Virus record (IMG/VR): IMGVR_UViG_3300002092_001784
Location: 192,001 to 256,000 of that record
Strand: one strand, 5' to 3'
Length of the DNA: 64,000 nucleotides
Source of the DNA: a virus
Taxonomy: Duplodnaviria; Caudoviricetes
The notes beneath the pieces are model-generated. The model worked only from the letters and a program-made list of their open reading frames with translations, ran no database searches and was not told the origin of the DNA. The translations under genes and the position numbers were made by a program. How positions within the stretch are numbered: the first letter of the stretch is position 1; the number at the start of each line of letters is the position of its first letter. This document shows positions 1 through 64,000 of this stretch, in pieces.

Positions 1-3
1 CAA

Positions 4-324
4 GTGACTAAAAAGGATAGAATAAGTGAATTAATTGAAGATATTCGTAAATTATTACTATCTCCAAGCGATATGGCTGTACTTGGCCCAATTATAAAAG
101 ATTTAATCGAAACATCTGTAAAAAATGATGACCAATTACTTAAACTTGCTACTATTGCACAACGAATAATAGCAAGTGATAAAAAGTCAGAAGGTGATGA
201 TGGGTTTTTAAGCGCAGCTGAGAAAGCTCAACTATTAAAGGATTTGGAAGAAACAAAAATTGAAGTACAAAAGGTTGATGAATTGGAAGATGAAGTTGAT
301 AAGATAAAAAAGAAAATTAAATAA
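4..324 (+). CDS. Hypothetical phage protein, probably 5'-truncated by the window edge
   Basis: ORF starts at a GTG at position 4; helical, charged protein; stop lies 2 nt before the next gene. Confidence 0.55.
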   Translation: MTKKDRISELIEDIRKLLLSPSDMAVLGPIIKDLIETSVKNDDQLLKLATIAQRIIASDKKSEGDDGFLSAAEKAQLLKDLEETKIEVQKVDELEDEVDKIKKKIK

Positions 325-326
325 CG

Positions 327-1547
327 ATGCCAATACAAAATGCAATAACATCAAATACAACGTTTACTCAATTTTCGGGTGGTGCTAAATCCGTATTGGG
401 ACATGCTGTTGTATATTCTGTAATATTGGATGATAAACACCCACTAATAAAGAATGGAAATGAACATATTACACATATTGGTGCGATTGAATTTAGGTAT
501 GTTTCAAAATCTCCAACTGATGACGATAATTTACCAATAGCATTTCCAATTGATAAGAATTTTAGAAATTTACCGGTAATAAATGAAACGGTTGAAATTA
601 TAGATGATAATTCTGGATTACTATATTACAGAAGAATTGGTTTAGAATTATCGCCAAATGTAAATTCAGATACTAGCTATATTAGTACATTTTTTAAGCC
701 GGTATCGGTATCATCGGTTGCTTCTTATATCAAATCAGCAGCAGTTGGAATTATTAGTGGTAACGGTGGCGGTGCATCGAAATTTGATAAATATGGAGAT
801 TATTTCAAACCACAAAAAGTACATAAACTTAAATTGTACGAAGGTGATAGCGTATTTGAAAGCAGGTTTGGACAATCTATTCGATTTTCTGGATATAATA
901 ATGATGGTAACAAATATTCACCTACTATTATAATCCGAAACTATGAAAATGCAAAATCGCAAGATTTGAAAGCAACTGAATTGACAGAGGAAGATGTGAA
1001 TATGGATGGTAGTACGATTGCTTTAACTTCTCAAGATTATAAATCAGCATTTCAACCGGGTACTGTAAATAATGGATCATCGGATATGGAGACGAAACCG
1101 AAATCATTCAAAGATTATCCATCGGAATTGAAAGGACATCAAATGCTGTTTAGTTCCGATAGGATAATTATATCAGCTAGAAAATCTGAAATGATTTTTT
1201 ATTCAAAGAAAAATTATGGGTTTATATCTGATGGACAAATGTCTATGGATAATAAACTGGGTATTGAAATAAATGTTGGCGGTGATACGAATATAAAAAC
1301 CAATAGTAAAGATATTAATATGAATACTGATAGTGGGCATGTTAATGTTGGTAATACAGATTTAGAGCCATTGGTCAAAGGAAATCAGTTGGTAACTGTA
1401 TTGCAAAATTTAATAGATGCTATAAATCAGCAAGTATATCTAACTCCAGCTGGTCCTTCAGCTCCCGGACCTGTAAATAAGCCGGCATTTGAGCAAATAA
1501 AAGCAAATCTAAAAGTAATACTAAGTAAACTAAATAATGTTTCATAA
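327..1547 (+). CDS. Baseplate hub / central spike-like protein (T4 gp5 / VgrG-like)
   Basis: N-terminal OB-fold-like segment (IGAIEFR...AFPIDKNFRNLPVINETVEI), EGDSVFESRFGQSIRF, beta-repeat-like C-terminal region; lies upstream of gp25 and gp6. Confidence 0.55.
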   Translation: MPIQNAITSNTTFTQFSGGAKSVLGHAVVYSVILDDKHPLIKNGNEHITHIGAIEFRYVSKSPTDDDNLPIAFPIDKNFRNLPVINETVEIIDDNSGLLYYRRIGLELSPNVNSDTSYISTFFKPVSVSSVASYIKSAAVGIISGNGGGASKFDKYGDYFKPQKVHKLKLYEGDSVFESRFGQSIRFSGYNNDGNKYSPTIIIRNYENAKSQDLKATELTEEDVNMDGSTIALTSQDYKSAFQPGTVNNGSSDMETKPKSFKDYPSELKGHQMLFSSDRIIISARKSEMIFYSKKNYGFISDGQMSMDNKLGIEINVGGDTNIKTNSKDINMNTDSGHVNVGNTDLEPLVKGNQLVTVLQNLIDAINQQVYLTPAGPSAPGPVNKPAFEQIKANLKVILSKLNNVS

Positions 1548-2104
1548 TGTCATGGAGTCTATTCAAACAGAACATTAAAAATGTAGAGGATCATCCCGAA
1601 AACATAAAATCCGTTAACCAAATAGCTCATCTATATGCTACCGAATATGATGCGGCAATAAAAAGAGGTGGTGATTTAGTAAATCATATCCCAATAATGA
1701 CCGGTAATGTAGGTGCGTTGGAATCTATGATGTTATTGGCATTGAACAGTGGATTAAATTCGCAAGGAACTTATAATTTGGTACATCAAATGGGACCCGG
1801 TATTATATTGTATTGGACCGGTGCTACTATGATGACCGCTCCAGTACCAATCACACCTGCGATTGGGGCAATTGTAAATACAGCATGTACTGCTGGTATA
1901 TGTAATAATCCCGGTCAATGGAACGAAGTACAACCGCCGCCACAACCAGCAGATTCAACTTCCCCAATGGTAGATCAATTCATAGCATATGCTAAAATTC
2001 ACTTAACAACCATTGGTGGTATGTTTAATACAATATCATTGTATCCACCGTTGGCATCTCCGGGTCCGGGTGTTGTGATGTGGAATGGGTATATGGTTCC
2101 GTGA
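1547..2104 (+). CDS. Hypothetical baseplate-region virion protein
   Basis: TAATG stop-start overlap with upstream gene; Pro/Gly-rich; within baseplate operon. Confidence 0.55.
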   Translation: MSWSLFKQNIKNVEDHPENIKSVNQIAHLYATEYDAAIKRGGDLVNHIPIMTGNVGALESMMLLALNSGLNSQGTYNLVHQMGPGIILYWTGATMMTAPVPITPAIGAIVNTACTAGICNNPGQWNEVQPPPQPADSTSPMVDQFIAYAKIHLTTIGGMFNTISLYPPLASPGPGVVMWNGYMVP

Positions 2105-2137
2105 TATTCCATTCGTTTCCAAAAATAAACAATTCAA

Positions 2138-2146
2138 ATATTTATA
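2138..2146 (+). promoter_or_regulatory. Putative phage late promoter motif ATATTTATA
   Basis: One of 17 near-start copies; 11 nt before ATG 2158. Confidence 0.55.
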
Positions 2147-2157
2147 GTTATAACAAA

Positions 2158-2673
2158 ATGAACAATAAGATGAATATTGATAAATTATTCGAAGCAATTC
2201 AGATTCTAGTCAATGAAGAAGTGAAAAGACAGTTACCAAATGCGGTTAAGCAAGAAATAGCTAAACTAAATGAAGTAAAGACATCGGTGAAACCAAAATC
2301 AAACGGATTATCTATGGCTAAGGCTATTTTGGGTGAAGATACTACAACTGTATCTTCAAAAAAACCTAAAAAGCAAGTTACCTATACTAAAAATCCGATG
2401 ATAAATCAAATTTTGAATGAAACACAACAACAAAAATTTGATATGGGAGATACTGAGTTCAGAACTGCTAATTTCGATCATTCAAATGCAAATACTATAA
2501 TTGATAGAGCAGCATTTGCGGCTAAGATTGGGTATGGTGATATGATAAACTTACCATCGACTACAATTGAGGGTAGACCTGTTAATATATCAAATGAAGC
2601 AGTTCAGCCGGTAGTAAAAGCATTAAACAGAGATTACACCGAATTGGTAAAACGATTCAATAAACCAAAGTAA
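2158..2673 (+). CDS. Hypothetical phage protein (start moved from 2080 to ATG 2158)
   Basis: ATATTTATA motif at 2138-2146 lies inside the extended ORF, so the in-frame ATG at 2158 (or 2170) is the likelier start. Confidence 0.6.
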   Translation: MNNKMNIDKLFEAIQILVNEEVKRQLPNAVKQEIAKLNEVKTSVKPKSNGLSMAKAILGEDTTTVSSKKPKKQVTYTKNPMINQILNETQQQKFDMGDTEFRTANFDHSNANTIIDRAAFAAKIGYGDMINLPSTTIEGRPVNISNEAVQPVVKALNRDYTELVKRFNKPK

Positions 2674-2676
2674 TAA

Positions 2677-3105
2677 ATGGCAGTAGTTTTAGGTTCAAAA
2701 CCATTATCAGATACGGATGCATATGTAGATTATGCAATAGGATTGGCATTGCCATTACAGATAGGTAATACTGCGTTTAGACAGACATTTACTATGATGG
2801 ATCAGGTCGGTGCCAATATACAAAATTTATTATTAACTACACGTGGTGAACGTATTATGCAACCGGAATTTGGAAGTAACTTAGGTGAAATATTGTTTGA
2901 ACAAGAAACGGATAATATAGCAAAATCTATTGAATATGCCATTACTAACGCGATAGCAATTTGGTTGCCGTATGTGAGTATTAGTGAAATACATATAGAT
3001 ACATCTAATCAATCAAAGGATAAAAATATAGTAGGTGTAACATTAACATTTTCTATTAATGGATACCCAAACTTAGGTACAGTAACATTTACAGTTCAAG
3101 GATAA
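2677..3105 (+). CDS. gp25: Baseplate wedge subunit, gp25/gpW family
   Basis: NIQNLLLTTRGERIMQPEFGSNL and AIAIWLPYV motifs; typical size; directly upstream of gp6. Confidence 0.9.
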   Translation: MAVVLGSKPLSDTDAYVDYAIGLALPLQIGNTAFRQTFTMMDQVGANIQNLLLTTRGERIMQPEFGSNLGEILFEQETDNIAKSIEYAITNAIAIWLPYVSISEIHIDTSNQSKDKNIVGVTLTFSINGYPNLGTVTFTVQG

Positions 3106-3111
3106 TAAAAA

Positions 3112-5148
3112 ATGGCACTATCAACAACAAATAAAACTTTTAAGAATAAAGGTAAGGATATAAAGTATCTTAATAAGGATTTTGTAGATTTCAGAAATAA
3201 TTTGATTGAATTTTCAAAAACTTATTTTCCAAAAACCTATTCTGATTTTAATGAGACATCTCCGGGTATGATGTTTATTGAGATGGCATCATATATTGGT
3301 GATACTCTTTCATATTATATTGATGATACGTTAAAGGAATCATTAATGGTATATGCTGAAGATATTACCAATATCATTCCATTGGCACAGTATTTAGGGT
3401 ATAAACCCAAAGTAACATCACCTGCTGTAACTACGGTATCTGTATACCAATTAGTTCCATCAACTGGGGTAGGCGTAAATAATGTACCTGATTCTAATTA
3501 TTTTTTAAGAATAAGAGAAGGAATGGTTATGGCTTCCAAAACCAATTCTATAACATTTGTGACAACTGAAGTTGTTGATTTTTCGGATACGGTTAATAGA
3601 GAAATAACAGTGTATCAGAAAGATTCCATTACAGGTGATCCAACGTTATATTTGGTGAAAAAATATGCACAGGCGGTATCATCTACATTAAAAACAGCTA
3701 CATTTACTTTTACAAGTTATCAACCATTTCAATATATAGACCTTTCGGATACAAATGTAATACAAATTTTAGATGTTAGGGATTCAAACGGAAACAAATG
3801 GTATGAAGTTCCTTATTTGGCACAAGAGATGGTATTTATTGATCAGCCAAATACACAGGAAAATGATCCGGATTTGTATCAATTCAAAACAACAGTTCCG
3901 TTTATCTTAAAAACTATTAAAACTCCTAGAAGATTTGTAGTAAAGGTAAATTCAAATAGTACTACTACTATACAATTCGGAACAGGAGACCCATCGGCAA
4001 GTGATGAATTACTTATACCAAATTTGAAAAATGTTGGATTAGGATTACCTAATTCTATAAATAAACTTGATCAATCATATGATCCTACTAATTTTTTGAA
4101 TACAAGTACATATGGTACATCACCATCAAATACTACAATTACTGTTAAATATTATGTTGGCGGTGGTATAACATCAAATATACCAAAAGGAGATTTAACT
4201 CAAATAACATCTATTGTAGTTGATAATGATGTATCTACATATAGTGATTCTGAAAAGGCAACATTTAATAGTATACGAAATTCCGTAGCAGTGGATAATG
4301 AAGTACCGGGCGTTGGCGGTAGAAGTGGTGAGAATGTGGAAGAGATAAGACAAAATGCGTTGGCATATTTTGGTGCTCAAAACCGAGCGGTTACTGCTAA
4401 GGATTATCAAGTTAGGGTGTTATCAATGCCGTCTAAATATGGTTCTATTGCAAAAGTATATGCAACCGCTGATGGTACACTTGATAACAATTCCCCTGCT
4501 TCGATTTTAGCATCACCAAATAATTTACAAGAGTTTACCGATTTGGTATATAGTTATGTAAATAAGCCAGATTCTCAAGAATTATCATGGGGGCAGATTT
4601 CTGATAGTATTTCTCAATATTTGGTTGGAAAAACTACAAATAAATCTGAAAAAAATAATCCATTCGCTATAAATTTATATCTATTGGCGTATGATGGTGA
4701 TGGTCATTTAACTGCAACAAATATGGCAATTAAAGAAAATCTGAAAACATATTTGGGTGAATATAAAATATTAACAGATGGTATCAACGTAATTGATGGA
4801 TATATCGTTAATATTGGAGTTACTTTTGAAATTATTGCTTATAAAAATTACAATAAAAGTGAGGTAGTTGCAAATTGTATTTTAGCATTAAAGGATTACT
4901 TTAATATAGATAATTGGTCATTTAACCAAACTATTAATTTAAGTGAAATTGAATTGATGCTGGCAAATATTGAGGGAGTATCAACTGTACCTAAATTGGA
5001 AATTGATAATTTGTGTGGTGGTGTGTATTCTCCAAATTCATATAATGTATTGACCGCTACTAAAAATAAAATGATTTATCCATCACTTGATCCTTGTGTT
5101 TTTGAAGTTAAATTTCCAAATACTGATATAAAGGGGAGGGCTATATAA
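3112..5148 (+). CDS. gp6: Baseplate wedge subunit, gp6 / baseplate-J family
   Basis: YLNKDF..FR N-terminus, GMMFIEMASYIGD, AQYLGYKP, ENVEEIRQNALAYFGAQNRAVTAKDY hallmark. Confidence 0.85.
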   Translation: MALSTTNKTFKNKGKDIKYLNKDFVDFRNNLIEFSKTYFPKTYSDFNETSPGMMFIEMASYIGDTLSYYIDDTLKESLMVYAEDITNIIPLAQYLGYKPKVTSPAVTTVSVYQLVPSTGVGVNNVPDSNYFLRIREGMVMASKTNSITFVTTEVVDFSDTVNREITVYQKDSITGDPTLYLVKKYAQAVSSTLKTATFTFTSYQPFQYIDLSDTNVIQILDVRDSNGNKWYEVPYLAQEMVFIDQPNTQENDPDLYQFKTTVPFILKTIKTPRRFVVKVNSNSTTTIQFGTGDPSASDELLIPNLKNVGLGLPNSINKLDQSYDPTNFLNTSTYGTSPSNTTITVKYYVGGGITSNIPKGDLTQITSIVVDNDVSTYSDSEKATFNSIRNSVAVDNEVPGVGGRSGENVEEIRQNALAYFGAQNRAVTAKDYQVRVLSMPSKYGSIAKVYATADGTLDNNSPASILASPNNLQEFTDLVYSYVNKPDSQELSWGQISDSISQYLVGKTTNKSEKNNPFAINLYLLAYDGDGHLTATNMAIKENLKTYLGEYKILTDGINVIDGYIVNIGVTFEIIAYKNYNKSEVVANCILALKDYFNIDNWSFNQTINLSEIELMLANIEGVSTVPKLEIDNLCGGVYSPNSYNVLTATKNKMIYPSLDPCVFEVKFPNTDIKGRAI

Positions 5149-5149
5149 T

Positions 5150-6214
5150 ATGTATAATTTTTTAACAGCATCGAAAGATGCATCGGTATACTCACTACAA
5201 TCGTATCAAAATGCTGGTTTGGATCAGATATTGGAGATAAGTAAAACGTATTATACGGGAGCAAAGGGTATATCAAGAGCACTATTAAAGTTTGATATTA
5301 CCGATTTATCGCAATCATTATCGGAAGGTAATAGTTCATTATCAGAGGTATTTCTTATTATGAAAGATGTTGCAAGTAATGAAATACCATTAGAGTATAC
5401 ATTATATGGAAATGCTGTTTCTCAAAGTTGGGAAATGGGCATTGGCACACGGTTTGATGAAATAACAACAGCAGGTGTTACTTGGAAAGCAAGAGATGGG
5501 GAATCATCATTAAAATGGTTGCCAAATAATACATATGCACCCAATTCAACCGGTTCATATGCTGGATATGGCGGAGTATGGTATACGGATTATGAAGTAT
5601 CGCAATTCTTTTCATATTCAACTGCCGATGTAAATATGGATATTAAACCATTGGTAAACGCATGGGTGAGTAGTTCAATTCCAAATGATGGTATGATATT
5701 ACGTTATTCTTCAGAATTTGAAAATAATAATATTGATTATGGTGTAATCCAATTATTCAGTAAAGAAACTAACACAATACACCAACCAAAAATTAGAGTT
5801 GGGTGGGATGATCAGATATTTTTAACAGGTTCATTATCGCCGATAGAGTCAACTAATGTGAAGATTGGTATTACTGATTTGAAACCCTATTATAAAGTTG
5901 GAAGTATTGCAAAGTTTACTATATTTGGTAGACAGGTATATCCATTGAAAACATTTATAAATCCATTTCCATATGTTGAATTACAGTATTTACCGCAAAC
6001 TACTTATTATCAAATACGTGATATTGGGACAGATGATATTATAATTCCATTTTCTGAATATTCTAAAGTAAGTTGTAATTCGGATGGAAATTATATAAAG
6101 GTGGATTTTTCAAATTGGGAAATTGATAGAAAATATAAAATAGAATTTAAGACGGAACATAACGGTTCGGTTGAATATTTTGATAATAATATAATATTTG
6201 GTATTGAAAAATAA
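5150..6214 (+). CDS. Virion structural protein, DNRLRE-like domain
   Basis: ASKDASVYS...NAGLDQILEI...SRALLKFD and QLFSKET...PKIRV resemble DNRLRE-type domains; baseplate operon context. Confidence 0.5.
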   Translation: MYNFLTASKDASVYSLQSYQNAGLDQILEISKTYYTGAKGISRALLKFDITDLSQSLSEGNSSLSEVFLIMKDVASNEIPLEYTLYGNAVSQSWEMGIGTRFDEITTAGVTWKARDGESSLKWLPNNTYAPNSTGSYAGYGGVWYTDYEVSQFFSYSTADVNMDIKPLVNAWVSSSIPNDGMILRYSSEFENNNIDYGVIQLFSKETNTIHQPKIRVGWDDQIFLTGSLSPIESTNVKIGITDLKPYYKVGSIAKFTIFGRQVYPLKTFINPFPYVELQYLPQTTYYQIRDIGTDDIIIPFSEYSKVSCNSDGNYIKVDFSNWEIDRKYKIEFKTEHNGSVEYFDNNIIFGIEK

Positions 6215-6216
6215 AT

Positions 6217-7314
6217 ATGGTAAAGGCAGGACTACAAAATGAAGAAGTAATAAGTGAGTTATTAGTTAGCGGTTCGTTGGTTATTAAACCAAAGAGTCCA
6301 ACTGGTGTTAATTATTTCGAAGCGGTTGATACTACCGATGGTATTCTTGCGGCTAAATTAACCAAACCGCATTACAATAAGCCGGAGGTTATTAAATCAA
6401 TAGATACGATTATAAAAGAATTATTACCTGTACCTGAAGTCATATTACCACCAACTGTTCCATTGGAAACGTATCAAACGGCATCATTGACTATTGATAG
6501 TCTGACAGCAACAATAGTGGGATTAAATGCAAAAATTGATGGGTTAAATTCTCAAATAGTATCACTACAATCAACAACACAAAGCTTATCTGCTACGGCT
6601 GATTCTGAAAAATTAAATGTAGCATCATTTCAGAATCAATCCGCCCAGGCAAACCAAAAGATACAAAGCTCTATTTCGGATTTACAAAATGCATTACAAA
6701 AAGCAACATTAGAAGCGGCACAGAGAGTATCATTAACGGCTATAAACGAATCTCTTAAAATACAAATAGATTCATTAACAAAAGAAATTGATACCCTAAA
6801 TCAACAATTATCTGCTCAAGCTCAGGCTGTTAGTGCTGGTGGTACTCCGACGGGTCAACTTGCTACTATATTATTTGATGGTGGTGGTGATCCAAGTAAA
6901 ACGGTATTTCCATCTATGATTTACCACGATTTTAATGGAGGGAGTGCCACCGTTGGTACTTTTGCCGCACCGAACAATACATATAAATCGGCATTTAGAA
7001 GTAATTTTACAGTTATAGCAAACGCTGTAAAAGATATAATTGTTAATATCACATTTTCCGGTAACATAAATCAAACTCCATTTGATTTTGGTACAACACT
7101 ACCGGTAACAATCAAAGCAGGGGCACAGTTAAAATTTCCATTAAATAAACCAACCACATACTTAAATGGTTTGACAGGAAAAACAGGAGGTGGATTGTTT
7201 AGTACGGCTACACCAAGTAATTATGATTTTACTATGACGGTTACTATTACCGATGTGGCAACCGGATTAATCAATGAATCCAAAGATTTTACATTTCATA
7301 TATATAAATATTAA
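6217..7314 (+). CDS. Virion structural protein with central coiled coil
   Basis: Long heptad-like region (approx. aa 85-205) followed by a beta-rich C-terminal domain. Confidence 0.55.
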   Translation: MVKAGLQNEEVISELLVSGSLVIKPKSPTGVNYFEAVDTTDGILAAKLTKPHYNKPEVIKSIDTIIKELLPVPEVILPPTVPLETYQTASLTIDSLTATIVGLNAKIDGLNSQIVSLQSTTQSLSATADSEKLNVASFQNQSAQANQKIQSSISDLQNALQKATLEAAQRVSLTAINESLKIQIDSLTKEIDTLNQQLSAQAQAVSAGGTPTGQLATILFDGGGDPSKTVFPSMIYHDFNGGSATVGTFAAPNNTYKSAFRSNFTVIANAVKDIIVNITFSGNINQTPFDFGTTLPVTIKAGAQLKFPLNKPTTYLNGLTGKTGGGLFSTATPSNYDFTMTVTITDVATGLINESKDFTFHIYKY

Positions 7315-7316
7315 TT

Positions 7317-8660
7317 ATGGCAATACAGTTTTTCAAAGATATAGTTGATAGTAAAGGGTATCGAATAAGTTCAAAGGATAGATCAATCTTTGAAACTGCC
7401 GATTTACAATCATTCTTTGGGTTGAGTGATATGGATGCCATTGAGTTTGTATTATATGATGCAAACGATAATCAATTACCACAAGGTGATTATGGGTTGG
7501 TACGATATGTAACACTCAATACACAAAATATTTCAGATTACTTTTTAATAGCCGATGGTACTATATTTCAAGCTAATAAATTCCCAAGCGAATATTTTAT
7601 TGATGCTGAACGTTTAATAAATGAAGCCGGTTATGATAATGGTATTTTTAAGACTCAAATTACACTTATTAATAAGAGATTGGGTACTGAACAACCAAAT
7701 CGTAAAGTGTGGATTTCCGAAATATCACCATCAAGAACAGAGGTTAGAATATTACCACTAAAAAACGAAGAAAACAATCAAACTGATTTATACGAACGGT
7801 TTGGTATATTTCAAAGAGATGGCGAGTTCAGAGATGATACGTTAATTTACATATTGCATTTTATAGAAAAAATAAATCCTATGATAATAGGTACAACTAT
7901 AAAAGCAAGATATACAGAACAATGGTATAATAAATTATGTACAGAATATAAAATATCGAGTTTTGATCAGTTGGTTACGATTATCTATAATAAATTTATG
8001 GAGGCTGCACTTTATGAAATTACTAATAGAATTTCGGATATACGCAATTTGAATTATGGAAATCCTAAAACAACAAAACCATCTTTACAGTTAACTAAAG
8101 AGCAACTAAAGGCAATATATTTGGACATATTGATAAAATGTATTGATTATTATTTGGCTTATGCTGATTCTCAAGCATTTGCAACATATACATTATCTTT
8201 GGATTCAAGTATTGATGAAACACGACGTTTAATGCACAGAACAACAACATATAGTACATTTGAATCAAGTTCAAAACCACCGGATGTCGTAATTGAACAA
8301 AAACAAAGAGTATGCGATACTGATGATGATGCTGTTAAGAAATTTGCAAAAGATTGTGATGATGAATTTGGTCGTGATATTGATGTGGTTGTTGTTGATA
8401 AAGATACAAAAGTACCAATTTCTAAACATATTTCTACTAATACTAATATTAAATACTTCAAACCATCATTGCGTGGTGAACCTAGTGTAGAGGCACAGAG
8501 TACTGTAACAAAAATAGAAATACCAATGGTAAAAGGGGCAACTACTGGTGAATTTAGTTTATCAAATAATACATTAAATAGTATACTATCTGATAATTAT
8601 AATAGTGGCAGTATTGCGCAAGTTTTGAATAAAATAAAAGCAACTAATAACATAGTCTAA
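7317..8660 (+). CDS. Hypothetical baseplate-region structural protein
   Basis: 447-aa ORF tightly packed in the operon; EISPSRTEVR motif; no function recognised. Confidence 0.55.
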   Translation: MAIQFFKDIVDSKGYRISSKDRSIFETADLQSFFGLSDMDAIEFVLYDANDNQLPQGDYGLVRYVTLNTQNISDYFLIADGTIFQANKFPSEYFIDAERLINEAGYDNGIFKTQITLINKRLGTEQPNRKVWISEISPSRTEVRILPLKNEENNQTDLYERFGIFQRDGEFRDDTLIYILHFIEKINPMIIGTTIKARYTEQWYNKLCTEYKISSFDQLVTIIYNKFMEAALYEITNRISDIRNLNYGNPKTTKPSLQLTKEQLKAIYLDILIKCIDYYLAYADSQAFATYTLSLDSSIDETRRLMHRTTTYSTFESSSKPPDVVIEQKQRVCDTDDDAVKKFAKDCDDEFGRDIDVVVVDKDTKVPISKHISTNTNIKYFKPSLRGEPSVEAQSTVTKIEIPMVKGATTGEFSLSNNTLNSILSDNYNSGSIAQVLNKIKATNNIV

Positions 8661-11600
8661 TGTCATTACAGAATACAAATAATATTATACAAGTTCCATT
8701 GGGTGTGGATGGTTTACCATTTGGTGGTATTGTAACTAATAGTAGTTCAATATCCCCAATACCTATTGTTTCGAAAGACCCGACATACTACGGTACTATA
8801 AATGCGGATACTCCGCATACGATTACAATTTCTTCAAATGTAGCTGGAGCAAGTATAATATTAAACGGTGAAAATACATTTAAGACAACAAACGCTTCAA
8901 TGACTTGGGCGTTATCTGATATATTAAATTCCACAATAACCAATACTATTGAATTACAAAAAACAGGGTTCGTTTGTACTGAACGATTTGTAATATCCGT
9001 AGTTCAAAATCCTAATTATAATTGGGTAACGCCAATTACACAATATACTGAAGATGGTGTATTACTTAAAACTGCAATTGCCGATTCGGTAAAGACGGGA
9101 GTTAAGGTACTACCTCAAAAAATGTATACTAACGTTCCACCTCATATTATAGATGTGGCTTATTATAAAAATGGAGTATTGACACCATTTACTGGAACGA
9201 TAGAAAACGGTGTTAATTCATCAACATCAATCGAATTTTCATTAGATGCGTTCACCGCAGTAATAGCTCCAGTTGATCAGACGGTGATTTCAACACCAAC
9301 ACCATCAACAAACGTAGTATCACCTGTTGTAACGCCTGTACTTACACAGCACTCACTGGCATTTAATGTCACAAGTTCTAATTTAACTACAAGTTCTGTT
9401 AATATTATCAAACATGATGTAACTACAAATGCAGATTCATCATTAGCAATAACTTCGGGTAGTTCTGTATATTATAGTACTTTTGCCGATACATATACAA
9501 TAGTATCATCCGATACTACATTACATAGAATTAGTTCTATTACAATTCAATCGACCATATATCCGCAAAAAACAATTACGGCGTTATTGGGTGAAAGTCT
9601 TACAACTACAATAACAGCAGATTCGGATTATGTCGTTTCTATTGTATCGGAGGAAATACCAACACAAACGGTATCTACTGCAAAGACTTCCATTATATTG
9701 ACTAATCAAAATGTAGATAGAAAATACAATATAAACTCAAATACTGATATACCTATTGCGTTTGTTAAACCCTATAATGTTCATAAAGTTAGAGTCAATG
9801 TAAATGATAAACAATATGAGTTTAAGGATTTGGGAGATGATGATGTTTGTGGTATTTCAATTCCTAAAGAAGCATATAATACGGTTGGTGATCATAAAAC
9901 ACATATTACTCCAGTTGATGATGATGATAACGATTGTGAAGTAACTGAAATAGTACATACGGTTGTTGAGGATTATTATGTGGGTATTCCTGATATTTTT
10001 AACATAGTTTACCCATCTATAATACAAGGACAGGATTACGTTGGAACTGATGTAAATTTTGATTTACAGTGGGATTCGGCAAATACAGATTATATTAGAT
10101 TATACAGTGGTACTAATTTTATACAACTACCTGCAATTGCGACACAGGTTCTAAATGTGAAGCAATTATTGGGAATGGCAAACGCTGTATTTTCTGAAAA
10201 CGATACCCAAATATCATTTCAATTAAAACTAATTCCATATAATGATAGTGGTGTTGATGATGCCGTAGGGAAAGAAGAAGTTATTACTATTAAGTTTATT
10301 AAAGGTAGGGATACAATACCACGCCCAGTAGCTATTACAAGAATTGCCGAAGCATTTCAATTACAATTTGATACGATAGATGTAGATGATGAGGGTTCTA
10401 AATATCTTACACATCTTTTACATTTGGGGGATGGTAATAACAAAATAATTACAACGTGGACTGGTAGTAATGATTCTGTTATATTAAAACTATATGAACC
10501 ACTACCAACTTCAGTTGATGTAAATCAATTAGTTTGGGTTTCCAAAATACAATCAAATACTACAATAGAATCGGTCACTCTTATCGGAGCTACGGCTTCG
10601 TATTGTGAACCGTTAAGAGGACCTAATTTTACAGTTGAACCGGATAATAGTATTGGATTTAAGGTATTTGATGATTTAATAGCAAGTGGATCGGCAACAT
10701 CTACCGATTTATTAAATAAATATTCTGAAAAAGTAGGAATAGACACTAAACGATTTAATATACAATTTGTAAGTGGTTCTCAATATGTATTTGAAAACTT
10801 TGTAAATTTTAGTTCGGCTGAAGAACGTGTTAATAATTTTTATTACAAACTTCAACTGATTGAAAATTATCAGAAACAATATAATTCATCAACGGGTAGT
10901 AGTTCAGCTATTTCTGGAATAAATGCACAAAGTGCATATGATTCATTAAATGGTGTAATGCAAGGGTTTGATGCTTTTGAGGATTTCTTATACACAGATA
11001 CTACTTCGGATTTATCATATCCTAAAGTTGATGGTAATCCAATACCATCCACAACGGATGATGCTCTTAATTGGTTGGATAACATAACAGCAACTGCTTC
11101 ATATTTTGATAAGTACAATCCAAATTATTTGGCTAATAACTATCCTCAGTATGTAAAAGAAAACGTAGATCATGCTGATTTTGTGGTGTTTAATGATATG
11201 ATCGGACAGCATTTTGATATAATATGGATGTATATCAATGCTATGAACAAAAATAAACAAGTTGAAGCAATTCAATCCAAAGGTGGTATCATAAATGATA
11301 TGGTATTCTATATGTTAGAATCTATGGGTTGGGGAGCTAAAATGGCTTATGATTCGGAATATCTATGGGAACATGCATTTGGATTGTATAGAGATGGTAC
11401 TCAAAAATATGTATCACCGTTGGTTCAAGCAAATGAACAGGTGTGGAGACGTATTTTGTATAATTTACCATATCTTCTAAAACATAAAGGTACGGCAAGG
11501 GCATTAAAAGCAGCTATGGCGTGTTATGGTGTTCCACAATCATTACTCACTATAATGGAATTTGGAGGACCTCAAAATCCTACTGGAGATGCTGTAACTC

Positions 11601-13624
11601 AATTCACATTTGAGGACAGGACTTGTGCAATATCGTTGGATACTAATTCAAGTATAATTATTCCTTGGAAGCAAGTACCATCCACATCGGCGTACCCAGA
11701 ATGTATTGAAATAAGAATAAAACCAAGCATTGTACAAAATTGCACTTTAATTAATGTAAATCAATTTACACTTCAATTAATTCAAATAGTTGGAAATCTT
11801 TCAAAATTAAGATTGATATTCGATTCTATGATAATCGATAGCGATTCATTTAATTTATCTACTGCGGATTATTCACAAATAGTAATAAATAGACATCAAG
11901 ATGTTGGATTAAATTCTTTCTATGAAGTTATATTCCAAACAACAGATGGTACTAAAATTATAAATCCAATTACAGTGACACATGAACATTTGACATCTGT
12001 GTGGGAAGGTAGTGGGGTTGTGACTATTGGTGGTGATAATTATGTTGGGGTTATTGATGAATTTAGACTATGGAAAGTACCATTACAAACTTCTAAATTA
12101 GATAATCATACATTATTTCCGGATGCTATTAATGGAAATTCATATACATCATCTACTTCTGATTTACTATTTAGATTGGATTTTGAATATCCAAAAAACA
12201 GAATAATAGACCCATATATTAAAAATGTGGCTATTAACACAGAATATGGTGCAACTTATGCTACGGCAAGCAATTTTTGGTCTGCTCCAGCATATCCATA
12301 TCAATATATTCCTTATGAAAGGGTTGTAACTGCAAATGTACCATCCGTTGGATTTGGATATGCAAATAAAATACGATTTGAAACTCAAGAATTGATTGGT
12401 GATCTTTCATATAAAGTAAGGGCTACTAAAAAATCTTACGATAGGGGCCCGATAGATTCATCTCGATTAGGATTTTTCCTATCCCCAACAAAGGAGTTAA
12501 ATTTGGATATACTGAAAGCATTTGGTGAGTTTAATATAGATGATTATATTGGAGACCCATCGGATGAATATACTGATAAATATGCACAGTTAGATGAGTT
12601 AAGACATTACTACTTTGAAAGACTGGACAGAAATATTAATGAATACATTCAGTTGGTTAGGAATATTGATAAATCATTATATGATGTTCTTGAAGATTTA
12701 TCACCGGCAAGAGCTAAAATATCCAAAGGATTACTAATTGAACCGCATTACTTAGAAAGAAATAAAACCAAATGGAAAAAAGTAGAATCGGACAAAGGTG
12801 ATTATACCGGTACAGTAGATGCGGCAGAACATACTGATATTGCTTCAACTTATAATACTGAAGATGCATTATTAGATGCAAGTGAAGTAGCAACATTTGA
12901 TTTTCAAATGGATAACTATGATGGTATTATCACTTCAAATGATGTAATTCAGTTGGATGGTGACCAATCTGCACATGATGCCAATTTACAATATTTTGCT
13001 ACTGATTTTATGGAAGTTACCGTTCCTACCTACGATAGTTCGATAACAGTCCCATCTGGCGCATCATTAGTTGGTGAATTTGGATCATTGCCACTCACTG
13101 CAGTTGGTATGGAGCCGGACTCTCTTGCTAATGCCGGATATGGTTTATACGCAAACAATGGAGTTGGGAAGGTGACAACGATTGATAGTGCCGGAAATAA
13201 AATTTGGAGTAGACAAAACATATATTTGGTAACAGAACAATACCAAATAAATGTACCAACTCAAGTTTCTGGCAGTCCGGTGTTAGGTGCATTGCCGGGT
13301 GAGCAAGTAGTATATGCGGACAGACCTGTTACTAAAACAAAACATAAAGTGGTTACTTTACCTTGGGATATTAGTAACAGTATAACTTTAGGAAACGGTA
13401 TAGTAGATGTACAAACTCTAAATGGTTACTTCCCTACACATCACAAATATACTAATAATTTATCGGAAGGATTGAAACGTTCATTGTATAAAGGTTCAGT
13501 TCAATCAGCAACTACAACTCCTGATGGATTGCCTGCGGTTGAAATCTTTACAACTAATCCTAATATATTGAAGGTAGCTAATACAGGTAGAAGTTCGGGC
13601 GAACCAATTCTCGTAGTTTCATAA
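8660..13624 (+). CDS. Large baseplate wedge protein (gp7 / P2 gpI-like) with a LamG/ConA-like segment
   Basis: NLPYLLKHKGTARALKAAMACYG resembles the gpI/gp7 core; GVIDEFRLWKVPL resembles a LamG C-terminal motif; Ser/Thr-rich N-terminus. Confidence 0.55.
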   Translation: MSLQNTNNIIQVPLGVDGLPFGGIVTNSSSISPIPIVSKDPTYYGTINADTPHTITISSNVAGASIILNGENTFKTTNASMTWALSDILNSTITNTIELQKTGFVCTERFVISVVQNPNYNWVTPITQYTEDGVLLKTAIADSVKTGVKVLPQKMYTNVPPHIIDVAYYKNGVLTPFTGTIENGVNSSTSIEFSLDAFTAVIAPVDQTVISTPTPSTNVVSPVVTPVLTQHSLAFNVTSSNLTTSSVNIIKHDVTTNADSSLAITSGSSVYYSTFADTYTIVSSDTTLHRISSITIQSTIYPQKTITALLGESLTTTITADSDYVVSIVSEEIPTQTVSTAKTSIILTNQNVDRKYNINSNTDIPIAFVKPYNVHKVRVNVNDKQYEFKDLGDDDVCGISIPKEAYNTVGDHKTHITPVDDDDNDCEVTEIVHTVVEDYYVGIPDIFNIVYPSIIQGQDYVGTDVNFDLQWDSANTDYIRLYSGTNFIQLPAIATQVLNVKQLLGMANAVFSENDTQISFQLKLIPYNDSGVDDAVGKEEVITIKFIKGRDTIPRPVAITRIAEAFQLQFDTIDVDDEGSKYLTHLLHLGDGNNKIITTWTGSNDSVILKLYEPLPTSVDVNQLVWVSKIQSNTTIESVTLIGATASYCEPLRGPNFTVEPDNSIGFKVFDDLIASGSATSTDLLNKYSEKVGIDTKRFNIQFVSGSQYVFENFVNFSSAEERVNNFYYKLQLIENYQKQYNSSTGSSSAISGINAQSAYDSLNGVMQGFDAFEDFLYTDTTSDLSYPKVDGNPIPSTTDDALNWLDNITATASYFDKYNPNYLANNYPQYVKENVDHADFVVFNDMIGQHFDIIWMYINAMNKNKQVEAIQSKGGIINDMVFYMLESMGWGAKMAYDSEYLWEHAFGLYRDGTQKYVSPLVQANEQVWRRILYNLPYLLKHKGTARALKAAMACYGVPQSLLTIMEFGGPQNPTGDAVTQFTFEDRTCAISLDTNSSIIIPWKQVPSTSAYPECIEIRIKPSIVQNCTLINVNQFTLQLIQIVGNLSKLRLIFDSMIIDSDSFNLSTADYSQIVINRHQDVGLNSFYEVIFQTTDGTKIINPITVTHEHLTSVWEGSGVVTIGGDNYVGVIDEFRLWKVPLQTSKLDNHTLFPDAINGNSYTSSTSDLLFRLDFEYPKNRIIDPYIKNVAINTEYGATYATASNFWSAPAYPYQYIPYERVVTANVPSVGFGYANKIRFETQELIGDLSYKVRATKKSYDRGPIDSSRLGFFLSPTKELNLDILKAFGEFNIDDYIGDPSDEYTDKYAQLDELRHYYFERLDRNINEYIQLVRNIDKSLYDVLEDLSPARAKISKGLLIEPHYLERNKTKWKKVESDKGDYTGTVDAAEHTDIASTYNTEDALLDASEVATFDFQMDNYDGIITSNDVIQLDGDQSAHDANLQYFATDFMEVTVPTYDSSITVPSGASLVGEFGSLPLTAVGMEPDSLANAGYGLYANNGVGKVTTIDSAGNKIWSRQNIYLVTEQYQINVPTQVSGSPVLGALPGEQVVYADRPVTKTKHKVVTLPWDISNSITLGNGIVDVQTLNGYFPTHHKYTNNLSEGLKRSLYKGSVQSATTTPDGLPAVEIFTTNPNILKVANTGRSSGEPILVVS

Positions 13625-13664
13625 ACCTAAATTGATTGTTTATTAACGAAAATTAAAGTTTAAT

Positions 13665-13673
13665 ATATTTATA
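13665..13673 (+). promoter_or_regulatory. Putative late promoter of GIY-YIG endonuclease
   Basis: ATATTTATA-TGT-ATG. Confidence 0.6.
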
Positions 13674-13676
13674 TGT

Positions 13677-14390
13677 ATGAAATATATTTTTACATATAAG
13701 ACTATTAACTTGGTAAATAATAAAGTTTATATAGGGGTTCATTCAACTACAAATTTGAATGATGGATATTTAGGGAGTGGATATAAATTACAAGATGCTA
13801 TAAAAAAATATGGTAAACAATATTTTGAAATGAATCCTATACAATTTTTTAATTCAATTGAAGAAGCTTACCAACACGAAGCTGAATTGGTTAATGAAAA
13901 CTGGGTGCAATCAAACGGTAATTACAATACTGCTTTGGGTGGATTTGGCGGATTTTATCATATAGATACGAAAGGTGAAAATAATCCAAATTATGGAAAA
14001 CGATGGAATGATGAATGGAAAACAGCACAAAGAGAACGAATGAGAGAATACTACAAAAACAACCCTGCTCCAAGAAAAGGAGCAACCCATTCGGATGAAT
14101 CCAAAGAAAAAATGAGTAAATCAAAAACAGAATTTTATAAAGAGCACCCAAGTCCAATGAAAGGTACGATTATGTCAGTTGAAACAAAAAGAAAAATAAG
14201 TCAATCAAGAAAAGGATGTGGTGTTAAACCAGTCATACAATATACTAAAGAAAATGAATTTATAAAAAGATGGGATAGTATTATCAGTGCTGCAACTTTT
14301 CTAAAAATACATTCGGCATCAATTAGTATATGTGTAAACGGAAAGAGTAAAACATCTGGCGGGTATATTTGGAAATATGCTGACAGTTAA
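13677..14390 (+). mobile_element. Free-standing GIY-YIG homing endonuclease with NUMOD3/NUMOD1-type DNA-binding repeats
   Basis: YIFTYKTIN...VYIGVH...YLGSG; KGATHSDESKEKMS repeats; C-terminal KPVIQY...SAA...GGYIWKY. Confidence 0.85.
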
Positions 14391-14462
14391 CTATTAAAAT
14401 TCAAAAATAAAAATTGGTTATATTTATTAATAACAAACAAATAATTAAATACAATACACAAA

Positions 14463-15086
14463 ATGGCATATTTGGACAATACAGAGATTACAGTAGACGC
14501 CATCCTTACAAAAAAGGGTAGACAGAAATTAGCATCAGGCCAATCTCTCAATATAACAAAATTTGCGTTATCGGATGATGAAATTGATTACACATTGTAT
14601 GAACCAGCACACCCAAAAGGTTCTGCTTATTATGATGCAGCAATTAGAGCAATTCCAATTACAGAAGCAAGTCCTGATGAAACTCAAGTATTGAGATATA
14701 AATTAGTAACACTTCCAAAGGGAACTACACAAATTCCTGTCGTATCATTGGGTATTGCTTCAATCGGAGCATATCAAAGTGATGGTGGAGTTGCTTTATC
14801 ACCAACTACTTCTCCTGCTGGAAACCAAAATGCGGGATATACTACGGTTTTGGCAGATCAACGTGCTGGGACATTAACTGTAACACAGGGTGCAAATGCA
14901 GTTGGTAGTGTTCCTGTTTTCTTAGGAGAATCAATAACCACAACCGCACAAGTTGTTAGTGGATTACAATTCAGATTTACACCAAATCCGAACTTAACAA
15001 CAAGCATAACCACAACTATTACTGTTTATGGAAATGAAACCGGTGGTTCTCAAACTATACCTGTAATTATAACTTATAAAGCATAA
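14463..15086 (+). CDS. Tail/baseplate structural protein
   Basis: AILTKKGRQKLA...ITKFALSDDEIDY resembles the first half of the P2 gpH-type fibre-attachment domain. Confidence 0.55.
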   Translation: MAYLDNTEITVDAILTKKGRQKLASGQSLNITKFALSDDEIDYTLYEPAHPKGSAYYDAAIRAIPITEASPDETQVLRYKLVTLPKGTTQIPVVSLGIASIGAYQSDGGVALSPTTSPAGNQNAGYTTVLADQRAGTLTVTQGANAVGSVPVFLGESITTTAQVVSGLQFRFTPNPNLTTSITTTITVYGNETGGSQTIPVIITYKA

Positions 15087-15092
15087 TAATAT

Positions 15093-16301
15093 ATGGCACT
15101 CATAACAGACCCATCAATAACATCACAAATATCAGCAGCAGCTAATTCTGGGGTAATTGATACCGCTCAAGTAATAGCAATTCTAAATTCTGTTCTACCT
15201 GCGGGTCAGCAGATTTCTACGGCAACCGCTGGTACTACAACGGGAATATATAAACAGTTTGGGGATTTTGATATGGTTAATGCCAAAGTTGAGGTTGTAA
15301 CAACTGGACTTTGGACAAACGGATCGGGATCATTAACTACATTCTTTACATCTTCCGCACAAACTGCATCAGTTAGTGGGCAGTATTATACAAATGTATA
15401 TAATGCAAACCCAACAACCGATACAACTGCCGAAGTTCAATATGCAGTTGCATATGGACATGCATACGGAAGTGGTTCAGTATCTTTACAAGTTAGTGAT
15501 AACGCATTGTTAGCAACAAAAAGTACATACGCACAGTATAGATCAATGTTGTTACAACCAAATGATAACCTTTTCTCTTTTCAAAACGCATCAAATACTA
15601 CAACTGATTCAAATGATATTTATGTAATTAACATTGCACGTTCAAGATACAAAGAATCAATGGATGCTGGTAACTGGGAATTATTATTGAGTGGTTCTAA
15701 TGGTGTATTCCATTTCATTGATGATAGTGGTAAGAAATTTAGTGATACTGCTGGAAACCCCGGTAATGTGTTCAATGTAGTTAGTGGAGGGCTTAACTTA
15801 GGAACTCAATTAGATGCTACTATAAAAACAGCAACAGCAACAAACGGATTGGGATATGGATTATTCTATCCTGATAGAGGAATAATTGTACTAAATCCTG
15901 CAGCAATAGGTAATACCGTTGGTAAAGTATTTATTGGTAATTCACTTGTGGAATTGAGTGGTAGTTTAAGTACTGCGGCAGAACAATACAATCATATGAG
16001 ATTGCACGCAGCAATTAGTGGAGCTGGTGATTTTGAGGCAAGAAGTACTGAAAATGTATCTACTCAACATTTCTTTGTAAGAGCAACTAATAGAGAATTT
16101 AATTACTCAAACAATCCTACTTATGTGGATGGTAATGGTAATTTTATTGAACCATCATTCCAAACAGACCCTAAAACATATATTACAACTGTTGGATTAC
16201 TGAATGATTCAAATGAATTAATTGCGGTAGCAAAGACATCGCAACCAATTCCTAAATCATTTGATACAGAAACACTTATCAGGGTCAAATTATCGTTTTG
16301 A
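15093..16301 (+). CDS. Tail/baseplate structural protein
   Basis: C-terminal YITTVGLLNDSNELIAVAKTSQPIPK resembles the second half of the gpH-type attachment domain; paralogous to 17275-18222. Confidence 0.55.
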   Translation: MALITDPSITSQISAAANSGVIDTAQVIAILNSVLPAGQQISTATAGTTTGIYKQFGDFDMVNAKVEVVTTGLWTNGSGSLTTFFTSSAQTASVSGQYYTNVYNANPTTDTTAEVQYAVAYGHAYGSGSVSLQVSDNALLATKSTYAQYRSMLLQPNDNLFSFQNASNTTTDSNDIYVINIARSRYKESMDAGNWELLLSGSNGVFHFIDDSGKKFSDTAGNPGNVFNVVSGGLNLGTQLDATIKTATATNGLGYGLFYPDRGIIVLNPAAIGNTVGKVFIGNSLVELSGSLSTAAEQYNHMRLHAAISGAGDFEARSTENVSTQHFFVRATNREFNYSNNPTYVDGNGNFIEPSFQTDPKTYITTVGLLNDSNELIAVAKTSQPIPKSFDTETLIRVKLSF

Positions 16302-16342
16302 TGTAAATACTCTAATTAAAGTTAAAGTTAGATATGTTTTTG

Positions 16343-16376
16343 AAAGTTCCGTATATTTATATGTATACGGAACTTT
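16343..16376 (+). promoter_or_regulatory. 13-bp inverted repeat enclosing the late-promoter motif (terminator or translational-control hairpin)
   Basis: AAAGTTCCGTATA-tttatatg-TATACGGAACTTT, followed by TTTA, 6 nt before ATG 16383. Confidence 0.65.
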
Positions 16377-16382
16377 TTTATT

Positions 16383-17246
16383 ATGGAAAAAATTAAATGC
16401 CAATTGTGCCAAAACGAATTTAATCCCAAACAAATGGGTATGCATGTTACTCGTACTCATAAAATCACATACGATGAATATGCTACTATGTATTGGGAAA
16501 CTTTACCAAATTATTCACCATGCAAAGTGTGTGGAACTATTTGTACAGGAACCTATTGTTCAATGGACTGCCAAAAAACCGGAGTGAGTTCTAAACTAAA
16601 AGGTATAAAACAACCACCAAGAACGAAAGAACATTGTGAAAAAATAAGTAAGGCGGCAAAGGAACGGCTTAAAGATAAAACTAAACATCCTTGGTTGGGT
16701 AGAAACCATTCCGATGAAACAATTAAAAAAATATCCAAATCGTGTAAAGAAAAATATAAAGATGCAACTCATCAACCAAGATTAGGAAAACGGTTTACCG
16801 ATGAATCCAAACAAAAGATAAGCAAATCTCAATCCAAATTTTACGAAACACACGATTCTCCATTCAAGGGTAAAACACATACCCCGGAATCTATTCGTAA
16901 AATATTTGAAAATAAGCCAATGAACAAATTGGAAAAGCGGGTAGCCGATTGGTTCGATGCACGTGGCATTGGATACACATTTCAGTTTTTTATAAATTCT
17001 GATGGTATTTGTAAATCATATGATTTCAAATTAAAAGGTTCTAAAACTATTGTCGAAATTAACGGAGATTATTGGCACGGTGGTTCTGGTATTGAGAAGC
17101 ATGTGTTTAATGTAGATGTTAATATTGAAAATGATAAATTGAAAAAGAAAATGGCAGAAGATTTGGGCTATCACGTTATTACGATTTGGGAACACGATAT
17201 AAAGAATGATATAACAATATTAGAAAGTACATTAAATTTAACTTAA
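16383..17246 (+). mobile_element. Putative homing endonuclease: Zn-finger, NUMOD3 repeats and Vsr/DUF559-like nuclease domain
   Basis: CQLC...HVTRTH; GRNHSDETIKKIS, GKTHTPES repeats; YDFKL...VEINGDYWHG...GYHVITIWEHDI. Confidence 0.75.
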
Positions 17247-17274
17247 ACCGATATTTATACATAAACAGTAATGT

Positions 17275-18222
17275 ATGCTTAAAGAAATTTCAAAATCAGA
17301 TATCAATGTTCGTTCATTTCAAGTTTATAAAGAATGGACTGTGGATCAAAATGATATATTGCCAGTATTTGGTAAGCATATAACTTCTTCTTTATTTGAT
17401 CCGGAAACGGACGAGAAGAGTTGCGGTGTTTACAAGCGGTTGGTATACCAATCAGTAAAAACTCAATTTTATCACAATCCAGCAACGGCATCTGTATTAT
17501 TTGAACAGGGATTAAGAAAATCATACGCATCAACGGATGAACGTGTTATTGGGGATGATATTGCTGTTATTGCAATACCGCAAGTTCAGTATGGAGAGAG
17601 TATAAAGATAGGTTCGGTTTCCCTAACAGATGGTTCTAAAACTTATATTGATGATAGTAACTCGAATTTGGTATATAATAATACAATATATGGAAACGTT
17701 TTTTATGATAAAGGAATAATTGTATTGACTAATGAAATTGTAAGTGGTTCTACTTTATCTGATTATTCATTAACGTATCGTTCTACAAAAACTATACATG
17801 AGAATGAAGTATTCATTGAAGTTCTACCTAATGAATTTAATGTATCAACAAATCCATCCGCATATTATGAAGATGGGCAGAGCAGTTATCAAATGATAGT
17901 TAATAATTCAAACTATAAACCATATAGAGACCGAGAATTTAAGGGTACATATCTTAAAACATTTTACACATCGGGCATACGACATATCCGAAATACACAG
18001 TATCCGTACACATCTTCGTTAGACCCTACTAAATTTGGAAGTTTTGATGATTATGAACTAAGTGGTTCTGCTGATATGACGGGTTCATATCTTGCACCAT
18101 TTATAACAACGATTGGGTTGTATGATAACGAATTGAATTTAGTAGCAGTTGCTAAATTACCTCAACCTATTAAATCACTTCCTGATTATCCGGTTAACTT
18201 TATAATACGATTTGATAATTAA
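17275..18222 (+). CDS. Tail/baseplate structural protein, paralogue of 15093-16301
   Basis: GNVFYDKGIIVL vs GLFYPDRGIIVL; EFNVSTNPS vs EFNYSNNPT; FITTIGLYDNELNLVAVAKLPQPIK vs YITTVGLLNDSNELIAVAKTSQPIPK. Confidence 0.6.
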   Translation: MLKEISKSDINVRSFQVYKEWTVDQNDILPVFGKHITSSLFDPETDEKSCGVYKRLVYQSVKTQFYHNPATASVLFEQGLRKSYASTDERVIGDDIAVIAIPQVQYGESIKIGSVSLTDGSKTYIDDSNSNLVYNNTIYGNVFYDKGIIVLTNEIVSGSTLSDYSLTYRSTKTIHENEVFIEVLPNEFNVSTNPSAYYEDGQSSYQMIVNNSNYKPYRDREFKGTYLKTFYTSGIRHIRNTQYPYTSSLDPTKFGSFDDYELSGSADMTGSYLAPFITTIGLYDNELNLVAVAKLPQPIKSLPDYPVNFIIRFDN

Positions 18223-18266
18223 AATAAAAAATAGTTATATTTATAATAAACTAAAACTTAATAACT

Positions 18267-18476
18267 ATGTCAAAGATACTTGATTTATACGGTAAGGGAA
18301 CTATAACAGGAGCTCCTAATTTAACTGGATTAGATAAGACACCAATAGATACTAAAGAGTTAACACCTGCTGCAATTGATAAAGCAAACTTAGGAGTATT
18401 GGGAAGTGGCAATCCATCTGGCTATGGTGGATATGATAATGCAAAAACTTACGAATCACTGATTGGGGCAAAATAA
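18267..18476 (+). CDS. Small hypothetical protein
   Basis: 69-aa ORF preceded by the ATATTTATA motif at 18237. Confidence 0.6.
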   Translation: MSKILDLYGKGTITGAPNLTGLDKTPIDTKELTPAAIDKANLGVLGSGNPSGYGGYDNAKTYESLIGAK

Positions 18477-18479
18477 ATA

Positions 18480-18938
18480 ATGAGTTGGATTTTTATGGAT
18501 AAATTGGTTACAGAGGATAGCACCCCAGCGGGTGCTATTGGTTTTGTCTATAAGATTGTCCATATACCAACCGGAAAGTTTTACATAGGTAAGAAGAATT
18601 TAGTATCTACCCGAAGATTAAAAATTGGAAAACGTGAATTACAATCCATAAAAGAATCAAGAAAGGCAGATGGTATACTTGGTAGATTACCATCCAAAAA
18701 AACAGTAAAAACAGATAGTGATTGGGAAACTTATTATTCATCAAATGAGGAATTAATTCAGATGGTGAAAGATGGTAAGGCAGATGAATTACGCAGAGAA
18801 ATTATTCAATTTTGTTTTTCTAAAAAAGCATTATCCTATTACGAATTATATTGGCAATTCAAATACGATGTTCTTATCGTTGATGATTGCTATAACAATA
18901 ACATCGGTGGAACTTACTACCGAAAAGATTTAATTTAA
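18480..18938 (+). CDS. GIY-YIG family nuclease (T4 EndoII/Seg-like short form)
   Basis: GFVYKI...GKFYIGKK...SDWETYYSSN...YYELYWQF; lacks NUMOD repeats. Confidence 0.7.
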   Translation: MSWIFMDKLVTEDSTPAGAIGFVYKIVHIPTGKFYIGKKNLVSTRRLKIGKRELQSIKESRKADGILGRLPSKKTVKTDSDWETYYSSNEELIQMVKDGKADELRREIIQFCFSKKALSYYELYWQFKYDVLIVDDCYNNNIGGTYYRKDLI

Positions 18939-18953
18939 TTAATAACAAAAGTT

Positions 18954-19154
18954 ATGACAATTCCAGAAATAGCAAGAAAGTACAAAATTTCAGAAGCATT
19001 CCTAAATTCTAAGGATGATGGGTTAATGATTGCCGCAGAATCATTAATGGAAGTAAAAGAACAGGTATTGGGCGGAGCACCGCCTGATGTATTGGCTGCT
19101 AATTTACAAAAACTTATAGACTTTCTAGCCGATTGTAAAAATTCTAATCATTAA
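18954..19154 (+). CDS. Small hypothetical protein
   Basis: 66-aa helical ORF filling the gap before the primase promoter. Confidence 0.55.
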   Translation: MTIPEIARKYKISEAFLNSKDDGLMIAAESLMEVKEQVLGGAPPDVLAANLQKLIDFLADCKNSNH

Positions 19155-19186
19155 TTAGGATAATTCATTTATTTTTTGTATATTTG
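19155..19186 (+). promoter_or_regulatory. Bacteroidota-type sigma70 promoter upstream of primase
   Basis: TTAG(19155) - 20 nt - TATATTTG(19179-19186), matching the TAnnTTTG -7 box. Confidence 0.65.
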
Positions 19187-19206
19187 TGTAGTTCAAAATT
19201 GAAACT

Positions 19207-20139
19207 ATGCTTTCTGGAAAAAATAAACTTGTTGTAATATCAATATTAGATAGTGTATTAGGTGTTGGTTCATCATTAAAACATAATGAACAGGTACACT
19301 TATGTCCATTCTGCCATCACCATAAACCAAAACTACAAGTAAACTTAGATACTCAAAAATGGCATTGCTGGGTTTGTAATGCTAAAGGTAAGAGAATCAA
19401 ATCGTTACTTAACAGACTGAATACCGATGTAAGGGATATACAGAGGATTGTAGGGATTTATGGTGATGAAGATACCAATGTATCCACTGAAGAAATTGAA
19501 GTCAAATTATACCTTCCTAAAGAGTTTAAGCAGTTATACTTCAAACCAAAATCAATAAATCCTACATACAATCAAGCCATATTTTATTTGAAAGGTAGAG
19601 GTATCACTATGTCCGACATCGTTAAATATAATATCGGATATTGTGAAACTGGAATATACGGCGGTAGGATTATCATACCTTCTTATGATGAAAACGGTGA
19701 ACTTAATTATTTTATAGCTCGTTCATTTTATGAAGGTGAAGCACCTTATAAAAATCCGCCTGTTAGTAGAAATGTAATTGTGTTTGAAAATCAAATAAAT
19801 TGGAATGAACCTATTACATTGGTTGAGGGCGCCTATGATGCGTTTTCTGTAAAACGAAATGTGATACCTTTGCTTGGTAAATTCCTATTAAGTAAATTGA
19901 AAGATAAAATTATTGAAAAGGGAGTTAAGGATATTACAATTCTTATGGATGCTGACGCTGTTAAACAAAGTACAACACATACAGATTATTTTATTAAAAA
20001 CGATATACGAATACGAAATATTATTCCGGAAGGTGATGATGCAGGAAAGATGGGATTTACGAAAGTGAATGAACTAATTAAGAACGCAAAAGAAACCCGA
20101 TGGGATGATAATATTTTGGCTAAACTAAACACGATATAA
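19207..20139 (+). CDS. DNA primase (zinc-binding domain plus TOPRIM)
   Basis: CPFCHHHKPKL...WHCWVC zinc finger; GRIIIP; LVEGAYDA and MDADA TOPRIM motifs. Confidence 0.88.
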   Translation: MLSGKNKLVVISILDSVLGVGSSLKHNEQVHLCPFCHHHKPKLQVNLDTQKWHCWVCNAKGKRIKSLLNRLNTDVRDIQRIVGIYGDEDTNVSTEEIEVKLYLPKEFKQLYFKPKSINPTYNQAIFYLKGRGITMSDIVKYNIGYCETGIYGGRIIIPSYDENGELNYFIARSFYEGEAPYKNPPVSRNVIVFENQINWNEPITLVEGAYDAFSVKRNVIPLLGKFLLSKLKDKIIEKGVKDITILMDADAVKQSTTHTDYFIKNDIRIRNIIPEGDDAGKMGFTKVNELIKNAKETRWDDNILAKLNTI

Positions 20140-20142
20140 TTG

Positions 20143-23100
20143 ATGGGACTAAAGAAGATTTTTCATATAGCAGATATACACATACGAAATGTAAATAGAC
20201 ACGCTGAATACAGACAAGTTTTTGAAAAGATATTTGACGAAATCCGTAAAAGAGGAACTGATGATTCAATCATATATTTGGGAGGTGATATAGTTCATGC
20301 TAAGTTGGATTTATCACCGGAAATAATCCGTGAAGTAAGTTGGTTATTTACAGAGTGTTCTAACTTATGTACAACTATTTTAATAGCAGGAAACCATGAT
20401 TGTAATATGAATAATATGGACAGGTTGGATGCACTTACTCCGATAGTAGATGCTCTAAATCTATCAAACTTTCATTATCTGCGTGATACTCAAGTTTACT
20501 CTATTGGTGGTGTTGATTTTGCAGTATTCAGTATTTTCGATAAAAGAATCAATTGGCCAAAACCGGCAGAAATGTTTGGTAATAAGAAGATTGCTTTATT
20601 TCACGGACCTATTGATGCATCCACAACTGATGTGGGGTATGTTGTAAGTAGTAGACATTTTAAGCCAGAGATATTTGATGGGTTTGATGCTGCGTTGCTA
20701 GGTGATATACATAAAAGACAGATGATTATTTCTGAAACTGATTGTAAGATTGTATATCCGGGTTCCCCTATTCAGCAAAATTTTGGTGAGAGTCTAAATG
20801 GGCATGGGTTTTTAGTTTGGGATTTGGATACATTTACCTATGAGGGAGTTGATATTCAAAATGACTATGGGTATTATACGTTGGATATTGATAATGGCGT
20901 TGTTCCTGATGTGGTGGATATACCAAAACACCCAAGGTTAAGAGTTAGATTATCTAACACTTCTGCATCAGATACAAAACGTATAGTTACTGAAATTAAA
21001 ATGAAGTATGGTGTGAATGATTTTACGATTGTTCGTACTGATTCATTTTCAAAGATGCGTTCTGGAAATCGTACTTCTAAGTTGGAATTTGATGATATAA
21101 CTAATATTACCTACCAAAATGCTCTTATCACAGATTATGTTCAGAGAATGTTACCGAACGCATCTGATTCTGATATTGCCGGATTGGAAACTATAAATAC
21201 GGACATCAATGGTAGAATTTCTATGGATGATTTTCATCGAAATATAAGTTGGAAACCGATTCGATTTGAATTTGAAAATATGTTTTCCTATGGTACTGGT
21301 AATGTTGTTAATTTTGATAAGATAAGTGGGTTGATGGGATTATTTGCACCAAATGCGCAAGGTAAATCTTCAATATTGGATGCTGTATCATTTTGTATAT
21401 TCGACAAATGTAGTAGAACATTCAGAGCATCATCTATTCTTAATAACCGTGCAACTTCTTTTTGGTGTGAATTGCAAGCAGAAATAAATGGAATTGAATA
21501 CCATATCCGTAGGGAAGCAAAAACTGTTAATAAAGGTAAGAATGTAAAGGTAGATGTTCAGTTTTGGAAAATGGAAGGTGGACAATCAGTATCATTAAAT
21601 GGAACAGAACGTAGGGATACCGATTCCATAATCGAACAGTATTTTGGTAGATATGAAGATTTTCTATTAACAGCATTATCCGTTCAAGGAAATAATGCAC
21701 TTTTCATTGATAAATCACAAACAGAACGAAAGGATTTGTTGGCTCAGTTTATGGGTCTTAATATTTTTGATAAATTATATGAAACTGCAAGTGAAGATGT
21801 GAAAGAAGTAAGCACTCTTATTAAGAATTTCAAAAGAACTGATTTTACAACAGAACTCGCTGAAAAACAAATTGAATTAAAAAAGAAAAAACAGGAGTTT
21901 GGAGAACTTGACTTAAAAATTAAAGAAAAGGAACTAAGTATTGGGGAACTAAATTCAGAAATAGTTGAACTTTCTAAAAATATTATACCGATTGATGATA
22001 ATTTGGATATTGATGAATTAACTAAGAAAAAGAAAGGTATTCAATCAGAACTTACAACTTTAACTGAAGCCAAATACACAAAAACTGAAAAATTAACCGA
22101 AACCAAACAGCAGATATTTGAAACAAGTGAAATTATAGAAAGTAAAAGTAAATTGAATGGTATTGATATAACTACTGCAAAACAACAATGGGACAGTTAT
22201 ACCGATAAAATAGTAGAAATTACACATAAGATAGAATTATTAGCACAATCTATAAGTTCTAATGTTGAAAAGTTATCTCATTTGGAAAAGCATGAATATG
22301 ATCCAAATTGTAAATTCTGTATGAATAATGTATTTGTAACAGATGCGATTGCTACTAAAGCTATTGTGGCTGAACAATATATTGAATTGGATGGGTTACG
22401 TTCGGCATCAAAATCATTCACAGATATTGCATATCCTTTTACCAATGCAAAGTCACAATGGAATGAGTGGTTAACATTAACTGAAACTAAAAAACGATTA
22501 TCTACTGTTAGGGACAAGATACAATCCGAGTTAAAGAATTGTGACACTAAAGAAGAATTATTATTGCATCAATTAAAATCGGTAAATGATGATATTGATA
22601 GATACAATGATAATGAAGAATCAATTATAACCAATAAAGGTTTGAATAAACAAATTTCTTTGATTAATGAATCACAGCGTGAGTTGGGAATTGAATTAAA
22701 TGATTTGAAAAAACAGTTATTGAGAATAACGGCTGACACCGGTTCTATTAAAACTTTTATTGATACTACAAAGGCTAAAATGAAAGAGGTAAAAGAATTG
22801 GAGATTAAAAATAGATTGTATACCTTTTATTTAGAGTCCGTCAAACGTGACGGTATTCCTTATGAATTGATTACCAAAGCATTGCCGGTTATAGAAGATG
22901 AAATAAACAACATCTTATCTCAGGTAGTTGATTTTCATATTGTGATGGATACGGATGGTAAAAACATAAACGCCAAAATAGTTTACGAAGATAATGAATG
23001 GGCTTTGGAAATGTGTAGTGGTATGGAAAAATTCATTAGTGGATTGGCAATCAGAGTTGCATTAATCAATATTTGTAATTTACCAAGACCTAACTTTTTG

Positions 23101-23286
23101 GTTATAGATGAAGGTTTTGGAACTTTGGATAGTGAAAACCTTTCATCGTTGTTTATGATGATGCAATATTTGAAAACACAATTTGATTTTATTTGGGTAA
23201 TATCGCATTTGGATCAGATGCGTGATATTGTTGATGGTTTAATAGAAATTAAAAAGATTAACGGATACAGTAATATTAAATTTTAA
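20143..23286 (+). CDS. Fused Mre11/SbcD nuclease and Rad50/SbcC ATPase (gp47-gp46 fusion)
   Basis: HIADIH, AGNHD, LFHG, LGDIH phosphoesterase motifs; APNAQGKSS Walker A, CKFC zinc hook, CSGMEK signature, LVIDEG Walker B, ISH H-loop. Start ATG 20143 or TTG 20140. Confidence 0.88.
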   Translation: MGLKKIFHIADIHIRNVNRHAEYRQVFEKIFDEIRKRGTDDSIIYLGGDIVHAKLDLSPEIIREVSWLFTECSNLCTTILIAGNHDCNMNNMDRLDALTPIVDALNLSNFHYLRDTQVYSIGGVDFAVFSIFDKRINWPKPAEMFGNKKIALFHGPIDASTTDVGYVVSSRHFKPEIFDGFDAALLGDIHKRQMIISETDCKIVYPGSPIQQNFGESLNGHGFLVWDLDTFTYEGVDIQNDYGYYTLDIDNGVVPDVVDIPKHPRLRVRLSNTSASDTKRIVTEIKMKYGVNDFTIVRTDSFSKMRSGNRTSKLEFDDITNITYQNALITDYVQRMLPNASDSDIAGLETINTDINGRISMDDFHRNISWKPIRFEFENMFSYGTGNVVNFDKISGLMGLFAPNAQGKSSILDAVSFCIFDKCSRTFRASSILNNRATSFWCELQAEINGIEYHIRREAKTVNKGKNVKVDVQFWKMEGGQSVSLNGTERRDTDSIIEQYFGRYEDFLLTALSVQGNNALFIDKSQTERKDLLAQFMGLNIFDKLYETASEDVKEVSTLIKNFKRTDFTTELAEKQIELKKKKQEFGELDLKIKEKELSIGELNSEIVELSKNIIPIDDNLDIDELTKKKKGIQSELTTLTEAKYTKTEKLTETKQQIFETSEIIESKSKLNGIDITTAKQQWDSYTDKIVEITHKIELLAQSISSNVEKLSHLEKHEYDPNCKFCMNNVFVTDAIATKAIVAEQYIELDGLRSASKSFTDIAYPFTNAKSQWNEWLTLTETKKRLSTVRDKIQSELKNCDTKEELLLHQLKSVNDDIDRYNDNEESIITNKGLNKQISLINESQRELGIELNDLKKQLLRITADTGSIKTFIDTTKAKMKEVKELEIKNRLYTFYLESVKRDGIPYELITKALPVIEDEINNILSQVVDFHIVMDTDGKNINAKIVYEDNEWALEMCSGMEKFISGLAIRVALINICNLPRPNFLVIDEGFGTLDSENLSSLFMMMQYLKTQFDFIWVISHLDQMRDIVDGLIEIKKINGYSNIKF

Positions 23287-23444
23287 GAACCAACTTTCAA
23301 AACATTAGTAGGCATTTTTGTAGTTATAGATTGTTTAACAATTTTAGCTACGAAAGTGCTTATTTTTATGTCATGCTCTATACAATACAATTTCAATTCT
23401 TTATATAACTCGGTTTCTATCTGTATTGTGTTGTATTTTTTCAT
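23283..23444 (-). CDS. Small ribbon-helix-helix-like DNA-binding protein, 53 aa (absent from ORF track)
   Basis: Manual translation MKKYNTIQIETELYKELKLYCIEHDIKISTFVAKIVKQSITTKMPTNVLKVGS: alternating strand TIQI then two helices; fills an otherwise empty gap; stop overlaps the SbcDC stop. Confidence 0.6.
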   Translation of the reverse strand: MKKYNTIQIETELYKELKLYCIEHDIKISTFVAKIVKQSITTKMPTNVLKVGS

Positions 23445-23500
23445 AAAATATATATTCAATGAGTTTATATAGAATATATATTATAATTTCCATTTTTTGA

Positions 23501-23513
23501 ATATTTATAAATA
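23501..23513. promoter_or_regulatory. Palindromic (bidirectional) late-promoter motif
   Basis: TATTTATAAATA at 23502-23513 is its own reverse complement, between divergent genes. Confidence 0.55.
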
Positions 23514-23535
23514 ATCAATCGTAATATTCACAATA

Positions 23536-26500
23536 ATGGCAAGAATTAAGAAGTATTCACCAAACATAGACCCTCATCTAACAAACTATGCTACATTTAT
23601 AGTAGATACAAACCCAAATTCGGATTACTTTAAGATTACCGAATTTAAGGAGGCGTTTACTGGTGGAAAGAACGGATTTTTAATTGAAGGTTCGGAACAT
23701 CTATTAGAAACTACTGAAATCAAAATTGAAATTTTAGATGTAGATGGTAATCCTATATACTATGAACCTGGGCAAGGTGTTCCGGAATATTACGAAGGGT
23801 TATCCAAAGTTGTTGCCGTTTATATTTACGAAGATACTCCAATTGGGACAGCCAAAATAACAATACTTGGTGAATTAAAAACGTACAACACTAATGGTGT
23901 AGTACAAACAATTCCAGCCGAATGGCAAAATCTATACAATGTAAAATGGGAAAAAACATTCAAAGTAAATCGTTTACTTTCAAACGAAGATAAAGTACGA
24001 TTCTATAAAAGACCTCAAGTACAAATTGAAGAACTTGTAAAACCGTTATATTCAACAACCTTAAATCAAATAACTCAAAATGGCATTGTTAATGGGACGC
24101 CGTTATCGCCGGTAGAAGGACAAGATTTAACCAATTACAAATTGGCAACCTTTTACAGATTGACAGCTACGGATACTACGGCTTGGACTGGCTCAATCGT
24201 TGGTACTTCATTATCATTCCCTGATATAAATTATTATCCATTAGCAGATGAGGTTATAAATACAAATGAGTTAATTGTCAGTACACCATACACCTCGGGT
24301 TCAATCGTACAATCATTTGTATCACAGAGTTATACAGCATCATTCAGTTTATTAAGTGGTATTAGTGCAAGTACTGTAACTGGTTCATTTGCTAAAATGA
24401 CAATAAGTGATTTAACTACATTTGTTGGTGATGTTGCACGGGTAAAAGTATTTAGATTATCCGCATCTGATGTGGGAGACTATCAATTTGTACAAGAGGT
24501 AGTATTAGAATCAAATGAGTTACTTGTTGATTTGAATACAACAAATTCATTGCAGGAATATTATGGGATATTTACACAACCTATATTAGAAACGTATTGG
24601 GTAACCTCATCAAATAATTTGGTAACTACATTCGATCAAAGTTATCTTTATGATTCGGCAAGATTCAATGGGACCGATATACCTAACTATTTTTATACAG
24701 TTGATACCATACCTATTACGGCTGGTGTTGAATACACATTAGATTTTAATGTAAGATTATCTCAAAATGTTTCATCAAGTTATTATATATCCGCATTTTT
24801 AAGCGGTTCTCGTCAAACTACTGTAAATGGTATTCCAACCACAATTCAGATAAACCAACCGATAGCAACCATAAACTCATCGGATAGTTTACTTCAGAAA
24901 AGTACAAGTACAAGCAATATAAATGCGGAAAGCATTGATAATGCAAAATTGTATTTTGAAATAGTTGGTAGTGGGTGGTATATAGCTAATGTTAGTTTTA
25001 AGGCATCCCAAGAAACAGCATTTTCGCCTGATGTGATAAGTTTTATCCAATCCGTACCAAGAAGTTTACCAACTGAAACTTTTAATTATCGTTTTGAGTT
25101 TTACGATATAAATAACAATTATATCCCTGTTAAAGTAGAAGCATCAAAAACTTTTACCGGTGGTAATCAGCAGGCGTTAACAAAAACATTACGGTTACTA
25201 CCAAATAATTTATATTTCCAATTCGATTCGGCATCAAAGGCAGTTCCACCGACTACAATTAACTTTAACATACAATCAACCGGTATTACCAGCTCTTTCA
25301 ATTATACATCTCGATCATTTGATATATCGGGATTTCCGGTATCACAATCATTGTATATCGGAGGACAGTATCCGGGATTATTACAATTTGATAGTTCATC
25401 GAACGCATACCTAACCGTAGGTAATTTTACGGGATCGAATCCAGCCGTCAGTGTACAGTATATTGAATATACGGTAGAATCCGAAGGTGTGACAGATAGT
25501 ACTGTAATTACTAAAATGGTTTCGGGTGCATCTGGTCTTCCGGGTGCAGATGGTGCGCCTGCTGTAACATATACGATTAGACCATATAATGGAACGGCAA
25601 TTAGAAATAGTAGTACTGCAAGTTTAGAAGTACAGGCAGTAAAAACAATCGGTTCTGCTGATATTCTATTAAGTAGTACTGCGATTGATAATGCTGGAAT
25701 TGTTAAATTACACGTATTATCTGGCTCAAAATATATTCCATTAGATAGTGCATCTGCGGCGGGTTATGTTGTGGGGTTAAAAACGGGTTCTATTGGAACG
25801 CATGAAATAAATTACAATCCAATATTTTACAGAGAATCAATTACAAATGAGATAGTTTTGTATCTTATGCCTGCTTCGGCAAATCCATTACCTTCTCAAA
25901 TTTATACATCATTAACACTTCAAGACCTGCAAGATGGATTGAATCCCGGTTCTTTATCCACAACGGGAGATATGCTTACGAGTGATTATACGGTATCAAC
26001 TGTATTTTCCCCAACAAAGGGTGCAGCAACTGCATCTTTCTTTCTGAGAGGAACTACAACCAATCCAATAGTGGCATGTGTGGATGTATATCCATCTATG
26101 TCATATGATAGTAACTTTTTACCGAGATATTGGTTATATTATACAACAGGAAGTGTGAATCCTACTATTTCCGTTCAAGCGGTGGACGATAATAAAAATA
26201 TTGTTCAAATGGGTGCACTGGGATCATATACTGCTGATTTGGCAAAACAAAGTAAAAATATATCATTTACATTTACTTATACAGAACCATATACACAGGC
26301 AACAGCAACCGCTAATAAAACATTTACAATCGTACCATCGGCAAGAGCGGGATACGATGCAGTTTCATTTGAATTAACACCACCAACCATTGTGTTAAAT
26401 GCGGACGCGAAAGGTAATATATTGGATTATTCGCCTACTATTACAGATTTGAGAGTAAAGCAAGGTGTTAATTACCTAACATTTACAGGTTCTGGCGCAG

Positions 26501-29500
26501 GGGGGACATTTTATACATCAAGTGCAATCACTTCGGTTAACATAACTAAAGGTACACTATCATCATCTACCGCATCTTTACATTTGGGAGTGGCATCTAA
26601 TTCTACAAAATTAAGTGGTAGTATAACATATCCGATAACATATCATCCATTCTTTACACAATCATCGTACACTACTACAATTACACAACCAATTAGTACG
26701 GTATTGGCAGGTGCGCCACCTATTAATATTATAGTATCGCCATCCGCATATAATTTTACTGGAGATCAAAATGGTGTTATTAATAATTATACGGGCTCAA
26801 ACACTAAAATACAAATACAAGAAGGTACTGATTATTTAGTATATACCACAACTCCTGGGCCGGGAACATTTCAACTAAGTTCTGCCACATTTAATAATAT
26901 TACAGCATCTTCTATTGTGGGAAGTGGTAACACTGTAAATGTAACGGGATTTTCAAATATGAATCCGTTAATAACAACCGCAAGTGTTAATTACAATTTT
27001 GTGGTACATCCATATTCGATATACCCCGGATATTCGATTGGTACATCTTCATTGAGTACAACTCAAATATTTACTCGTGTTAATGCAGGTCCTACTGGTA
27101 GTTCGGGAACGTCTGGAGCCGATCCTGTTGTAATTACTATTAATCCAACTACGGTAGTATTAGGTGCAGACCCGATGGGTGTTGTAACTGGTTCTGGGTA
27201 TTTGCCAACGGTAACTGATATTACATTGATGCAGGGAACTCGTTATCTTGCATTTACATCATCTAAACAAACCGGTTCGTTTTATACTTCTAGCGCAATT
27301 GTTGGGGCAGGTATCACCGTAGGACAATTATCGGGTTCATATACGGCTTCACTACATTTGGGTACGGCATCGTTAATGGTTACCGGTAGTTCACTTACGG
27401 CAAGTATTACATATCCTTTGGTAATTTATCCATATAATTCATCATCATATACAACAACTGTAACTCAACAAATTACAAAAGCCGTACAAGGTGGGTATCC
27501 AATAACTGTAAATCTTAATCCTACTGCCGTTTCACTTCCTGCTGATTATACTGGACATATAACAGATTATACACCGGCAAATACTCAAATAACCGTAACT
27601 GAAGGGCCTCACTCATCAGTATTTACTGCAAGTGGAGCACCCGGTACTTTCCAAATGTTGGCGGCAATAGCAGATGGGTGGTCATCGTATCCAAGTCCTG
27701 CTGTTGGTGATAATACACTTACTGCAAGTTATAGTGGCTCTACGGCAACTGGAAATTGGGTAATGGCTGATAATATTGATGCAGCATCTATAAATTATCT
27801 TATGTTGGTGTATCCATATTCATTAACATCATATGCCACTCTTGTATCAAAAACTCAAACATTTAGTAAGAGTAAGGCCGGTGCAGCCGGTGTGTCTGGT
27901 ACGAGTGGAAATTCTGCAAAAACATTAATGTTGAGTGCTACTTCTCAGATATTTACAAAATCTAAGACGGGTACGATTTCACCATCAGCAATTGGATTTA
28001 CAGCTAAAAAACAAAATTTAACAGGCACAACTACATTTCAATCAAATCCTAGTGGATTACTATCATCGATTGTGGGTGATACTGCTGTTTTAACTTCTAC
28101 CGATTTTGGATCAAATACATCGGTTGCAATAACCGCATCCGTAGTTGATGGCGCAACTACTTATTATGATTATATGACGGTTGCTTTGGTTTCTGATGGT
28201 GGTAACGCACTTACTGCGGTTTTATCAAATGAGGCAGTAGGTATTCCGGCGGATTATTCTGGTAATGTTTTAAGTTATAATGGATCGGGTACTGTTATTT
28301 ATTTATATGAAGGATCAACTCAATTAGATTATACGGCATCAAACTCGTTTAATAATGGTAGTTGGACGGTAAGTGCAGCATCGGTTGGAATTAATGATGC
28401 AGTTATAACCGATACGGGAACAACTGCTACCGTTTCCGATTATACGCAAATGGGATATGGTATTAACAACGCAACTGTAACTTTTACGATTACCGGTAGA
28501 ACTCAAAATGGTTCATTATTTTCAGCATTAAGTAAAACTCAAGTTATAACAAAAGTATTACAAGGAATTTCTGCTAAGAATTTATCAATAAATGCTTCTT
28601 CGTTTACATTTAGTAGTAATGCAGTTGGTGCAGTTACACCGACATCAATTTTGTTTTCAGCAACTAAACAAAATATAACAGCACCTGTAACATATACATC
28701 CGTGCCATCGGCAACTTTTACAAATTTGGTAAATGATACGGCTACATTAACTTATAGTAATTTTAGTTCAGCAGTTGGTTCTGCTACATCATTGATTGTT
28801 ACTGCCTCTTGTACGGATGGGGCTGTTACCTATTATGATTACACAACAATTAGTTTGATAAAGGATGGTACGAATACATTAACACCTGTATTATCAAACG
28901 AAGCAGTGGCAATACCCGTTGATTCTAGTGGTAATGTTATTAGTTACGCTGGTACTGGAACTCAACTTTATGTATATCAGGGTACAACTCCATTAAATTA
29001 TGTACTACAATTTCCAACGGCATCGGGGTATTGGACAGCAGTACCGATTGGAACTAATATTATAGTATCATCGGGAGTATCAGGCGATATTTCCGCAAGT
29101 TATGCGGATTATAGTGGATTAACCGTAGGTGCTACTGGGGCTACTGTTAATTTTATTATTTCTGGGACAGGATTGAACGGAAGCAGTTTCAGTGGGTTAT
29201 CAAAACTACAAACAATCGCAACTGTAAAATCAGGAACAAGCGGTACGGCAGGTAGTAGTGGTACAGCAGGTAGTAGTGGTACAGCAGGTAGTAGTGGTAC
29301 AGCAGGTTTATCGGGTAGGGTTTTAAGATTAACAACACCATCGCAAGTGTTTACCAAATTAAAGACCGGTGTAATTACACCAACTTCTATATCACTAACT
29401 GCCATTCCACAAAATATAGTAGGTACATCTGCATATGCCACATTCTATTCATCATCGGTAGTACCTGCTGGACCAATGAGTGTTGTAGGAAATGTAGCAA

Positions 29501-32500
29501 CAATTACTTCTGCAAACTTCACAGGAAGTTCTGGTACAAACGCATCTATGATTGTTACGGCATCTATGTACGATACCACAACTTTAACTACCTATTCGGA
29601 TTATATGACCGTTGCTTTGGTTACGGAAGGTAGTGATGCTATTACAGCAGTACTTTCAAACGAAGCAGTTGCATTTGCATCCGATATAAACGGTACTATT
29701 TCTCCTGCAAATTATGCTGGCAGTGGTACGAAAATATATGTATATCAGGGAGCAACTCAATTAGATTATACCGGCTCATCACCTACTGCAAGTTCATGGA
29801 CTACGGTAGCTACTGTAAATGGTATAAATTCGCCAGTTATCACCGATGGTGGAACTTTTGCGGTTATAGCTGATTATACATCTATGACTTCTGATGCAGC
29901 AAGCGCTTCATTTGCAATAACCGGTTACGGACAAAATGGAAGTAGTTTCTCACCAATTACAAAAATTCAATCTTTTGTAAAGGCAAAATCGGGAACGAAT
30001 GGTACGGCAGGTAGTAGTGGTACTGCTGGTTTATCGGGTAGAGTTTTAAGATTGGCATCCCCATCCCAAGTCTTTACCAAATTAAAGACCGGTGCAATTA
30101 CACCAACCTCAATAACATTAACTGCTAATACACAAAACATAGCAGGTACAAATAGTCCTTCGGGTTTGGCGGGAAAGACTCTGACATTGACGTCTGGAAC
30201 AGTACCTCAGATATTTACTAAAACGGGTACAACACTTTCACCAACACAAATGGTTCTCACCGCAAATCCGCAAAATATAGTAAGTGCGTCTGGTACTTTT
30301 GTAACATTCACAACTTCATCGGTTGGTTCGGCTGGGCCGTTAACTATTGTAGGAAACGTAGCAACACTACCATCGGCATCAATGGGGGCTAATACATATA
30401 TGGGTATTACTGCTTCAATGTATGATATTACAACGGGCGCAACTTATTCGGATTACATAACAGTGCCTGTTGTTGTCAGTAGTGCTACTACAATTACACC
30501 AGTACTTACAAATGAATACCATTTAGTTCCTGTTGATAATAATGGTGGTGTTATAAGTTTGGCAGGTAGTGGTACATCAATATATGTGTATCAGGGTGCA
30601 ACGGCATTAACATATGTTACGGGCCCAACCACTGCAAATGGACAATGGACTATGACAGCAGTTGCAAACGGTGTATCTTCACCCGTTATTGGTGGAAGTG
30701 GTACTACTTTCGCTACAATTGGTCAGTATTCATCAATGACAGCAAATACCGCTACTGTTACCTTTACAATATCAGGAAAACAATCTGGAGGTACAGCATT
30801 TGGTCCGATTACAAAAACACAAACACTTCTACAAGTAAAATCGGATATATCGGATGTTGCCACATTCACATTTTCTTCAATTACACCTGCCGGTCCGTTG
30901 AATATTATTGGAAACAATGCAACAATTACTTCCGCAAATTTCACAGGAAGTGCCGGTAATAATACTGCTATGGTTGTGACTGCTTCAATTTATGATACGG
31001 CTACCAATTCCAACTATTACGATTATATGACCGTTGCTTTGGTTAATGAAGGTACAGATGGTATTACGGCAGTACTTTCAAACGAAGCACAAACATTCGC
31101 ATCTGATATAAACGGTAATGTACTTGCCTCTAGTTTTGTTGGGAGTGGTACGAACATTTATGTATATCAGGGAGCAACACAGTTACAATATACTGGTTCA
31201 TCACCTACCGCAAGTTCATGGACTGTAGTAGCTACTCCAACCGGCATGAGTACTCCATCGATTACAGATGGTGGAACTTTTGCGGTTGTGGCTGATTATA
31301 CATCTATGACATCAACAGCAGATTCTGCTAGTGTTTCATTTGCAATAACCGGATATGGTCAGAATGGAAGTAGTTTTTCACCGATTACAAAAATACAATC
31401 ATTTACAAAAGCAAGGTCTGGTACGAACGGAACGGCAGGAACAGCAGGAACGGCAGGTGCAAATGCAGTTGTTATAACGATGACACCACCTGCACAAAGT
31501 GTACCATACAGTAGTAGTTATGGTACTCCAGTCACAGTACAAGTATCAGTTGTGGAAAACGGAACGGCATATACACCAACTACTGCAAATCCACTAACTG
31601 TAAATTCAACATATAGAATTACCGCAGTAAGTGGGTGTACTGTTAATGCGGTAACTGGTGTAGTAACACCAACAACACCATCTGCATTGACAGGAACTAC
31701 TGCTGTTTTTTCTGTTCAATACAGAGATAGTAAAGGTATTATTTCCGGAACAATTAACCAAACACATATTGTTACCGTAGTTCCTAGTGGTGATCCGGGA
31801 CCGGGTGTTGTTTATAGGGGTGCATATGTATCTACGGTTGTATATTATTACACACCGACCCGTAGAGATGTTGTTTCATATGGTGGGGTATATTATTTGG
31901 CAAATAATACAGCTAAAAGTGGTACTAACGGTTGGGCAACTCCAACTGGTACGGGTGATTGGGCTAATTTTGGTGCAACGTTTACATCTGTTGCTACTGA
32001 TATTCTTTTTGCACAAGATGTATATGCAAATCGAACAATTAATATTGGGGCAAGTGGTGCAACTCCAGTAATTGCATTAAATTCCGATAATGCTGGTGCT
32101 GGCGCAAACCCATCTATTAGAATTAGTAATAGCGGATACAATACAACTGGGATTTTCATAGGATATGATTTAACTGTTCCAAAGTTATCATTAAAGAGTG
32201 CTGGTGGTAGCTACTTAACATGGGATAATTCTTCTTTAACCATAAGTGGTAGTATAACTGCTACAAATGGTACGGTTGGGGGTTGGACAATTGGTTCAAC
32301 TGCATTACAATCACCGGCCGTAAGTCCTAAAGCAGTACTAACCGCAGGTTCTACACCATCATTATCATTAGGACAATCAACTATTGGATATGGTAATGTT
32401 GGTGTGTTTTTAGGTTATACTGGAACTATTGCACAATTATCATTATCTGGTTCAACTGGAGGATTGACATGGGATGGTACATCATTAGCTATCACTGGGA

Positions 32501-33969
32501 GTATAAAATCAACGTCTGGTGTAATTGGTGGTTGGAATTTGGGAGTATCTACATTATCAGGCACTAATATGGTTTTGACTTCTGGTACAACACCATCTAT
32601 TTCAATCGCACAAGCTAGTCCAGCGTATAACACTAGTGGTGTATTTATGGGATATAATGGTACTAGTGGGTTATTATCATTGGTAGGTGGTTCTAATTCA
32701 TTTGTATGGAATGGCTCAGCATTGGCTATAAATTCCGGCACATTCGCATTGGATTCTACGGGAAAGGTGACCGCCACAAATGGTTCATTTTCGGGTACGG
32801 TGAATGCATCCAACGGTAGTTTTACTGGAACTGTTTTTGCATCTGGAGGTAATATTGGTGGTTGGAATATAAATTCAACTCAAATTACTATTCCAAACTC
32901 AATAACATTAGATTCATCAACAAAACAAATTATATTAAATGATTCGGCTGGGACTCCGAGAGTTACATTGAGTACCAATGCAAGTTTATCTAATTTAATA
33001 GCAGGTGGAACTGGTGCTAGTGGTACTAAAACTTTAGGACAATTAGCTGCAAATGCATCAACAAATGTAGAATACACTTCCGCTGCTGTTGCTACAATTA
33101 CATCAACAACTTCCGGAAAGGTATATACCGTAACAGCCACAACGACAGGAAATAATGGACAGACATTTTGGCAAATAACCGCACCAAGTACCACCGCAAT
33201 GAGTACAAATGGTGGTTCGTATCGAATATATTTATTTAACGGTACTACAAGCATTAATGTACTTACGTTTAATACTACTGGTTTGGCTGGCAATACACCA
33301 CTTACTCAAACTTTTCAATCGGATGGAGCTACCAATACAGTATCATTTACTGGAGATGGTACAACATGGAATTTATATGTTGCCGCATCTATTATATTTT
33401 CACCAACAACCGGTGTAAATACATTATTAAACAATCCGGCATTTAATTGGTCTTGGGCAAATCCAATTGGAGCAACTGAAATATTGGCAGGCGGTATGCA
33501 AGTTGTATATGATTCGACTCACTATGTACAGATGCCACGTACCGGTGCAGCAACAACTTTGGTAGTTGCCGGAAACATTACTGCAACTGGAACTATTACA
33601 CCTGGGACATCTGATAGAAGATTAAAAACTAATATAATTAATATAGATGGCGCACTTGATAAACTGAATAAAATAAATGGAATTTATTTTAATTTTAATG
33701 ATATTGCAAATAATTTTGTACCATTTTATGGAAATAAAAAACAAATAGGTGTAATCGCACAAGAAGTTAGTGAAATATTTCCTGATATTGATGGTATTGC
33801 ACCACTTGCGCCATTTGATAATGATGGCAATGATAATTCTAAATCCGGTCAAAACTATTTAACAGTTCAATATGAAAAAATAGTTCCACTTCTTATAGAA
33901 GGTATCAAAGAATTGTCCAAAAAAGTAGATGATTTACAATTTCAAATAATCAGTGGCTCAAAAATATAA
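23536..33969 (+). CDS. Giant modular tail fibre / receptor-binding protein with C-terminal S74 intramolecular chaperone
   Basis: Ser/Thr/Gly-rich repeated modules, GTAGSS linkers, IGGW beta repeats, SDRRLKTNI...IGVIAQEV...YEKIVPLLIEGIKEL chaperone domain. Confidence 0.85.
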   Translation: MARIKKYSPNIDPHLTNYATFIVDTNPNSDYFKITEFKEAFTGGKNGFLIEGSEHLLETTEIKIEILDVDGNPIYYEPGQGVPEYYEGLSKVVAVYIYEDTPIGTAKITILGELKTYNTNGVVQTIPAEWQNLYNVKWEKTFKVNRLLSNEDKVRFYKRPQVQIEELVKPLYSTTLNQITQNGIVNGTPLSPVEGQDLTNYKLATFYRLTATDTTAWTGSIVGTSLSFPDINYYPLADEVINTNELIVSTPYTSGSIVQSFVSQSYTASFSLLSGISASTVTGSFAKMTISDLTTFVGDVARVKVFRLSASDVGDYQFVQEVVLESNELLVDLNTTNSLQEYYGIFTQPILETYWVTSSNNLVTTFDQSYLYDSARFNGTDIPNYFYTVDTIPITAGVEYTLDFNVRLSQNVSSSYYISAFLSGSRQTTVNGIPTTIQINQPIATINSSDSLLQKSTSTSNINAESIDNAKLYFEIVGSGWYIANVSFKASQETAFSPDVISFIQSVPRSLPTETFNYRFEFYDINNNYIPVKVEASKTFTGGNQQALTKTLRLLPNNLYFQFDSASKAVPPTTINFNIQSTGITSSFNYTSRSFDISGFPVSQSLYIGGQYPGLLQFDSSSNAYLTVGNFTGSNPAVSVQYIEYTVESEGVTDSTVITKMVSGASGLPGADGAPAVTYTIRPYNGTAIRNSSTASLEVQAVKTIGSADILLSSTAIDNAGIVKLHVLSGSKYIPLDSASAAGYVVGLKTGSIGTHEINYNPIFYRESITNEIVLYLMPASANPLPSQIYTSLTLQDLQDGLNPGSLSTTGDMLTSDYTVSTVFSPTKGAATASFFLRGTTTNPIVACVDVYPSMSYDSNFLPRYWLYYTTGSVNPTISVQAVDDNKNIVQMGALGSYTADLAKQSKNISFTFTYTEPYTQATATANKTFTIVPSARAGYDAVSFELTPPTIVLNADAKGNILDYSPTITDLRVKQGVNYLTFTGSGAGGTFYTSSAITSVNITKGTLSSSTASLHLGVASNSTKLSGSITYPITYHPFFTQSSYTTTITQPISTVLAGAPPINIIVSPSAYNFTGDQNGVINNYTGSNTKIQIQEGTDYLVYTTTPGPGTFQLSSATFNNITASSIVGSGNTVNVTGFSNMNPLITTASVNYNFVVHPYSIYPGYSIGTSSLSTTQIFTRVNAGPTGSSGTSGADPVVITINPTTVVLGADPMGVVTGSGYLPTVTDITLMQGTRYLAFTSSKQTGSFYTSSAIVGAGITVGQLSGSYTASLHLGTASLMVTGSSLTASITYPLVIYPYNSSSYTTTVTQQITKAVQGGYPITVNLNPTAVSLPADYTGHITDYTPANTQITVTEGPHSSVFTASGAPGTFQMLAAIADGWSSYPSPAVGDNTLTASYSGSTATGNWVMADNIDAASINYLMLVYPYSLTSYATLVSKTQTFSKSKAGAAGVSGTSGNSAKTLMLSATSQIFTKSKTGTISPSAIGFTAKKQNLTGTTTFQSNPSGLLSSIVGDTAVLTSTDFGSNTSVAITASVVDGATTYYDYMTVALVSDGGNALTAVLSNEAVGIPADYSGNVLSYNGSGTVIYLYEGSTQLDYTASNSFNNGSWTVSAASVGINDAVITDTGTTATVSDYTQMGYGINNATVTFTITGRTQNGSLFSALSKTQVITKVLQGISAKNLSINASSFTFSSNAVGAVTPTSILFSATKQNITAPVTYTSVPSATFTNLVNDTATLTYSNFSSAVGSATSLIVTASCTDGAVTYYDYTTISLIKDGTNTLTPVLSNEAVAIPVDSSGNVISYAGTGTQLYVYQGTTPLNYVLQFPTASGYWTAVPIGTNIIVSSGVSGDISASYADYSGLTVGATGATVNFIISGTGLNGSSFSGLSKLQTIATVKSGTSGTAGSSGTAGSSGTAGSSGTAGLSGRVLRLTTPSQVFTKLKTGVITPTSISLTAIPQNIVGTSAYATFYSSSVVPAGPMSVVGNVATITSANFTGSSGTNASMIVTASMYDTTTLTTYSDYMTVALVTEGSDAITAVLSNEAVAFASDINGTISPANYAGSGTKIYVYQGATQLDYTGSSPTASSWTTVATVNGINSPVITDGGTFAVIADYTSMTSDAASASFAITGYGQNGSSFSPITKIQSFVKAKSGTNGTAGSSGTAGLSGRVLRLASPSQVFTKLKTGAITPTSITLTANTQNIAGTNSPSGLAGKTLTLTSGTVPQIFTKTGTTLSPTQMVLTANPQNIVSASGTFVTFTTSSVGSAGPLTIVGNVATLPSASMGANTYMGITASMYDITTGATYSDYITVPVVVSSATTITPVLTNEYHLVPVDNNGGVISLAGSGTSIYVYQGATALTYVTGPTTANGQWTMTAVANGVSSPVIGGSGTTFATIGQYSSMTANTATVTFTISGKQSGGTAFGPITKTQTLLQVKSDISDVATFTFSSITPAGPLNIIGNNATITSANFTGSAGNNTAMVVTASIYDTATNSNYYDYMTVALVNEGTDGITAVLSNEAQTFASDINGNVLASSFVGSGTNIYVYQGATQLQYTGSSPTASSWTVVATPTGMSTPSITDGGTFAVVADYTSMTSTADSASVSFAITGYGQNGSSFSPITKIQSFTKARSGTNGTAGTAGTAGANAVVITMTPPAQSVPYSSSYGTPVTVQVSVVENGTAYTPTTANPLTVNSTYRITAVSGCTVNAVTGVVTPTTPSALTGTTAVFSVQYRDSKGIISGTINQTHIVTVVPSGDPGPGVVYRGAYVSTVVYYYTPTRRDVVSYGGVYYLANNTAKSGTNGWATPTGTGDWANFGATFTSVATDILFAQDVYANRTINIGASGATPVIALNSDNAGAGANPSIRISNSGYNTTGIFIGYDLTVPKLSLKSAGGSYLTWDNSSLTISGSITATNGTVGGWTIGSTALQSPAVSPKAVLTAGSTPSLSLGQSTIGYGNVGVFLGYTGTIAQLSLSGSTGGLTWDGTSLAITGSIKSTSGVIGGWNLGVSTLSGTNMVLTSGTTPSISIAQASPAYNTSGVFMGYNGTSGLLSLVGGSNSFVWNGSALAINSGTFALDSTGKVTATNGSFSGTVNASNGSFTGTVFASGGNIGGWNINSTQITIPNSITLDSSTKQIILNDSAGTPRVTLSTNASLSNLIAGGTGASGTKTLGQLAANASTNVEYTSAAVATITSTTSGKVYTVTATTTGNNGQTFWQITAPSTTAMSTNGGSYRIYLFNGTTSINVLTFNTTGLAGNTPLTQTFQSDGATNTVSFTGDGTTWNLYVAASIIFSPTTGVNTLLNNPAFNWSWANPIGATEILAGGMQVVYDSTHYVQMPRTGAATTLVVAGNITATGTITPGTSDRRLKTNIINIDGALDKLNKINGIYFNFNDIANNFVPFYGNKKQIGVIAQEVSEIFPDIDGIAPLAPFDNDGNDNSKSGQNYLTVQYEKIVPLLIEGIKELSKKVDDLQFQIISGSKI
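29242..29307 (+). repeat. In-frame 18-nt tandem repeat encoding (GTAGSS)3-GTAG in the tail fibre
   Basis: GGTAC(G/A)GCAGGTAGTAGT x3 plus a partial copy. Confidence 0.9.
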
Positions 33970-34012
33970 AACATATATATTTATATACAGTTATAACTAA
34001 AACAAATAATTT

Positions 34013-34300
34013 ATGGCATTAAAGACAGAAGAATTAAAAAGGGATATTTACGAAAAGATTATCTCAAACCAACAATCCGCAAATGAAGCAATTTCATTGT
34101 TAGGACAGATACATCTTAAAATTAAAGAATTGAAAGATGGTATCAAACAGTTGGAATCTGAACAGTTATCCAATGAATCTAAATTTATACAGTCAGACAA
34201 AACTCTAACTGAAATTATACGTTCTTTGGAATTAAAATATCCAAACGGAGAGATTGATCTAAAAACAGGTACAGTAACTTACGATTCTGACCAACAATAA
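34013..34300 (+). CDS. Small coiled-coil protein after the fibre gene (possible assembly chaperone)
   Basis: Heptad pattern ending LKYPNGEIDLKTGTV; ATATTTATA motif at 33977. Confidence 0.5.
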   Translation: MALKTEELKRDIYEKIISNQQSANEAISLLGQIHLKIKELKDGIKQLESEQLSNESKFIQSDKTLTEIIRSLELKYPNGEIDLKTGTVTYDSDQQ

Positions 34301-34332
34301 TTTGGAAATGTGAAATATTTTTAGTATCTTTG
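34301..34332 (+). promoter_or_regulatory. Bacteroidota-type sigma70 promoter upstream of the glycosylation cluster
   Basis: TTTG(34301) - 20 nt - TATCTTTG(34325-34332), a full consensus match. Confidence 0.75.
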
Positions 34333-34356
34333 TACTAATAACTATACTTAAAATTT

Positions 34357-36531
34357 ATGCGCAAACAAAAGTTACTTTACGTTGCACCTCATTTATCTAC
34401 GGGTGGACTTCCACAATATCTTTATAAACAAATAACACATTTTAGTGATGAATTTGAAATCGAAGTTGTGGAAGTCCATAATATGGGCGGTGAGGTATTT
34501 GTAGTTCAAAAGAACCGAATACGAAATACCGTTCCACTTCACACTCTTGGTGAAAACAAATCTGAAATATTGGATATTATAACTCAGTTTCAACCCGATG
34601 TTATACATTTTCAAGAAATACCCGAATATGATATTGCTACTAATATTTTGGATACTATTTTCTCAAAAAATAGAAAGTATTTCATTATAGTAACCACACA
34701 TGGTTCTAATACCAATCCAGAAACAATATCATACCACCCGGACAAATACGTTTTAGCATCCGAATGGAGTAGACGACGGTTTGAAATAACTGGAGTGCCA
34801 ACCGATGTATGGGAGTATCCAATATATGATATTCGTACTGAAATTGGACTGACCAAAGAAGAAGCACAACGGAAATTAGAATTAGACCCGACATGGAAGC
34901 ATGTACTTAATGTTGGATTATTCACACAAGGTAAAAATCAGGCAGAGATATTTGCTATGGCTAGGCAGTTGGAAAAATATAAAATAAAATTCCACTTTGT
35001 TGGCAATCAGGCGGGTAATTTTGAATCATATTGGAAACCTCTAATGGATTATAAGCCAGATAATTGTGTTGTGTGGGGTGAACGAACTGATACTGATACA
35101 TTTTATGCGGCATGTGATTTGTTTTACTTTAGTTCTAAATTGGAATTGAATCCGTTATCGGTTAAGGAAGCGCTTTCATTTGATATGCCATGCCTTTTCC
35201 GCAAATTAGAAACTTATTTGGACAGCTATGATAATAATGAACTTGTCACATATATAACAGATGATGTAAACATAACCAAACGAATCCTATTGGAAAAACT
35301 ACAACCGGAATTAAATGAAGTTGTTGGGTGGTTTTCATATGATTATCTATATGATAGTATGGTTAATTCTGTCAAAACTCCAGTTGAATTTGTTGAGGTT
35401 GGTGCATGGCTGGGTAAATCTACAAACTATATGGCAACTCGCATTAGGGAATCGGGAAAACCAATTCATTTTACAACAGTTGATACTTGGAAAGGTACGG
35501 ATGATGAAGAACTACATCAGAATATAGTAAATACGTTTAACGGTGATATTTTTTATGAATTTATTGATAACACAGTTATATCTAAAAACTACGGAACATT
35601 TGATTGTATAAAAGATACATCGGAGAACGCTTCAAAACTGTTTGCAAATAATTCGATTGATTTTATTATGTTGGATGCTGGTCATTCATATGAATCGGTT
35701 AGAGATGATTTGAAATATTGGTATCGTAAAGTTAAACCCGGAGGAATTATTTCTGGAGATGATTATCGTATTATGTTTGAGGGAGTAACTAGGGCAGCCG
35801 ATGAATACTTTTACGGACAAGTTGAACATTCAAACCTTCAATTTGTTAGAAAAAAACCAAAGATTCAAATTTTACACCTATTGACCAGACCCGATGATAT
35901 GAGGGAGAGGGTTAGTATTGCTTCGTTAAAACAGTTGGAACAGTACGGTATGAAATATACTCAAATGGTTAATACACCTTATGATGGGTTGCCGCCAAAA
36001 GAACATTGTTCGAGACCCGATGCAATAAGTGATACTCCTAGGTACTTAGGAAACGGATTTGGAACTATAACTGGTAGACACTATGGCTGTTATCTTGCTC
36101 ATAGGGGAGCGTTAGAAGCAATGAGTGATGAGTATGATTATACTCTTATATTTGAAGCAGATGCTTTCATTTATACCGGTCTGGAAGAATTTGTGGATAT
36201 TGTACATAAAGCCTGTTTCATATCTGAACGGGATAATGTACCTTATATCGGTTTGGCGAATAATCCATCGTGGAATAAATGGGAAGTTGATGGATTGTTT
36301 AGTAAAACAGATTACAATCAGGATTTAGCACACTGTTACCTAATACCAAATCGTGAAAAAGATTGGTGGATGGACAGAATTGAAGATATTCCTTGGGATG
36401 TGGCTGATTTATGGTATAATAATGTTTTTCTTAACAGACCACGTCCTCGTTATACTACAAATAAAATGTATAGTAAACAGGCAGAGGGATTTTCACTTTT
36501 AGATCAAACAGTTAAAACTTGGAATGAATGA
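34357..36531 (+). CDS. Three-domain protein: GT-B (GT4-like) glycosyltransferase, class I SAM methyltransferase, GT25-like glycosyltransferase
   Basis: LYVAPHLSTGG, LNVGLFTQGKNQ, ELNPLSVKEAL; VEVGAWLGKS, LDAGHSYE...VKPGGIISGDDY; HYGCYLAH...LIFEADA. Confidence 0.72.
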   Translation: MRKQKLLYVAPHLSTGGLPQYLYKQITHFSDEFEIEVVEVHNMGGEVFVVQKNRIRNTVPLHTLGENKSEILDIITQFQPDVIHFQEIPEYDIATNILDTIFSKNRKYFIIVTTHGSNTNPETISYHPDKYVLASEWSRRRFEITGVPTDVWEYPIYDIRTEIGLTKEEAQRKLELDPTWKHVLNVGLFTQGKNQAEIFAMARQLEKYKIKFHFVGNQAGNFESYWKPLMDYKPDNCVVWGERTDTDTFYAACDLFYFSSKLELNPLSVKEALSFDMPCLFRKLETYLDSYDNNELVTYITDDVNITKRILLEKLQPELNEVVGWFSYDYLYDSMVNSVKTPVEFVEVGAWLGKSTNYMATRIRESGKPIHFTTVDTWKGTDDEELHQNIVNTFNGDIFYEFIDNTVISKNYGTFDCIKDTSENASKLFANNSIDFIMLDAGHSYESVRDDLKYWYRKVKPGGIISGDDYRIMFEGVTRAADEYFYGQVEHSNLQFVRKKPKIQILHLLTRPDDMRERVSIASLKQLEQYGMKYTQMVNTPYDGLPPKEHCSRPDAISDTPRYLGNGFGTITGRHYGCYLAHRGALEAMSDEYDYTLIFEADAFIYTGLEEFVDIVHKACFISERDNVPYIGLANNPSWNKWEVDGLFSKTDYNQDLAHCYLIPNREKDWWMDRIEDIPWDVADLWYNNVFLNRPRPRYTTNKMYSKQAEGFSLLDQTVKTWNE

Positions 36532-37685
36532 GTATTTACGATAACTTAAAAAAGAATAATAATAATATAGTTCAAGTTACAAAAGTAAACGATGCAACTA
36601 TTCATTTTGTGAAAGGACCTTTTGTAGAAATTACAGGCCCAAAGCAAGCCGATTATCGAATTGATTTTATTGATAATAATACGGGTAATATATTATATAG
36701 CGGAACGCAGAGTAATAATATGTGGTCTAAATGTAATATTGAATATTTTGTAGATTGGAAGATTGTAATTTATGAAAATGGTGTATTATGGAAAGAATAC
36801 CATTATGATGTAAACGGTAAGCATGTTTATATTGCATTGGATTCAAAAGCATTGGGTGATACGTTGGGCTGGTTTCCAATGGCTGATGAATTTAGAAAAA
36901 AACATAATTGCCGTTTAAGTGTATCCACATTCAACAATAAATTGTTTAGGGGTCAATACCCCGATATTAAATTTGTAGAACCGGGAGAAGTTGTAGATAA
37001 TATTTACGCAATGTATACATTGGGATTGTTTTACAATGAAGATGGCTCGTTGAATATGTTTATGCACCCTAATAATCCACGTGAACAACCAATGCAGAAA
37101 ATGGCATCTGATATATTGGGATTAGAATATAAAGAGGTTCGTCCAAAGTTAAGAACTCGTCCAATCAATATAGATAAAGATTCTAAGCAGATTACGGTAG
37201 GTTTATTTGGAACGGCTCAAGCCAAATTTTGGAATAATCCAAACGGATGGCAAGAAGTTGTGGATTGGTTAAAGGGTAGAGGGTATACTGTTAGGGTATT
37301 ATCCAAAGAACCTGATAACTATATGGGAAATCGAATACCAAAAGGTGTAATTCAACAGGGTGAAGCTCCATTGGTTGATTTAATGGATGAAATGCGGCAA
37401 TCTAAAGCATTTATTGGAATCGGTAGTGGGTTGAGTTGGTTGAGTTGGGCATTGAATGTACCAACTGTTCTGATTAGTGGGTTTTCATACGATTGGGCTG
37501 AAATGCAAGATTGTATAAGAATATCAGCACCAGCTGGAAAATGCCAAGGTTGTTTTAATCGGTTGAGATTGGATGCCGGTGATTGGCATTGGTGTCCCGA
37601 TCATAAAGATACGCCAAAACATTACGAGTGTACAAAAACCATAACAAGCGATATGGTTATAAAAGAATTGGAAAAATTTCTATAA
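36528..37685 (+). CDS. Aah/TibC-like O-heptosyltransferase (GT-B, Cys-rich C-terminus)
   Basis: SKALGDTLGWFP...FRKKHNC, AKFWNNPNGWQEVVDWL, FIGIGSGLSWLSWA, C..C...WCP...ECTK..ITSDMV. Confidence 0.72.
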   Translation: MSIYDNLKKNNNNIVQVTKVNDATIHFVKGPFVEITGPKQADYRIDFIDNNTGNILYSGTQSNNMWSKCNIEYFVDWKIVIYENGVLWKEYHYDVNGKHVYIALDSKALGDTLGWFPMADEFRKKHNCRLSVSTFNNKLFRGQYPDIKFVEPGEVVDNIYAMYTLGLFYNEDGSLNMFMHPNNPREQPMQKMASDILGLEYKEVRPKLRTRPINIDKDSKQITVGLFGTAQAKFWNNPNGWQEVVDWLKGRGYTVRVLSKEPDNYMGNRIPKGVIQQGEAPLVDLMDEMRQSKAFIGIGSGLSWLSWALNVPTVLISGFSYDWAEMQDCIRISAPAGKCQGCFNRLRLDAGDWHWCPDHKDTPKHYECTKTITSDMVIKELEKFL

Positions 37686-37686
37686 T

Positions 37687-38094
37687 ATGAAAGTGTGGAT
37701 GAATGGTTGTTTTGATGTGTTAGGGCATGGACATTTCAAATTGATAAATCATGCAGCATCAATCGGAAATGAAGTTGTAATTGGTATTGATACGGATAGA
37801 CGAGTAAAAATTCTAAAAGATGATACTCGTCCATACCATACAGCAGAAGAACGAAAGTTCAATTTATTATCAATACGAGGTGTTGATAGGGTAATCATAT
37901 TCGATTCTGCTGAAGAATTGGCAGAACTTATAAAAACCGAAGCACCTGATATTTTTTTAATAGGCGAAGATTATATTGGAAAACCGATAGTAGGTGCCGA
38001 ATACGCCAAAGAAATACATTATTTTCCTAGGCAAGAACGATTGAGTACAACAAAAATTTTACAAAATGGAAAAGAAAATATTAGTAATTGGTGA
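37687..38094 (+). CDS. HldE/RfaE domain II-like sugar-phosphate nucleotidyltransferase
   Basis: NGCFDVLGHGH, IGIDTD.RV...K...RP...ER, GEDY, LSTTKI; neighbours favour ADP-heptose over TagD. Confidence 0.72.
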   Translation: MKVWMNGCFDVLGHGHFKLINHAASIGNEVVIGIDTDRRVKILKDDTRPYHTAEERKFNLLSIRGVDRVIIFDSAEELAELIKTEAPDIFLIGEDYIGKPIVGAEYAKEIHYFPRQERLSTTKILQNGKENISNW

Positions 38095-38812
38095 ATCATG
38101 TACGGATGTATTTGTGTATGGTAGTTCAATCCGAAAATCACCTGAAGGTAAAGGACCAGTATTAGTTCCAACTTCAGAAGTTTATTATTCGGGTATGGCG
38201 GCAAATACCTATAATAATCTATTGGCATTGGGAATGGATGCTGCATTATTTTCTCAAAATTCAGAAATTATAAAAACAAGATATATTGATGATGCGAGTG
38301 GTGAATTGTATCTACGAATAGATGAATATGATTCGACAAATCCAATTCAAATGGAATATTTGCCTGATTTGTCCCAATATGATGCCATCGTTATTTCTGA
38401 TTACAATAAAGGATTTTTAACAGAACAAAATATACAAACAATCGCATCTAAACACCCATTGGTAATATTGGATACAAAAAAACAACTAGGTGCTTGGTGT
38501 AAAGATGTTAAATTCATTAAATTGAATAGAACGGAAAGTGAAAAAAACTTACAAACTATTTTAAGTTATAATTGGTTGCGTGAGAAGGTGATAAGTACAT
38601 TGGATAAGGATGGGGCATCATATATGAATAGATTGGTTACCGCAAAACCAGTAGATGTAGTAGATATATCGGGCGCAGGAGATACTTTTGTTGCTGGGTT
38701 TATTAAAGAATACTTAGAATCCAACGATGTATTCAAATCAATCGAATTTGCTAATGAATGTGCGGCAATAGTAATTGCTCAAAGAGGTATTACTACCATA
38801 CAAAAGGATTAA
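38066..38812 (+). CDS. HldE/RfaE domain I-like PfkB-family heptose kinase
   Basis: ILVIGESCTDVFVYG...SPE...PV, GMAANT..NL, ISDYNKG, DISGAGDTFVA. Confidence 0.78.
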   Translation: MEKKILVIGESCTDVFVYGSSIRKSPEGKGPVLVPTSEVYYSGMAANTYNNLLALGMDAALFSQNSEIIKTRYIDDASGELYLRIDEYDSTNPIQMEYLPDLSQYDAIVISDYNKGFLTEQNIQTIASKHPLVILDTKKQLGAWCKDVKFIKLNRTESEKNLQTILSYNWLREKVISTLDKDGASYMNRLVTAKPVDVVDISGAGDTFVAGFIKEYLESNDVFKSIEFANECAAIVIAQRGITTIQKD

Positions 38813-38826
38813 AATACTATTCTGAT

Positions 38827-38835
38827 ATATTTATA
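38827..38835 (+). promoter_or_regulatory. Putative late promoter of the polyprotein
   Basis: ATATTTATA 23 nt before ATG 38859. Confidence 0.6.
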
Positions 38836-38858
38836 CTCAAACATATTATGCTTAAAAT

Positions 38859-41800
38859 ATGAATGAGCTTGTAAAACATTTAGTTGAAACTATAATTTCG
38901 GAAGAAACTGAAAAAAATTATATTGTTGTATATTCCGGTAGATTTCAACCATTTCACAAAGGACATTATGCTACTTACTTAAATCTTACCAAAAAATTTG
39001 GAAAAGATAAAGTTTACATTGCTACGTCTAATGTAACTGATAATAAAAAATCACCTTTTAATTTTGCAGAAAAAAAGGTTATAATGACTAGAATGTTCGA
39101 TATTCCATCGGACAAAATAGTACAGATTAGAAACCCATATGCACCTACTGAAATATTAAATAAATATGATCCAGAAAAGACAGGTGTTATTTTTGTTGTT
39201 GGTGAAAAGGATACTGCTAGACTTGGTGGTAAATATTTCACACCATATAAGGGTACGGTTGATGCTGGATATAAAGATAAAGGATATGTATATGCTTCAC
39301 CTGCACAACCAAACGCAATAAGTGGTACTGATGTTCGTAATTGGTTAGGTAACGGTACGGATGAAGAAAAGAGAGCCAATTTTCTGAAAGCATATCCAAA
39401 ATTCGATGAGAAGATTTTCAAATTAATAACACTCAAGTTGAAAAAATTGGGTGAATCTATACGTGAGGAAATCAAAATCAATGTAAATGTTGGCGATACG
39501 GTGTTAATGGGAAAATTCAAAAACCATCCGGTTAAAGTTAAATCAATCGGTAAGGATGAACATGGTATGCCAACCATTAATGGAAAGAAAGCCGCTACAT
39601 TCAGAATAGGTAATCATATAAATATATTTGATACTGCGGTCAATGAAGATGGTGCGGGCGCCGGAGGTGCTGCCGGGTTTGGAGGACAAGGTGGTGGAGC
39701 TGGTGTTGGGTTATCTTTACCCGGTGGATATATAAACGGAGCACCAAATCCAAAGGATGTTAAAAAGACAAGAAAGAAATTAAAACAAAAAGATGATGAT
39801 ATTTACACACCAGTAAATGAAGCATCTCTTGCTGGATATTATGCTGATAGCGGAGAACCAAATCCTAATTATGTAGCTGATGGACAAGAACGTATTTTAG
39901 ATAAAGGAAAGCCAGAACCTTGGTTTACACAAGGAGGGTATACTCAATTACATATTCCAAAAGGTGATTGGATGAGAGGTAAGGCATTAAAAGATCGTGA
40001 AGATGATATGCAACTTCGTAAGGTATACTACAAAGTTCAAAATATTAAACAAAGTGCATTAAATCCGGCAGATGATCCACATACTACCGAAGATTGGCAA
40101 GTTGTTAATAGGGATACTCCGTTGGAAAAACCAAAAAGATTTTGGGAATTACCAAAAAATCAAAAGCCTGAAATAATAGATGATAAAGAAATTACTGAAA
40201 TATTCAATCAGACCCTAAAAGAATTGGGATTGTTGGAATTTAGTGGTGGGCACTCGTTTCCACATGATGGTAACGCAACAACAGGTCGTCAATGGAACAA
40301 ATCATGGGAAGAATATGATAATCCGGATGCATATATTAAACACCTAATGGGATGGTCTACTAAAGATGCCATACCAAGCGATAGGTTTAAGGATATTAAA
40401 CATCAAGAAATTCCATTAAATCAATCCGGACAGGAAACAGGAATATACGATCATACATTGGATTACAATATACTTGCTCCAAATGAATTTTTAGAAAAAT
40501 CTGAAATTCAAAAGGGTGTGGTGAACGATGCTTCAGATGAAATGCATCGTCCTTTACATAATGGAATGGAATGGCCATCTATGGATGATATTAAAGCCAA
40601 ACGAAAAAAAATAAAATCAAAACTTCGAAGTCCTAAAAATTCGTATTTGAGTGTGGATGCTCCAATCGTAGGTGAAACCGATTCCGAAGCATTAGATGAA
40701 ATGGCAATGCCAGATATGAAATCGGTAGAAAAATACGCAGATCAACAGTTGAGTCCGGAAGATGTTGAATTAGGAAAGCAAACTGACCATTTTTTCCAAC
40801 GATTAAATGATCCACGAAACGGAAAACCAATTTCGACAGCAGAAATGATAGGTTTCTTTAAGAGGTTGGGTAACAACAAAGAGAAATTTTTAGATTTTGT
40901 AAAGAAATATAGTGAATTTGTTGTAAAGGATAATAGAACAAATATCAATATCGCCTTTATGAAGCAGGCTAATAAACTTATTGCCAAAACGGTGATGAGA
41001 AAGCCTGATTTTAAGACAAGCAATCCAATATTTGTAGATGAAGCTGAACAATTGGATGAATTGGCATGGTCTACTAGTGCATTTAATTTTGTGCAAGATG
41101 TTGATGTACCATTTACACCAAAAGTTGCAAAAGCACTCTATGGTGATATGATAGTTACTACATTTCATGTTAGCGATTCTGATAATATTGATAATATTAA
41201 AAAGTTAATCGGTAAGAAAAAATCAGTGTCAACATTTACATATATGGCGCGAACCGCTTTGCAGAATATGGATGGTATACAAACCGACGGTGGTATAATA
41301 TATCAATTAGTTGGTAAGGTTTTAATAGATTCTGCGAATGATATTATGAGTAGACCTGATGAACAGGGTAGACGGTGGGTAATGGGACGAGATTTGAATC
41401 CAGTTACCTATAAATTGTATCAGAAATTTTATAAGTATATGGGTTCTAAGAAAGAACTTCAAAAATACGATGAAAAATATGAATCAACTTATGATGCAGA
41501 CACTGACTCTAGTTCATTAACCAATAAAGAAAAATCTGAATGGATAGCAGCATACATTCGATTGGCTGAAGAGTGGATTATTCAGCACGCCGATGAATTT
41601 AGGGATACTATGCGTAAGATGCCAATGGATGAATATTGGAATGAAGTAGTGGTATACGATATACACATTAAAGATGTATTGTGGACAAACTCTGGGCAGT
41701 TTGGGACGGCTGACGAAGATGAATTGAATGAAATAAGTCATAAATTAAATACAATCGCAACCGGAACTGTTTATTACACCGATGAACCTTCAGATGCATT

Positions 41801-42326
41801 GAAATTTGTAAAATCAAGAGGTGGACAATATGCCAAAGCAAATATCGGATTACCATATAAAGGTGTGCCGGTTGGCAGTACAAATATTAATAGTATATTA
41901 AGTGCCGACGCATTTAACATGAAAGAATCGGTTCAACCAATTAGTATCAACGAAGCAACCGAAGCATTGAAGATGCACATACCATCGGATATTGAGCAAA
42001 TATATAAAATGTTTCAAAAAAATGGTAAGAAATTGTATATTGTTGGTGGTGCTGTTAGGGATGCTATTTTGGGAAAGACACCAAAAGATTTTGATTTAGC
42101 AACCGATGCTACTCCTGATGAAGTTTTAGCTATGGCTAAAAAGGAAGGTATGCATTCGACAGAAGTTGGAAAAGCATTTGGTGTGGTGATTGTTAATGGT
42201 AATGAAATAGCAACTTTCAGGAAAGATGTGAAATTAAAAGATAATGCAGATGATTTTATAAAATATTTACAATATATTAATATACCGAATACTCGTATAT
42301 CTACTTTCAAAAAAGAATTGAATTAG
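38859..42326 (+). CDS. Multidomain polyprotein, part A: NadM/cytidylyltransferase-like, SH3-like, BECR-like, ART-like module 1, N-terminal half of CCA-adding enzyme
   Basis: SGRFQPFHKGH and ISGTDVR; HFFQRLNDPRN...KTVMRK; LAW...TFHVSD...KSVSTF...WNEVVV; YIVGGAVRDAILGKTPKDFDLATDA...EIATFRKD. Confidence 0.75.
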   Translation: MNELVKHLVETIISEETEKNYIVVYSGRFQPFHKGHYATYLNLTKKFGKDKVYIATSNVTDNKKSPFNFAEKKVIMTRMFDIPSDKIVQIRNPYAPTEILNKYDPEKTGVIFVVGEKDTARLGGKYFTPYKGTVDAGYKDKGYVYASPAQPNAISGTDVRNWLGNGTDEEKRANFLKAYPKFDEKIFKLITLKLKKLGESIREEIKINVNVGDTVLMGKFKNHPVKVKSIGKDEHGMPTINGKKAATFRIGNHINIFDTAVNEDGAGAGGAAGFGGQGGGAGVGLSLPGGYINGAPNPKDVKKTRKKLKQKDDDIYTPVNEASLAGYYADSGEPNPNYVADGQERILDKGKPEPWFTQGGYTQLHIPKGDWMRGKALKDREDDMQLRKVYYKVQNIKQSALNPADDPHTTEDWQVVNRDTPLEKPKRFWELPKNQKPEIIDDKEITEIFNQTLKELGLLEFSGGHSFPHDGNATTGRQWNKSWEEYDNPDAYIKHLMGWSTKDAIPSDRFKDIKHQEIPLNQSGQETGIYDHTLDYNILAPNEFLEKSEIQKGVVNDASDEMHRPLHNGMEWPSMDDIKAKRKKIKSKLRSPKNSYLSVDAPIVGETDSEALDEMAMPDMKSVEKYADQQLSPEDVELGKQTDHFFQRLNDPRNGKPISTAEMIGFFKRLGNNKEKFLDFVKKYSEFVVKDNRTNINIAFMKQANKLIAKTVMRKPDFKTSNPIFVDEAEQLDELAWSTSAFNFVQDVDVPFTPKVAKALYGDMIVTTFHVSDSDNIDNIKKLIGKKKSVSTFTYMARTALQNMDGIQTDGGIIYQLVGKVLIDSANDIMSRPDEQGRRWVMGRDLNPVTYKLYQKFYKYMGSKKELQKYDEKYESTYDADTDSSSLTNKEKSEWIAAYIRLAEEWIIQHADEFRDTMRKMPMDEYWNEVVVYDIHIKDVLWTNSGQFGTADEDELNEISHKLNTIATGTVYYTDEPSDALKFVKSRGGQYAKANIGLPYKGVPVGSTNINSILSADAFNMKESVQPISINEATEALKMHIPSDIEQIYKMFQKNGKKLYIVGGAVRDAILGKTPKDFDLATDATPDEVLAMAKKEGMHSTEVGKAFGVVIVNGNEIATFRKDVKLKDNADDFIKYLQYINIPNTRISTFKKELN

Positions 42327-42352
42327 CCACATTTCGTTTATTTTATTAATTA

Positions 42353-42361
42353 ATATTTATA
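42353..42361 (+). promoter_or_regulatory. Putative late promoter of inserted endonuclease (and downstream polyprotein part B)
   Basis: ATATTTATA-TGT-ATG, identical context to 13665. Confidence 0.6.
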
Positions 42362-42364
42362 TGT

Positions 42365-43117
42365 ATGATTATATACAAAGTAACAAATAAAATAAATAAA
42401 AAGATATATATTGGACAAACTATACGTTCAATGACGGAACGTAAATATGGACATATAAAATCTGTTAGAATGGGAAGTACTTCGTTGTTTCATAATTCTA
42501 TTAGAAAATATGGAATTGATAATTTTACATGGGAAGTAATAGACACGGCACATTGTATAGAAAAGTTAAATGAATTAGAAATTAGTTATATTGCAAAATT
42601 TAATTGTTTTATTGATTTTCAAAATAGTAATGGGTATAATATGAATACTGGTGGTGGTAATTATATAACATCACATTTAACTAAACAAAAACTTAGTATT
42701 ATAAATACCGGTAAAATTTTATCAACCGAAACTAAAGAGAAAATCAGTAAAGGTAACCTTGGAAAATCAGTAACCGAATCATTTCGAAAAACTATGAGTG
42801 AGTTAAATAAAGGTAGAGTTGCTAGTTTGGAAACTAGAGAAAAAATAAGTAAATCTTTGCAAGGCAAGCCGGGTAGAAATACCGGTAATACGCATACTCA
42901 AGAAACTAAAGAAAAAATATCGAATACAAAAAAAGGAACGGTTTCTTGGAATGCATCGCCAGTTATACAACTAACGATGGACGGCGAATTTGTTAGAGAA
43001 TGGCGAAGCGCAGCATTTGCCGCATCCCAATTAAAGTTAAGTCAAGGCAATATAACATCATGTATACATGGTAAACGAAACAGTACTGGTAACTACAAAT
43101 GGATTAAAAAAATATGA
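42365..43117 (+). mobile_element. Free-standing GIY-YIG homing endonuclease inserted within the CCA-adding domain
   Basis: IIYKVTN...IYIGQT...NGYNMNTGG; NUMOD3 repeats; C-terminal PVIQL...SAA...GNYKW; stop overlaps the next start (ATGA). Confidence 0.85.
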
Positions 43118-46100
43118 AAAATTGGAAAGAAATTGCTAAGCAGTATTTTGCGGATGAATATATTGATTTTCAAAAATTAATAAGTGGTACTGGTGCAAAT
43201 ATAAACGTTAAACGGGGGGCTCAGATTGTAGATTATACGGATATTGAGGGTGATGTCAAACGACGTGACTTGACAATTAATGCGTTATTTTATGATATTG
43301 ATAGAGGTGAAATCGTAGATTTAGTTGGTGGTATAGCAGATTTACATAAAAAGAAAATACGAACCGTTGGTAACGCAACTGAAAGATTTGATGAAGACCC
43401 TCTTCGGAAATTAAGAGCGTTGAGATTTTACAGTCAACTGGGTGGTAATATGGATGTTGAAACTCTTAAAGCATTAAAAGATAACCCATCATTGGAAGGT
43501 GTAAGTGCGGAAAGGATTCGTGACGAATTTATAAAAACACTTAATAAAGCAAAATCCGAAAAGAGATACCTTCAAATGCTGCAAGCTCTTAAATTCTTAA
43601 ATCAAATTCTACCCGATTTGGTGGTGGCTAAACCGTATGTAGATGAAAATGATTACATTGTATTACTTGCGTATTTGCTTAGAGAAAATGATACTCAAAC
43701 TCTAATACGTCAACTAAATAAGTTGAAGTATACAAACGATGAATGTAAAGATATAACTTTTTTGGTATCGCTACAATCATTCACCGCAGATAAAATTGCC
43801 AATTACAAAAAAAACCAATCTGTTACTACATTAAGTGATAATCAAATATTGGAATTTGGGAAATTGATCGGAAAGAACTTCAATAAATTTGTGAAATTTC
43901 AATTAGCTATAAAAGGTTCAGATGTACCTGCTGGATTAAAAGGTAAAGATATTGGAAATTGGATGGGTGATGCTGAATCAAAACGATTTTTGAATGAAGC
44001 AGTAGTGATTAAAAATTTCAAAGATATATTCAGTAAATTACCAACTGAAGTTCAGAAAAAAATATATTCACTAAAAGATGCACCGCAAAACCCAAAACAT
44101 CATCCGGAAGGTAATACATTAAAGCACACTATTATGGTGGTGAATCGTGCATTGAAGTATTTTCCGAATGATATTGATTTAATAATAGCAGCAATATTTC
44201 ACGATATAGGTAAAGCTGATACGATGAGTATTCATCCAAAGACCGGTGGTATAACTCATTATGGGCATGAAGATGTATCTACCGAATGGGTTAACCGATA
44301 TAGTAATTGGATTGAATCTATGGGTGGAAACGCTGAAGATGTACGATATATTGTACAGAACCATATGAAAATGCATAATTTTGATATAATGCGATTGGCA
44401 AAACAACGTGCATTACAATCGCATCCTGCATTTGATAAATTATATGGATTTTCCCAAAAAATGGATAAGGGTGGATTCGGTGAGGGAATACATGAGGGAG
44501 TAAGTGAGGGTATAAATAATCCAAAAATTACATTTCTAATCGGACCTCCTGCTTCTGGAAAAAGTACTTGGGTTAGTAATAACTCAAAAGGTGCTATTAT
44601 CATTTCACGTGACGATATTGTAGACCGTTTAAGAAAACCATTGGGATTATCGTATGGTGAGGCATTTAGTAATGATGAGTTACAAAATAAAGTTAATTCT
44701 GAGCTACAATCCCATATTACACAGACACTTACTTCTGGCAAGGATATAGTTGTGGATATGACTAATATGACCAAAAAAGGTAGACATAAAATATTATCAA
44801 GAGTACCAAAAAACTATACAAAAAATGCGGTAGTGTTTAGTGTTGGTCGTGATGAATTACTTAAACGATTAAAATCAAGGGAAGAAGAAACTGGGAAAAC
44901 TGTACCTGTTTCGGTTGTAGACCAAATGATTAGGAATTTTCAGAAGCCAGATACCGGAGAATTTGATAACATTACAAATGAGGGAATAACTGAGGGTGTA
45001 ATCAATGAATTGGCTTGGCAAGGCAAAGCAATGGATCGGATACAGGAATTGGGATTCCCATTGACACCTAAAATTGGTAAGGAAGTATATGGTGATACAG
45101 TTGTTACTACATTTCATGTAAGCGATGTAAACCATATTGATGATATTAAAAAAATAATCGGTAAAAAGAAATCCATATCAACATTCAAATATATGAATGA
45201 TATGATGCTGAAAAATATGGATGGCATTAGAACCGTCGGTGGTATTATTTATGAATTGCGAGGAAATATAGTAGCAGATTCAACCAAAGATATAGGTAGT
45301 GCCCCAGATGAACAAGGACGTAGATGGGTGATGCTATATTCATCGGCACCGGGTATATATAAATTTACATATGGGTTCAAACAGAAATTAAAATCCAATC
45401 CAATAACAGGTCCTATTTTTGAGTATTTTTGGAAAAATGGTATAATGCCGGAAATGGATAATACTAATAAAGCAAAATTCATAGCAGCATATATTTCTAC
45501 GGCAGAAAAATACATAATTGAAAATCAAGATGATTGGGTACAACTATTGCTTTCACCGCAAACTAATAATGCTTGGAATGAAGTATTGGTAAATAATATA
45601 CAAGTTAATGATATAATTTGGACAAATAAATTTTATCAATATAGTAAAGAACAATTAGCTGAATATTCTAAAAAATTAGAAGTAATTGCAAAGGGTAAAG
45701 TATATTTTACAATGGATTCAAAAGATACCATTGAATTTGTTAAATCACGCGGTGGCTTTACTGGTAATATTAATGCCACACCAAAAGAATATATGGGAGC
45801 GGCAGTTGGAAGTGAAGATGCAATGAAATTTATGAAAGAAGAAGTGCTGAATGAATTGGCTTGGGAGGCTGGTGTTAATAAATTTATAACACAAATGAAT
45901 TTTCCGTTTACACCAAAAGTTGGGAAAGCATTATATGGTGACGCGGTTGCTACTACATTTCATATAACAGATGCTGACAACTTTTCTAAAATAAAATCTC
46001 TTATCGGCAAAAAGAAATCCATTTCTTCGTTTACCTTTATGGGTGATGATATGTTAGATGATATAAGGGGAATACAGACCGTAGGTGGTATTTTATTTCA

Positions 46101-47997
46101 ATTAGAAGCAAAAATAGTACTAGATTCCGCGGTAGATGCGATGAGTCAACCGGATACAGAAGGTAGACGTTGGTCAATCGAACCAACAACATTGAGAAAA
46201 CAATTCAAACAGGAAATATATGATGATGCCAAGTTTTATAAACGATTTAATTTATATTGGGCTGGCGGAAAGGCAATGACTCAAAGTGAAAAGGGTAAGT
46301 TTGTAGCGGATTATATCACACGAGCTGAAAAGTTTTTAATTAAAAATAAAAATAAAGTTATAAAAGAGTTAAGATCGCATGGGTTGGTGGGTGATTGGAA
46401 TGAAGTTATTGTATATGATATAAAGGTAAAGGATGTATTATGGACAAATACTTCCAATAATTATTATACCGATAGAATACGACATAGTGATGCTGAAATA
46501 AAGCGTATTGCTAGTGAACTAAAACAAATAGCAACTGGTACTGTATATTTTACTGAAAATCCTAAAGATGCTATTGAATTTGTGAAAAGTAGAGGTGGTT
46601 TTGTTGGTGGCAGTGGCTGGGACTCTACTGGTGAATATAAAGGAGCTGCTGTTGGCAGTACAAATCCAAAAATTATTATGAAAGAAGGAAATATGAAAAC
46701 TATAATGGAAGGCTTGAGTAAAAAAGATTTACTAATCGAAGAACTGATGGTTCAAAGACAATACGGATTACTTGCTAATAACCAAAAGGTATTACTACAA
46801 TGTGGTGGGGCCTACGGACATATGCATCACCCATTTGATACCGAAATCAATCTTACATTTGGGGATTTGAAAGATATAGTAAAGAAAGCGTTAACTGGTG
46901 AATTGGAACTTACTCGTGAAAAAACAGATGGTCAGGCTCTCGCAATTAGTTGGGTAGACGGTAGATTGGTTGCTGCTCGTAATAAATCACATCTTAAAAA
47001 CAAAGGAAAGGATGCAATGACTTTACAAGCCGTTGCTGATAAATTTGGTGGGCGTGGTGGATTATCCGATGCATACAATTTTGCAATGCAAGACCTTTCA
47101 AATGCAATTAGTGCATTATCAGAAGCACAAAGACAACTTATATTCAAAGATGGGACATGTTTTATGAATTTGGAAGTAATATATCCAACTTCGGTAAATG
47201 TAATACCATACAATCAGGCACTATTGGTATTTCATGGAACATTTGAATACGACGAGAGTGGAAACATAATTGGTGAAAATCAACCCGCAGCTCGTGTATT
47301 GGCAGGTATGATTAAGCAGGTAAACCAGAATGTTCAAACGAAATACAAAATACAAGGACCACCGGTTATTCAATTACCAAAATCGGCAGATTTGACAGAC
47401 CTTCAATCAAAATATTTGGCAATGGTTTCAAAATTACAATCAGAATTTGGATTATCAGATTCAGATGGTGTTGCTGATTATCATCAGGCATGGTGGAGGT
47501 ATTACATCGATGTTAACGCACATTCATTGCCGGAAGAACAAAAGAAAGCACTAACAAAAAGATGGGCATTTTACGATAAATCATTTAGGTTGAAGGATAT
47601 TCAAGATGATACAGTTAGAGCTTGGGCTGAAAAAATAGATAAGCAAGATCAAGCAAAAATTGCGAAAGATAATCTAATGAGGTTTGAACAGATATTTTTA
47701 GGAGTGGGTTCAGATGTACTTTCATTTATGAAATCAGTTCTTACCGCAAATCCTGATGAAGCAAAACGACAGATGGTTAGTAAATTAGATCAAACGATTA
47801 AAGATGTAAAAAACAGTGGTGATCCGAAAAAGATAGAAAAACTAAAATTAGAATTACAGAGATTACAATCGGTAGGTGGGTTTGATAAAATTGTACCAAT
47901 CGAAGGTATTGTTTTTGTATATAAAGGTAACGTAATGAAGCTAACAGGCGCTTTTGCTGCATGCAATCAAATTAACGGTATCTTTTTTTCAAAATAG
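43114..47997 (+). CDS. Multidomain polyprotein, part B: C-terminal half of CCA-adding enzyme, HD domain, PNK-like kinase, ART-like modules 2 and 3, ATP-dependent ligase-like domain
   Basis: IEGDVKRRDLTINA...RFDEDPLRKLRALRF; HHPEG..LKH...FHDIGKA; GPPASGKST...SRDD...DMTN; two LAW modules; EKTDG...ARNK...NLEVI...EGIVF...MKLTG. Confidence 0.78.
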   Translation: MKNWKEIAKQYFADEYIDFQKLISGTGANINVKRGAQIVDYTDIEGDVKRRDLTINALFYDIDRGEIVDLVGGIADLHKKKIRTVGNATERFDEDPLRKLRALRFYSQLGGNMDVETLKALKDNPSLEGVSAERIRDEFIKTLNKAKSEKRYLQMLQALKFLNQILPDLVVAKPYVDENDYIVLLAYLLRENDTQTLIRQLNKLKYTNDECKDITFLVSLQSFTADKIANYKKNQSVTTLSDNQILEFGKLIGKNFNKFVKFQLAIKGSDVPAGLKGKDIGNWMGDAESKRFLNEAVVIKNFKDIFSKLPTEVQKKIYSLKDAPQNPKHHPEGNTLKHTIMVVNRALKYFPNDIDLIIAAIFHDIGKADTMSIHPKTGGITHYGHEDVSTEWVNRYSNWIESMGGNAEDVRYIVQNHMKMHNFDIMRLAKQRALQSHPAFDKLYGFSQKMDKGGFGEGIHEGVSEGINNPKITFLIGPPASGKSTWVSNNSKGAIIISRDDIVDRLRKPLGLSYGEAFSNDELQNKVNSELQSHITQTLTSGKDIVVDMTNMTKKGRHKILSRVPKNYTKNAVVFSVGRDELLKRLKSREEETGKTVPVSVVDQMIRNFQKPDTGEFDNITNEGITEGVINELAWQGKAMDRIQELGFPLTPKIGKEVYGDTVVTTFHVSDVNHIDDIKKIIGKKKSISTFKYMNDMMLKNMDGIRTVGGIIYELRGNIVADSTKDIGSAPDEQGRRWVMLYSSAPGIYKFTYGFKQKLKSNPITGPIFEYFWKNGIMPEMDNTNKAKFIAAYISTAEKYIIENQDDWVQLLLSPQTNNAWNEVLVNNIQVNDIIWTNKFYQYSKEQLAEYSKKLEVIAKGKVYFTMDSKDTIEFVKSRGGFTGNINATPKEYMGAAVGSEDAMKFMKEEVLNELAWEAGVNKFITQMNFPFTPKVGKALYGDAVATTFHITDADNFSKIKSLIGKKKSISSFTFMGDDMLDDIRGIQTVGGILFQLEAKIVLDSAVDAMSQPDTEGRRWSIEPTTLRKQFKQEIYDDAKFYKRFNLYWAGGKAMTQSEKGKFVADYITRAEKFLIKNKNKVIKELRSHGLVGDWNEVIVYDIKVKDVLWTNTSNNYYTDRIRHSDAEIKRIASELKQIATGTVYFTENPKDAIEFVKSRGGFVGGSGWDSTGEYKGAAVGSTNPKIIMKEGNMKTIMEGLSKKDLLIEELMVQRQYGLLANNQKVLLQCGGAYGHMHHPFDTEINLTFGDLKDIVKKALTGELELTREKTDGQALAISWVDGRLVAARNKSHLKNKGKDAMTLQAVADKFGGRGGLSDAYNFAMQDLSNAISALSEAQRQLIFKDGTCFMNLEVIYPTSVNVIPYNQALLVFHGTFEYDESGNIIGENQPAARVLAGMIKQVNQNVQTKYKIQGPPVIQLPKSADLTDLQSKYLAMVSKLQSEFGLSDSDGVADYHQAWWRYYIDVNAHSLPEEQKKALTKRWAFYDKSFRLKDIQDDTVRAWAEKIDKQDQAKIAKDNLMRFEQIFLGVGSDVLSFMKSVLTANPDEAKRQMVSKLDQTIKDVKNSGDPKKIEKLKLELQRLQSVGGFDKIVPIEGIVFVYKGNVMKLTGAFAACNQINGIFFSK

Positions 47998-48061
47998 TAC
48001 CTGTAATTTTGTATAAAAATATTATTTCTTTATATTTATATATGAATATAAACCAATAACT

Positions 48062-48904
48062 ATGATTATATATAAAGCTACAAACAAAGTAAGTGGTAAG
48101 TGCTATATTGGGCAAACTGTTAAGACTTTAGAAAATAGAATATATCATCACATTTCTAATTCTAAATCTGCAATACATAAAAGTATTTTTCACAATGCTT
48201 TGAAATCTTATGGTTCTGATAATTTTGAATGGGAAGTTATAGCAACGGCCGATACAAAAGAACAACTTAATGAATTGGAAATATACTATATAACAAAATA
48301 TGATAGTATAAATACCGGTTATAATATGGTTGAAGGTGGGACTGGTGGTTACAACCAATTTGCGGTAGATGCAAACAAATTAAAAAGAGCAGGTAAAACT
48401 TGGAATGAAATATATTCAGATACGGGGTTGGCTGTTATGAAAAATGCATTATCTACTTTTACTAAAGCTGGGGTTGAATATATTAAAAATTTACCAAAAG
48501 AACAAAGAATTATTAATGCAAAACGAGCTAACAAAGCCAGAACTGATATGGGATATAAACATAGTGATGCAACAAAAGATAAAATGAGTAAAGCTCAAAA
48601 AGGTATAACCAATACAGACCGATATGGTGAAGATGCTGCCAGCGAACTAAAAAAGAAAATATCCGAAGCAACTAAAGAAGCTATGAAAAAAGTGGACAGG
48701 GATTTAATCGGAAGAAAATCAGTTGAAGCTCGTACACCATTTTGGAATAAAAAACACGAAAATGATAGAAATGTGATATTAGAGATGACAAAACTGGGTA
48801 GTAAAATTAAAGATATAATGTTTGCTATAAATGTATCACCACCGACTTATTATAAACGAGTTAATGAATTGAAAAATATGGGATACTCCAATTTGTTTGA
48901 ATAA
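48062..48904 (+). mobile_element. Free-standing GIY-YIG homing endonuclease with C-terminal HTH-like segment
   Basis: IIYKATN...CYIGQT...GYNMVEGG; GYKHSDATKDKMS; IKDIMFAINVSPPTYYKRV; followed by a terminator. Confidence 0.82.
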
Positions 48905-48924
48905 ACAAATCAACTTATAACTTC

Positions 48925-48954
48925 AAAGGGTAGCAGAAATGTTACCCTTTTTTT
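48925..48954 (+). terminator. Intrinsic terminator after GIY-YIG gene
   Basis: AAAGGGTAGCA-GAAA-TGTTACCCTTT-TTTT. Confidence 0.8.
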
Positions 48955-49003
48955 ATGTTTTTAATTTTCGATATATTTATATATATTAACTATAATATAC
49001 AAT

Positions 49004-49684
49004 ATGACAAAAGAATTTAATAAAGGTTATATGCATCCAACTCGTAGAAAACTTGTGGATATGGTTCTATCCGGCGGAGAATACGATGGTGATGCTACAT
49101 TTGGGTACAGAGATATTCAACAGGAAGTTAAACATGCTGTTGGCGAACGGTGGACTGATTCTGATGGAAAGAAATGGAAGCAAACAGATGGTGGTAGAGT
49201 TGCGGACTCCGAATTAAGTGATATTATGGCAGATGCTCGTGCATATTTAGGTAAAATGAAATCATGCGCATCTAAAGATTGTAAAACTATAAAATTAGGC
49301 AGAGTAGATAAGAAATTGGTAGCAAAAACTGGATATTGTTTACATTGCCTTACAATAAAAGAAGCACAGATAAGATATGATGGGTTATGGGAGGTATATG
49401 CGGATTATAAGATATATTCAAATATGGTTGGGCACGGTAGAGATGTTTTGGCAAATCTAAACCAATCATTAAAGGATGTTAAACAAACATACGAATATGT
49501 AAATGCCGATGGTAAGTTAGAAACTTGGACTATGGATAGAGATGCTAATGAATTAAGAGCAGAAATTCTAATAGATATAACCAATGTTGAAAGAGAACTT
49601 GATGAGGTAATAGAATTACGAAATACGGCATGGGACAAACTTAAAGATAAAGGTTACGATTTAGTAAAAGCACCAACTGACTGA
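49004..49684 (+). CDS. Conserved hypothetical protein upstream of TerL (candidate small terminase)
   Basis: Position 2 nt before TerL, CxxxxC...CxxC, C-terminal coiled coil; function inferred from position only. Confidence 0.45.
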   Translation: MTKEFNKGYMHPTRRKLVDMVLSGGEYDGDATFGYRDIQQEVKHAVGERWTDSDGKKWKQTDGGRVADSELSDIMADARAYLGKMKSCASKDCKTIKLGRVDKKLVAKTGYCLHCLTIKEAQIRYDGLWEVYADYKIYSNMVGHGRDVLANLNQSLKDVKQTYEYVNADGKLETWTMDRDANELRAEILIDITNVERELDEVIELRNTAWDKLKDKGYDLVKAPTD

Positions 49685-49686
49685 TT

Positions 49687-51282
49687 ATGAATCAACCAAT
49701 AGTACAAAAGAAATCCCTAAAGGATATTATAGCAGAGGAATATAAAAAATGTGCGGTAGACCCGATACATTTTATGAAAAAGTATTGTATGATACAGCAC
49801 CCTGTTAAGGGAAAAATACCATTTCAATTATTTCCATTTCAAGAAAAGACATTAACCGAATTTAATGCAAACCGTTTTAATGTGGTTCTAAAATCCAGAC
49901 AAACTGGTATTTCTACATTATGTGCCGGATATGCATTATGGAAGATGTTATTCAATACGGATTTTAATGTATTGGTAATCGCTACAAAACAAGAAGTTGC
50001 TAAAAACCTTGTTACGAAAGTACGTGTAATGCATCAATTACTACCTGCATGGTTACGAGGTGGTAGTTTGGAAGATAATAAACTTTCATTGGGATTGCAT
50101 AACGGTTCACAAATTAAAGCAATCGCATCATCGCCTGACGCAGGACGTTCTGAGGCATTATCGTTACTGATATTTGATGAGGCGGCATTTATTGATGATA
50201 TTGATGAGATATGGAAATCTGCACAATCTACATTATCAACGGGAGGTAGCTGTATATCATTATCAACTCCAAACGGTGTGGGTAATTGGTTTCATAAAAC
50301 ATGGGTAGGTGCGGAAGAAGGTACAAATCCGTTTGTTCCTATAAAATTACATTGGACTGTTCATCCAGAAAGAGATCAAAAGTGGAGAGATGAGCAAGAA
50401 GAACTCTTAGGAACTAAAGGTGCAGCTCAGGAGTGTGATTGTAACTTTGTAAGTTCGGGTGATACTGTTATTGATCCTGCGTTATTGATGTTTTATAAAG
50501 AAACTTATGTAATGGAGCCAATTGAAAAGGGTGGGATTGATGGAAACTTATGGCGGTGGGAATTTCCCGATTTCACTAAATCCTATATGATAGTAGCTGA
50601 CGTTGCGCGTGGTGATGGTGCTGACTTTTCAACGGCTCATGTTATTGATATTATAAATTCGGTTCAAGTTGCAGAATACCGTGGAAAAATGGAAACTAAA
50701 GATTTTGGAAACTTTTTAGTGGCTTTGGCAACTGAATATGGTGATGCGCTTCTCGTAATTGAAAACGCAAATGTTGGATGGGCGTGTATTCAGCAGGTAA
50801 TAGATAGAGGGTATCGTAATCTATTCTATATGTCCAAAGACTTAAAATATGTGGATACTGAAAATCAATTTACAAACCGATACAGAGCAGAAGACAAGGG
50901 ATTGGTTGCTGGATTTTCAACTACTTCTCGGACAAGACCGTTGATTATTTCAAAATTAGATGATTATTTCAGAGATAAATCTATAATCATACACTCATCG
51001 AGAACAATAGATGAATTATTTACATTTATTTTCAAAAATGGAAGAGCAGAAGCAATGCAAGGGTATAACGATGACTTGGTTATGGCTTTAGCTATTGGGT
51101 TATGGGTAAGAGATACTGCACTTCGCTTGAGACAAGAAGGTATTGATTTAACACGAAAGGCAATAGGTGGTATTTCAAACCAAACCTATTCGGGCATTTA
51201 TGGTGGTAATTTTAACAGAGATAAAGACCCTTGGAAGATGAGAGTTGGTGATAATTATGAAGATTTATCTCAATGGTTGTAG
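49687..51282 (+). CDS. terL: Terminase large subunit (T4 gp17-like)
   Basis: VLKSRQTGIST Walker A, LLIFDEAAF Walker B, STPNG, VADVARG and DDLVMALA nuclease motifs. Confidence 0.93.
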   Translation: MNQPIVQKKSLKDIIAEEYKKCAVDPIHFMKKYCMIQHPVKGKIPFQLFPFQEKTLTEFNANRFNVVLKSRQTGISTLCAGYALWKMLFNTDFNVLVIATKQEVAKNLVTKVRVMHQLLPAWLRGGSLEDNKLSLGLHNGSQIKAIASSPDAGRSEALSLLIFDEAAFIDDIDEIWKSAQSTLSTGGSCISLSTPNGVGNWFHKTWVGAEEGTNPFVPIKLHWTVHPERDQKWRDEQEELLGTKGAAQECDCNFVSSGDTVIDPALLMFYKETYVMEPIEKGGIDGNLWRWEFPDFTKSYMIVADVARGDGADFSTAHVIDIINSVQVAEYRGKMETKDFGNFLVALATEYGDALLVIENANVGWACIQQVIDRGYRNLFYMSKDLKYVDTENQFTNRYRAEDKGLVAGFSTTSRTRPLIISKLDDYFRDKSIIIHSSRTIDELFTFIFKNGRAEAMQGYNDDLVMALAIGLWVRDTALRLRQEGIDLTRKAIGGISNQTYSGIYGGNFNRDKDPWKMRVGDNYEDLSQWL

Positions 51283-51337
51283 GGTTTTGTTGTTTTACAA
51301 TATTTATACTATATGAAATCAAATCACACCGTATTTT

Positions 51338-51766
51338 ATGAAAAAAACTATGAAAGAAGATATAACCACTGATAAATTGTATAAGAGAGGTGAACAACCA
51401 ATAGATAATCCATTGGATGACTATGATGAATTGGATGTTGAACAATCGGATATGGATGATTTTGTTAGGTTTTTGAAGATATACAATAACCAAATGAATG
51501 AAGCAACTTGCAGATGTATAACTGAAGCCGAATATAAAGGTAGAGATGTTAAATTGGGTAAACCAATGCAAGGTGATGTAAAGAAATTTAAGGTATATGT
51601 CAGAAATCCAACAACCGGCAAAGTAGTCAAAGTAAATTTTGGACAAAAGGGCATGGTTATTAAAAAGAATAATCCAGAACGTAGAAAATCATTCAGAGCT
51701 AGAATGAATTGCGATGAACCGGGGCCAAGAACAGGAGCTCGTTACTGGTCATGCAGAAAATGGTAA
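51338..51766 (+). CDS. Conserved head-module hypothetical protein
   Basis: ITE|AEYKGRDVKLGKP...KVNFG...RKSFRARMNC...YWSCRKW; between TerL and portal. Confidence 0.65.
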   Translation: MKKTMKEDITTDKLYKRGEQPIDNPLDDYDELDVEQSDMDDFVRFLKIYNNQMNEATCRCITEAEYKGRDVKLGKPMQGDVKKFKVYVRNPTTGKVVKVNFGQKGMVIKKNNPERRKSFRARMNCDEPGPRTGARYWSCRKW

Positions 51767-51791
51767 TCATACAAAACAATAAGTAAAAAAA

Positions 51792-53570
51792 ATGGGAGAA
51801 AACGAATTAGATGATAGAAGTTTTTTTGGTAGGCTAAAGAAACTATTTTCTACAACTGCCATTGTCCGTATGGATAAAGATGGTAAACGGAAAGTAGTTG
51901 ATACGGATGACCGCCAATATATGACTAATTTCACAAATCTTAGGGATCGTTATTCTAAGTTACAGCGTTCATATTATGAGCAACAGGGTGGTGCACAATC
52001 AATGGCATATCATCAAGTCCGTAGGGAATTGTTCAGAGATTATGATGCTATGGATAATGACCCTATTATTGCATCCGCATTGGATATTTATGCGGACGAA
52101 AGTACTACTAAAGATGAGTATGGTGATGTACTTCAAATAAAATCAACAAACGAACAAGTTAGAGATATTCTTAATAATCTTTTTTATGATATTATGAATA
52201 TTGAATTTAATTTATGGCCTTGGACTAGAAACCTTGTTAAATACGGTGACTTCTTTTTGGCATTGGAAATAGCCGAAGATCAAGGTATTATAAATGTAAT
52301 GCCTTATTCTGTTTATAATACAGAACGTATAGAAGGTAGTGATCCAAACAATCAAAATTATATAAAATTTAGAGTAGAAGTAGACCGTTTTGGTAAAAAA
52401 GAGTATGAGAACTATGAGATGGCTCATTTTAGATTACTGTCTGATACAAATTTTCTACCATATGGTAAAGCTATGATTGAAAACGGTCGTAGAGTGTGGA
52501 AACAATTATCATTAATGGAAGATGCTATGATGATACATCGTATTATGAGAGCACCTGAGAAAAGAGTATTCAAAATTGATATTGGTAACATTCCACCTAC
52601 TGAAGTTGATAACTATATGCAAAAGATTATCAACAAAATGAAAAAAGTACCATTTTTAGACCACAATACAGGAGAATATAATCTGAAATACAATATGCAG
52701 AATATTGCTGAAGATTTTTATCTACCGGTTCGTGGTGGTGATAGTGGAACTTCGATTGATAACCTAGCTGGATTGGAATATGCGGCAATTGAGGATATTG
52801 ATTATCTAAAAGCAAAACTATTTGCTGCACTTAAAGTACCAAAGGCTTATTTATCTTACGATGAAAATGTAAACGGTAAAGCAACACTTGCAGCAGAAGA
52901 TGTTCGATTCGCTAGAACTATTGAAAGAATACAAAGAACGATAGTTAGTGAATTGACTAAAATAGCAATAGTACATTTGGCAGCACAGGGTATAACTGAT
53001 GCAGAAATGACAAACTTTGAATTAAGTTTAACAAATGCATCCACTATCTACGAACAAGAAAAGGTAAATCTTTGGGCTGAAAAAGTTAATTTGGCTACTA
53101 ATATCAAATCATTGAATATGTTATCCGATGATTGGCAGTATCATAATGTGTTTGGTATGAGTGATGATGAAATTGATGTAGAACGTGCAAAAATAGTTCT
53201 TGACTTAAAACAAAGATTCAGATATACATCAATTGAACAACAAGGGCAAGACCCAGCAAATCCACCACAACAAACCGATGTTGAAGGTGAATTGGAAGAG
53301 ATGCAAACTAAAATGGGTAATAAAGGTGGTAGACCGCAGGAAGGAAATACTTATGGTAAAGATAAACACCCATATGGTAGAGACCCACTTGGAAACAAAG
53401 AAAACGAAAAGGAGAGAAAGCGAGAAACCCGCCCAAATAGTGTAATTGGTAGTAAACTGGCTCGTGAATACAAAGAAAGTATTTCATCTAAGAATAACCG
53501 CAAATCTATTTTATCGGAAAAACGAGACCTATTAAGTGAAGATAATATATTAGATGACACCAAAATTTAA
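51792..53570 (+). CDS. gp20: Portal protein (T4 gp20-like)
   Basis: LMEDAMMIHRIMRAPEKRVFKIDIGNIP, EDFYLPVRGGDSGTSI, LFAALKVPK, FARTIERIQ. Confidence 0.93.
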   Translation: MGENELDDRSFFGRLKKLFSTTAIVRMDKDGKRKVVDTDDRQYMTNFTNLRDRYSKLQRSYYEQQGGAQSMAYHQVRRELFRDYDAMDNDPIIASALDIYADESTTKDEYGDVLQIKSTNEQVRDILNNLFYDIMNIEFNLWPWTRNLVKYGDFFLALEIAEDQGIINVMPYSVYNTERIEGSDPNNQNYIKFRVEVDRFGKKEYENYEMAHFRLLSDTNFLPYGKAMIENGRRVWKQLSLMEDAMMIHRIMRAPEKRVFKIDIGNIPPTEVDNYMQKIINKMKKVPFLDHNTGEYNLKYNMQNIAEDFYLPVRGGDSGTSIDNLAGLEYAAIEDIDYLKAKLFAALKVPKAYLSYDENVNGKATLAAEDVRFARTIERIQRTIVSELTKIAIVHLAAQGITDAEMTNFELSLTNASTIYEQEKVNLWAEKVNLATNIKSLNMLSDDWQYHNVFGMSDDEIDVERAKIVLDLKQRFRYTSIEQQGQDPANPPQQTDVEGELEEMQTKMGNKGGRPQEGNTYGKDKHPYGRDPLGNKENEKERKRETRPNSVIGSKLAREYKESISSKNNRKSILSEKRDLLSEDNILDDTKI

Positions 53571-53636
53571 TAAACATTAAGATGTTTATATTTATATGTG
53601 TTACTTTACATAGATAAGTAAATATAATAAAAAAAT

Positions 53637-54512
53637 ATGAAGAAACTGAGCCATTCAAAGTATAAAAATACAGGCATATTATTTGAACTTTTGGTTAGAG
53701 AAATAACGCTGGAGGTTCTAAATGGTGATAAGACTGAAAACGCCAAACGAATTGTGAAGGAATTTTTTGCAAATGGTACTGAGCTAAATAAGGAATTACG
53801 TCTGTATGAACTATTACTAAAAGAAAAGTATAATTCGGAAAATAGGGCTGAAAAATTCGTTGATGCTATATGCCAAAGGCATTCCAAACTCAATGAAGTT
53901 AAACTTTCTAAAGAAAAATATACACTTATAAAAGAAATAGCTTCTAATTTTGATATTGAGAGATTTTTATCATCACCCATATCCAATTATAAAGTATTGG
54001 CATCAATTTATAAAGTATTTGAAGCCAAAAAATCGGAAAATTATGATATTAAAGATATTTTCAATTCTAAAATTACATTGGTAGAAAATATAATTTCCAA
54101 ACCTGCCAAAAGACAAACAACTACTCACATAGAAGATGCAAAATTATTAGAGGCATATAAACAGCAAGATAAAGATATTAGAATGCTTACCTATAAAATT
54201 CTTGTTGAAACATTCAATAAAAAATATACTAATTTAGATACAAAGCAAAAAACTTTGCTCAAAGAGTATATTAACAATATGAATAATACTTCTAAATTTA
54301 GTGAGTATGTATCTGCGGAAATACCAAAGATAGCAAAAGGACTTAAACTCATTGAATCAAAACTAACAGATGGTGTTACTAAAATTAAATTAAACGAAAC
54401 TATTTCAGTTTTACAGAAAATGAAAATCGGTAAAACTATATCAGATAGTCAAGTTTCATCTATAATGCTTTCTTACGAATTGATAAAGGAGTTAAAAACT
54501 AAAATAAAATGA
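53637..54512 (+). CDS. Head-module hypothetical protein (possible prohead core component)
   Basis: HSKYKNTGILFELLVR; helical; directly after portal with its own ATATTTATA motif. Confidence 0.6.
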   Translation: MKKLSHSKYKNTGILFELLVREITLEVLNGDKTENAKRIVKEFFANGTELNKELRLYELLLKEKYNSENRAEKFVDAICQRHSKLNEVKLSKEKYTLIKEIASNFDIERFLSSPISNYKVLASIYKVFEAKKSENYDIKDIFNSKITLVENIISKPAKRQTTTHIEDAKLLEAYKQQDKDIRMLTYKILVETFNKKYTNLDTKQKTLLKEYINNMNNTSKFSEYVSAEIPKIAKGLKLIESKLTDGVTKIKLNETISVLQKMKIGKTISDSQVSSIMLSYELIKELKTKIK

Positions 54513-55075
54513 ATCGAAACCAATTAAAAGTTGAAATGCGGAAGATTTTCCAAGAAATCAAAGATGATAGTGAATTGGAAGAGATGACCGGAACTGGTGC
54601 AGTAGCTGGATATAATACACCTGCTGCATTTAGTGCAGACCCAACGGCGGCAAAAAAGAAAAACAAACGATTGGCAGCTGTTTCTGGTGGTGAGATTGTT
54701 GATGAGGCAAAGAAATCCAAAAAACTGAAAGAATCTGATATTCTGAATCTAAAACAAGAGAAACCAAAACCTACTGCCGGTAAAGAATGTGAAAAATGTG
54801 ACCAACAAATTGCAGATATTTCTGGTATGGAATTGACTGAAAATCGTTGGTTGGCTTTGAAAAACGAAGATGGTTCTCCTAAACAAAAAGTTGGTAAAGG
54901 TGTCCGTAATATAAAAACACAACTGGCAGAAATTGAAAAATTCGTAAATTGGTACGGAAAGATTAAAAACGAAGGCGGACTTAAAAAAGAAGATTATTGG
55001 AAACGTACACAAAAACATCTAAATTCAATAAAGGAAAGGCTTATGAATCTTTCCGATAAAATCAGAACATTATAA
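54509..55075 (+). CDS. Putative internal head protein
   Basis: LEE|MTGTGAVAGYNTP, VDE, LKE, LTE sites; basic; head cluster. Confidence 0.55.
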   Translation: MNRNQLKVEMRKIFQEIKDDSELEEMTGTGAVAGYNTPAAFSADPTAAKKKNKRLAAVSGGEIVDEAKKSKKLKESDILNLKQEKPKPTAGKECEKCDQQIADISGMELTENRWLALKNEDGSPKQKVGKGVRNIKTQLAEIEKFVNWYGKIKNEGGLKKEDYWKRTQKHLNSIKERLMNLSDKIRTL

Positions 55076-55082
55076 CATAATT

Positions 55083-55880
55083 ATGAAAACAAAATCTAAT
55101 ATCGGAAAATTACGTGAAGCCATTAGAGCTATGGTACTTGCTGAAGTGAAATCCTTAAAACAGGAAGATATATCTGATTTACCTAAAGTATCAATTCCCG
55201 CAAATGTAAACACAAAATTGCAGTTGGCATTGACTCAAATTAGAGATGCAAAATTATCATTCAACCAAAAAATACAGTTAGTTGGTATGGTTATCGATAG
55301 TTTGGGAATAGATAAATCTGAATTAAGTAAGATTGATACAAAAATCAAATCAGTAATGGGTGGTACTAATGATTATGCAGCAGGTGCCGCAGATTATAAA
55401 ACCAAATATGAAGGTAAACAATCTACTAAAAAGGCAGTTAACGAAGCCAGACAAATTCCAATCGAAAAAGTAAAGGTGGGGCAGGAAGTTATGTATAGAA
55501 ATGATATGAACGCTGTTCCGTTTGTGGTTAAGACTATTGAAAAATCACATTCTGACGGTAAGGAGTATATCATATTAAAAGGTAGTAAAGGTACTCAAGT
55601 TCTAAAAAGAATAAAAGGTAATCCGGTATTATTGTTATCAGAAACCACTAAATTAAAAGAATCCAAACATAAATCTATGTTAAAGGAAGGTTCTGATTGG
55701 ATTTTATTACCATCAATCAATAAAATGGTTGACAGTTATGAAGGACATTTTTATGATGCTAAAAATCCTATGTTTGGTGAGGAAGTATTATACAATACAT
55801 CTAAATGGAAGCAACTTTATAAAAAACTAAAAGGTGATGATAAAGAAACAGTTGATTCTATTGTAAAGGAATTAAGATAA
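55083..55880 (+). CDS. Putative internal head protein, modular
   Basis: Modules delimited by VNE, LSE, LKE; shares a 64-aa domain with 55926-57248. Confidence 0.55.
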   Translation: MKTKSNIGKLREAIRAMVLAEVKSLKQEDISDLPKVSIPANVNTKLQLALTQIRDAKLSFNQKIQLVGMVIDSLGIDKSELSKIDTKIKSVMGGTNDYAAGAADYKTKYEGKQSTKKAVNEARQIPIEKVKVGQEVMYRNDMNAVPFVVKTIEKSHSDGKEYIILKGSKGTQVLKRIKGNPVLLLSETTKLKESKHKSMLKEGSDWILLPSINKMVDSYEGHFYDAKNPMFGEEVLYNTSKWKQLYKKLKGDDKETVDSIVKELR

Positions 55881-55925
55881 TCTAAAGTTTTTTATAGTAA
55901 CATTACAAAAACATAATTATAAGAT

Positions 55926-57248
55926 ATGAAACCACAATTAAGAGAAAAACTTAAAGAAATTGCTAAAGAAGTAATGGCAGAAGATTCTGAATACCAAGAT
56001 TTCTTCCAAAAGGCATTAGAAAAAGCCGGAAAATCAATCCCTTCTATGTCCGATGAGGAAAAGAAAGCATTTTTTAATAAAATAGATTCTGCATGGGATG
56101 CTAAAGGTGAAAAACGTGAAGTTAACGAAGATGTGGCAGCTGAATTACCATCGGCAAGTATTCCTATGAATGTAAAAACAAGATTACAGCAAGCTATTCA
56201 GCAAATATCTAATTCAAATCTTAGTTTTAATCAAAAAATCCAAGTAGTTGCCAAAGTTGTAGATGCGATGGGTATTGACCGTTCGGAGTTGGGCAAGATT
56301 GATTCAAAGATAAAAAGTAAAATGACAACAGCCACCGAAGGTGTAAAAAAAAAAATAAAATTTGAAGCATGGGATACTACTACTCCAATTAAAAAAACTG
56401 GAGAATATGCAGGTAAGACAATAGATCAACTTCAAAGTGAATTATCCGCACTAAAAGCTCGTAGTAAAACATATCAAGATAAAGGAGAAGCTGTTCCTGA
56501 AGATATTAAAACAAAAGAACACCAATTAAATTTTGCTATTCGTGCAAAACGTAATTGGAAAGGTGGGGCATCAAACGAAGCCATTACTGAAATGGGAGAA
56601 GGCGATGTTTTCTATAAGAGAATAATGAAATTATACGATAAGGGTGGCGAGTTTACTAAAAAGAAAGTAGCAGCTGCCGTATCGCATAACCCAAATGCTA
56701 CTCGTAATGAAATTATAAAGGATTTGCGTGATATGGATCACGATGCTATTACCAAATCTGCGGACAAACTTCGTATTGAATCCTTAATTAAGGAAGATAC
56801 TGGTAAACTATTAAAAGTGGGTGAATTAGTTGATTTACCTGCTAAACCATCATATCAAGCTAAAGCTGGTACATATAAATTGACATCGATAGATAAAAAT
56901 CCAAATGGATATTATATGTATGAGTTCACAAAGAACGGACGTACCGTAATATTTGGTGAATCTGAGTTGAAATCTATATTAATGAAAGAATCGATTGTAA
57001 ACGAAGCAGTTTCTCAATCGGATTTGAATAGGATTAAACAAATAGTTCAAGACCATGTTGATGCTGGTGGTACATTTATTGGATTGGGGGATACGTTAAA
57101 GAAATCGTTTAAGACCGATTTTTCTACGGCAATGGGTACTCCGATGTTTACTATAAAATTAGGTTCTAATATTTTTGCTATTCTTAACAAAAAATATGTA
57201 GATGATGCCGATTTTGTAATAGGTGACATAGCAGGCGGAACATTATAA
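55926..57248 (+). CDS. Putative internal head protein, modular
   Basis: Five to six small modules delimited by VNE, ITE, IKE, MKE, VNE. Confidence 0.55.
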   Translation: MKPQLREKLKEIAKEVMAEDSEYQDFFQKALEKAGKSIPSMSDEEKKAFFNKIDSAWDAKGEKREVNEDVAAELPSASIPMNVKTRLQQAIQQISNSNLSFNQKIQVVAKVVDAMGIDRSELGKIDSKIKSKMTTATEGVKKKIKFEAWDTTTPIKKTGEYAGKTIDQLQSELSALKARSKTYQDKGEAVPEDIKTKEHQLNFAIRAKRNWKGGASNEAITEMGEGDVFYKRIMKLYDKGGEFTKKKVAAAVSHNPNATRNEIIKDLRDMDHDAITKSADKLRIESLIKEDTGKLLKVGELVDLPAKPSYQAKAGTYKLTSIDKNPNGYYMYEFTKNGRTVIFGESELKSILMKESIVNEAVSQSDLNRIKQIVQDHVDAGGTFIGLGDTLKKSFKTDFSTAMGTPMFTIKLGSNIFAILNKKYVDDADFVIGDIAGGTL

Positions 57249-57259
57249 AATATAAAAAA

Positions 57260-57859
57260 ATGCAACCAAAACTATTAATTGAAACAAGACTATTTGAAGG
57301 ACGAGTACAAGAAGATTCTGGCGGAAGGACTCTTGTAAAGGGTATTCTTCAGAGAGCTGATGCTGAAAACCAAAACGGTAGAAAGTACCCACGTCAGGTA
57401 TTAATGCGTGAAGCCAAAAAATACGAAACTCTAATTAAAGAACGTAGGGCTCTTGGTGAATTAGACCACCCAGATTCAACGGTTATCAATCTAAAGAACG
57501 TATCTCACAATATTAGAGAAATACATTGGGATGGGGATGATTTGTGTGGTACTATTGAAATTTTACCAACACCATCCGGCAATATTTTGAAGGAACTTCT
57601 TAAAGCAGGTATTCTATTGGGAATTTCTTCAAGAGGTATGGGTTCTACTCGTCAGTTAGAAGGTACAACAGTGGAAGTGCAAGATGATTTTGAATTAATT
57701 GCATGGGACTTTGTATCAAATCCATCTACACAAGGAGCATTTATGACGCCTGTAAATGAATCAGTAAATAGAGGACTTCAACAAATTGGAACTGATATTT
57801 GCGGAGAATATTGCAGAGCACAGGATTTAATGAGAGAAATTATAACAGAAATATCATAA
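57260..57859 (+). CDS. gp21: Prohead protease (T4 gp21-like)
   Basis: GILQRADAENQNGRKYP, ALGELDHPDS..INL.NVSH, LGISSRGMGS, WDFVSNPS. Confidence 0.92.
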   Translation: MQPKLLIETRLFEGRVQEDSGGRTLVKGILQRADAENQNGRKYPRQVLMREAKKYETLIKERRALGELDHPDSTVINLKNVSHNIREIHWDGDDLCGTIEILPTPSGNILKELLKAGILLGISSRGMGSTRQLEGTTVEVQDDFELIAWDFVSNPSTQGAFMTPVNESVNRGLQQIGTDICGEYCRAQDLMREIITEIS

Positions 57860-58485
57860 TGAAAAAACCATTTGACATATACGACTATGTGCATAACACT
57901 AAGATAACTTTCAAAGTAGATGCACCGGAGAACGCAACTCATGTATCCAAAGGATATAATGATATTCGTAAAACCACACTAAAAGAAGCAAAGATTGTAA
58001 ACGGTAAGTTCAGTCTTTCAGAAAGTCTAAAAAATGAAACCGATAACAGACCGTTAAGTACGGAAGTTAAAAGACATTTCTTGGAAATCATATCTACTTA
58101 CAATACTTACCAAGACCAAATGCGTAGACCTTCGGATTTAACCGAAATATCAGAAACATTAGGTGGTATTGTGGAAGCCGCTAAAGAATTGGCAACCCGT
58201 GAATCGCCGGACTGGTTTGATGGTGTTACCGTAAAACGTAATATGCAAGAACTTCAAAAGTTGGACATTCAGTTTGAAAAATTTGCAATAGAAGCCAAAG
58301 CAATGGATGAAAGATTGCACGCATTGTATGAAGATATGGGAAACATTTTATCAAGATACTATAAGATAGCTGATATTCCAACCGATACTATGAAAGAGAG
58401 ACTTGCTATTAAAGAAACAAAAAAACCAATTAAAGAAGCAAAAAGTTCTCAACTTAAAAACGCAATATTCGGTAAAAGCAAATAA
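57859..58485 (+). CDS. Putative internal head protein (start moved from 57799 to 57859)
   Basis: TAATG overlap with the protease stop gives MKKPFDIY; LKE, LSE sites; helical C-terminal domain. Confidence 0.6.
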   Translation: MKKPFDIYDYVHNTKITFKVDAPENATHVSKGYNDIRKTTLKEAKIVNGKFSLSESLKNETDNRPLSTEVKRHFLEIISTYNTYQDQMRRPSDLTEISETLGGIVEAAKELATRESPDWFDGVTVKRNMQELQKLDIQFEKFAIEAKAMDERLHALYEDMGNILSRYYKIADIPTDTMKERLAIKETKKPIKEAKSSQLKNAIFGKSK

Positions 58486-58930
58486 CTATGAAAAAGCAAA
58501 ATTCGTATCTAATAATGGAAGGTAGTGCTAATCCTAAAAATTTGAAAGAATCAGTGTTAACCGAAGATATTACACATGAAGTAATTTTACCATTATTACC
58601 ACTACTTAGTGTTATAGCTGGAGTGGGTATCGGCAGTTTTATCGGTGATTTGGACCTTGATAGGGGTATCATACAATCCTTAAAAGATTCTTGGAATGGA
58701 TATTTTAGAAACCGAGCTGTCAAAAAGATAGTGGACCGCATTAAAGATGATAAAGATGTTCAAGAATTTCTAAACCATCCAAGTAAACCCGGTTGGACAA
58801 AAATGCTAGTTACCAAACTTACATCTGAAGAAAAAAAATACCTATACAGTTTAACTCGAAATAAATTTTAACTATGAAAACGCAAAATTCGTATCTAATA
58901 ATGGAGGGTAGTGCTAACCCTAAGAACTTG
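58483..58930 (+). repeat. 62-nt dispersed repeat at starts of two adjacent genes (58483-58544 and 58869-58930)
   Basis: 57/62 nt identical; encodes MK(K/T)QNSYLIMEGSANPKNL. Confidence 0.9.
58488..58871 (+). CDS. Putative internal head protein with duplicated leader peptide
   Basis: Begins MKKQNSYLIMEGSANPKNL; then LKE and LTE sites and a hydrophobic stretch (VILPLLPLLSVIAGVGIG). Confidence 0.6.
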   Translation: MKKQNSYLIMEGSANPKNLKESVLTEDITHEVILPLLPLLSVIAGVGIGSFIGDLDLDRGIIQSLKDSWNGYFRNRAVKKIVDRIKDDKDVQEFLNHPSKPGWTKMLVTKLTSEEKKYLYSLTRNKF

Positions 58931-59407
58931 GTAAGTACTAAAACTAAAAAAGTTATCAAAGAAGGTGAAGACCACGAAGTATCTATGGCAGGAAACCAAT
59001 TAGATACTATTATAAAAGCAGCAACCGAATTGAAAGCCAAAATCGGAACTGATGAAAAAAATCTACCGGGATGGGTACAAGACCATATTTCTCAATCTGA
59101 AAACTTTATATCTCAAGCTAATAACGGTTATGGTGAAACTAATGAAGTAATTAAAAAGGGTAAATTTAACGAAGTATCTAATGGTGATTTTATAACACTT
59201 GATGTAAACGTTGGAGATACGGTAAAATTTTATACAAATACACCTGTGCAGAATGTTGGAACAACCGGAAAGGCTCAAACTGGAAAGGTTGTTAAAGTAG
59301 ATTCAACTACATTTACCGTAAAGGGTAATGATGGTAAGGAACATAAACTTCCAAAGAAATGGTACAAACATGCTACTTATTTACCATCTATTCTTAAAAA
59401 GGGGTAA
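58874..59407 (+). CDS. Putative internal head protein with duplicated leader peptide
   Basis: Begins MKTQNSYLIMEGSANPKNL; IKE|GEDHEVSMA...LPGWVQ module; FNE| then SH3-like module. Confidence 0.6.
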   Translation: MKTQNSYLIMEGSANPKNLVSTKTKKVIKEGEDHEVSMAGNQLDTIIKAATELKAKIGTDEKNLPGWVQDHISQSENFISQANNGYGETNEVIKKGKFNEVSNGDFITLDVNVGDTVKFYTNTPVQNVGTTGKAQTGKVVKVDSTTFTVKGNDGKEHKLPKKWYKHATYLPSILKKG

Positions 59408-59418
59408 TACTATAAAAC

Positions 59419-60246
59419 ATGGCAAAACTATTAAACGAATGTATAATTGTTTCTAAGAAATTTGGAAACGATATGGTTTTGGCAAAAAACAGAGATAGAG
59501 CATATAAGCCGCTCATAGAAGTGGTTCATACTTTGATGAATGGTATTGAAGTTGTGTATTTACATGATATTACAACCGATTGGAGTGAAGGTATGAATGA
59601 ATTGGGTATCGGTGTTGTTAATACTTCGTTGTTGGTAGGATATGATGAAAAAGAAAAACAAATCATATCTAAAACCGGTAAGAAATCAAAAGATGGTATT
59701 AAGATAAGAACTGCTCTTGGACAAAAAACATTATCAAAGGCATTATTATCGGTGGTTAAGTTTAATGGTGGTGTAAAGGGACACACTTTTGTGGCAGACC
59801 CTAACCATCTGATTACAGTAGAAATGACTTCGAAACATGCTCCTATAATCAAACAGCAAGACCCAACCAAATCATATGTAAGAACGAATCATGGACTAGC
59901 ACATCCAGATGCCGGATATACTGAAGGACCTGATTATAAAAGTTCAATAGTTCGTAGAGCATCTGCAAAGGCTGCAATTACAAAATTGAAAGATTGGAGA
60001 GATGAATTGAAAGCATTGAGAACTAATCGGTATTCGCATGATAATCCGAATAATATGAGTAGAGATACGGATAAAATGATGACAACCACACAGATGCAAT
60101 TAAATCTAACCCGTAAAATATTTACTCTAAACTATTTTGGAGACAGAGTTGAAGGATTCAAAGGAATACGAAGTGAATTACCATCGGATTATATGCCAAA
60201 AATACAAATAAAAATAAAAGATTTATCAGAAACTCAGAATAATTGA
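59419..60246 (+). CDS. Putative Ntn-hydrolase (peptidase C45 / acyltransferase-like) proenzyme
   Basis: E|CIIV...LAKNRDR...GMNELGIGVVN...VRTNH matches the C45/AAT pattern C...arNxD...GMNExG...TNH. Confidence 0.62.
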   Translation: MAKLLNECIIVSKKFGNDMVLAKNRDRAYKPLIEVVHTLMNGIEVVYLHDITTDWSEGMNELGIGVVNTSLLVGYDEKEKQIISKTGKKSKDGIKIRTALGQKTLSKALLSVVKFNGGVKGHTFVADPNHLITVEMTSKHAPIIKQQDPTKSYVRTNHGLAHPDAGYTEGPDYKSSIVRRASAKAAITKLKDWRDELKALRTNRYSHDNPNNMSRDTDKMMTTTQMQLNLTRKIFTLNYFGDRVEGFKGIRSELPSDYMPKIQIKIKDLSETQNN

Positions 60247-60278
60247 TATTTATTCATATATAACTTAAATTAAACAAT

Positions 60279-60755
60279 ATGCCCGCAGTATCAAAAGCAC
60301 AACAACATTTTATGGGTATGGTTCATGCTGCACAGAAAGGTGAAGAACCTGCAAGTCCCGAAGTAGCAAAAGTAGCTAAATCAATTGAGCCAAAAGCAGC
60401 AAAGGATTATGCATCAACATCAACTAAAAATCTACCAGACCATAAACTAAAAGAAGCGATTCGTAAGATATATAGAGAATATTTAAGGGAATGTTCAATG
60501 ACAGAATCACTAAACGAAGATGTTTCAGATATAAAAACTCCTATTTATTTCAAATCAAAAAAAGGAGTAAGTGGATTTGATACCGATACTACATTTTTTG
60601 TAAAAGATATGCCCGATTATGGAAATGTTAAGGTTTATCATTACCGTGGACGTTTGGAACAATTTATTTGGTTTGAAAAAGATAAATTAATAAGGCAATT
60701 TAAGAGTGGAGATTTCTATAAAGTTGATAAAAACGAATATAAACCCAATAACTAA
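60279..60755 (+). CDS. Putative internal head protein
   Basis: MPAVSKAQQHFMGMV...KNLP module followed by LKE, LRE, MTE, LNE sites and a second module. Confidence 0.6.
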   Translation: MPAVSKAQQHFMGMVHAAQKGEEPASPEVAKVAKSIEPKAAKDYASTSTKNLPDHKLKEAIRKIYREYLRECSMTESLNEDVSDIKTPIYFKSKKGVSGFDTDTTFFVKDMPDYGNVKVYHYRGRLEQFIWFEKDKLIRQFKSGDFYKVDKNEYKPNN

Positions 60756-60761
60756 TATTTT

Positions 60762-60789
60762 AAGCCCAAACACCGGTTTGGGCTTTTTT
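60762..60789 (+). terminator. Intrinsic terminator ending internal-protein cluster
   Basis: AAGCCCAAAC-ACCG-GTTTGGGCTT-TTTT. Confidence 0.85.
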
Positions 60790-60820
60790 ATGTCATTTTT
60801 TATGGTTTTTCAAAAATCAT

Positions 60821-60829
60821 ATATTTATT
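60821..60829 (+). promoter_or_regulatory. Putative late promoter of scaffold-capsid operon
   Basis: ATATTTATT just after a terminator, 146 nt before the scaffold ATG. Confidence 0.55.
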
Positions 60830-60975
60830 CATAACTTAATAACCTATTTCTTTTAGGTTCAAGTAATTGGTAATGAATACTCACGACCCATGTGATGTGA
60901 CCAAAACGCCAATAAACACGATTGAAGTTGAAAACTCTAATAACTTCAGAAATCCTATAAAATAAAGGAAAACAA

Positions 60976-62130
60976 ATGGCAAGTTCAAAACTATTAAAAG
61001 AAGCAATTGCTGATGCTAAAGCTGTGCGTGAAACTGCTATTGCCAATGCCAAAATCGCTCTCGAAGAAGCGTTTACTCCAAGACTTCAATCTATTCTTTC
61101 AAGAAAGCTACAAGCTGAAATTGAAGATAACGATGATGAAGATTTGGATGATGTAAACGAAGAAAATGATGCATCAAGCGAAATCGGAAAAGGTGATAAC
61201 AAAACTCCGGCTATTAAAGCAAATTCAGCACAAACAGACCTAAGTGGTATTTCTAAAACAGGAGATGCACAGGGTAGTGAATTAGATGATTATGACAAAG
61301 TTAAAGACCTTACTGAAGGTGATGATGACTTTGGAGATGATGACACTGATTTGGATACCGATGATGACACTGATTTGGATACCGATGGTGATGACACCGA
61401 TTGGGATGCTGATGATACCGATGATGACCAAGACGAAGATGATTTAGATTTAGAATCTATTATTAGAGAATTGGAAGATGGTATGGATGATGATACCGAT
61501 GGGTATTCGGATGATACTGAAGTAGATGAAGCAGATGAAAATGAAGATGGCGTAACCGATGATGTAACTGGTGCAACAAATCCATACACAGAAGGTGATG
61601 ACACTGATTTTGATACCGATGGTGACACCGAAGGCGAAGATGATGATATTGATTTAGATGAAATTCTTCGTGAAATGGGATATGGTGATGATGAAGATGG
61701 TGAAGAAGCTCCTGTTGAGGATGATGATACTGCTGAAGAATTAGCAGCTACTCAAAATGAATTAAAAGAAGCTATGAAAACTATTCATTCATTACGCAAA
61801 ACCATCAATGAAGTGAATTTATTGAACGCAAAATTATTATTCGCAAACAAATTGTTCCGTGGTTATAATCTAACTAACGAACAAAAAGTAAAAGTTGTTG
61901 AAAACTTGGACAGAACTTCATCTGTAAGAGAAGTTAAGTTAGTTTATTCAACTCTTTGTGAATCAATGAAATTCTCTGGTACTCAAAAGAAACAATCTGT
62001 AAAGAGAACTATTTCTGAAGGATTGGCTTCTAAACCACAGAAATCTACCGCACCTAAAAAAGAAATTCTTTCAGAGGGTGACATGATGGCTAAAAGATTC
62101 CAAGAATTAGCAGGAATCACTTCAAAATAA
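60976..62130 (+). CDS. Prohead scaffold/core protein (gp22-like)
   Basis: LKEAIADAKAVRETAIANAK N-terminus, very acidic middle, EVNLLNAKLL C-terminal coil; directly upstream of the capsid gene. Confidence 0.75.
   Translation: MASSKLLKEAIADAKAVRETAIANAKIALEEAFTPRLQSILSRKLQAEIEDNDDEDLDDVNEENDASSEIGKGDNKTPAIKANSAQTDLSGISKTGDAQGSELDDYDKVKDLTEGDDDFGDDDTDLDTDDDTDLDTDGDDTDWDADDTDDDQDEDDLDLESIIRELEDGMDDDTDGYSDDTEVDEADENEDGVTDDVTGATNPYTEGDDTDFDTDGDTEGEDDDIDLDEILREMGYGDDEDGEEAPVEDDDTAEELAATQNELKEAMKTIHSLRKTINEVNLLNAKLLFANKLFRGYNLTNEQKVKVVENLDRTSSVREVKLVYSTLCESMKFSGTQKKQSVKRTISEGLASKPQKSTAPKKEILSEGDMMAKRFQELAGITSK
61336..61383 (+). repeat. Perfect 2 x 24-nt in-frame repeat (DDDTDLDT) in scaffold
   Basis: GATGATGACACTGATTTGGATACC twice, degenerate copies following. 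Confidence 0.85.
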
Positions 62131-62154
62131 CAAACTTAAAAAAACAAATAAACA

Positions 62155-63786
62155 ATGGCAAATTTTGACTTATCTAAATTGATGGAAGGCAAAAACCCAC
62201 AAAGCGTAATGTTGGCAGAAACTCGTCAACTTAAAGGTAAATGGGCGAAAACAGGTCTTCTTGAAGGATTGAAAGAAAGAGATCAACACTCTATGGCAGT
62301 GTTGTTAGAAAACCAAGCAAAACAATTGCTTGATGAGGCAACCCAAACTGGTACATCTGCACACTCAGAAGAGTGGAGTGGTGTAGCTCTTCCTTTGGTT
62401 CGCCGTATTTTTGGTGAAATTGCATCGAAAGAGTTCGTTTCGGTTCAACCTATGAACTTACCTTCCGGTCTTATTTTCTACCTTGACTTCAAATATGGTT
62501 CTGCACAAGGAGCACCTGGACAATATGGTGGAAAATCACTTTTTGGTGGTACTAACATAACCGGTTCAGCAACTAACTTTGGTAGAACTAACGCAGCTGT
62601 TAATGGTTTATACGGTGAAGGTCGTTATACCTATTCAGTAAATGATGGAACTGCCGCTACAGTAGCTATTGCTTCTGCTGCTTCTGCTTCTTGGGCAGAT
62701 GTAGGTTTTAACAATACGTTATCAGCTTCTATTGCTGCTAATCAAATTGCTAAACTTTCTATTACAAAATCAGCTATTAGTGCAACCGCTGATGTTGATG
62801 CAGTTCGTGCATACACCGCAACTGATTCACTTATCGTTGCCAATCTTAACGAATTTAACTATTACAACGCATCTTTAGATAATATCGTACTTTTTGTATC
62901 TGCATCTAAAACAGATATGGCTGCATTGGTTAATGGTACTATTGATTCAATTGATTATTCAGTTGTTCCTACCGATTACAATCGTGGTGACTTTGAAGAT
63001 AAAACCGCACCAAGTGCAGGTAACACAACAACTGCATTGGATATTCCAGAAATTGATCTTGAATTGAAATCAGAGGCCATCGTTGCTAAGACTCGTAAGT
63101 TGAAAGCAGTATGGACACCTGAACTTGCACAGGACTTAAACGCTTACCACTCAATCGATGCTGAAGCAGAATTAACTTCAATGTTATCCGATTATATTTC
63201 TTTGGAAATTGATTTGGAAATCCTTGATATGTTAAAATCTAACGCTTTAACTACTGATTACTGGTCAGCAACAGTTGGTGAAGAATACAATAACGGTGTT
63301 TGGACTGGTGGACAATCTTCAATGGCATACCAAAAATCAACTTGGTTTCAAACCCTTGGAATCAAATTGAACAAAGTATCTAATAAGATTCACCAATTAA
63401 CACTTCGTGGTGGAGCTAACTTCGTAGTTGCTTCTCCTGATGTATGTACTATTTTGGAATCTATTCCTGGATTCTTAGTAAGTGCTGAGAAAGATGCATT
63501 ACAGTTCGCTGCAGGTGTATCTCAAGTAGGTGCATTGAGCAATCGCTACACCATCTACAAAAATCCTTATATGACTTCTAACGAAATCTTAATGGGATAC
63601 AGAGGAAACAACTTCCTTGAGACAGGTGCAGTTTACGCTCCATATGTACCATTGATTATGACTCCTTTGGTTTACGATCCTCAAAATTTTACTCCGAGGA
63701 GGGGTGTCATGACTCGTTACGCCAAGAAAATGGTGAGAAGCGAGTACTACGGAAAAATCTACATCAAAGATTTGAACACTATCTAA
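62155..63786 (+). CDS. gp23: Major capsid protein (T4 gp23-like)
   Basis: MAVLLENQ, LPLVRR, VQPMNLPSGLIFYL, IVAKTRKLKAVWTPELAQDL.AYH.IDAE.EL, YAPYVPL, PRRGVMTRY. Confidence 0.95.
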   Translation: MANFDLSKLMEGKNPQSVMLAETRQLKGKWAKTGLLEGLKERDQHSMAVLLENQAKQLLDEATQTGTSAHSEEWSGVALPLVRRIFGEIASKEFVSVQPMNLPSGLIFYLDFKYGSAQGAPGQYGGKSLFGGTNITGSATNFGRTNAAVNGLYGEGRYTYSVNDGTAATVAIASAASASWADVGFNNTLSASIAANQIAKLSITKSAISATADVDAVRAYTATDSLIVANLNEFNYYNASLDNIVLFVSASKTDMAALVNGTIDSIDYSVVPTDYNRGDFEDKTAPSAGNTTTALDIPEIDLELKSEAIVAKTRKLKAVWTPELAQDLNAYHSIDAEAELTSMLSDYISLEIDLEILDMLKSNALTTDYWSATVGEEYNNGVWTGGQSSMAYQKSTWFQTLGIKLNKVSNKIHQLTLRGGANFVVASPDVCTILESIPGFLVSAEKDALQFAAGVSQVGALSNRYTIYKNPYMTSNEILMGYRGNNFLETGAVYAPYVPLIMTPLVYDPQNFTPRRGVMTRYAKKMVRSEYYGKIYIKDLNTI

Positions 63787-63807
63787 TCTGTAAAGATTAT
63801 AAATTAG

Positions 63808-63835
63808 AAAAGGGAAGATTTTTCTTCCCTTTTTT
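63808..63835 (+). terminator. Intrinsic terminator after major capsid gene
   Basis: AAAAGGGAAGA-TTTT-TCTTCCCTTTT-TT. Confidence 0.85.
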
Positions 63836-63912
63836 ATGCTCTTTTATTTTGATATTATATTTATAGTCGTATTGGTTATACACTATACTAATAAAATTAA
63901 AATAAAAGAAAA

Positions 63913-64000
63913 ATGGGAAGACATCAAGATTCAACACCGGTAATGATACCAGCCGATACTGATTTAACTACGGTTATTGACGCAACATTTGCGTTAGATA
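63913..64000 (+). CDS. Start of next gene, truncated by window end
   Basis: ATG after A-rich leader and ATATTTATA at 63857; open to the end (MGRHQDSTPVMIPADTDLTT...). Confidence 0.45.
   Translation, partial: MGRHQDSTPVMIPADTDLTTVIDATFALD

Follow-up and report, generated by a model that had tools for sequence, protein, structure and literature searches.

The window analyzed here is a 64,000-nucleotide stretch of a 266,153-base IMG/VR record (IMGVR_UViG_3300002092_001784), which comes from a T4-related jumbo phage of an Immutovirus-like lineage with no near-identical DNA found in cultured phages. Positions 38859 to 47997 of the window hold three open reading frames (ORFs). The outer two, at 38859–42326 and 43114–47997, encode polypeptides A (1155 aa) and B (1627 aa), and the ORF between them (42365–43117, plus strand) encodes a free-standing GIY-YIG/NUMOD3 homing endonuclease (Pfam; PHROG 314) that lies outside the proposed cargo. 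A first-pass annotation had described a single gene for about 2780 aa of modules, carried as cargo in the prohead and cut there by a gp21-type protease; that figure is right as the summed length of A and B and not as the length of one protein. The stretch had also been placed just before TerL, whereas a second homing endonuclease gene (48062–48904) and a 226-aa ORF (49004–49684) intervene.

Module content of the two polypeptides

All modules lie on the plus strand, in the order NMNAT-like, SH3-like, M2, CCA-adding, HD, P-loop kinase, and RNA-ligase-like, with three ART-like repeats interspersed. Polypeptide A opens with a CTS-like leader (MNELVKHLVE/TIISE/, with L4, L8, and E10; 38859–38903; slashes mark proposed cuts), followed by a HIGH-motif nucleotidyltransferase (38904–39455) that resembles NMN adenylyltransferases (Pfam CTP_transf_like, E = 2.6e-10; NCBIfam NMNAT matches weak) and, in Microcystis phage Mel-JY01, forms a direct fusion with the ligase-like module. 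The small SH3-like module (VGDTVLMGKF..., 39468–39647), with SIRE/E before it, also occurs in 18 related polyproteins, in every case with an h-x-E site about 7 aa upstream, and in "type 2" relatives it is N-terminal, directly after the leader MSNKLTEWLVKPLLE/. A Gly-rich/PGGYINGAP spacer and about 290 aa without a family follow, ending in ALDE/ (39648–40700; partial matches at L040, L043, L059, and L067); sequence and profile searches of residues 180 to 740 of A against the PDB gave chance matches only. The M2 module (40701–41060; PHROG 23027/14518) is 58% identical to part of gp190 (MKKSQLRQIIKE/) of Flavobacterium phage immuto. ART-like repeat 1, with a tail and linker ending MKE/..SINE/ (41061–41954), shares 44% identity with repeat 2 and leads into the first part of the CCA-adding module.

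Polypeptide B begins with a new 24-aa head (MKNWKEIAKQYFADEYIDFQKLIS, 43114–43185) missing in unsplit relatives and continues with the remainder of the CCA-adding enzyme, which comprises head, neck, and RNA-binding parts and stops at FLNE/ (43186–43998). An HD phosphohydrolase ending IHE/GVSE/ (43999–44508; Pfam HD, 8.5e-6; PHROG 6931) matches HD-kinase proteins of Campylobacter phages and precedes a P-loop polynucleotide-kinase-like module ending ITE/GVINE/ (44509–45009; Pfam AAA_33, 3.9e-20; PHROG 505, polynucleotide kinase; weak NCBIfam match to bacterial Pnkp). ART-like repeat 2 (45010–45855) and its paralogue repeat 3 (45856–46686), which is likewise a paralogue of repeat 1, are followed by a spacer with three or four sites (MKE/GNMKTIME/GLSKKDLLIEE/) and a degenerate VLLQC junction (46687–46803), and the C terminus is the RNA-ligase-like module (GGAYGHMHHPFD..., KTDG, EGIVF, KLTG; 46804–47997). 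Scans with Pfam, PHROGs, and NCBIfam found no peptidase or LPD family in A or B. The polyprotein also gave a very weak fold match to an "ART-PolyVal-like" entry (E = 0.28).

A CCA-adding module in two pieces

Judged by its profile matches, the interrupted module is a class II CCA-adding tRNA nucleotidyltransferase. PolyA_pol positions 1 to 76 fall in A (41955–42326, the N-terminal part of the head domain plus, from alignment to unsplit relatives, a 31-aa new tail and a stop), and positions 79 to 126 fall in B, where PolyA_pol_RNAbd and the NCBIfam CCA tRNA nucleotidyltransferase model (1.7e-33) also match. The domain is contiguous in relatives (L029, L032, and L063), and here it is interrupted by the free-standing GIY-YIG gene, which starts 38 nt after the stop of A, overlaps the start of B at its own stop as ATGA, and is preceded, 3 nt away, by a TATTTATA motif of its own. 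A group I intron around the endonuclease was rejected as unsupported, with no Rfam intron family matching at gathering thresholds in the window or at E ≤ 10 in 41900–43500. An intein was also rejected; the junctions have no Cys/Ser ... HN residues, and a Pfam Intein_splicing match at E 0.13 is noise. The sequence is that expected where a free-standing homing endonuclease has divided a gene, with the two halves presumably translated separately. Aeh1 nrdA is reportedly such a gene in pieces, split by the free-standing homing endonuclease mobE, and like it this locus has an intronless endonuclease gene within a conserved domain and both halves open, here with a GIY-YIG enzyme and an ATGA restart. 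Unlike in Aeh1 nrdA, the split falls in a CCA-adding module of a polyprotein, and the new tail of A and new head of B are predicted to zip up with each other.

The halves are predicted to re-associate with an ipSAE of 0.72 (best control, 0.06); 51 of 78 solved complexes attain that mark, as do 2 of 108 mismatched pairs. Contact agreement among three runs is at least 88%, partner pLDDT is at least 83, and the 24-aa head of B is predicted to pack against the 31-aa tail of A. Since A and B are two polypeptides, the stoichiometry of any cargo depends on this predicted re-association.

Predicted RNA-repair activities

The CCA-adding enzyme, HD phosphoesterase, polynucleotide kinase, and Rnl1/Trl1-like RNA ligase suggest, by homology, a tRNA heal-and-seal kit. 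The predicted modules thus point mainly to such a kit together with NAD-linked activities, rather than to the "host-takeover" enzymes first proposed. The ligase-like module is the most conserved of all (67% mean column identity), with KTDG, EGIVF, and KLTG invariant across 20 sequences and an AlphaFold2 pLDDT of 80. Sequence and profile searches against PDB sequences gave no relevant match; the top Foldseek matches were the Trl1 ligase domain, an archaeal RNA ligase, and T4 Rnl1, all weak (E 0.03–0.4), and VIA-align scored the module against Trl1 at a Z of 5.7–5.8 over 179–188 residues, also weak (<6).

The ART-like repeats share an invariant H, K..S, G, D, GRRW, and W.E, with the H, S, and E in the order FHxT ... 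KKSIS ... WNE. The model of repeat 2 (AlphaFold2 pLDDT 86, low confidence in the first 10 and last 28 residues) gave weak fold matches to Tpt1 (Z 4.7, the best), DarT (Z 3.6–3.7), and CteC and MbcT (E >0.1). The family had no Pfam match and no relevant PDB match by sequence or profile, and an ESM Atlas feature search gave no usable match. Searches of the AlphaFold DB yielded nothing beyond uncharacterized family members and weak matches. We read the three repeats as putative ART-superfamily-like modules, which may be 2'-phosphotransferases of the Tpt1 type or modifiers resembling Alt. Fold matches behind both the ligase and ART assignments are weak (Z <6), which we count against the cargo reading.

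h-x-E sites at module junctions

Each of the (L/I/V/M)-x-E sites (h-x-E) quoted in the first-pass annotation was found at its nucleotide: ALDE/MAM (40701), QLDE/LAW (41061), SINE/ATE (41955), FLNE/AVV (43999), IHE-GVSE/GIN (44497 and 44509), ITE-GVINE/LAW (44995 and 45010), and MKE-EVLNE/LAW (45841 and 45856), with IMKE, IME, and LIEE at 46687–46744. Overall enrichment of [LIVM]xE was considered and rejected; totals are ordinary (20 and 24 observed versus 16.1 and 22.2 in residue shuffles), and only the placement of the sites is nonrandom. In this protein and its IMG/VR relatives, a site lies no more than 15 aa upstream of 61 of 69 nonredundant module starts, compared with 17% of random positions, a contrast whose P value overstates independence because the counted module instances are related sequences. 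With module boundaries set independently of the sites, from Pfam, PHROGs, and homologue alignments, the sites do fall on module borders, as had been claimed.

All eight module families have [LIVM]xE before them, irrespective of the upstream module, which as a comparison of sequences offers strong independent support for the cargo reading. The ligase-like junction h-x-E/GGAYGHM was present in 22 of 24 cases in a first sample, a second sample had it in all 53 of its distinct upstream contexts, and the remainder of the linker diverges between relatives while the h-x-E persists; the corresponding junction of the Mel-JY01 NTase-ligase protein reads IIAE/GGLGGHM. Junction sites fall in low-pLDDT linkers in two AlphaFold2 models, and sites are mildly depleted within module cores (49 observed versus 67 expected, z = -2.6). 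Two observations count against the cargo reading: this phage has lost the canonical site abutting its ligase-like module (VLLQC/GG), and [LIVM]xE is a short, common motif that ends at residues 7 to 20 in 31% of this genome's ORFs.

A CTS-like leader and a leader-bearing gene array

Polypeptide A starts MNELVKHLVE (L4, H7, L8, E10), the polyproteins of relatives start MKGLAKFLVE (L4, F7, L8, E10) or MNELSKYLME, and the Mel-JY01 NTase-ligase protein has the leader MGKLINILLSE. The pattern of hydrophobic residues at 4, 7, and 8 with Glu at 10 uses the positions mapped for the T4 CTS, in which genetics places the targeting residues at 4 and 7 and the processing residues at 8 and 10; T4 head-cargo propeptides have 10 to 19 aa and are processed at L/I-x-E (PMC9026906). 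Stand-alone repeat, M2, and ligase-like genes of relatives open with a 10-residue leader of the MIKLKDLLNE type (repeats, MIKLKDLLNE/ and MKSFKGYLKE/; M2 at L058:10792, MIKLKDLLLE/; ligase-like, MIRLHKILNE/VLLKE/GG), and fused internal copies of these modules retain just the h-x-E at the leader-aligned position. Polypeptide B starts off pattern (W4, I7, A8, Q10) and has no canonical leader, which counts against the cargo reading.

Elsewhere in the genome, six consecutive ORFs without mutual BLAST matches lie at 139784–143200 of the record; all but the first, which begins MKLKELMNE, open with MIKLKxLLxE or MIKLSGLLNE. The same leader is found on 85 of 1984 ORFs of the relatives' loci, in tandem arrays. 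Proteins of the T4 IP loci have nothing but the leader in common (PMC12373910), and by its sequences the array in this genome appears to mirror those loci.

Head genes and synteny

The phage encodes a prohead protease, the proposed processing enzyme (57260–57859, plus strand; Pfam Peptidase_S77, 94.5 bits against a cutoff of 27; PHROG 207), a T4-type portal (Portal_T4, 2.7e-67), and a Gp23-type major capsid protein (62155–63786, plus strand; Pfam Gp23, 2.5e-75, with the profile beginning at residue 72) whose N-terminal propeptide is rich in h-x-E (…QLLDE/ATQTG). Similar h-x-E sites occur in the capsid, scaffold-like, and small head-module proteins of the lineage, and head-module leaders include MKKQNSYLIME/G, MKPQLREKLKE/I, and MASSKLLKE/A.

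The ligase-like module recurs on at least 581 IMG/VR contigs, many of which have it inside polyproteins with a shuffled module order. This shuffling, brought out by the comparison of module content that the first-pass annotation had proposed, fits units that would work separately. About 30 loci have TerS-like, TerL, portal, and protease genes immediately downstream of the polyprotein gene; contigs with ligase-like polyproteins always have them adjoining TerS/TerL/portal/S77 protease, and at locus L054 a stand-alone repeat gene lies just 3' of the capsid gene. The repeat family had no tblastn match in cultured phages. The M2 homologues of phiM12 and Melnitz lie near replication genes and have no clear leader, so packaging of M2 is unsupported in those phages. 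We found no virion proteomics of Mel-JY01 or immuto in the literature and no description there of packaged RNA-repair enzymes.

On the coding strand, the "late motif" that had been noted ahead of the locus reads TATTTATA, which is T4's TATAAATA in reverse complement. Copies of TATTTATA are enriched 5' of ORF starts (30/52), and the sense-orientation T4 late promoter TATAAATA shows no enrichment 5' of genes (9/30 copies). The "late" role of TATTTATA is putative, and this too was counted against the cargo reading.

Proposed mechanism and alternatives

On balance, we consider it probable that A and B form a modular head-cargo polyprotein that is packaged and cleaved by the prohead protease. The conserved h-x-E sites, the leaders, the leader array, the synteny, and the presence of an S77 protease with a Gp23-type capsid protein all support this core of the first-pass proposal. 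From these features we infer the targeting, cleavage, retention, injection, and biological target of the cargo as follows. The polyprotein would be synthesized alongside head proteins, and the 10-residue leader, acting like the T4 CTS, would bring polypeptide A into the prohead scaffolding core, with polypeptide B carried in through re-association of the split CCA-adding halves. The S77 (gp21-type) protease would then cut after the Glu of h-x-E in the flexible linkers and free about ten separate enzymes, which would be kept in the head and injected with the DNA. The likely purpose would be to have both tRNA repair and the NAD-linked activities in place at the very start of infection, ahead of phage gene expression, and this would blunt tRNA-cleaving abortive-infection nucleases. 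At about 315 kDa per copy the cargo is bulky, which we count against packaging.

The best-surviving alternative, which we nevertheless regard as unlikely, is an uncleaved cytoplasmic "beads-on-a-string" RNA-repair mega-enzyme, like fungal Trl1 or bacterial Pnkp, with the h-x-E sites as inert leader relics of fused genes or as domain N-caps. The modules do make up a coherent repair pathway in which tethering could help, but an obligatory architecture is disfavored by their shuffled order. Similarly, overall motif density is at compositional expectation, yet relics should decay, and h-x-E persists in 75 of the 77 ligase junctions and before all eight families in otherwise diverged linkers. T4 RNA-repair enzymes are made early, are cytoplasmic, and are not packaged, which favors a cytoplasmic enzyme and counts against the cargo reading; against this stand the fixed position of the gene within the head/packaging cluster and the leader pattern retained at the polyprotein's own N terminus.

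Less probable still is a protein that is packaged and injected but internally uncut, losing the leader alone and acting whole like the N4 virion RNA polymerase. Leader and synteny would support packaging here as well, and homologous ejection proteins of phiKZ-like phages differ in processing between phages (PMC5694885). However, the internal sites are conserved as well as the N-terminal one and cluster in disordered linkers, and the same modules interchange freely between stand-alone and fused forms. We give very little credence to the suggestion that leader and h-x-E serve other machinery unrelated to the prohead (a different protease, or a membrane or intracellular compartment). The amphipathic leader could bind other partners, but the lineage has an S77 protease and bears like sites in its capsid, scaffold-like, and small head-module proteins, the key leader positions are those mapped for the T4 CTS, and no other peptidase domain turned up in the polyprotein.

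Returning to the favored reading of a protease-processed head cargo, we offer a broader version only tentatively, with rather less than even confidence: that across this abundant T4-related lineage, in the 581 or more contigs noted above, leader and h-x-E linkers form a two-part grammar, which the prohead protease would read and by which gene fusion builds combinatorial, capsid-delivered enzyme cocktails. Their invariant core would be a prepackaged Trl1/Tpt1-style tRNA ligation pathway with its own NAD supply and CCA-adding enzyme, the first RNA repair to be injected with a genome, which would pre-empt tRNA-targeting immunity.

Comparison with known systems

The closest parallels are the T4 internal proteins. 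T4 Alt, an ART, is cleaved at both ends (ITE-6 and LTE-619) and injected (PMC5694885), and CTS fusions up to the size of beta-galactosidase are packaged in T4 (PMC9026906). Shared with IPI-III and Alt are the S77 protease, L/I-x-E sites, an approximately 10-residue leader (positions 4, 7, 8, and 10), and leader-sharing arrays (PMC9026906, PMC5694885, PMC12373910). T4 cargo, in contrast, consists of single units rather than up to about ten concatenated modules with internal sites in shuffled order; the leader sequence here differs (MIKLKDLLNE), and RNA-repair cargo is not packaged by T4. If the proposal is true, the T4 "internal protein" principle would no longer stop at small inhibitors but would take in entire enzymatic pathways, delivered as a polyprotein and released by a protease.

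Polyvalent proteins are giant, multidomain assemblies of unrelated conflict enzymes, including ARTs, encoded beside virion genes, with predicted delivery alongside DNA and proposed processing into separate units (Iyer et al. 2017, PMC5512222). The present system resembles them in its at least eight module families and in its synteny with TerL, portal, and protease. Polyvalent proteins, however, contain a peptidase of their own (zincin-like MPTase and others) along with typical anchor domains, their 2H domains never occur with RNA ligases, and Alt-type ARTs lie outside genuine polyvalent proteins (PMC5512222), whereas here there is no peptidase domain, the prohead protease is proposed to do the cutting in trans, and an RNA-ligase-like module forms the core. 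If the proposal is true, the polyvalent-protein idea would gain a concrete protease that acts in trans and a cleavage grammar that can be read.

In phiKZ/SPN3US-type giant phages, the S80 prohead protease, a relative of gp21, cleaves many proteins inside the head, among them ejection and inner-body proteins, behind the Glu of a short motif and often at multiple sites; the packaged proteins include large enzymes (vRNAP subunits) (PMC5694885). Those phages differ in motif (A/S/G-x-E) and lineage, and their substrates are separate proteins that lose propeptides rather than concatenated enzymes.

Jumbo phages often encode repair sets that include CCA-adding enzymes and KptA-type ARTs (PMC7824862). 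Like T4 Pnkp with Rnl1 and fungal/plant Trl1 with Tpt1, the present set has kinase and phosphoesterase modules and a putative ATP-dependent RNA-ligase-type module. Its phosphoesterase, in contrast, is HD rather than HAD or 2H, neither its ligase-like nor its repeat family shows sequence similarity to a solved structure, and all parts are fused and apparently virion bound. If the proposal holds, phages would counter tRNA-cleaving abortive infection ahead of any gene expression. The leader and h-x-E rule may serve as a direct predictor of capsid cargo in uncultured T4-like phages and as a natural design template for loading multiple enzymes into phage heads, and the ligase-like and repeat modules are two sequence-novel families that can now be tested as enzymes.

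Gene organization and module content

The region at 38859-47997, which the first-pass annotation had taken for one gene of about 2,780 aa, contains three + strand open reading frames (ORFs), namely, polypeptide A (P0001; 38859-42326, +, 1,155 aa), a GIY-YIG/NUMOD3 homing endonuclease (P0002; 42365-43117, +, 250 aa), and polypeptide B (P0003; 43114-47997, +, 1,627 aa). Together, modules 1 to 10 of the two polypeptides comprise an NMNAT-like HIGH-motif nucleotidyltransferase, a small SH3-like module, a Gly-rich spacer with about 290 residues matching no family, "M2" (58% identical to part of Flavobacterium phage immuto gp190), ADP-ribosyltransferase (ART)-like repeat 1, a split CCA-adding enzyme, an HD phosphoesterase, a P-loop polynucleotide-kinase-like module, ART-like repeats 2 and 3, and a C-terminal ligase-like module of about 400 aa. 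A single protein of about 640 aa combines the first module with the last in Microcystis phage Mel-JY01 and in an uncultured huge phage.

The three repeats share 44 to 45% pairwise identity and have invariant residues in the order H ... S ... E; their AlphaFold2 model (pLDDT 86) gave weak fold matches recurring in the ART superfamily (Tpt1, Z 4.7; DarT, Z 3.6 to 3.7; CteC; MbcT). In the C-terminal module, KTDG, EGIVF, and KLTG are invariant, and the best fold matches were all RNA ligases (Trl1, T4 Rnl1, and archaeal Rnl3; Foldseek E 0.03 to 0.4), with VIA-align giving Z 5.7 to 5.8 over 179 to 188 aligned residues. Assignment of the repeat to the ART superfamily and of the C-terminal module to the RNA ligases is probable rather than proven. 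Of note, a conserved tail motif, Y-(K/M)-G-(A/V)-(A/P)-V-G-S-(T/E)-(N/D), follows all three repeats just ahead of a cleavage-site cluster (approximately 41856-41885, 45790-45819, and 46636-46665, +); it was not found in the relatives' polyproteins and may serve for docking or as a spacer.

Candidate cleavage sites at module boundaries

Every [LIVM]xE site that had been quoted as a candidate cut site of a gp21-type (S77) prohead protease was present where it had been placed. The polyprotein showed no overall excess of the motif, the count matching the prediction from composition. As had been proposed, however, sites concentrate at module boundaries: one preceded 61 of 69 nonredundant module starts versus 17% of random positions (nominal P of 4e-38, an overstatement because the counted module instances are related). 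Across the window protein and its relatives, [LIVM]xE stood ahead of all eight module families independent of the upstream module, while within module cores it was mildly rarer (49 observed versus 67 expected; z = -2.6). The junction sites lie in low-pLDDT ends of both AlphaFold2 models (repeat and ligase-like).

Scanning IMG/VR with the repeat alignment yielded 229 relatives, including about 28 polyproteins of 1,200 to 2,035 aa with the same modules in varying order and the ligase-like module last in all. The ligase-like alignment retrieved at least 581 contigs, in which h-x-E lay immediately before the module's initial GGAYGHM in 53/53 distinct upstream contexts, usually with another site 5 residues ahead; in the first sample, h-x-E abutted this module in 22 of 24 cases. 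The window's own junction, VLLQC↓GG (arrow, cut position), is one of the two exceptions and has three to four sites 21 to 40 residues upstream. The main rival explanation, an uncleaved cytoplasmic mega-enzyme in which the sites are relics, is improbable given that the sites persist while the rest of the linkers diverges and that module order is shuffled among relatives.

Leader sequences

Stand-alone metagenomic homologues of the repeat (about 300 aa) start with MIKLKDLLNE, MKSFKGYLKE, or MKLAQLLKE, and in alignments the leader Glu coincides with the Glu at the junctions of internal copies. The leader also occurs on a stand-alone M2 (related locus L058) and on stand-alone ligase-like proteins (loci L164 and L151; MIRLHKILNE↓VLLKE↓GGAYGHM). 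Relatives' polyproteins begin with MKGLAKFLVE or MNELSKYLME and that of the window with MNELVKHLVE. In T4 internal protein IPIII, the first 10 residues are sufficient, with positions 4 and 7 serving targeting and positions 8 and 10 processing (PMC9026906); compared with this T4 capsid-targeting sequence (CTS), the present leaders are hydrophobic at 4, 7, and 8 and carry Glu at 10.

Outside the window, at record positions 139784-143200, the same genome has six consecutive ORFs without mutual similarity, the first beginning MKLKELMNE and the other five MIKLKxLLxE or a close variant, an array resembling T4 internal protein loci. Leader-type ORFs occur elsewhere in the 266,153-base record (37289, 37517, and 30756-32370), another set starts with MKLxExKxIIREE, and 85 of 1,984 ORFs in the relatives' loci bear the leader, often as tandem arrays. 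The leader-bearing ORFs of this genome probably encode the small capsid-cargo proteins of the phage.

Head gene cluster

The phage encodes a Peptidase_S77 prohead protease (57260-57859) as well as a Gp23 capsid protein and a T4-type portal. Head-module proteins begin with leaders comparable to those above, and the capsid propeptide has several sites, the last being QLLDE↓ATQTG; the Gp23 profile begins at residue 72. The polyprotein gene immediately precedes the genes for the TerS-like protein, TerL, portal, and protease in about 30 related loci, and this fixed place in the head cluster likewise argues against a cytoplasmic mega-enzyme.

By TerL identity, the nearest cultured relatives are immuto (56%) and Mel-JY01 (55%), with T4-like cyanophages at about 30%. 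In immuto (L004; MW353176, 113144-116487), gp190 and gp191 occupy the position ahead of TerL. The former begins MKKSQLRQIIKE↓A... and has an internal IEE↓MADM junction before the M2 module; the latter (842 aa) begins MKKLIRIVE↓A....

Within the window's head module, a 275-aa ORF (59419-60246, +) matching no Pfam or PHROG family begins MAKLLNE↓CIIV...; cleavage after Glu7 would leave an N-terminal Cys, comparable to Ntn-hydrolase activation. Two adjacent paralogous small ORFs (58488-58871 and 58874-59407, +) share about 18 first residues, MK(K/T)QNSYLIME↓GSANPKNL, and then diverge; they look like internal protein-type cargo encoded within the head module.

Proposed mechanism and relation to known systems

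The first-pass proposal of prohead cargo is retained, in refined form, as the best explanation. We consider it reasonably probable that this is a prohead-targeted, S77-cleaved cargo polyprotein releasing enzymes for injection. The CTS-like leader would direct the polyprotein to the prohead, the S77 protease would cleave it at h-x-E sites in the linkers, and cleavage would free a tRNA heal-and-seal kit and NAD-linked modules for injection. What the sequence comparisons themselves show is the modules, the pattern of sites and leaders with its conservation, the synteny, and the family to which the protease belongs. We infer targeting, cleavage, retention, and injection by analogy with T4 internal proteins and Alt, the latter being cleaved at ITE-6 and LTE-619 (PMC5694885).

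The proposed working mode is like that of the T4 CTS/gp21 cargo system, and the concept resembles that of polyvalent proteins (Iyer et al., PMC5512222). However, the embedded peptidase characteristic of polyvalent proteins is absent here, whereas RNA-repair modules, which that survey found in none of them, are present. Leader-targeted head cargo, prohead-protease processing, and multi-effector polypeptides are known principles; in the proposed mechanism they are joined in a trans-processed enzyme polyprotein. A literature search for packaged RNA-repair enzymes or the present polyprotein family found no description.

Split CCA-adding domain

The P0002 endonuclease gene lies within the CCA-adding (PolyA_pol) head domain, such that Pfam PolyA_pol positions 1-76 match the end of A and positions 79-126 the start of B. 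The unsplit domain of relatives (loci L029, L032, and L063) reads EIATFRKDI-GKG-RRPKAVDF; in the window, FRKDV is followed by 31 tail residues and a stop, then by 38 nt and the endonuclease ORF, and finally by 24 new head residues that lead into GTG. Because Rfam matched no intron around the endonuclease, even at an E of ≤10, and the P0002 stop and P0003 restart overlap as ATGA, we read the CCA domain as a gene in pieces through a free-standing homing endonuclease.

The two halves are predicted to reassociate, with an ipSAE of 0.72 versus 0.06 for the best control. Among 78 solved complexes, 51 attained this mark, as did 2 of 108 mismatched pairs; runs shared at least 88% of contacts, and partner pLDDT was at least 83. 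Since the halves derive from one split single fold, the model may owe this result to having memorized that fold. The new tail of A (42229-42326) and new head of B (43114-43185) arose through the endonuclease insertion and touch in the complex model, with contacts including B15-A1137 and B19-A1136 in the manner of a compensating zipper. A second GIY-YIG homing endonuclease gene (48062-48904, +), a paralogue of that at 42365 and likewise free-standing, separates the polyprotein from the TerS-like ORF; the same slot is empty in relatives.

Upstream motif and neighboring genes

The motif TATTTATA, given also as (t)aTATTTATAta, precedes 30 ORF starts of the genome at a distance of 3 to 40 nt (+ strand copies at, e.g., 38828, 42354, 48033, 48974, 51301, and 53589). 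Among these ORFs are the two endonucleases, the polyprotein, three in the head region, and the first of the 139784-143200 array. It is a likely promoter element; relative to the T4 late -10 box it is the reverse complement, and its orientation is thus unlike that of T4. The motif also lies ahead of a 3,477-aa ORF (23536-33969, +) whose G+C content of 0.38 to 0.41 is above that of its surroundings. Upstream of the polyprotein, an operon (34357-38812, +) encodes a glycosyltransferase/methyltransferase fusion, a heptose-type adenylyltransferase, and a PfkB-family sugar kinase.

What the first reader, a model, noticed from the sequence alone, without database searches (positions are those of the whole stretch)
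41061..46686. Three diverged ADP-ribosyltransferase-like modules
Seen: three approx. 280-aa paralogues (41061-41927, 45010-45840, 45856-46686) each starting E|LAW, with conserved TTFH(V/I)(S/T)D, KKS(V/I)S(T/S)F, GI.T.GG, PD..GRRW and WNEV(V/L/I)V, and variable middle regions. Established: ART folds use an H/R strand, an S-x-S strand and a terminal catalytic Glu. Inference: Alt-like injected ARTs with diversified targets.
Basis: partly seen in the sequence, partly recalled or inferred. Interest (0 to 1): 0.72.

Follow-up and report, generated by a model that had tools for sequence, protein, structure and literature searches.

The report
Capsid-cargo ART-like enzyme triplet
A giant uncultured relative of phage T4 carries three diverged copies of a previously unnamed enzyme module, probably an NAD+-using ADP-ribosyltransferase, inside two huge multi-enzyme proteins that look built to be loaded into the capsid, cut apart by the head protease and injected with the DNA.

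Summary
Three paralogous modules of about 280 aa (43-45% identical, BLASTP E 4e-75 and 7e-74) lie at the stated coordinates with all the listed motifs. Their middle part is far more variable (20-29% identity) than their core (51-64%).

They belong to a large unnamed family: 542 cluster representatives, all from metagenomes. It has no Pfam, PHROG, NCBIfam or PDB sequence match, and three members found no cultured phage.

About half of the free-standing homologues start with a 10-residue leader laid out like T4's capsid targeting sequence. Inside the polyproteins each module follows an L/I-x-E site, the cutting rule of T4-type head proteases. The window encodes such a protease.

Homology to Alt or Tpt1 is not supported. 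NAD+ use, cleavage and packaging are all inferred.

The scan has noted similar cargo polyproteins and leader-tagged ART-like proteins on other DNA.

The parts
38859..42326 (+). ORF1, a 1155-aa polyprotein. Order: leader, NMNAT-like domain, small SH3-like block, unassigned region, conserved pre-module domain, module 1, N-half of the CCA-adding enzyme head.
38859..38888 (+). N-terminal leader MNELVKHLVE with L4, L8 and E10, which is the layout of a T4-type capsid targeting sequence
   Evidence: T4 ipII and ipIII leaders were read. The rule (residues 4 and 7 for targeting, 8 and 10 for processing) is from PMC9026906.
38928..39341 (+). Cytidylyltransferase-like domain with GRFQPFHKGH. Its best named matches are NMN adenylyltransferases, all below their cut-offs.
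   Evidence: Pfam PF01467 E 2.6e-10; NCBIfam NMNAT models at 1.6e-5 to 6e-3
41052..41060 (+). L-D-E, predicted head-protease cut site directly before module 1
41061..41927 (+). Module 1 (289 aa, pI 5.2). Invariant His at 41166-41168, Ser at 41229-41231, Glu at 41643-41645. Ends FNMKE.
42033..42248 (+). N-terminal half of the tRNA nucleotidyltransferase (PolyA_pol head) domain, model positions 1-76
   Evidence: unsplit relatives
42365..43117 (+). GIY-YIG homing-endonuclease-like ORF (assigned from its N-terminal sequence only, no family search run) that splits the CCA-enzyme domain and so splits the polyprotein. Its stop codon overlaps the ORF2 start (ATGA).
   Evidence: no group I intron found
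43114..47997 (+). ORF2, a 1627-aa polyprotein. Order: C-half of the CCA enzyme plus RNA-binding part, HD domain, P-loop polynucleotide-kinase-like domain, module 2, module 3, C-terminal domain of about 430 aa with a KxDG motif.
45001..45009 (+). I-N-E, predicted cut site before module 2, preceded by a second site (ITE)
45010..45840 (+). Module 2 (277 aa, pI 8.7). His at 45115-45117, Ser at 45178-45180, Glu at 45580-45582. Ends KFMKE.
45847..45855 (+). L-N-E, predicted cut site before module 3
45856..46686 (+). Module 3 (277 aa, pI 9.2), the copy that was modelled. His at 45961-45963, Ser at 46024-46026, Glu at 46402-46404. Ends IIMKE.
46186..46377 (+). Helical insert of module 3 (residues 111-174), placed between the GRRW hairpin and the Glu strand. 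This is the hypervariable part of the family; the GRRW-to-WNE spacing is 60-148 aa across members.
57260..57859 (+). T4 gp21-type head maturation protease, the enzyme expected to cut after L/I-x-E
   Evidence: phrog_207 E 1.6e-52. The syntenic relative has a 199-aa PF03420 Peptidase_S77 gene in the same place.
38828..38835 (+). TATTTATA motif 31 nt upstream of ORF1. The same motif stands before head-region genes at 49004, 51338 and 53637 and before the giant ORF at 23536. It may be a shared late promoter element.

Best explanation
The three modules are diverged copies of an unnamed phage protein family that most likely has the ADP-ribosyltransferase (ART) fold, with an H-S-E active site.

Free-standing members of the family are made with a 10-residue T4-type capsid targeting sequence. 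In this phage the modules are instead strung into two large proteins together with an NMNAT-like domain, a CCA-adding enzyme, an HD phosphoesterase, a polynucleotide-kinase-like domain and a KxDG domain.

The proposed mechanism is as follows. The proteins are made late together with the head genes. ORF1's own leader draws them into the prohead core. The gp21-type protease cuts them after L/I/V/M-x-E at the domain joints, for example just before each LAW. The released enzymes of about 31-33 kDa stay in the head and enter the next host cell with the DNA. There each uses NAD+ to modify a host macromolecule. The variable helical insert next to the catalytic Glu is expected to choose the target, so three copies would mean up to three targets.

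Shown by computation: the paralogy, the size of the family, the confident models, the leader and cut-site patterns, and the protease gene. Inferred: the ART chemistry, the cleavage, the packaging and ejection, and the targets.
For: Fold:
- Two members only 27% identical were modelled separately (pLDDT 89.9, pTM 0.88; pLDDT 88.6, pTM 0.86).
- BFVD lists PolyVal-ART entries. The Atlas shape search lists DarT/PARP, ART/ADPrib_exo_Tox and DUF2971 after the family's own clusters.
- Language-model look-alikes of both members are ART families: DarT/PARP, Arr, Tox-ART-HYD1, OspC and NarE.

Active site:
- H, S and E are the only invariant residues in 76 sequences. They lie on predicted strands 31-38 and 55-59 and at the first residue of strand 183-197.

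Cargo:
- 60 of 116 free-standing homologues from the protein library, and 40 of 60 from IMG/VR, have [LIVMF]8-x-E10. The rate is 15 of 361 among this genome's ORFs.
- T4 ipII and ipIII read MKTYQEFIAE. Family leaders read MIKLKDLLxE or MKTFKEFLLE.
- The genome has its own run of genes with MIKLKxLLxE leaders.
- Modules inside other polyproteins are also preceded by L/I/V-x-E.
- [LIVM]xE sites are 7.6 times denser within 12 residues of the 10 domain joints (19 of 44 sites; Fisher p 1e-9).
- The protease gene is in the window.
- The polyprotein lies among head and tail genes, upstream of the terminase, as in relatives.
- The gp21 rule, the CTS and Alt being cut at both ends are in PMC9026906. 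Head-packaged ARTs in polyvalent proteins are in PMC9503650.

Link to NAD+:
- An NMNAT-like domain heads ORF1 and four other module-bearing giants.
Against: - No sequence or profile link to any ART family was found. Pfam at E up to 5 on 63 members gave nothing. PF18760, PF14487 and PF01885 do not hit the genome. hhalign against Alt and against a KptA alignment is negative.
- H-S-E is not one of the classical ART residue triads.
- Residue-level superposition on known active sites could not be inspected.
- ORF2 has no leader of its own. It would need the split CCA halves to associate, or splicing, in order to be loaded.
- The domain joints used for the enrichment test were set by me after I had seen the sequence.
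- No virion proteome exists and there is no cultured relative.
- No Macro or NadV gene was found in the genome.
Confidence: 0.55

Rival explanations
1. The modules have the ART fold but work inside the RNA-repair pathway of the same polyprotein. They would act on RNA ends or tRNA (Tpt1-like removal of a 2'-phosphate, or DarT/PARP-like ADP-ribosylation of nucleic-acid ends) rather than as host-takeover effectors.
For: Tpt1 is the top fold match for both models, and the DarTs, which act on nucleic acids, follow. The module recurs fused to CCA-enzyme, HD and KxDG-domain pieces in other proteins: P0048, P0056, P0095 and the IMG/VR polyproteins. Conserved basic motifs GKKKS and GRRW could bind phosphates.
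Against: hhalign against a KptA profile gives probability 0.07%, and PF01885 does not hit the genome. Within the aligned module domain no region matched the KptA N-terminal part that carries its R-H-R-R residues, although the region N-terminal of the His strand was not searched on its own. The family keeps a catalytic Glu, which Tpt1 does not need (family knowledge). Most members are free-standing, leader-tagged genes, often in tandem arrays and not next to repair genes. Repeated lineage-specific duplication with fast divergence fits conflict effectors better than a housekeeping step.
Confidence: 0.2
2. The family is capsid cargo but not an ART. It would be another kind of enzyme, or a non-enzymatic internal head protein such as an inhibitor of a host defence in the manner of T4 IPI, and the ART-like matches would be fold convergence or noise.
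For: All fold scores are in the range that the tools call uninformative. No profile-level homology to any ART was found. T4-type internal proteins are functionally very diverse (PMC3012670).
Against: ART-type proteins come back from four different search methods and from two models built on members 27% identical. No competing sheet-containing fold recurs. A strictly invariant His, Ser and Glu in a family with 20% mean column identity argues for catalysis.
Confidence: 0.17
3. The two long ORFs are ordinary cytoplasmic multi-domain enzymes that are neither packaged nor cut. The L/I-x-E sites would then be chance features of acidic linkers.
For: [LIVM]xE is a short, common motif, with 44 sites in 2782 residues. 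ORF2 lacks a leader. RNA-repair enzymes of T4 itself are not virion proteins (family knowledge).
Against: The same L-x-E precedes the domain both in free-standing leader-tagged genes and inside at least 15 other polyproteins. The sites are enriched at the joints (p 1e-9). Domain order is shuffled between relatives, as expected for independent units. The gene sits inside the head gene block and carries the same upstream motif as head genes.
Confidence: 0.08

Closest known systems
Phage T4 Alt (head-packaged, injected mono-ADP-ribosyltransferase)
   Same: It is a T4-type phage protein loaded into the prohead, trimmed by the gp21 protease at both ends after L/I-x-E, and ejected with the DNA to modify host proteins using NAD+ (PMC9026906). 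The modules here are likewise flanked by such sites on both sides.
   Different: No detectable homology: hhalign probability 0.3%. Alt belongs to the R-S-E ARTs and is 682 aa. This family is H-S-E, about 270 aa, has a helical insert, and occurs as three copies inside polyproteins.
ART-PolyVal (PF18760) domains of phage polyvalent proteins (Iyer et al. 2017, PMC5512222; PMC9503650)
   Same: These are ART domains embedded in very large multi-domain, virion-delivered phage proteins. BFVD entries with that name appear among the weak structural matches.
   Different: PF18760 does not hit this genome at E up to 10. Polyvalent proteins were reported not to associate with RNA ligases, whereas here the partners are RNA-repair-type enzymes. 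Release here would be by the T4-type head protease at L-x-E joints.
DarT, PARP and diphtheria-toxin type (H-Y-E) ARTs
   Same: An aromatic-His-x-Ser/Thr motif on the first strand and an N-E-hydrophobic strand that recalls the PARP Glu strand (sequence pattern; my knowledge of those families). DarT1 and DarT align over 126-144 residues. From the printed alignment ranges, His36 and Glu183 fall within 0-5 residues of the catalytic His and Glu of diphtheria toxin, PARP14 and tankyrase. This is an extrapolation using residue numbers from memory, not a residue-level alignment.
   Different: Ser replaces the Tyr, there is an insert of 60-148 aa, and no profile match exists (PF14487).
Tpt1/KptA RNA 2'-phosphotransferase
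   Different: Only the NAD+ lobe aligns (about 100 residues). There is no profile similarity. The family keeps a Glu that Tpt1 lacks (family knowledge), and no region of the aligned module domain matched the N-terminal part of KptA in the profile comparison.
[quoted passage not shown]
   Same: A 10-residue N-terminal leader with hydrophobic residues at 4 and 7, L/I at 8 and Glu at 10, attached to unrelated bodies and removed by gp21. Family leaders and this genome's MIKLKxLLxE genes fit that layout.
   Different: T4's internal proteins are small basic non-enzymes or inhibitors. Here the cargo is an enzyme family, and in this phage it is delivered as part of a polyprotein.

Membership tests
ADP-ribosyltransferase superfamily | Split beta-sheet NAD+-binding core fold | tested here: inconclusive
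ADP-ribosyltransferase superfamily | His or Arg on strand 1, Ser or Tyr on strand 2, and an acidic catalytic residue at the start of strand 5 | tested here: met
   His36, Ser57 and Glu183 are the only invariant residues in 76 sequences. They lie on predicted strands 31-38 and 55-59, and Glu183 is the first residue of strand 183-197. Their spatial clustering could not be inspected.
ADP-ribosyltransferase superfamily | Significant sequence or profile match to a described ART family | tested here: not met
   Pfam at E up to 5 on 63 members shows no ART family. PF18760, PF14487 and PF01885 have no hit in the genome. hhalign against Alt and KptA is negative.
ADP-ribosyltransferase superfamily | NAD+ binding and NAD+-dependent transfer or hydrolysis | not testable with these tools
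   This needs biochemistry.
T4 Alt / ModA / ModB family | R-S-E motif set and sequence similarity to Alt | tested here: not met
   hhalign of the 63-sequence profile against T4 Alt gives probability 0.3%. The first-strand residue is an invariant His, not Arg.
Tpt1/KptA (PF01885) | Profile similarity, and an N-terminal RNA lobe with the Arg-His-Arg-Arg tetrad | tested here: not met
   PF01885 has no hit in the genome although it fires in the control genomes. hhalign against a 24-sequence KptA alignment gives probability 0.07%.
T4-type capsid-targeted internal head proteins | N-terminal leader of about 10 residues ending L/I-x-E, shared by unrelated proteins of the same phage | tested here: met
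   60 of 116 and 40 of 60 free-standing family members have [LIVMF]8-x-E10. The rate in this genome's ORFs is 15 of 361, and 6 of those carry MIKLK..LL.E. The T4 ipII and ipIII leader was read for comparison. For the three modules themselves the equivalent is the L-x-E directly upstream. ORF1 starts MNELVKHLVE.
T4-type capsid-targeted internal head proteins | A gp21-type (Peptidase_S77) prohead protease in the same genome | tested here: met
   Window 57260-57859 matches phrog_207, head maturation protease, at E 1.6e-52. The gene in the same place in a syntenic relative is PF03420.
T4-type capsid-targeted internal head proteins | Presence in virions, in processed form | not testable with these tools
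   The phage is uncultured and no proteome exists.
Polyvalent proteins (Iyer et al. 2017) | Very large multi-domain virion-delivered protein that combines unrelated effector domains with shuffled architectures | tested here: inconclusive
   The ORFs are multi-domain and the domain order is shuffled among relatives. One relative carries a SprT-like peptidase hit. The partner domains here are RNA-repair-type, which that paper did not find with polyvalent proteins.

The most novel reading that the evidence does not exclude
A T4-related jumbo phage loads into its capsid about 2,800 residues of polyprotein. The head protease cuts this into a ready-to-use injected kit: an NAD+-making NMNAT-like enzyme, three diversified enzymes of a new H-S-E ART family, and a full set for mending cut tRNAs (CCA-adding enzyme, HD phosphoesterase, kinase, ligase-like domain). 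NAD+-dependent host modification and tRNA repair would then start the moment the DNA enters, before any phage gene is expressed. The ART-like module would be a mobile cassette that moves between free-standing leader-tagged genes and such polyproteins.
Probability: 0.35. Interest if true: 0.85.

Novelty: new variant of a known kind. Interest (0 to 1): 0.62.

Why it matters
Head-packaged ARTs are known from a single studied case (T4 Alt) and from computational work on polyvalent proteins.

This work defines a large family that is unannotated and known only from metagenomes. It has 542 clusters at 50% identity, and 303 of them match at E 1e-10 or better. The family appears to be a new branch of the ART superfamily and carries the T4 capsid-loading tag. 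That would make injected NAD+-dependent enzymes a common weapon of environmental T4-like phages.

The three-copy arrangement, with the variable insert next to the catalytic Glu, offers a natural experiment on how ART target choice evolves.

Embedding the modules with an NMNAT-like domain and tRNA-repair-type enzymes suggests that phages may pre-load counter-defence enzymes, against tRNA-cutting or NAD+-depleting host systems, rather than express them after entry. All of this can be tested with cloned parts.

Tried and rejected
Searches that found nothing for the modules:
- Pfam, PHROGs and NCBIfam gave nothing credible.
- PDB sequence searches with 3- and 63-sequence profiles gave only chance hits.
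- Foldseek against the PDB (both models) and BFVD found no match below E 1e-3. The repeated cereblon rows have TM about 0.12 and were set aside as noise.
- tblastn of three family members against 50,697 GenBank phage records gave no match.

Tests of membership in known ART families, all negative:
- hhalign against T4 Alt.
- hhalign against a KptA alignment built for the purpose.
- Genome scans with PF01885, PF18760 and PF14487.

Other checks:
- NAD+ salvage or ADP-ribose-removal partners were sought. There is no NAPRTase/NadV and no Macro domain in the genome.
- A group I intron around the endonuclease gene was sought with Rfam at gathering and at E up to 10. None was found. By eye I found no splice junction with the usual U before the 5' splice site and G at the intron's 3' end.
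- I looked for a family member with a short insert that would give a cleaner fold match. The minimum spacing is 60 residues, so the insert is part of the family.
- I tested whether leaders are more alike within a locus than between loci. They are not clearly so (4.3% against 3.3%), because the MIKLK-type leader is shared across these related phages. I therefore dropped the claim that leaders co-vary with the phage.
- The search for related loci with the 63-sequence alignment failed for lack of a conserved stretch. The 11-sequence alignment worked.
- The C-terminal domain of ORF2 and residues 170-740 of ORF1 have no PDB sequence match. The only lead for the C-terminal domain is DUF6267-like viral clusters.
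Full report
SETTING

The window is part of a 266,153-bp IMG/VR virus record that CheckV estimates to be complete. Nearly all genes lie on the + strand.

The large terminase (49687-51282) is 56% identical to that of Flavobacterium phage vB_FspM_immuto and 55% identical to that of Microcystis phage Mel-JY01. More distant matches are to T4-like cyanophages. A T4-type portal, a head maturation protease (57260-57859, phrog_207, E 1.6e-52) and a major head protein follow. This is therefore a distant jumbo relative of T4. The finding lies in the structural gene block, directly upstream of the terminase.

THE OBSERVATION

Two long ORFs hold the modules: ORF1 (38859-42326, 1155 aa) and ORF2 (43114-47997, 1627 aa). 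Translating the three stated intervals gives three proteins of 289, 277 and 277 aa.
- They align end to end at 43-45% identity, with E 4e-75 and 7e-74.
- Identity is 51-64% in the N-terminal core and only 20-29% in the middle.
- There are no further copies in the genome.
- In a maximum-likelihood tree of 54 family domains the three form one clade (98/91 support) with long branches. They are an old triplication within this lineage. Other polyproteins show duplications of their own, and free-standing and embedded forms interleave in the tree.

THE FAMILY

The modules have no match in Pfam, PHROGs, NCBIfam or PDB sequences. A profile of the three copies finds 542 representatives at E 0.001 or better, 303 of them at 1e-10 or better, among 1.84 billion cluster representatives. 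Most are free-standing proteins of 255-320 aa, and some are embedded in proteins of 1200-1900 aa.

IMG/VR holds at least 93 loci. Several have two or three tandem copies, and many lie just upstream of a terminase-like gene. Three different members find nothing in 50,697 GenBank phage records, so no cultured phage is known to carry the family.

Across 76 diverse members only three residues are invariant: His36, Ser57 and Glu183 in M3 numbering. Lys54, Asp94, Asp100, Gly103, Arg105 and Trp106 are nearly invariant. The spacing from the His to the GRRW motif is almost constant (median 68, range 65-77), while the spacing from GRRW to WNE ranges from 60 to 148.

FOLD

M3 was modelled with 63 homologues and gives pLDDT 89.9 and pTM 0.88. 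P0153, a member 27% identical to it, was modelled with 76 homologues and gives pLDDT 88.6 and pTM 0.86. Both models show the same order of elements:
- a strand ending in F-H;
- a helix;
- a strand carrying S-x-S-x-F;
- a helix;
- a long strand;
- a hairpin carrying PD..GRRW;
- a four-helix insert;
- a long strand that begins with the invariant Glu;
- helix, strand, helix, strand.

No fold search gives a strong match. The weak matches nevertheless agree with each other.
- Re-ranking Foldseek's list adds PARP14, tankyrase 2, diphtheria toxin and TreTu.
- BFVD lists several PolyVal-ART entries at E 0.03-0.8.
- The ESM Atlas shape search returns three unnamed viral clusters, which are the family itself (TM 0.62-0.72). 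After them come Phage_Mu_F minor capsid proteins, DUF2971, ART/ADPrib_exo_Tox and a viral DarT/PARP cluster.
- Language-model look-alikes of both members are ART families: viral DarT/PARP at 0.89 and 0.88, then Arr, Tox-ART-HYD1, OspC, NarE and DarT. All score below the 0.9 line that the tool sets for more than a lead.

From the alignment ranges printed, and catalytic residue numbers that I recall for diphtheria toxin (His21, Glu148), PARP14 (His1682, position 1782) and tankyrase 2 (His1031, Glu1138), His36 and Glu183 fall within 0-5 residues of the corresponding positions. This is an extrapolation, not a residue-level alignment.

Against this stands the lack of any sequence or profile link to ART families. 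I put the ART fold at roughly three in four. Homology to Alt or to Tpt1 in particular is not supported.

CARGO SIGNALS

T4 gp21 cuts after L/I-x-E. The first 10 residues of IPIII are enough for capsid loading, with residues 4 and 7 serving targeting and residues 8 and 10 serving processing. Alt is trimmed at both ends (PMC9026906). T4 ipII and ipIII begin MKTYQEFIAE and ipI begins MKTFKEF.

- Free-standing family members begin MIKLKDLLxE, MKTFKEFLLE, MKSFKGYLxE and similar.
- [LIVMF]8-x-E10 occurs in 60 of 116 members from the protein library and in 40 of 60 unique IMG/VR members. It occurs in 15 of 361 ORFs of this genome.
- Six of those 15 are MIKLK..LL.E genes. Five are adjacent at genome positions 140085-143151, so the phage has its own array of leader-tagged genes.
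- ORF1 begins MNELVKHLVE.
- In at least 15 other multi-domain relatives the embedded module is also directly preceded by L/I/V-x-E.
- In ORF1 and ORF2, 19 of the 44 [LIVM]xE sites fall within 12 residues of the 10 domain joints. That is a 7.6-fold enrichment (Fisher p 1e-9). The caveat is that I placed the joints myself, from Pfam and BLAST block ends, after reading the sequence.
- Each module also ends in M-K-E.

THE POLYPROTEIN

ORF1 carries a cytidylyltransferase-like domain whose best named matches are NMN adenylyltransferases, all below their cut-offs. Then come module 1 and the first 76 positions of a tRNA nucleotidyltransferase head domain.

ORF2 continues that head domain from position 79. 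It then has the RNA-binding part, an HD domain, a P-loop kinase related to polynucleotide kinases, modules 2 and 3, and a C-terminal domain with a KxDG motif. The only lead for that last domain is viral DUF6267-like clusters.

In IMG/VR relatives (L051, L054, L064, L068) the same blocks form a single uninterrupted ORF in a different order, and the CCA domain is continuous. Four other module-bearing giants also start with the cytidylyltransferase-like domain. One of them lies in the same position relative to terminase, portal and S77 protease. The module also occurs fused only to a CCA fragment, only to an HD domain, or only to the KxDG domain.

A TATTTATA motif lies 31 nt upstream of ORF1 and at similar distances before head-region genes. 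This fits late co-expression.

INTERPRETATION

The best reading is that these are protease-released capsid cargo enzymes of a new ART-like family. The variable helical insert lies in the position where ARTs carry target-recognition loops. I cannot tell whether the targets are host proteins or nucleic acids. The fusion partners and the Tpt1 and DarT matches keep an RNA-directed role alive as the main rival. The rival readings and the refuting results are listed in their own sections.

The polyvalent-protein literature describes head-delivered ARTs but reports no association with RNA ligases. This architecture would therefore be a new variant.

Earlier notes of this scan describe leader-tagged genes in this same genome, and similar cargo polyproteins and leader-tagged ART-like arrays in other genomes. 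I reached the leader result independently, before reading those notes.

Noticed in passing
window 42231-43200 (ORF1 end, ORF 42365-43117, ORF2 start): The CCA-adding enzyme domain, and with it the polyprotein, is split by a GIY-YIG endonuclease-like gene (assigned from its N-terminal sequence only) whose stop overlaps the ORF2 start (ATGA). ORF1 has a tail of about 29 aa and ORF2 a head of about 28 aa that are absent from unsplit single-ORF relatives (L051, L054, L064, L068). Both halves keep a V-K at the break. Rfam finds no group I intron, so whether this is a split gene or an undetected intron remains open.
   Followed up: partly
window 48062-48904 and 13677-14390: Further GIY-YIG-type endonuclease-like ORFs, with N-termini like that of 42365-43117. 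One lies between ORF2 and the gene before the terminase. Each is preceded by the TATTTATA motif.
   Followed up: no
window 13666, 16354, 17252, 23502, 38828, 42354, 48033, 48974, 51301, 53589 (+ strand TATTTATA): The intergenic motif TATTTATA lies 11-48 nt upstream of ten + strand genes, including ORF1, the 3477-aa ORF and head-region genes. It may be a late promoter element of this phage.
   Followed up: partly
genome positions 140085-143151 and 37517-37831 (outside the window): Five adjacent genes and one distant gene with unrelated bodies all begin MIKLK(x)LLxE. This is an internal-protein-like array carrying the same leader as free-standing members of the module family in other phages.
   Followed up: partly
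window about 40640-41050 (ORF1 aa 594-730): A conserved domain ending ..TNINIAFMKQANKLIAKTVMRKPDF (phrog_23027 and phrog_14518, function unknown) lies directly upstream of module 1. It also precedes the module in P0016, P0017, P0048, P0093 and P0096, so it may be a fixed partner of the module.
   Followed up: no
loci L051, L054, L062, L064, L068, L072-L075, L086: Relatives carry the same building blocks (SH3-like block, CCA enzyme, module, NMNAT-like domain, KxDG domain) in different orders within one ORF. The polyprotein is therefore a shuffled string of cassettes.
   Followed up: partly
loci L053, L056, L061, L063, L079, L083, L084: Two or three free-standing family genes lie in tandem, each with its own MKSFK- or MKTL-type leader.
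   Followed up: no
window 58488-58871 and 58874-59407: Two adjacent ORFs share an almost identical N-terminus, MK(K/T)QNSYLIMEGSANPKNL, followed by unrelated sequence. They lie just after the head protease.
   Followed up: no
window 23536-33969 and 8660-13624: Very long ORFs of 3477 aa and 1654 aa in the tail and baseplate part of the window. A syntenic relative has a 4484-aa ORF in the same place. Neither was examined.
   Followed up: no
window 37687-38812: Two overlapping genes lie immediately upstream of ORF1. By their N-terminal motifs they look like a small cytidylyl/adenylyltransferase and a PfkB-type sugar kinase. They were not run through any family search.
   Followed up: no

Follow-up and report, generated by a model that had tools for sequence, protein, structure and literature searches.

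The only class II CCA-adding gene of a phage with a genome of 266 kb is distributed over two open reading frames with a homing endonuclease gene between them. The reading preferred here, with a probability of about 0.72, is that of a two-polypeptide CCA-adding enzyme which has been split by a mobile endonuclease cassette and is reassembled in trans. The arrangement itself, the unbroken state of the gene in relatives and the conservation of the peptides added at the break can be read directly from the genomes, while translation, assembly and activity of both halves would follow if the preferred reading is correct.

Layout of the interrupted gene

Coordinates refer to the window, the whole stretch of 64,000 nucleotides of phage DNA that was analysed, with the following features at the interrupted locus.

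38859..42326, + strand: ORF1, 1155 aa; NMNAT-like domain, then unknown modules, with the N-half of the CCA head domain at the C-terminus
41955..42227, + strand: N-half of the CCA-adding head domain; motif A GGAVRD, DFDLATD; last residues EIATFRKD
42204..42221, + strand: first copy of an EIATFR-coding 18-mer, in frame at the end of exon 1
42228..42326, + strand: 32-aa C-terminal tail (42228-42323) and TAG (42324-42326); pattern of the split-CCA family …DxF(I/K)x(Y/F)L…F…K-stop
42320..42337, + strand: second copy of the 18-mer, ELATFR in the +2 frame; includes the TAG of the tail, 116 nt past the first copy
42353..42361, + strand: ATATTTATA box, 3 nt 5' of the endonuclease ATG; over-represented promoter-like motif
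42365..43117, + strand: gene of a free-standing homing endonuclease of 250 aa, with GIY-YIG nuclease, NUMOD3 and an I-HmuI-type NUMOD-like end for DNA binding
43114..47997, + strand: ORF3, 1627 aa; CCA C-half, HD, P-loop kinase (AAA_33), repeat modules, ligase-like end
43114..43197, + strand: 28-aa N-terminal leader of ORF3; family pattern M-x-N/K-W-x-x-I-A-K…E-F/Y-x-x-F
43198..43233, + strand: remodelled flexible loop; NINVKRGAQIVD where relatives have DIGKGRRPSSVD, one Arg retained and G-R-R-P lost
43234..43998, + strand: CCA-adding C-half; motif B DVKRRDLTINA, motif D EDPLRKLRALRF, neck and body

The class II motifs are divided between the two frames, with GGAVRD, DFDLATD and FRKD (motif A carboxylates and RxD) in ORF1, and RRD of motif B and ED..R..R of motif D in ORF3. 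By Pfam, ORF1 matches CTP_transf_like at residues 24-161 and positions 1-76 of the PolyA_pol profile (PF01743) at residues 1059-1130, and ORF3 carries profile positions 79-126 (1-77 and 78-126 in another run) together with PolyA_pol_RNAbd, the RNA-binding neck. As the profile is covered near-continuously across both frames, no part of the domain is missing, and these halves are the sole PolyA_pol matches in the 266-kb genome. The last codon of FRKD, GAT, ends at 42227 and the Y of YTDIEGD stands at 43234, in agreement with the preliminary description, which had also correctly placed the 32-aa tail with its TAG, the GIY-YIG frame and the ATGA-coupled restart. At this ATGA (43114-43117), the ATG of ORF3 shares bases with the TGA of the endonuclease gene, a common type of junction in this genome (22 junctions), in which Shine-Dalgarno motifs are generally missing. 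The leader, earlier given as approximately 38 aa, is new as described, but its non-homologous part measures 28 aa, or 40 aa if counted to the Y.

In 57 of 59 relatives from IMG/VR, the uninterrupted homologues that had been proposed as a comparison, the gene runs unbroken across the FRKD|IGKGRRP site (…FRKDIGKGRRPSSVDY…), and homology to these unbroken relatives restarts at about 43198 (NINVKRGAQIVDY vs DIGKGRRPSSVDY).

The endonuclease frame has its own start and stop, and ORF1, the endonuclease and ORF3 lie in three different reading frames. The predicted protein matches phrog_314 of PHROGs (E 1e-42) as well as NUMOD3 (53.6 bits) and I-HmuI_NUMOD-like (32.9 bits), with GIY-YIG at 21.8 bits in hmmscan, where the cut-off is 22.6, and at 25.9 bits in a six-frame search. 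It aligns with I-TevI over the full length at 25% identity; the best matches in IMG/VR and metagenomes have at most 47% identity, and a PDB sequence search returned none. Cassettes sitting in diverged CCA genes share 62-64% identity in the C-terminal DNA-binding domain, and the protein would be an active endonuclease that homes. Among the loci of the best-matching relatives just mentioned, none was found inside another CCA gene, a CCA gene being nearby only in three (L077/L078/L139), unbroken and on the opposite strand.

Upstream of this gene, the ATATTTATA box belongs to a set of 16 in the window where 6.5 +/- 2.4 are expected, a count reached in 0 of 100 shuffles; its copies are mostly found 3-40 nt upstream of gene starts, ORF1 included, and related cassettes have conserved it upstream of their endonuclease gene. 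The late motif previously seen at this place can be retained as this promoter-like element of the plus strand, but not as a T4-type late promoter, because TATAAATA (42354-42361) lacks enrichment and lies on the minus strand alone.

Conservation of tail and leader and proposed assembly of the two chains

The tail and the leader have no counterpart in unbroken relatives and are conserved among split forms. The preliminary description had treated both as incidental new sequence; judged by sequence comparison, they are conserved parts of the cassette and not accidental read-through. The second copy of the 18-mer was present in 9 of 9 split loci examined, at a spacing of 113, 116 or 119 nt. The reading frame of the tail stays open (P ~0.03 by shuffling), and pooled dN/dS of tail and leader amounts to 0.09-0.29 in the three closest pairs, resembling the catalytic core, with dS being saturated in most pairs, a sample of only approximately 55 codons and one pair (L058 and L060) being identical and hence yielding no ratio. 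By this measure, tail and leader are under purifying selection. Regarding their source, BLAST gave no match elsewhere in this genome or in relatives, PHROGs gave none for either peptide, an origin of the tail by duplication of the loop/motif B region and later divergence was rejected (hhalign probability 0.2%) and a mirror-image duplicate of exon 2 was not found near the leader.

The split form is widespread. In a profile search of 1.84 billion cluster representatives at 50% identity, approximately 25 of the best 150 end in this tail; every match among these best 150 that reaches the tail positions stops there, and a contiguous tail-leader form was not seen among them. Equally, a search limited to proteins of 67-216 aa retrieved approximately 100 N-half-only proteins with the alignment running into the tail. 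At L198, L199, L201, L202/L203 and L207/L208, the order is N-half, GIY-YIG/NUMOD3 gene, small ORF and C-half, with a conserved leader. At L206, the endonuclease gene is gone and tail, 62 nt and leader remain; the split persists there without the endonuclease. A free tree places the split form of the window apart from the other four split forms, and a single clade of split forms is not rejected by the AU test (p 0.137). A report on split CCA-adding enzymes in phages was not found in the literature.

In the preferred reading, a mobile homing-endonuclease cassette would have entered the region of the CCA gene that codes for the flexible loop, bringing with it the tail segment with its stop, the out-of-frame EIATFR copy, the promoter-like box, the GIY-YIG/NUMOD3 gene and a start codon with the leader segment. 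With neither RNA nor protein splicing taking place, the product of ORF1 would end with the head-domain strands and the 32-aa tail, and ORF3 would restart through the ATGA overlap with the 28-aa leader, the loop, motif B and the remaining enzyme. The two polypeptides would subsequently rejoin non-covalently and make the sheet of the head domain complete, while the tail and leader brought in by the cassette would pack against each other as an assembly clamp. It is thus the insert-supplied peptides that probably hold the halves together.

The two-chain enzyme in trans, as already put forward in the preliminary description, gains support from the conservation of tail and leader, the persistence of the split at L206, purifying selection and a predicted structure of the complex. 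The complex-structure prediction suggested there gave a model of the two halves which scores 0.73, vs 0.00 for the best of three controls, and places the tail against the leader; 58 of 80 solved complexes attain the score mark, as do 2 of 110 mismatched pairs (rough counts, own alignments being used), and models of split halves tend to pass because of likeness to solved structures. Runs agree in at least 87% of contacts with a partner pLDDT of at least 83. While the core interface in the model may be reproduced from the solved structures of CCA enzymes with a single chain, the low-error contacts between tail and leader, for example of residue 19 of chain 2 with residue 104 of chain 1, are not derivable from them.

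The flexible loop and competing readings

The flexible loop switches a class II enzyme from C- to A-addition, and with the cut exactly at this loop the split gene represents a natural experiment on it. In the window, the break falls on the N-terminal border of the loop, and KRGAQ takes the place of the GRRP of the family. GKGRRP is nearly invariant in unbroken relatives and GRRP is retained in other split forms; the segment is replaced only in this copy, which carries 7 extra residues, so that the earlier remark on a missing G-R-x-P motif is true here. The altered loop in this copy could reflect relaxed constraint.

Because the loop is severed at its border and the GRRP segment is replaced, with NINVKRGAQIVD standing in for DIGKGRRPSSVD, there is perhaps one chance in a few that the two-piece enzyme is active yet restricted to CC-addition, as the preliminary description had considered possible, or weak in A-addition, and that the host enzyme adds the terminal A. 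Point mutations in the loop, replacement of Gly10 and loop swaps leave class II enzymes able to perform CC-addition only, and the loop is missing from enzymes that are CC-adding by nature (PMC2910056). Against this, the loop is not deleted in the window, its length is similar or greater and an Arg is kept at the aligned position (R34). Active enzymes equally differ strongly in loop sequence (PMC2910056), and other members of the split family keep GRRP, so the split by itself does not imply loss of the loop. The two-chain enzyme may perform A-addition, to an extent that the altered loop could limit.

A dead CCA function appears distinctly less probable. The insertion would in this case have inactivated the enzyme and left the N-half as a useless appendage of ORF1, with the host CCA enzyme serving the phage tRNAs, and leader and ATG would survive only for translation of the downstream HD, kinase and ligase domains, for which the start codon of the C-half would be kept anyway. 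The near-invariant GRRP motif is lost in this copy only, A-addition is abolished in tested enzymes when the loop is mutated or heterologous (PMC2910056) and the host presumably has a CCA enzyme of its own. However, both halves keep every invariant core residue, including all catalytic ones and, in the N-half, all residues invariant among 18 relatives, despite approximately 30-40% divergence from the nearest relatives, and private changes are few (4 + 4, vs 10-23 in the outlier relatives L052 and L026). Equally against inactivation stand a tail that is open and homologous to the family tail, a split form that is widespread and outlasts the endonuclease at L206, and approximately 20 of 24 phage tRNA genes without encoded CCA. 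IMG/VR and metagenome searches retrieved no closely related genome that shares this allele, and the 23-mer coding for the altered loop where exon 2 begins has no exact match in IMG/VR, so selection after the insertion is not measurable in this lineage.

It is very improbable that a contiguous product is restored by a split intein or by a cryptic group I intron that splices itself and has the endonuclease frame in a loop, even though GIY-YIG endonucleases in T4 are often intron-encoded and the U at 42229 with the Gs at 43184/43187/43193 formally permits in-frame junctions. A group I intron was rejected because Intron_gpI has no Rfam match in 41900-43500 at E<=10, whereas an equal-sized search finds the T4 td intron with the I-TevI ORF (E 2e-8), and because the flanks (19-28% GC) are less structured than shuffles; the joined non-ORF flanks, of 22% GC, have a z of +1.5 vs -3.8 for T4 td. 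Furthermore, no Rfam family reaches its gathering score in the whole window, P7/P3-like core motifs were not seen, across the family the stop of the tail and the starting ATG of the leader are both conserved, and in L206 the halves lie only 62 nt apart. An intein or split intein was rejected on the three reading frames, the lengths (32 + 28 aa, far below the size of the Hint fold, with no Hint/intein match in Pfam) and the junction residues: the tail has no N-terminal Cys/Ser, family tails beginning with V, R, Q, S, E or A, and the leader no C-terminal His-Asn followed by Cys/Ser/Thr, G-R-R-P or N-I-N standing directly after it. These in silico results support the earlier proposal of a free-standing endonuclease that is neither intron nor intein.

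Implications and relation to known systems

If the preferred reading is true, the phage possesses the first natural two-subunit class II CCA-adding enzyme. For annotation, 'PolyA_pol' fragments of approximately 120-145 aa on phage contigs and their partners of approximately 295 aa would be halves of one enzyme, neither pseudogenes nor assembly errors. A tentative extension is that tail and leader are portable: the endonuclease would be flanked by coding segments for peptides that rejoin whatever protein is cut, the cassette would home between diverged CCA genes and the out-of-frame EIATFR copy upstream of the endonuclease promoter would be an operator or homology element. Should this hold, selfish endonucleases would have, beside introns and inteins, a third way to neutralise insertion into an essential gene.

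The arrangement nrdA-a / mobE / nrdA-b of Aeromonas phage Aeh1 has reportedly been described as 'genes in pieces' by Friedrich et al. in 2007. In Aeh1, NrdA is split by mobE into two polypeptides, and experiments have demonstrated that activity depends on the insertion-derived tails as essential parts (Crona et al., 2011, PMC3045599). From this one example, such tails have been proposed as a possible general remedy for gene fragmentation by endonucleases (PMC3045599). The CCA-adding enzyme would be a second enzyme class with insertion-derived tails, and as these show conservation across dozens of diverged phage lineages and persist once the endonuclease is lost, the idea becomes testable by comparison and biochemistry. 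Both systems have a free-standing endonuclease gene in a functionally critical region of an enzyme, no splicing, and C- and N-terminal tails born from the insertion (PMC3045599, PMC2988022). They differ in that the Aeh1 gene is NrdA with an HNH endonuclease, whereas here a class II CCA-adding enzyme meets a GIY-YIG/NUMOD3 endonuclease, the tails span many diverged phages and outlast the endonuclease, and the halves, known from sequence and model, sit within fusion proteins of 1155 and 1627 aa.

Other systems share single aspects. T4 td/I-TevI has the same succession of GIY-YIG nuclease, linker and C-terminal DNA-binding domain and an insertion in codons for a conserved catalytic region, but possesses an intron ribozyme, whereas here the host gene is predicted to yield two proteins. 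The 'fractured genes' of Dassa et al. (2009, PMC2677866), which have split inteins, likewise consist of a host gene in two ORFs, an endonuclease gene between and extra end peptides; the segments of 32 and 28 aa described here, unlike those, lack intein blocks and nucleophiles, so the halves would associate non-covalently. Separate CC- and A-adding enzymes, as in Bacillus halodurans and Aquifex (PMC2910056, PMC7014341), are two complete paralogues, one of them loop-deleted, whereas the cut at the loop described here goes through one single enzyme. The split gene 43 (seg) in Aeromonas phage 25 and gene 39/60 (mobA) in T4 are enzyme genes fragmented at a free-standing endonuclease that give multi-subunit enzymes, for which the parts of the source consulted describe no conserved family-wide pair of tail and leader (PMC2988022). 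As judged from sequence, the split CCA gene thus matches the Aeh1 nrdA/mobE type with insertion-derived tails, in a new host enzyme.

Anatomy and genome setting of the split gene

The class II CCA-adding enzyme is encoded in two halves at the outer of three consecutive plus-strand genes, and the preliminary description of a CCA gene split by an endonuclease ORF is real.

Features of the locus and further endonuclease genes of the genome (window coordinates unless marked)
38859-42326, plus strand: ORF1, 1155 aa, its C-terminal end being the first half of the class II CCA-adding head domain
42204-42221, plus strand: 18-nt EIATFR-coding repeat, copy 1, end of exon 1
42320-42337, plus strand: 18-nt EIATFR-coding repeat, copy 2, 116 nt downstream, +2 frame
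42365-43117, plus strand: middle endonuclease ORF, 250 aa, second frame
43114-47997, plus strand: ORF3, 1627 aa, third frame, start ATG overlapping the stop TGA of the middle ORF
13677-14390, 16383-17246, 48062-48904 and genome 58922-59707: further GIY-YIG and/or NUMOD3 endonuclease genes (at least four)

In ORF1 the head domain proceeds through GGAVRD and DFDLATD to EIATFRKD, breaks at its last base, 42227, and is followed by 32 more codons (the tail) and a TAG stop; past the 250-aa GIY-YIG ORF, it continues in ORF3, where 28 unrelated residues (the leader) precede the loop, motifs B (DVKRRDLTINA) and D and the neck that binds RNA, with domains of the HD, P-loop kinase and ligase-like types further on. 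The Pfam profile PF01743 is cut cleanly: ORF1 matches its positions 1-76 and ORF3 its positions 79-126, and no other PolyA_pol match occurs in the genome. Domain and profile matches identify the middle ORF as a homing endonuclease of GIY-YIG/NUMOD3/I-HmuI-NUMOD-like type, which shares 25% identity with I-TevI along the full length. Tail-coding segment, endonuclease gene and leader-coding segment together are termed the cassette, and the CCA-coding parts on either side exons 1 and 2. When this AT-rich stretch is shuffled, a tail open over 32 codons arises with P about 0.03.

The IMG/VR virus record (266,153 bp, 34% GC), of which the window covers bases 192001-256000, is judged complete, carries nearly all genes on the plus strand, has several very long ORFs and encodes a T4-type large terminase. 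A tmRNA and about 24 tRNA genes are located beyond the window at genome 95624-149353; as the 3' CCA is encoded in only about 3-4 of these tRNA genes, the phage tRNAs need CCA addition. The additional endonuclease genes are all apparently intergenic, two of them directly 3' of giant ORFs (past 13624 and past 47997). Another gene fusion, a single 1048-aa ORF at 20140-23286, joins an Mre11-like phosphoesterase to a Rad50/SMC-like ATPase, the T4 counterparts of which are gp47 and gp46. A module of about 280 aa without a Pfam match occurs in three diverged copies (…TTFH(V/I)xD…KKKS(V/I)S(T/S)F…GRRW…WNEV…), each ending in VKSRGG, which separate enzymatic domains in ORF1 and ORF3 (about 41061-46686).

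Intron, intein and expression signals

Excision at the RNA level by a group I intron is rejected, with no match at E<=10 in an Rfam search of 41900-43500, while the 1.6 kb T4 td control with the I-TevI ORF in place returned Intron_gpI at E 2e-8; the joined non-ORF flanks (22% GC) are unstructured, folding worse than shuffles (z +1.5, versus -3.8 for the T4 td flanks). An intein is rejected on the three frames of the three ORFs, the lack of any Hint/intein match at the locus, the junction residues (no Cys or Ser at the tail start, no His-Asn plus nucleophile after the leader) and length, 32+28 residues being unable to form a Hint fold. A free-standing endonuclease, as initially proposed from the sequence, is thus supported.

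ATGA overlaps are found at 22 gene pairs of the genome and start codons generally stand without Shine-Dalgarno motifs, which are essentially absent, so that the restart of ORF3 is ordinary for this phage. The late motif reported earlier does not hold, since the exact T4 late consensus at the endonuclease gene is on the wrong strand only. The plus-strand box ATATTTATA, on the other hand, with 16 copies in the window against 6.5 +/- 2.4 expected and located mostly 3-40 nt upstream of gene starts, is probably the phage's own, putative promoter box.

Examples of the 14 plus-strand sites listed for ATATTTATA
13665, 16353, 17251, 23501, 38827 (ORF1), 42353 (endonuclease), 48032, 48973, 51300 and 53588, plus strand: ATATTTATA box

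At two endonuclease genes (13677, 42365) the box lies only 3 nt before the ATG, and of 7 cassettes 6 have a near-identical box upstream of their endonuclease gene. A terminator-like site between the halves was not found on the plus strand.

Conservation and history of the split

BLAST searches of tail and leader against the phage's own genome and its relatives gave no match. A search with N-half plus tail restricted to proteins of 67-216 aa, leaving out full-length enzymes, recovered about 100 short PF01743 proteins, mostly of 142-144 aa, which cover 84-96% of the query, so that their alignments extend into the tail; the aligned tails share FRxD, a short variable stretch, (D/E)xF(K/I/L)x(Y/F)L(K/R), then F after a second variable part, and K as the last residue before the stop. 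Among 1.84 billion cluster representatives, searched by profile without length filter, no protein that aligns with the tail positions continues beyond them; such proteins make up about 25 of the 150 top matches, some with other domains fused upstream. A contiguous tail-leader insertion in one protein was not seen. Gene context was recovered for L198, L199, L201, L202/L203 and L207/L208 (L-numbers denote loci or contigs of other phages found by database searches), with the order N-half plus tail, GIY-YIG or NUMOD3/I-HmuI-like endonuclease, small variable ORF and C-half of about 295-310 aa. Their C-half leaders are clearly homologous to that of the window (M-E/K-N/K-W-E/K-x-I-A-K…E-F/Y-x-x-F, then GRRPDxVxF and motif B). 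Peculiar to the window copy are the embedding of the CCA halves in two very large fusion proteins, the lack of a small ORF between endonuclease gene and C-half and the loss of the GRRP loop motif. In locus L206, adjoined by a T4-type baseplate gene, tail and leader are separated by 62 nt and the endonuclease gene is entirely absent; the split therefore outlives the endonuclease. Pooled tail and leader codons show a dN/dS of 0.09-0.29 in the three closest pairs, like the catalytic core, with saturation in more distant pairs.

A TonB-dependent receptor, a PnuC-type NMN transporter and a NadR-like protein are encoded upstream beside the split CCA gene in L198 (1-2828) and L199 (1-3106), and NAPRTase, NUDIX and NAD synthase genes on other contigs with the split gene; NAD salvage genes thus travel with the CCA gene, as does the NMNAT-like head of ORF1.

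The EIATFR-coding direct repeat flanks the tail, and as copy 2 is in the +2 frame, the tail's TAG falls within its Ile-Ala codons. Each of the nine split loci examined (the window, L198-L202 and L205-L207) carries the repeat, at a spacing of 113, 116 or 119 nt and with copy 2 invariably in the +2 frame and spanning the stop codon of the tail; across loci copy 2 varies mostly at third positions of its own frame. Copy 2 may be what remains of the original insertion point or may represent an internal homology arm. I-TevI has an operator resembling its homing site next to the endonuclease promoter; by analogy, copy 2 may be a putative operator mimicking the homing site beside the endonuclease promoter.

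Uninterrupted homologues, the search for which had been proposed earlier, are frequent: an IMG/VR scan gave 59 loci with relatives at 50-75% identity, in 57 of which the CCA gene is unbroken and reads …EIATFRKDIGKGRRPSSVDYTDIEGDV…. The loop DIGKGRRP(S/T/D)(S/A)VDY is almost invariant among them, and the window has NINVKRGAQIVDY at the corresponding position, in agreement with the absence of G-R-x-P noted previously. This flexible loop is required for A-addition and deleted in CC-adding enzymes (PMC2910056). With GRRP lost, the window copy may or may not still add the terminal A. The window halves keep all residues invariant in 17-18 relatives; private changes at otherwise invariant columns amount to 4+4 (two in the loop), versus 23 in L026 and 10 in L052.

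Loci of other phages with a different split or a nearby endonuclease
L060 (identical to L058) 4610-8511: differently split CCA gene, break …LRFLRF|LHSI-stop / MGTTD…
L077/L078/L139 about 1579-2424, minus strand: unbroken CCA gene, endonuclease at about 4001

In the remaining two loci, L058 and L060, the same gene is split elsewhere, between head and neck, by the gene of a 296-aa Vsr/DUF559-type endonuclease. A stop and a start codon lie right at this break, which shows no sign of an intron. The giant ORF of L060 with the split gene also has its ligase KxDG motif interrupted by a Hint/intein (REKC|VYGD…). In L077, L078 and L139 a 35%-identical relative of the endonuclease is found at a distance of about 1.5 kb from a CCA-adding gene that is unbroken and lies on the other strand; this proximity may be coincidental, or a free-standing endonuclease may have settled beside its target.

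The joined-exon tree unites the other four split forms in one supported clade (99/97) and places the window among unbroken relatives (93/92), with the split forms grouping together in 0 of 200 bootstrap trees; a single clade of split forms is, however, not rejected by the AU test (p 0.137), so that the split forms may stem either from horizontal homing or from one origin with losses. The C-terminal DNA-binding part of the window endonuclease is 62-64% identical to that of the four-form split clade; the nuclease domains differ. The closest whole-length endonuclease match (42%) is in L200, the N-half of which resembles the unbroken clade.

Predicted assembly and known systems

Complex modelling, suggested in the preliminary description, was performed with separately aligned halves of 123 and 295 residues and gave a score of 0.73, with 0.00 for the best of three controls. 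Of 80 solved complexes 58 attain this mark, and of 110 mismatched pairs 2 do so; both counts are approximate, own alignments having been used. Runs share at least 87% of contacts, with a partner pLDDT of at least 83. In the predicted core interface, residues 55-69 of chain 2 face residues 26-38 of chain 1; this pairing may derive from solved structures, because any single-chain CCA enzyme structure would suggest the same. Low-error contacts are also predicted between the tail, residues 94-122 of chain 1, and the leader, residues 2-23 of chain 2; these cannot derive from single-chain structures, although the two peptides are tethered next to each other. The model thus supports binding of the two halves, being consistent with it rather than proof, and the main proposal of a predicted two-piece CCA enzyme of the Aeh1 type is supported.

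A report of a split CCA-adding enzyme was not found in the literature searched; endonuclease-split genes in T4-like phages are listed in a review (PMC2988022). In Aeh1, the tails created by mobE insertion are essential for the split NrdA, and such insertion-derived tails have been suggested as a general mechanism (Crona et al., 2011; PMC3045599). The CCA gene of the window is likewise fragmented, an Aeh1-type gene with insertion-derived tails, and its cassette is conserved and widespread.

Follow-up and report, generated by a model that had tools for sequence, protein, structure and literature searches.

The question raised by this locus is how a phage protein whose putative catalytic cysteine lies behind a short leader comes to expose that cysteine as its first residue, and whether the leader is removed by the protein itself or by a protease of the phage head. 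The window (the whole stretch of 64,000 nucleotides that was analysed) belongs to the genome of a 266-kb T4-like phage. The gene in question lies between the prohead protease gene and the scaffold and capsid genes, adjoining two tagged genes for internal-protein-like products. The precursor and its main parts are as follows.

59419..60246, plus strand: 275-aa precursor of a predicted phage-specific Cys-Ntn hydrolase (open reading frame, AF2 model, Foldseek, VIA, homologues)
59419..59439, plus strand: leader MAKLLNE, seven residues, predicted to block the nucleophile (sequence; residues 1-5 with pLDDT <50)
59440..59442, plus strand: codon TGT of Cys8, predicted N-terminal nucleophile of the mature enzyme (invariance; model alignment)
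59485..59499, plus strand: K23-N24-R25-D26-R27 ('KNRDR'), second strand, 15-19 residues past the Cys (invariant in alignments A1, A2 and A3)
59590..59607, plus strand: G58-M-N60-E-L-G63 (G58, N60 and G63 invariant in A1; corresponding columns in A2 and A3)
59881..59892, plus strand: R155-T156-N157-H158, conserved motif (in A1, R155, T156 and N157 invariant, H158 with 90% conservation or more)

The reading frame opens at the first start codon past an in-frame stop, and MAKLLNE is thus the longest possible leader. A start at Met19 was rejected because it would remove the invariant segment from C8 to A22. A sequence-only reading of this DNA had placed a putative nucleophile, Cys8, directly after an LNE site at the end of MAKLLNE, with AKNRD, GMNELG and RTNH motifs downstream. 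Translation of the open reading frame confirmed the former, and all three motifs (AKNRD being A22-K-N-R-D26) are present and largely invariant across homologues. Alignment A1, which comprises 26 homologues with at least 50% identity, is invariant at C8, K23, N24, R25, D26, R27, G58, N60, G63, R155, T156 and N157, and its conservation at E7 is 90% or higher. The N and H of the RTNH motif are also invariant in alignment A2. The cysteine is invariant in all three alignments, and some 25 positions, catalytic-type residues among them, are invariant over A1, A2 and A3.

An AF2 model of the window protein (pLDDT 84, pTM 0.87) has a Cys-Ntn hydrolase fold, that is, the predicted structure shows the four alpha-beta-beta-alpha layers of the Ntn hydrolase superfamily (MEROPS clan PB). 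A Foldseek search with this model returned 87 PDB matches at E <= 0.001, led by AAT, NAAA, BSH, PVA, PLBD and C69 structures. The best match was AAT 2x1c (E 1.6e-8), and apart from 3gvz, an uncharacterised protein from structural genomics, the best 50 of the 87 were all Cys-Ntn enzymes. The structure search against the C45, C59 and C69 families that had been suggested earlier is thereby covered, with AAT, BSH/PVA and C69 all among the leading matches. Similarly, VIA structure comparison with Cys-Ntn hydrolases gave Z scores of 16-20.5 over 197-232 aligned residues. In these comparisons residue 8 of the model pairs with the residues at which the mature catalytic chains begin, namely 103 in AAT, 126 in NAAA, 143 in acid ceramidase, 2 in BSH, 1 in PVA and 2 in TANGO2. 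The modelled nucleophile therefore opens the mature chain and stands where the first beta-strand begins, and the window protein is encoded as a precursor with an N-terminal extension to be removed. The Ntn fold claimed by the sequence-only reading was thus borne out by structure prediction and two structure comparisons, which at the level of a model confirm Cys8 as the N-terminal nucleophile. The fold rules out a peptidase of the papain-like or CHAP kind.

In sequence comparison, the window protein has no Pfam match at E <= 0.1 and no match in PHROGs and PDB sequence searches, and a 61-sequence family profile gave only spurious matches against the PDB. It does not exceed the gathering score of the Pfam AAT (PF03417)/MEROPS C45 model, which is weakly matched by only six of 26 relatives (best E 8.8e-6). 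Against the cut-off of 23.2 bits for this model, P0155 reaches 25.0 and P0150 reaches 22.7. The CBAH (PF02275)/C59, Peptidase_C69 and TANGO2 (PF05742) models do not match the window protein, and the last is matched by one of 26 relatives (E 0.011); the likeness to CBAH/C59, C69 and TANGO2 is confined to the fold level. Since the Pfam, PHROGs and PDB sequence searches were empty, R25, D26, N60 and N157 are likened to catalytic residues by position and conservation only. By position, KNRDR presumably corresponds to the Arg/Asp found 16-19 residues past the nucleophile in C45, C59 and C89 enzymes, and we take it to match the NRDE motif of TANGO2 as well. The invariant N60 is a candidate oxyanion-hole residue. 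Judged only from the nearest folds (AAT, NAAA, acid ceramidase, BSH/PVA), a non-protein acyl-amide or another small linear amide is the probable substrate.

In total, 644 homologues were found. The family is almost only viral, and its cultured carriers are two Chryseobacterium phages, MA9V-1 and MA9V-2, whose published virion protein analysis is by SDS-PAGE. The family member in MA9V-1 is MA9V1_182, in which the Cys comes directly after FLNE. The residues before the cysteine were counted over 236 homologues. A leader or upstream domains precede the cysteine in 213 of the 236, and the remaining 23 start with Met-Cys and are leaderless. In 145 of the 236 the cysteine directly follows x-x-E, and position -3 is then L in 94, I in 36, V in 13, M in one and T in one, while there is no constraint on position -2 or on the remaining leader residues. 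Leader length ranges from four residues (e.g. MINE) to more than 400. In many relatives the domain is one part of a multi-enzyme protein, up to 2,792 aa long and encoded next to capsid genes; in fused forms the domain is preceded by 190-660 residues, and the tripeptide before the cysteine is unchanged. The fusion partners include RNA ligase, CCA/polyA polymerase, HAD-SAK, 2H phosphoesterase, topoisomerase IB, InPase, SOD and Zeta-like kinase domains and a faint ART-PolyVal match.

The T4 head provides a precedent for such leaders. T4 gp21 removes N-terminal propeptides of 7-65 residues after Glu, that of Alt being seven residues long (PMC9026906), at sites defined as L/I-x-E (PMC9026906, PMC5694885). 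It self-cleaves nine N-terminal residues at LIE-9 (PMC9026906, PMC9958956) and is activated only in completed proheads (PMC9026906, PMC9958956, PMC5694885). The head module of the window contains the following features.

57260..57859, plus strand: prohead protease of T4 gp21 type (Peptidase_S77), the proposed activator (PF03420 E 7.9e-27; phrog_207 E 1.6e-52)
58488-58871 and 58874-59407, plus strand: two adjacent internal-protein-like cargo genes (translations; analogy to the T4 capsid targeting sequence, PMC9026906)
60976..62130, plus strand: acidic scaffold-like protein in the gp22 position (position and composition only), starting MASSKLLKE before A
62155..63786, plus strand: major capsid protein, Gp23 family (Pfam PF07068 E 2.5e-75)

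An S77 prohead protease is therefore encoded in the same genome, and its own N-terminus reads MQPKLLIE before T. The two cargo genes have no Pfam or PHROG family, and their products share the leader MK(K/T)QNSYLIME followed by GSANPKNL, which by analogy with T4 resembles a capsid-targeting-type tag. The scaffold-like protein likewise has no Pfam or PHROG family match, and the Gp23-family protein has several [LIVM]-x-E sites within its first 61 residues, including L59-D-E61 before A. In close relatives, the genes that come after the Ntn gene encode (L/I)-x-E leaders.

MAKLLNE is a putative N-terminal propeptide ending in L/I-x-E, and its L5-N6-E7 fits the T4-type prohead protease site, cut after Glu. 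It is unlike the MK(K/T)QNSYLIME tag of the neighbouring genes, and shares only its K-L-L-x-E end with the MIKLKxLLxE tags of the window genome. The [LIV]-x-E motif occurs at about 1.5% of positions in the proteome of this phage, and [LIVM]-x-E ends at residues 4-15 in 84 of 292 open reading frames (29%), compared with 47-72 in later 12-residue windows. Because the motif is so common near N-termini, the leader motif alone is weak evidence; the signal, as read from the alignments, is its exact abutment to the nucleophile together with its conservation. The sequence-only reading took the LNE site as support for an x-x-E cleavage rule, an argument that is weak for a single sequence and that holds family-wide, with L, I or V at position -3 in 143 of 145 Glu-class homologues.

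Further evidence comes from a comparison of the motif with the capsid protease of the same phage. Two leader classes were distinguished, [LIV]-x-E before Cys (class A) and [KR]-x-[AGS] before Cys (class B), with Met-Cys forms as a third group. A class B example is the G018 protein, which starts MKKQS before Cys. S77 was found in 14 of 24 class A records, including all seven with a completeness of 90% or more (the window genome, L011, L067, L026, L016, L181 and cultured MA9V-1), and class A with S77 spans at least three Ntn clades. S77 was absent from all 13 class B records, five of which are 88-100% complete or have terminal repeats. These class B records, from jumbo phages, carry a phage-G-type capsid protease, which was not found in any of five complete class A genomes. 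Among near-complete records, the association of motif class with protease is significant (Fisher test, p = 0.0013). On the domain tree, a quick IQ-TREE with SH-aLRT support, an eight-member Glu-class subclade is nested with the [KR]-x-A clade and sits on S77/Gp23 contigs; thus, the motif tracks the protease and not the domain phylogeny. Supported branches of this quick tree force at least 2-3 motif switches. Independent switches are few, since each of the two motif classes belongs largely to one big phage lineage. Leaderless Met-Cys versions also occur in some S77 T4-like phages, and latency is therefore not obligatory.

Class B phages offer a second view of the same relationship. In two complete class B genomes, 23 and seven otherwise unrelated proteins share N-terminal tags, and the conserved part of the tag ends LE[KR]x[AGS] in 22 of the 23 and six of the seven. 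The tag end is the same tripeptide as that found before the cysteine in these phages. The S78 protease model had no match in class B records, and the S80 model had none in class B records or in controls. The class B major capsid protein, short (290 aa) and of HK97 type, has only a weak Pfam match; deriving cut sites from it was dropped because no obvious propeptide could be assigned, and the tag analysis was used instead. In the literature searched, [KR]-x-[AGS] was not found as a giant-phage protease motif. If cutting by the head protease holds for the whole family, the class B data would show which motif the phage-G-type protease cleaves and would reveal a capsid-targeting tag system not described before, of the MRRSASEIIRNLE.RIARLE[KR]QA type, in jumbo phages of 220-375 kb. 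Together, the covariation of tripeptide and protease and the class B cargo tags strongly support, on comparative grounds, the earlier proposal of activation by the prohead protease, and favour cleavage in trans, by the head protease, over self-cleavage of the classical kind.

Classical Ntn autoproteolysis, in which Cys8 itself attacks the Glu7-Cys8 bond independently of gp21 and [LIV]-x-E is a structural need or a loading tag only, has to be weighed against this reading. Glu precedes Cys in PurF of B. subtilis, and Glu in that position is chemically compatible with self-processing. Every catalytic residue that self-cleavage would require is conserved in this family. All known Ntn hydrolases are reported to be self-processing, the superfamily being described as universally so and defined by self-activation (PMC9140057), and class II amidotransferases and PVA shed short N-terminal propeptides autocatalytically (PMC9140057, in part). 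However, domains that share the same core (C, KNRDR, N and H; 37-51% identity) carry chemically opposite residues at positions -1 and -3, with Glu as against Ala/Gly/Ser at the former and an aliphatic residue as against Lys/Arg at the latter, and these differences follow the capsid protease and not the domain tree. In addition, each tripeptide is the end of the cargo tags of its own lineage, and the Met-Cys forms show that folding needs no leader. Thus, autoproteolysis appears unlikely, at perhaps one chance in several.

It is considerably less probable that the protein works in the cytoplasm and is not packaged at all, its leader being cut outside the capsid by the protease or a host peptidase or serving to tune expression, and its place in the head module being incidental. 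Such an enzyme would fit the position of the gene in most relatives, where it lies more than 10 kb from the head module, a fact that counts against a head-linked reading. Leaders of 4-7 residues are also shorter than the T4 capsid targeting sequence of 10 residues (PMC9026906), which counts against prohead loading, and the leaderless forms in T4-like phages and the frequency of [LIVM]-x-E near N-termini point the same way. On the other hand, T4-type prohead proteases are reported to be active only in assembled proheads (PMC9958956), P3 and P1 are strictly conserved and covary with protease type, and some relatives are embedded in polyvalent cargo-like proteins beside capsid and protease genes. 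For class A fusion partners, Pfam scans returned very little apart from Zeta-toxin-like P-loop and cytidylyltransferase-like matches, and therefore no substrate clue. A domain that hydrolyses no foreign substrate is highly improbable, whether it would cleave only itself or would serve the head as a non-catalytic structural part or a pseudo-enzyme: in some polyproteins the domain lies at junctions where cleavage at the cysteine would part modules, but stand-alone forms of 260-300 aa, the window protein included, would lose only 4-7 residues, with no separating purpose, and the invariance of some 25 positions, catalytic-type residues among them, also speaks against this reading.

We therefore favour, as the likely though not assured reading, a phage-specific Cys-Ntn amidohydrolase that is made as a zymogen, cut between E7 and C8 by the S77 prohead protease, and active only from the head. 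The enzyme would be synthesized as an inactive precursor, since MAKLLNE caps the amino group of its catalytic residue, Cys8. The S77 protease, active only inside assembled proheads, would then cut between Glu7 and Cys8, releasing the leader and creating the free alpha-amino/thiol pair needed for Ntn catalysis. Because the protease works only there, only head-loaded copies would become active, and these would leave with the DNA at the next infection, like T4 Alt and the internal proteins. The enzyme is thus probably switched on only inside the capsid, and its activity may be confined to the mature virion or to the stage after injection, as the sequence-only reading had suggested. The present comparisons establish the fold, the place of the nucleophile, the conservation of the site and how it covaries with protease type; cleavage by gp21, packaging, delivery and the substrate class are inferred. 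Whether the scheme extends to the whole virus-specific family, such that it gave up self-activation and is instead cut by the capsid protease of the owner phage (after [LIV]-x-E by S77, after [KR]-x-[AGS] by the phage-G-type protease) and licensed only in the capsid, armed for the next host, is in our view an evenly balanced question.

An Ntn family that owed its free nucleophile to a distinct viral protease, itself gated by assembly, would break the rule of self-activation (PMC9140057). It would exemplify licensing by capsid maturation, with an enzyme harmless in the producing cell and armed in the receiving cell, and, among the polyvalent effectors and injected cargo of large phages, would represent an enzyme class not recognised before. 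The candidate phage-G-type motif and tag would help to predict head cargo in uncultured jumbo phages, and T4-style protein packaging tools could gain a built-in activation step. The prediction is a simple one and can be tested in cultured phage MA9V-1.

Several known systems share parts of this arrangement. The alpha-beta-beta-alpha fold of AAT (PF03417, C45), NAAA/acid ceramidase (C89), BSH/PVA (C59) and TANGO2 is also that predicted for the window protein, and AAT-like Cys-Ntn enzymes have in common with it a cysteine first in the mature chain, a blocked precursor and an Asn/Arg/Asp cluster 16-19 residues past the Cys. It differs from them in having no significant sequence match and a family that is almost only viral. 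In particular, its blocking peptide ends in a viral protease site, whereas that of self-processing enzymes ends in a small residue or is a large alpha-subunit.

Polyvalent proteins, which occur in phages and conjugative elements, are thought to be delivered with the DNA, and zincin-like metallopeptidase domains have been proposed for their processing (PMC5512222). Relatives of the window domain are multi-enzyme fusions too; the window protein, in contrast, is a single domain of 275 aa without several unrelated effector domains. The Ntn domain has no occurrence in the 2017 polyvalent catalogue of Iyer et al. (PMC5512222). The prohead proteases of giant phages (phiKZ gp175, S/A/G-x-E; SPN3US gp245, A-x-E; PMC5694885) share with the present case one short motif per capsid protease, common to many head-cargo propeptides. 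These proteases all cut after Glu, whereas class B tags, in phages with the phage-G-type protease, end in [KR]-x-[AGS].

A further parallel is provided by T4 Alt and IPI-III, non-structural enzymes or effectors that travel in the head and leave it together with the DNA, and whose short propeptides ending in L/I-x-E are cut by S77 in the prohead (PMC9026906, PMC9958956). The leader is alike here, and the window gene, like the T4 cargo genes, sits among head genes and tagged cargo genes. In T4 cargo the cut only trims the protein; here the proposed cut would create the catalytic residue itself, and processing would thus amount to activation.

The gene lies in a virus record of 266,153 bp, of which the window represents positions 192001-256000; the genome has a G+C content of 34%, and the genes of the window are encoded on the + strand almost throughout. 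The relevant features, in window coordinates, are as follows.

57260-57859: Peptidase_S77 (T4 gp21-type) prohead protease (Pfam E 7.9e-27; phrog_207 E 1.6e-52)
58488-58871 and 58874-59407: two adjoining genes with a common leader, MK(K/T)QNSYLIME, then GSANPKNL
59419-60246, + strand: predicted Ntn hydrolase ORF, 275 codons
59440-59442: codon of Cys8
60976-62130: acidic scaffold-like protein
62155-63786: Gp23-family major capsid protein (E 2.5e-75)

The genes flanking the Ntn gene are head genes, and the two adjoining genes, whose products diverge in sequence past the common MK(K/T)QNSYLIME-GSANPKNL stretch, resemble T4 genes for internal proteins that bear a capsid targeting sequence. The S77 protease itself begins MQPKLLIE followed by T (57260-57283), with an L-I-E site at residue 8 that parallels LIE-9, where T4 gp21 cleaves itself. 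A 158-aa protein (60279-60755) matches DUF3008 weakly and several PHROGs of unknown function strongly (phrog_26015, E 2.4e-20); in some of the close relatives (loci L002, L003 and L005), its gene likewise accompanies the Ntn gene. The closest relatives have a small hydrophobic ORF (102-107 aa; L002, 9694-10008; L004, 9685-10008; L007, 9696-10004), probably encoding a membrane protein, whose overlap of 4-8 bases with the Ntn gene start suggests translational coupling; in the window, its slot is occupied by the tagged gene 58874-59407.

The Ntn ORF starts at the first start codon past an in-frame stop, and MAKLLNE is therefore the maximum leader length. Three motifs named in the sequence-only reading are all present (AKNRD, residues 22-26; GMNELG, 58-63; RTNH, 155-158). 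Sequence searches revealed no match in Pfam or PHROG families and none among PDB sequences. A word-indexed search recovered 644 homologues at E <= 0.001, and an exhaustive search 474 homologous cluster representatives. An AlphaFold2 model based on 26 homologues had a mean pLDDT of 84 and a pTM of 0.87, values of pLDDT <50 being confined to residues 1-5, two loops and the C-terminus. Its best Foldseek match in the PDB was acyl-CoA:isopenicillin N acyltransferase (2x1c, E 1.6e-8); other top matches included N-acylethanolamine acid amidase, bile salt hydrolases and penicillin V acylases, phospholipase-B-like proteins and C69 dipeptidase, and a second structure aligner gave Z of 16-20.5. In the structural alignment, model residue 8 is the first aligned position and faces the N-terminal residue of each mature catalytic chain (AAT 103, NAAA 126, acid ceramidase 143, BSH 2, PVA 1, TANGO2 2). 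Cys8 and about 25 more positions, including K23-N-R-D-R27, N60, H122 and N157, are invariant in three alignments reaching down to about 40% identity. Taken together, the predicted fold, the residue-8 superposition and the invariant residues identify the protein, by fold and nucleophile position, as a predicted Cys-Ntn hydrolase. The Ntn fold and the nucleophile at residue 8 proposed earlier are hence upheld by the model and both structure comparisons, whereas sequence-level membership in C45, C59 or C69 is not. Membership in TANGO2 was also ruled out at this level, and the AAT family model matched just six of the 26 relatives, weakly.

Viral sequences make up 96-100% of the family's clusters in the ESM Atlas; the nearest cellular clusters (TM 0.65-0.71) are those of AAT, TANGO2 and 'linear amide C-N hydrolase' families. 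Chryseobacterium phages MA9V-1 and MA9V-2 are the only carriers among 50,697 phage records. Feature-space neighbours in the ESM Atlas include Bacillota 'conjugal transfer protein' clusters bearing CBAH/AAT Ntn domains, a hint that conjugative elements too deploy Cys-Ntn hydrolases. The substrates of the nearest folds are acyl-amides of small molecules and lipids, or dipeptides. Fusion partners in relatives (RNA ligase, CCA/polyA polymerase, HAD-SAK, 2H phosphoesterase, topoisomerase IB, InPase, SOD and Zeta-like kinase) point to a host-takeover or counter-defence setting and not to one particular reaction.

The earlier claim was of an Ntn zymogen whose masking leader is cut by the prohead protease between LNE and Cys8. 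Within one genome this junction is little out of the ordinary: [LIV]-x-E covers about 1.5% of positions in this proteome, and [LIVM]-x-E ends at residues 4-15 in 29% of this genome's ORFs versus 16-25% in later windows. The residues preceding the Cys stand out across the family, in 236 homologues whose core could be located. Glu occupies position -1 in 145 of these, with L, I or V at -3 in 143 of the 145 (the Glu class, or class A); [KR]-x-[AGS] precedes the Cys in 64 (class B), 23 start with Met-Cys, and the remaining four comprise LND, LGQ, RLV and one mis-hit. In the Glu class, position -2 and all residues upstream are variable, and leaders range from MINE (four residues, stop-bounded) up to N-terminal domains of 190-660 residues; the cultured phage MA9V-1 has FLNE before its Cys. 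The Glu-class tripeptide agrees with what has been published on T4-type prohead proteases: their site is a short L/I-x-E motif, cleaved behind the Glu (PMC9026906, PMC5694885).

Protease families were then typed in the records that contain the loci, the class of three [KR]-x-[AGS] records being verified individually.

Occurrence of the S77 protease by motif class
[LIV]-x-E class: 14/24 records; near-complete records 7/7 (window genome, L011, L067, L026, L016, L181, MA9V-1)
[KR]-x-[AGS] class: 0/13 records; near-complete records 0/5 (88-100% complete or with terminal repeats; 222-375 kb)

Gp23-type capsid protein was not found in two class-B records examined (79-88% complete). In the class-B record L084, the polyvalent gene with the Ntn domain is followed, two kb downstream, by a gene for a 501-aa protein. 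This protein matches a PHROG annotated 'head maturation protease', and further matches are the capsid maturation proteases from Bacillus phage G, Rhodococcus phage E3, cluster-C mycobacteriophages and Tunturiibacter phage Tunturi_5. This phage-G-type protease is present in 4/5 further class-B records, including 3/3 that are at least 90% complete, and was found in 0/5 complete class-A genomes. In one record (G033:C1:218456-220282; L242, L243) its match falls in two stretches about 1.2 kb apart within one 945-aa open frame, a layout suggestive of an intein, an extra domain or some other insertion in frame.

Among near-complete records, motif class and protease are associated with a Fisher p of 0.0013, a figure inflated by relatedness; independent motif switches were therefore examined on a quick maximum-likelihood tree of 124 domains. 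All class-B sequences fall in one supported clade (SH-aLRT 97), yet the same clade holds a fully supported, eight-member Glu-class subclade of large fusion proteins, whose loci lie on contigs with S77 (3/5 fragments) and, where tested, Gp23. MA9V-1 belongs to a separate, further Glu-class clade and also has an S77 domain, in a protein annotated by its authors as 'Prohead core protein serine protease' (PMC10537231). The tripeptide thus tracks the protease and not the descent of the Ntn domain. The MA9V-1 S77 domain (L235, OR050627.1 126606-126944) is part of an open frame of 1,349 aa, ORF151 in the authors' numbering. As this is far longer than the roughly 200 aa of T4-type proteases, it is read as a putative fused protease-plus-something head protein.

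Classical self-cleavage of the leader by the Ntn protein would be compatible with the intact catalytic set and with Glu at -1, which is not forbidden. It leaves unexplained why homologous domains with an invariant catalytic-type core, 37-51% identical, should have residues of opposite chemistry at -1 and -3 depending on the phage protease, and we consider it unlikely, though the most credible of the alternatives.

Were the class-B tripeptide likewise cut by a protease, it would be expected on further cargo of these phages. Two complete class-B genomes were assembled from fetched regions. In G018 (375,691 bp; loci L244-L263), 23 genome-scattered proteins (for example, those starting at 1439, 19013, 46164, 95434, 145302, 191916 and 314230) have a common N-terminal tag of roughly 22 residues, MRRSASE(I/V)I..LE.R(I/V)ARLE(R/K)QA, past which their sequences fall into 21 distinct similarity groups. 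In 22/23 the last conserved residues are [KR]-x-[AS], making this a candidate capsid-targeting tag plus cleavage motif for the phage-G-type protease. In G030 (296,642 bp; loci L264-L279), the tag MRHLTASQKIAQLE.RIA.LEK.(A/G) is found on seven mutually unrelated proteins (starts 5003, 76524, 81668, 83000, 203460, 220299 and 220868), with a [KR]-x-[AG] end in six; the logic appears to be that of G018, with a lineage-specific tag sequence. Where class-B Ntn proteins have a longer leader or an internal junction, the Cys is often preceded by R(V/I)A(S/A)R(Y/F/H)...[KR]-x-A, a stretch similar to the tail of both tags. The analogous tags of the window genome are the MIKLKxLLxE family and MK(K/T)QNSYLIME, and the Ntn leader MAKLLNE has just the K-L-L-x-E end in common with the former, while it differs from the latter. 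In each lineage, then, the residues masking the nucleophile are the same as those that close its presumed capsid-cargo tag.

Ntn hydrolases are inactive until the peptide bond at the nucleophile's amino group is broken (PMC9140057). T4 gp21 is active only once the prohead is complete, and trims short N-terminal peptides off IPI-III and Alt, the Alt propeptide having seven residues (PMC9958956, PMC9026906). By analogy, the precursor would enter the prohead, the S77 protease would cleave between E7 and C8, and the mature enzyme would stay in the head and exit with the DNA. A cytoplasmic, non-packaged enzyme would suit the variable genomic position and short leader, and seems to us improbable. 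A merely self-cleaving or structural module is a very improbable reading and a poor fit, as stand-alone forms would lose only 4-7 residues.

Activation by the capsid protease may not extend to every member. Met-Cys forms have at least three origins on the tree, and also occur in S77 phages. They show that the protein can fold in the absence of a leader; they also show that the enzyme is constitutively unmasked in some lineages, presumably once its methionine has been removed. Distant Met-Cys members (30-34% identity; 350-467 aa, with a C-terminal extension) occur in marine viral contigs (L202-L208, L215-L220, L226), and the records of L205, L206 and L209 are T4-like phages with an S77 protease.

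Full-text searches found no paper in which an Ntn hydrolase is connected with a prohead protease or with phage head cargo, and a survey of polyvalent proteins does not mention the Ntn domain (PMC5512222). The main strength of the proposal is the two-way covariation, which can be tested cheaply in a cultured phage. Its components, namely the Ntn zymogen, gp21-processed cargo and polyvalent effectors, are known; the new element would be the delegation of the activating cut to the capsid protease, with lineage-specific motifs.
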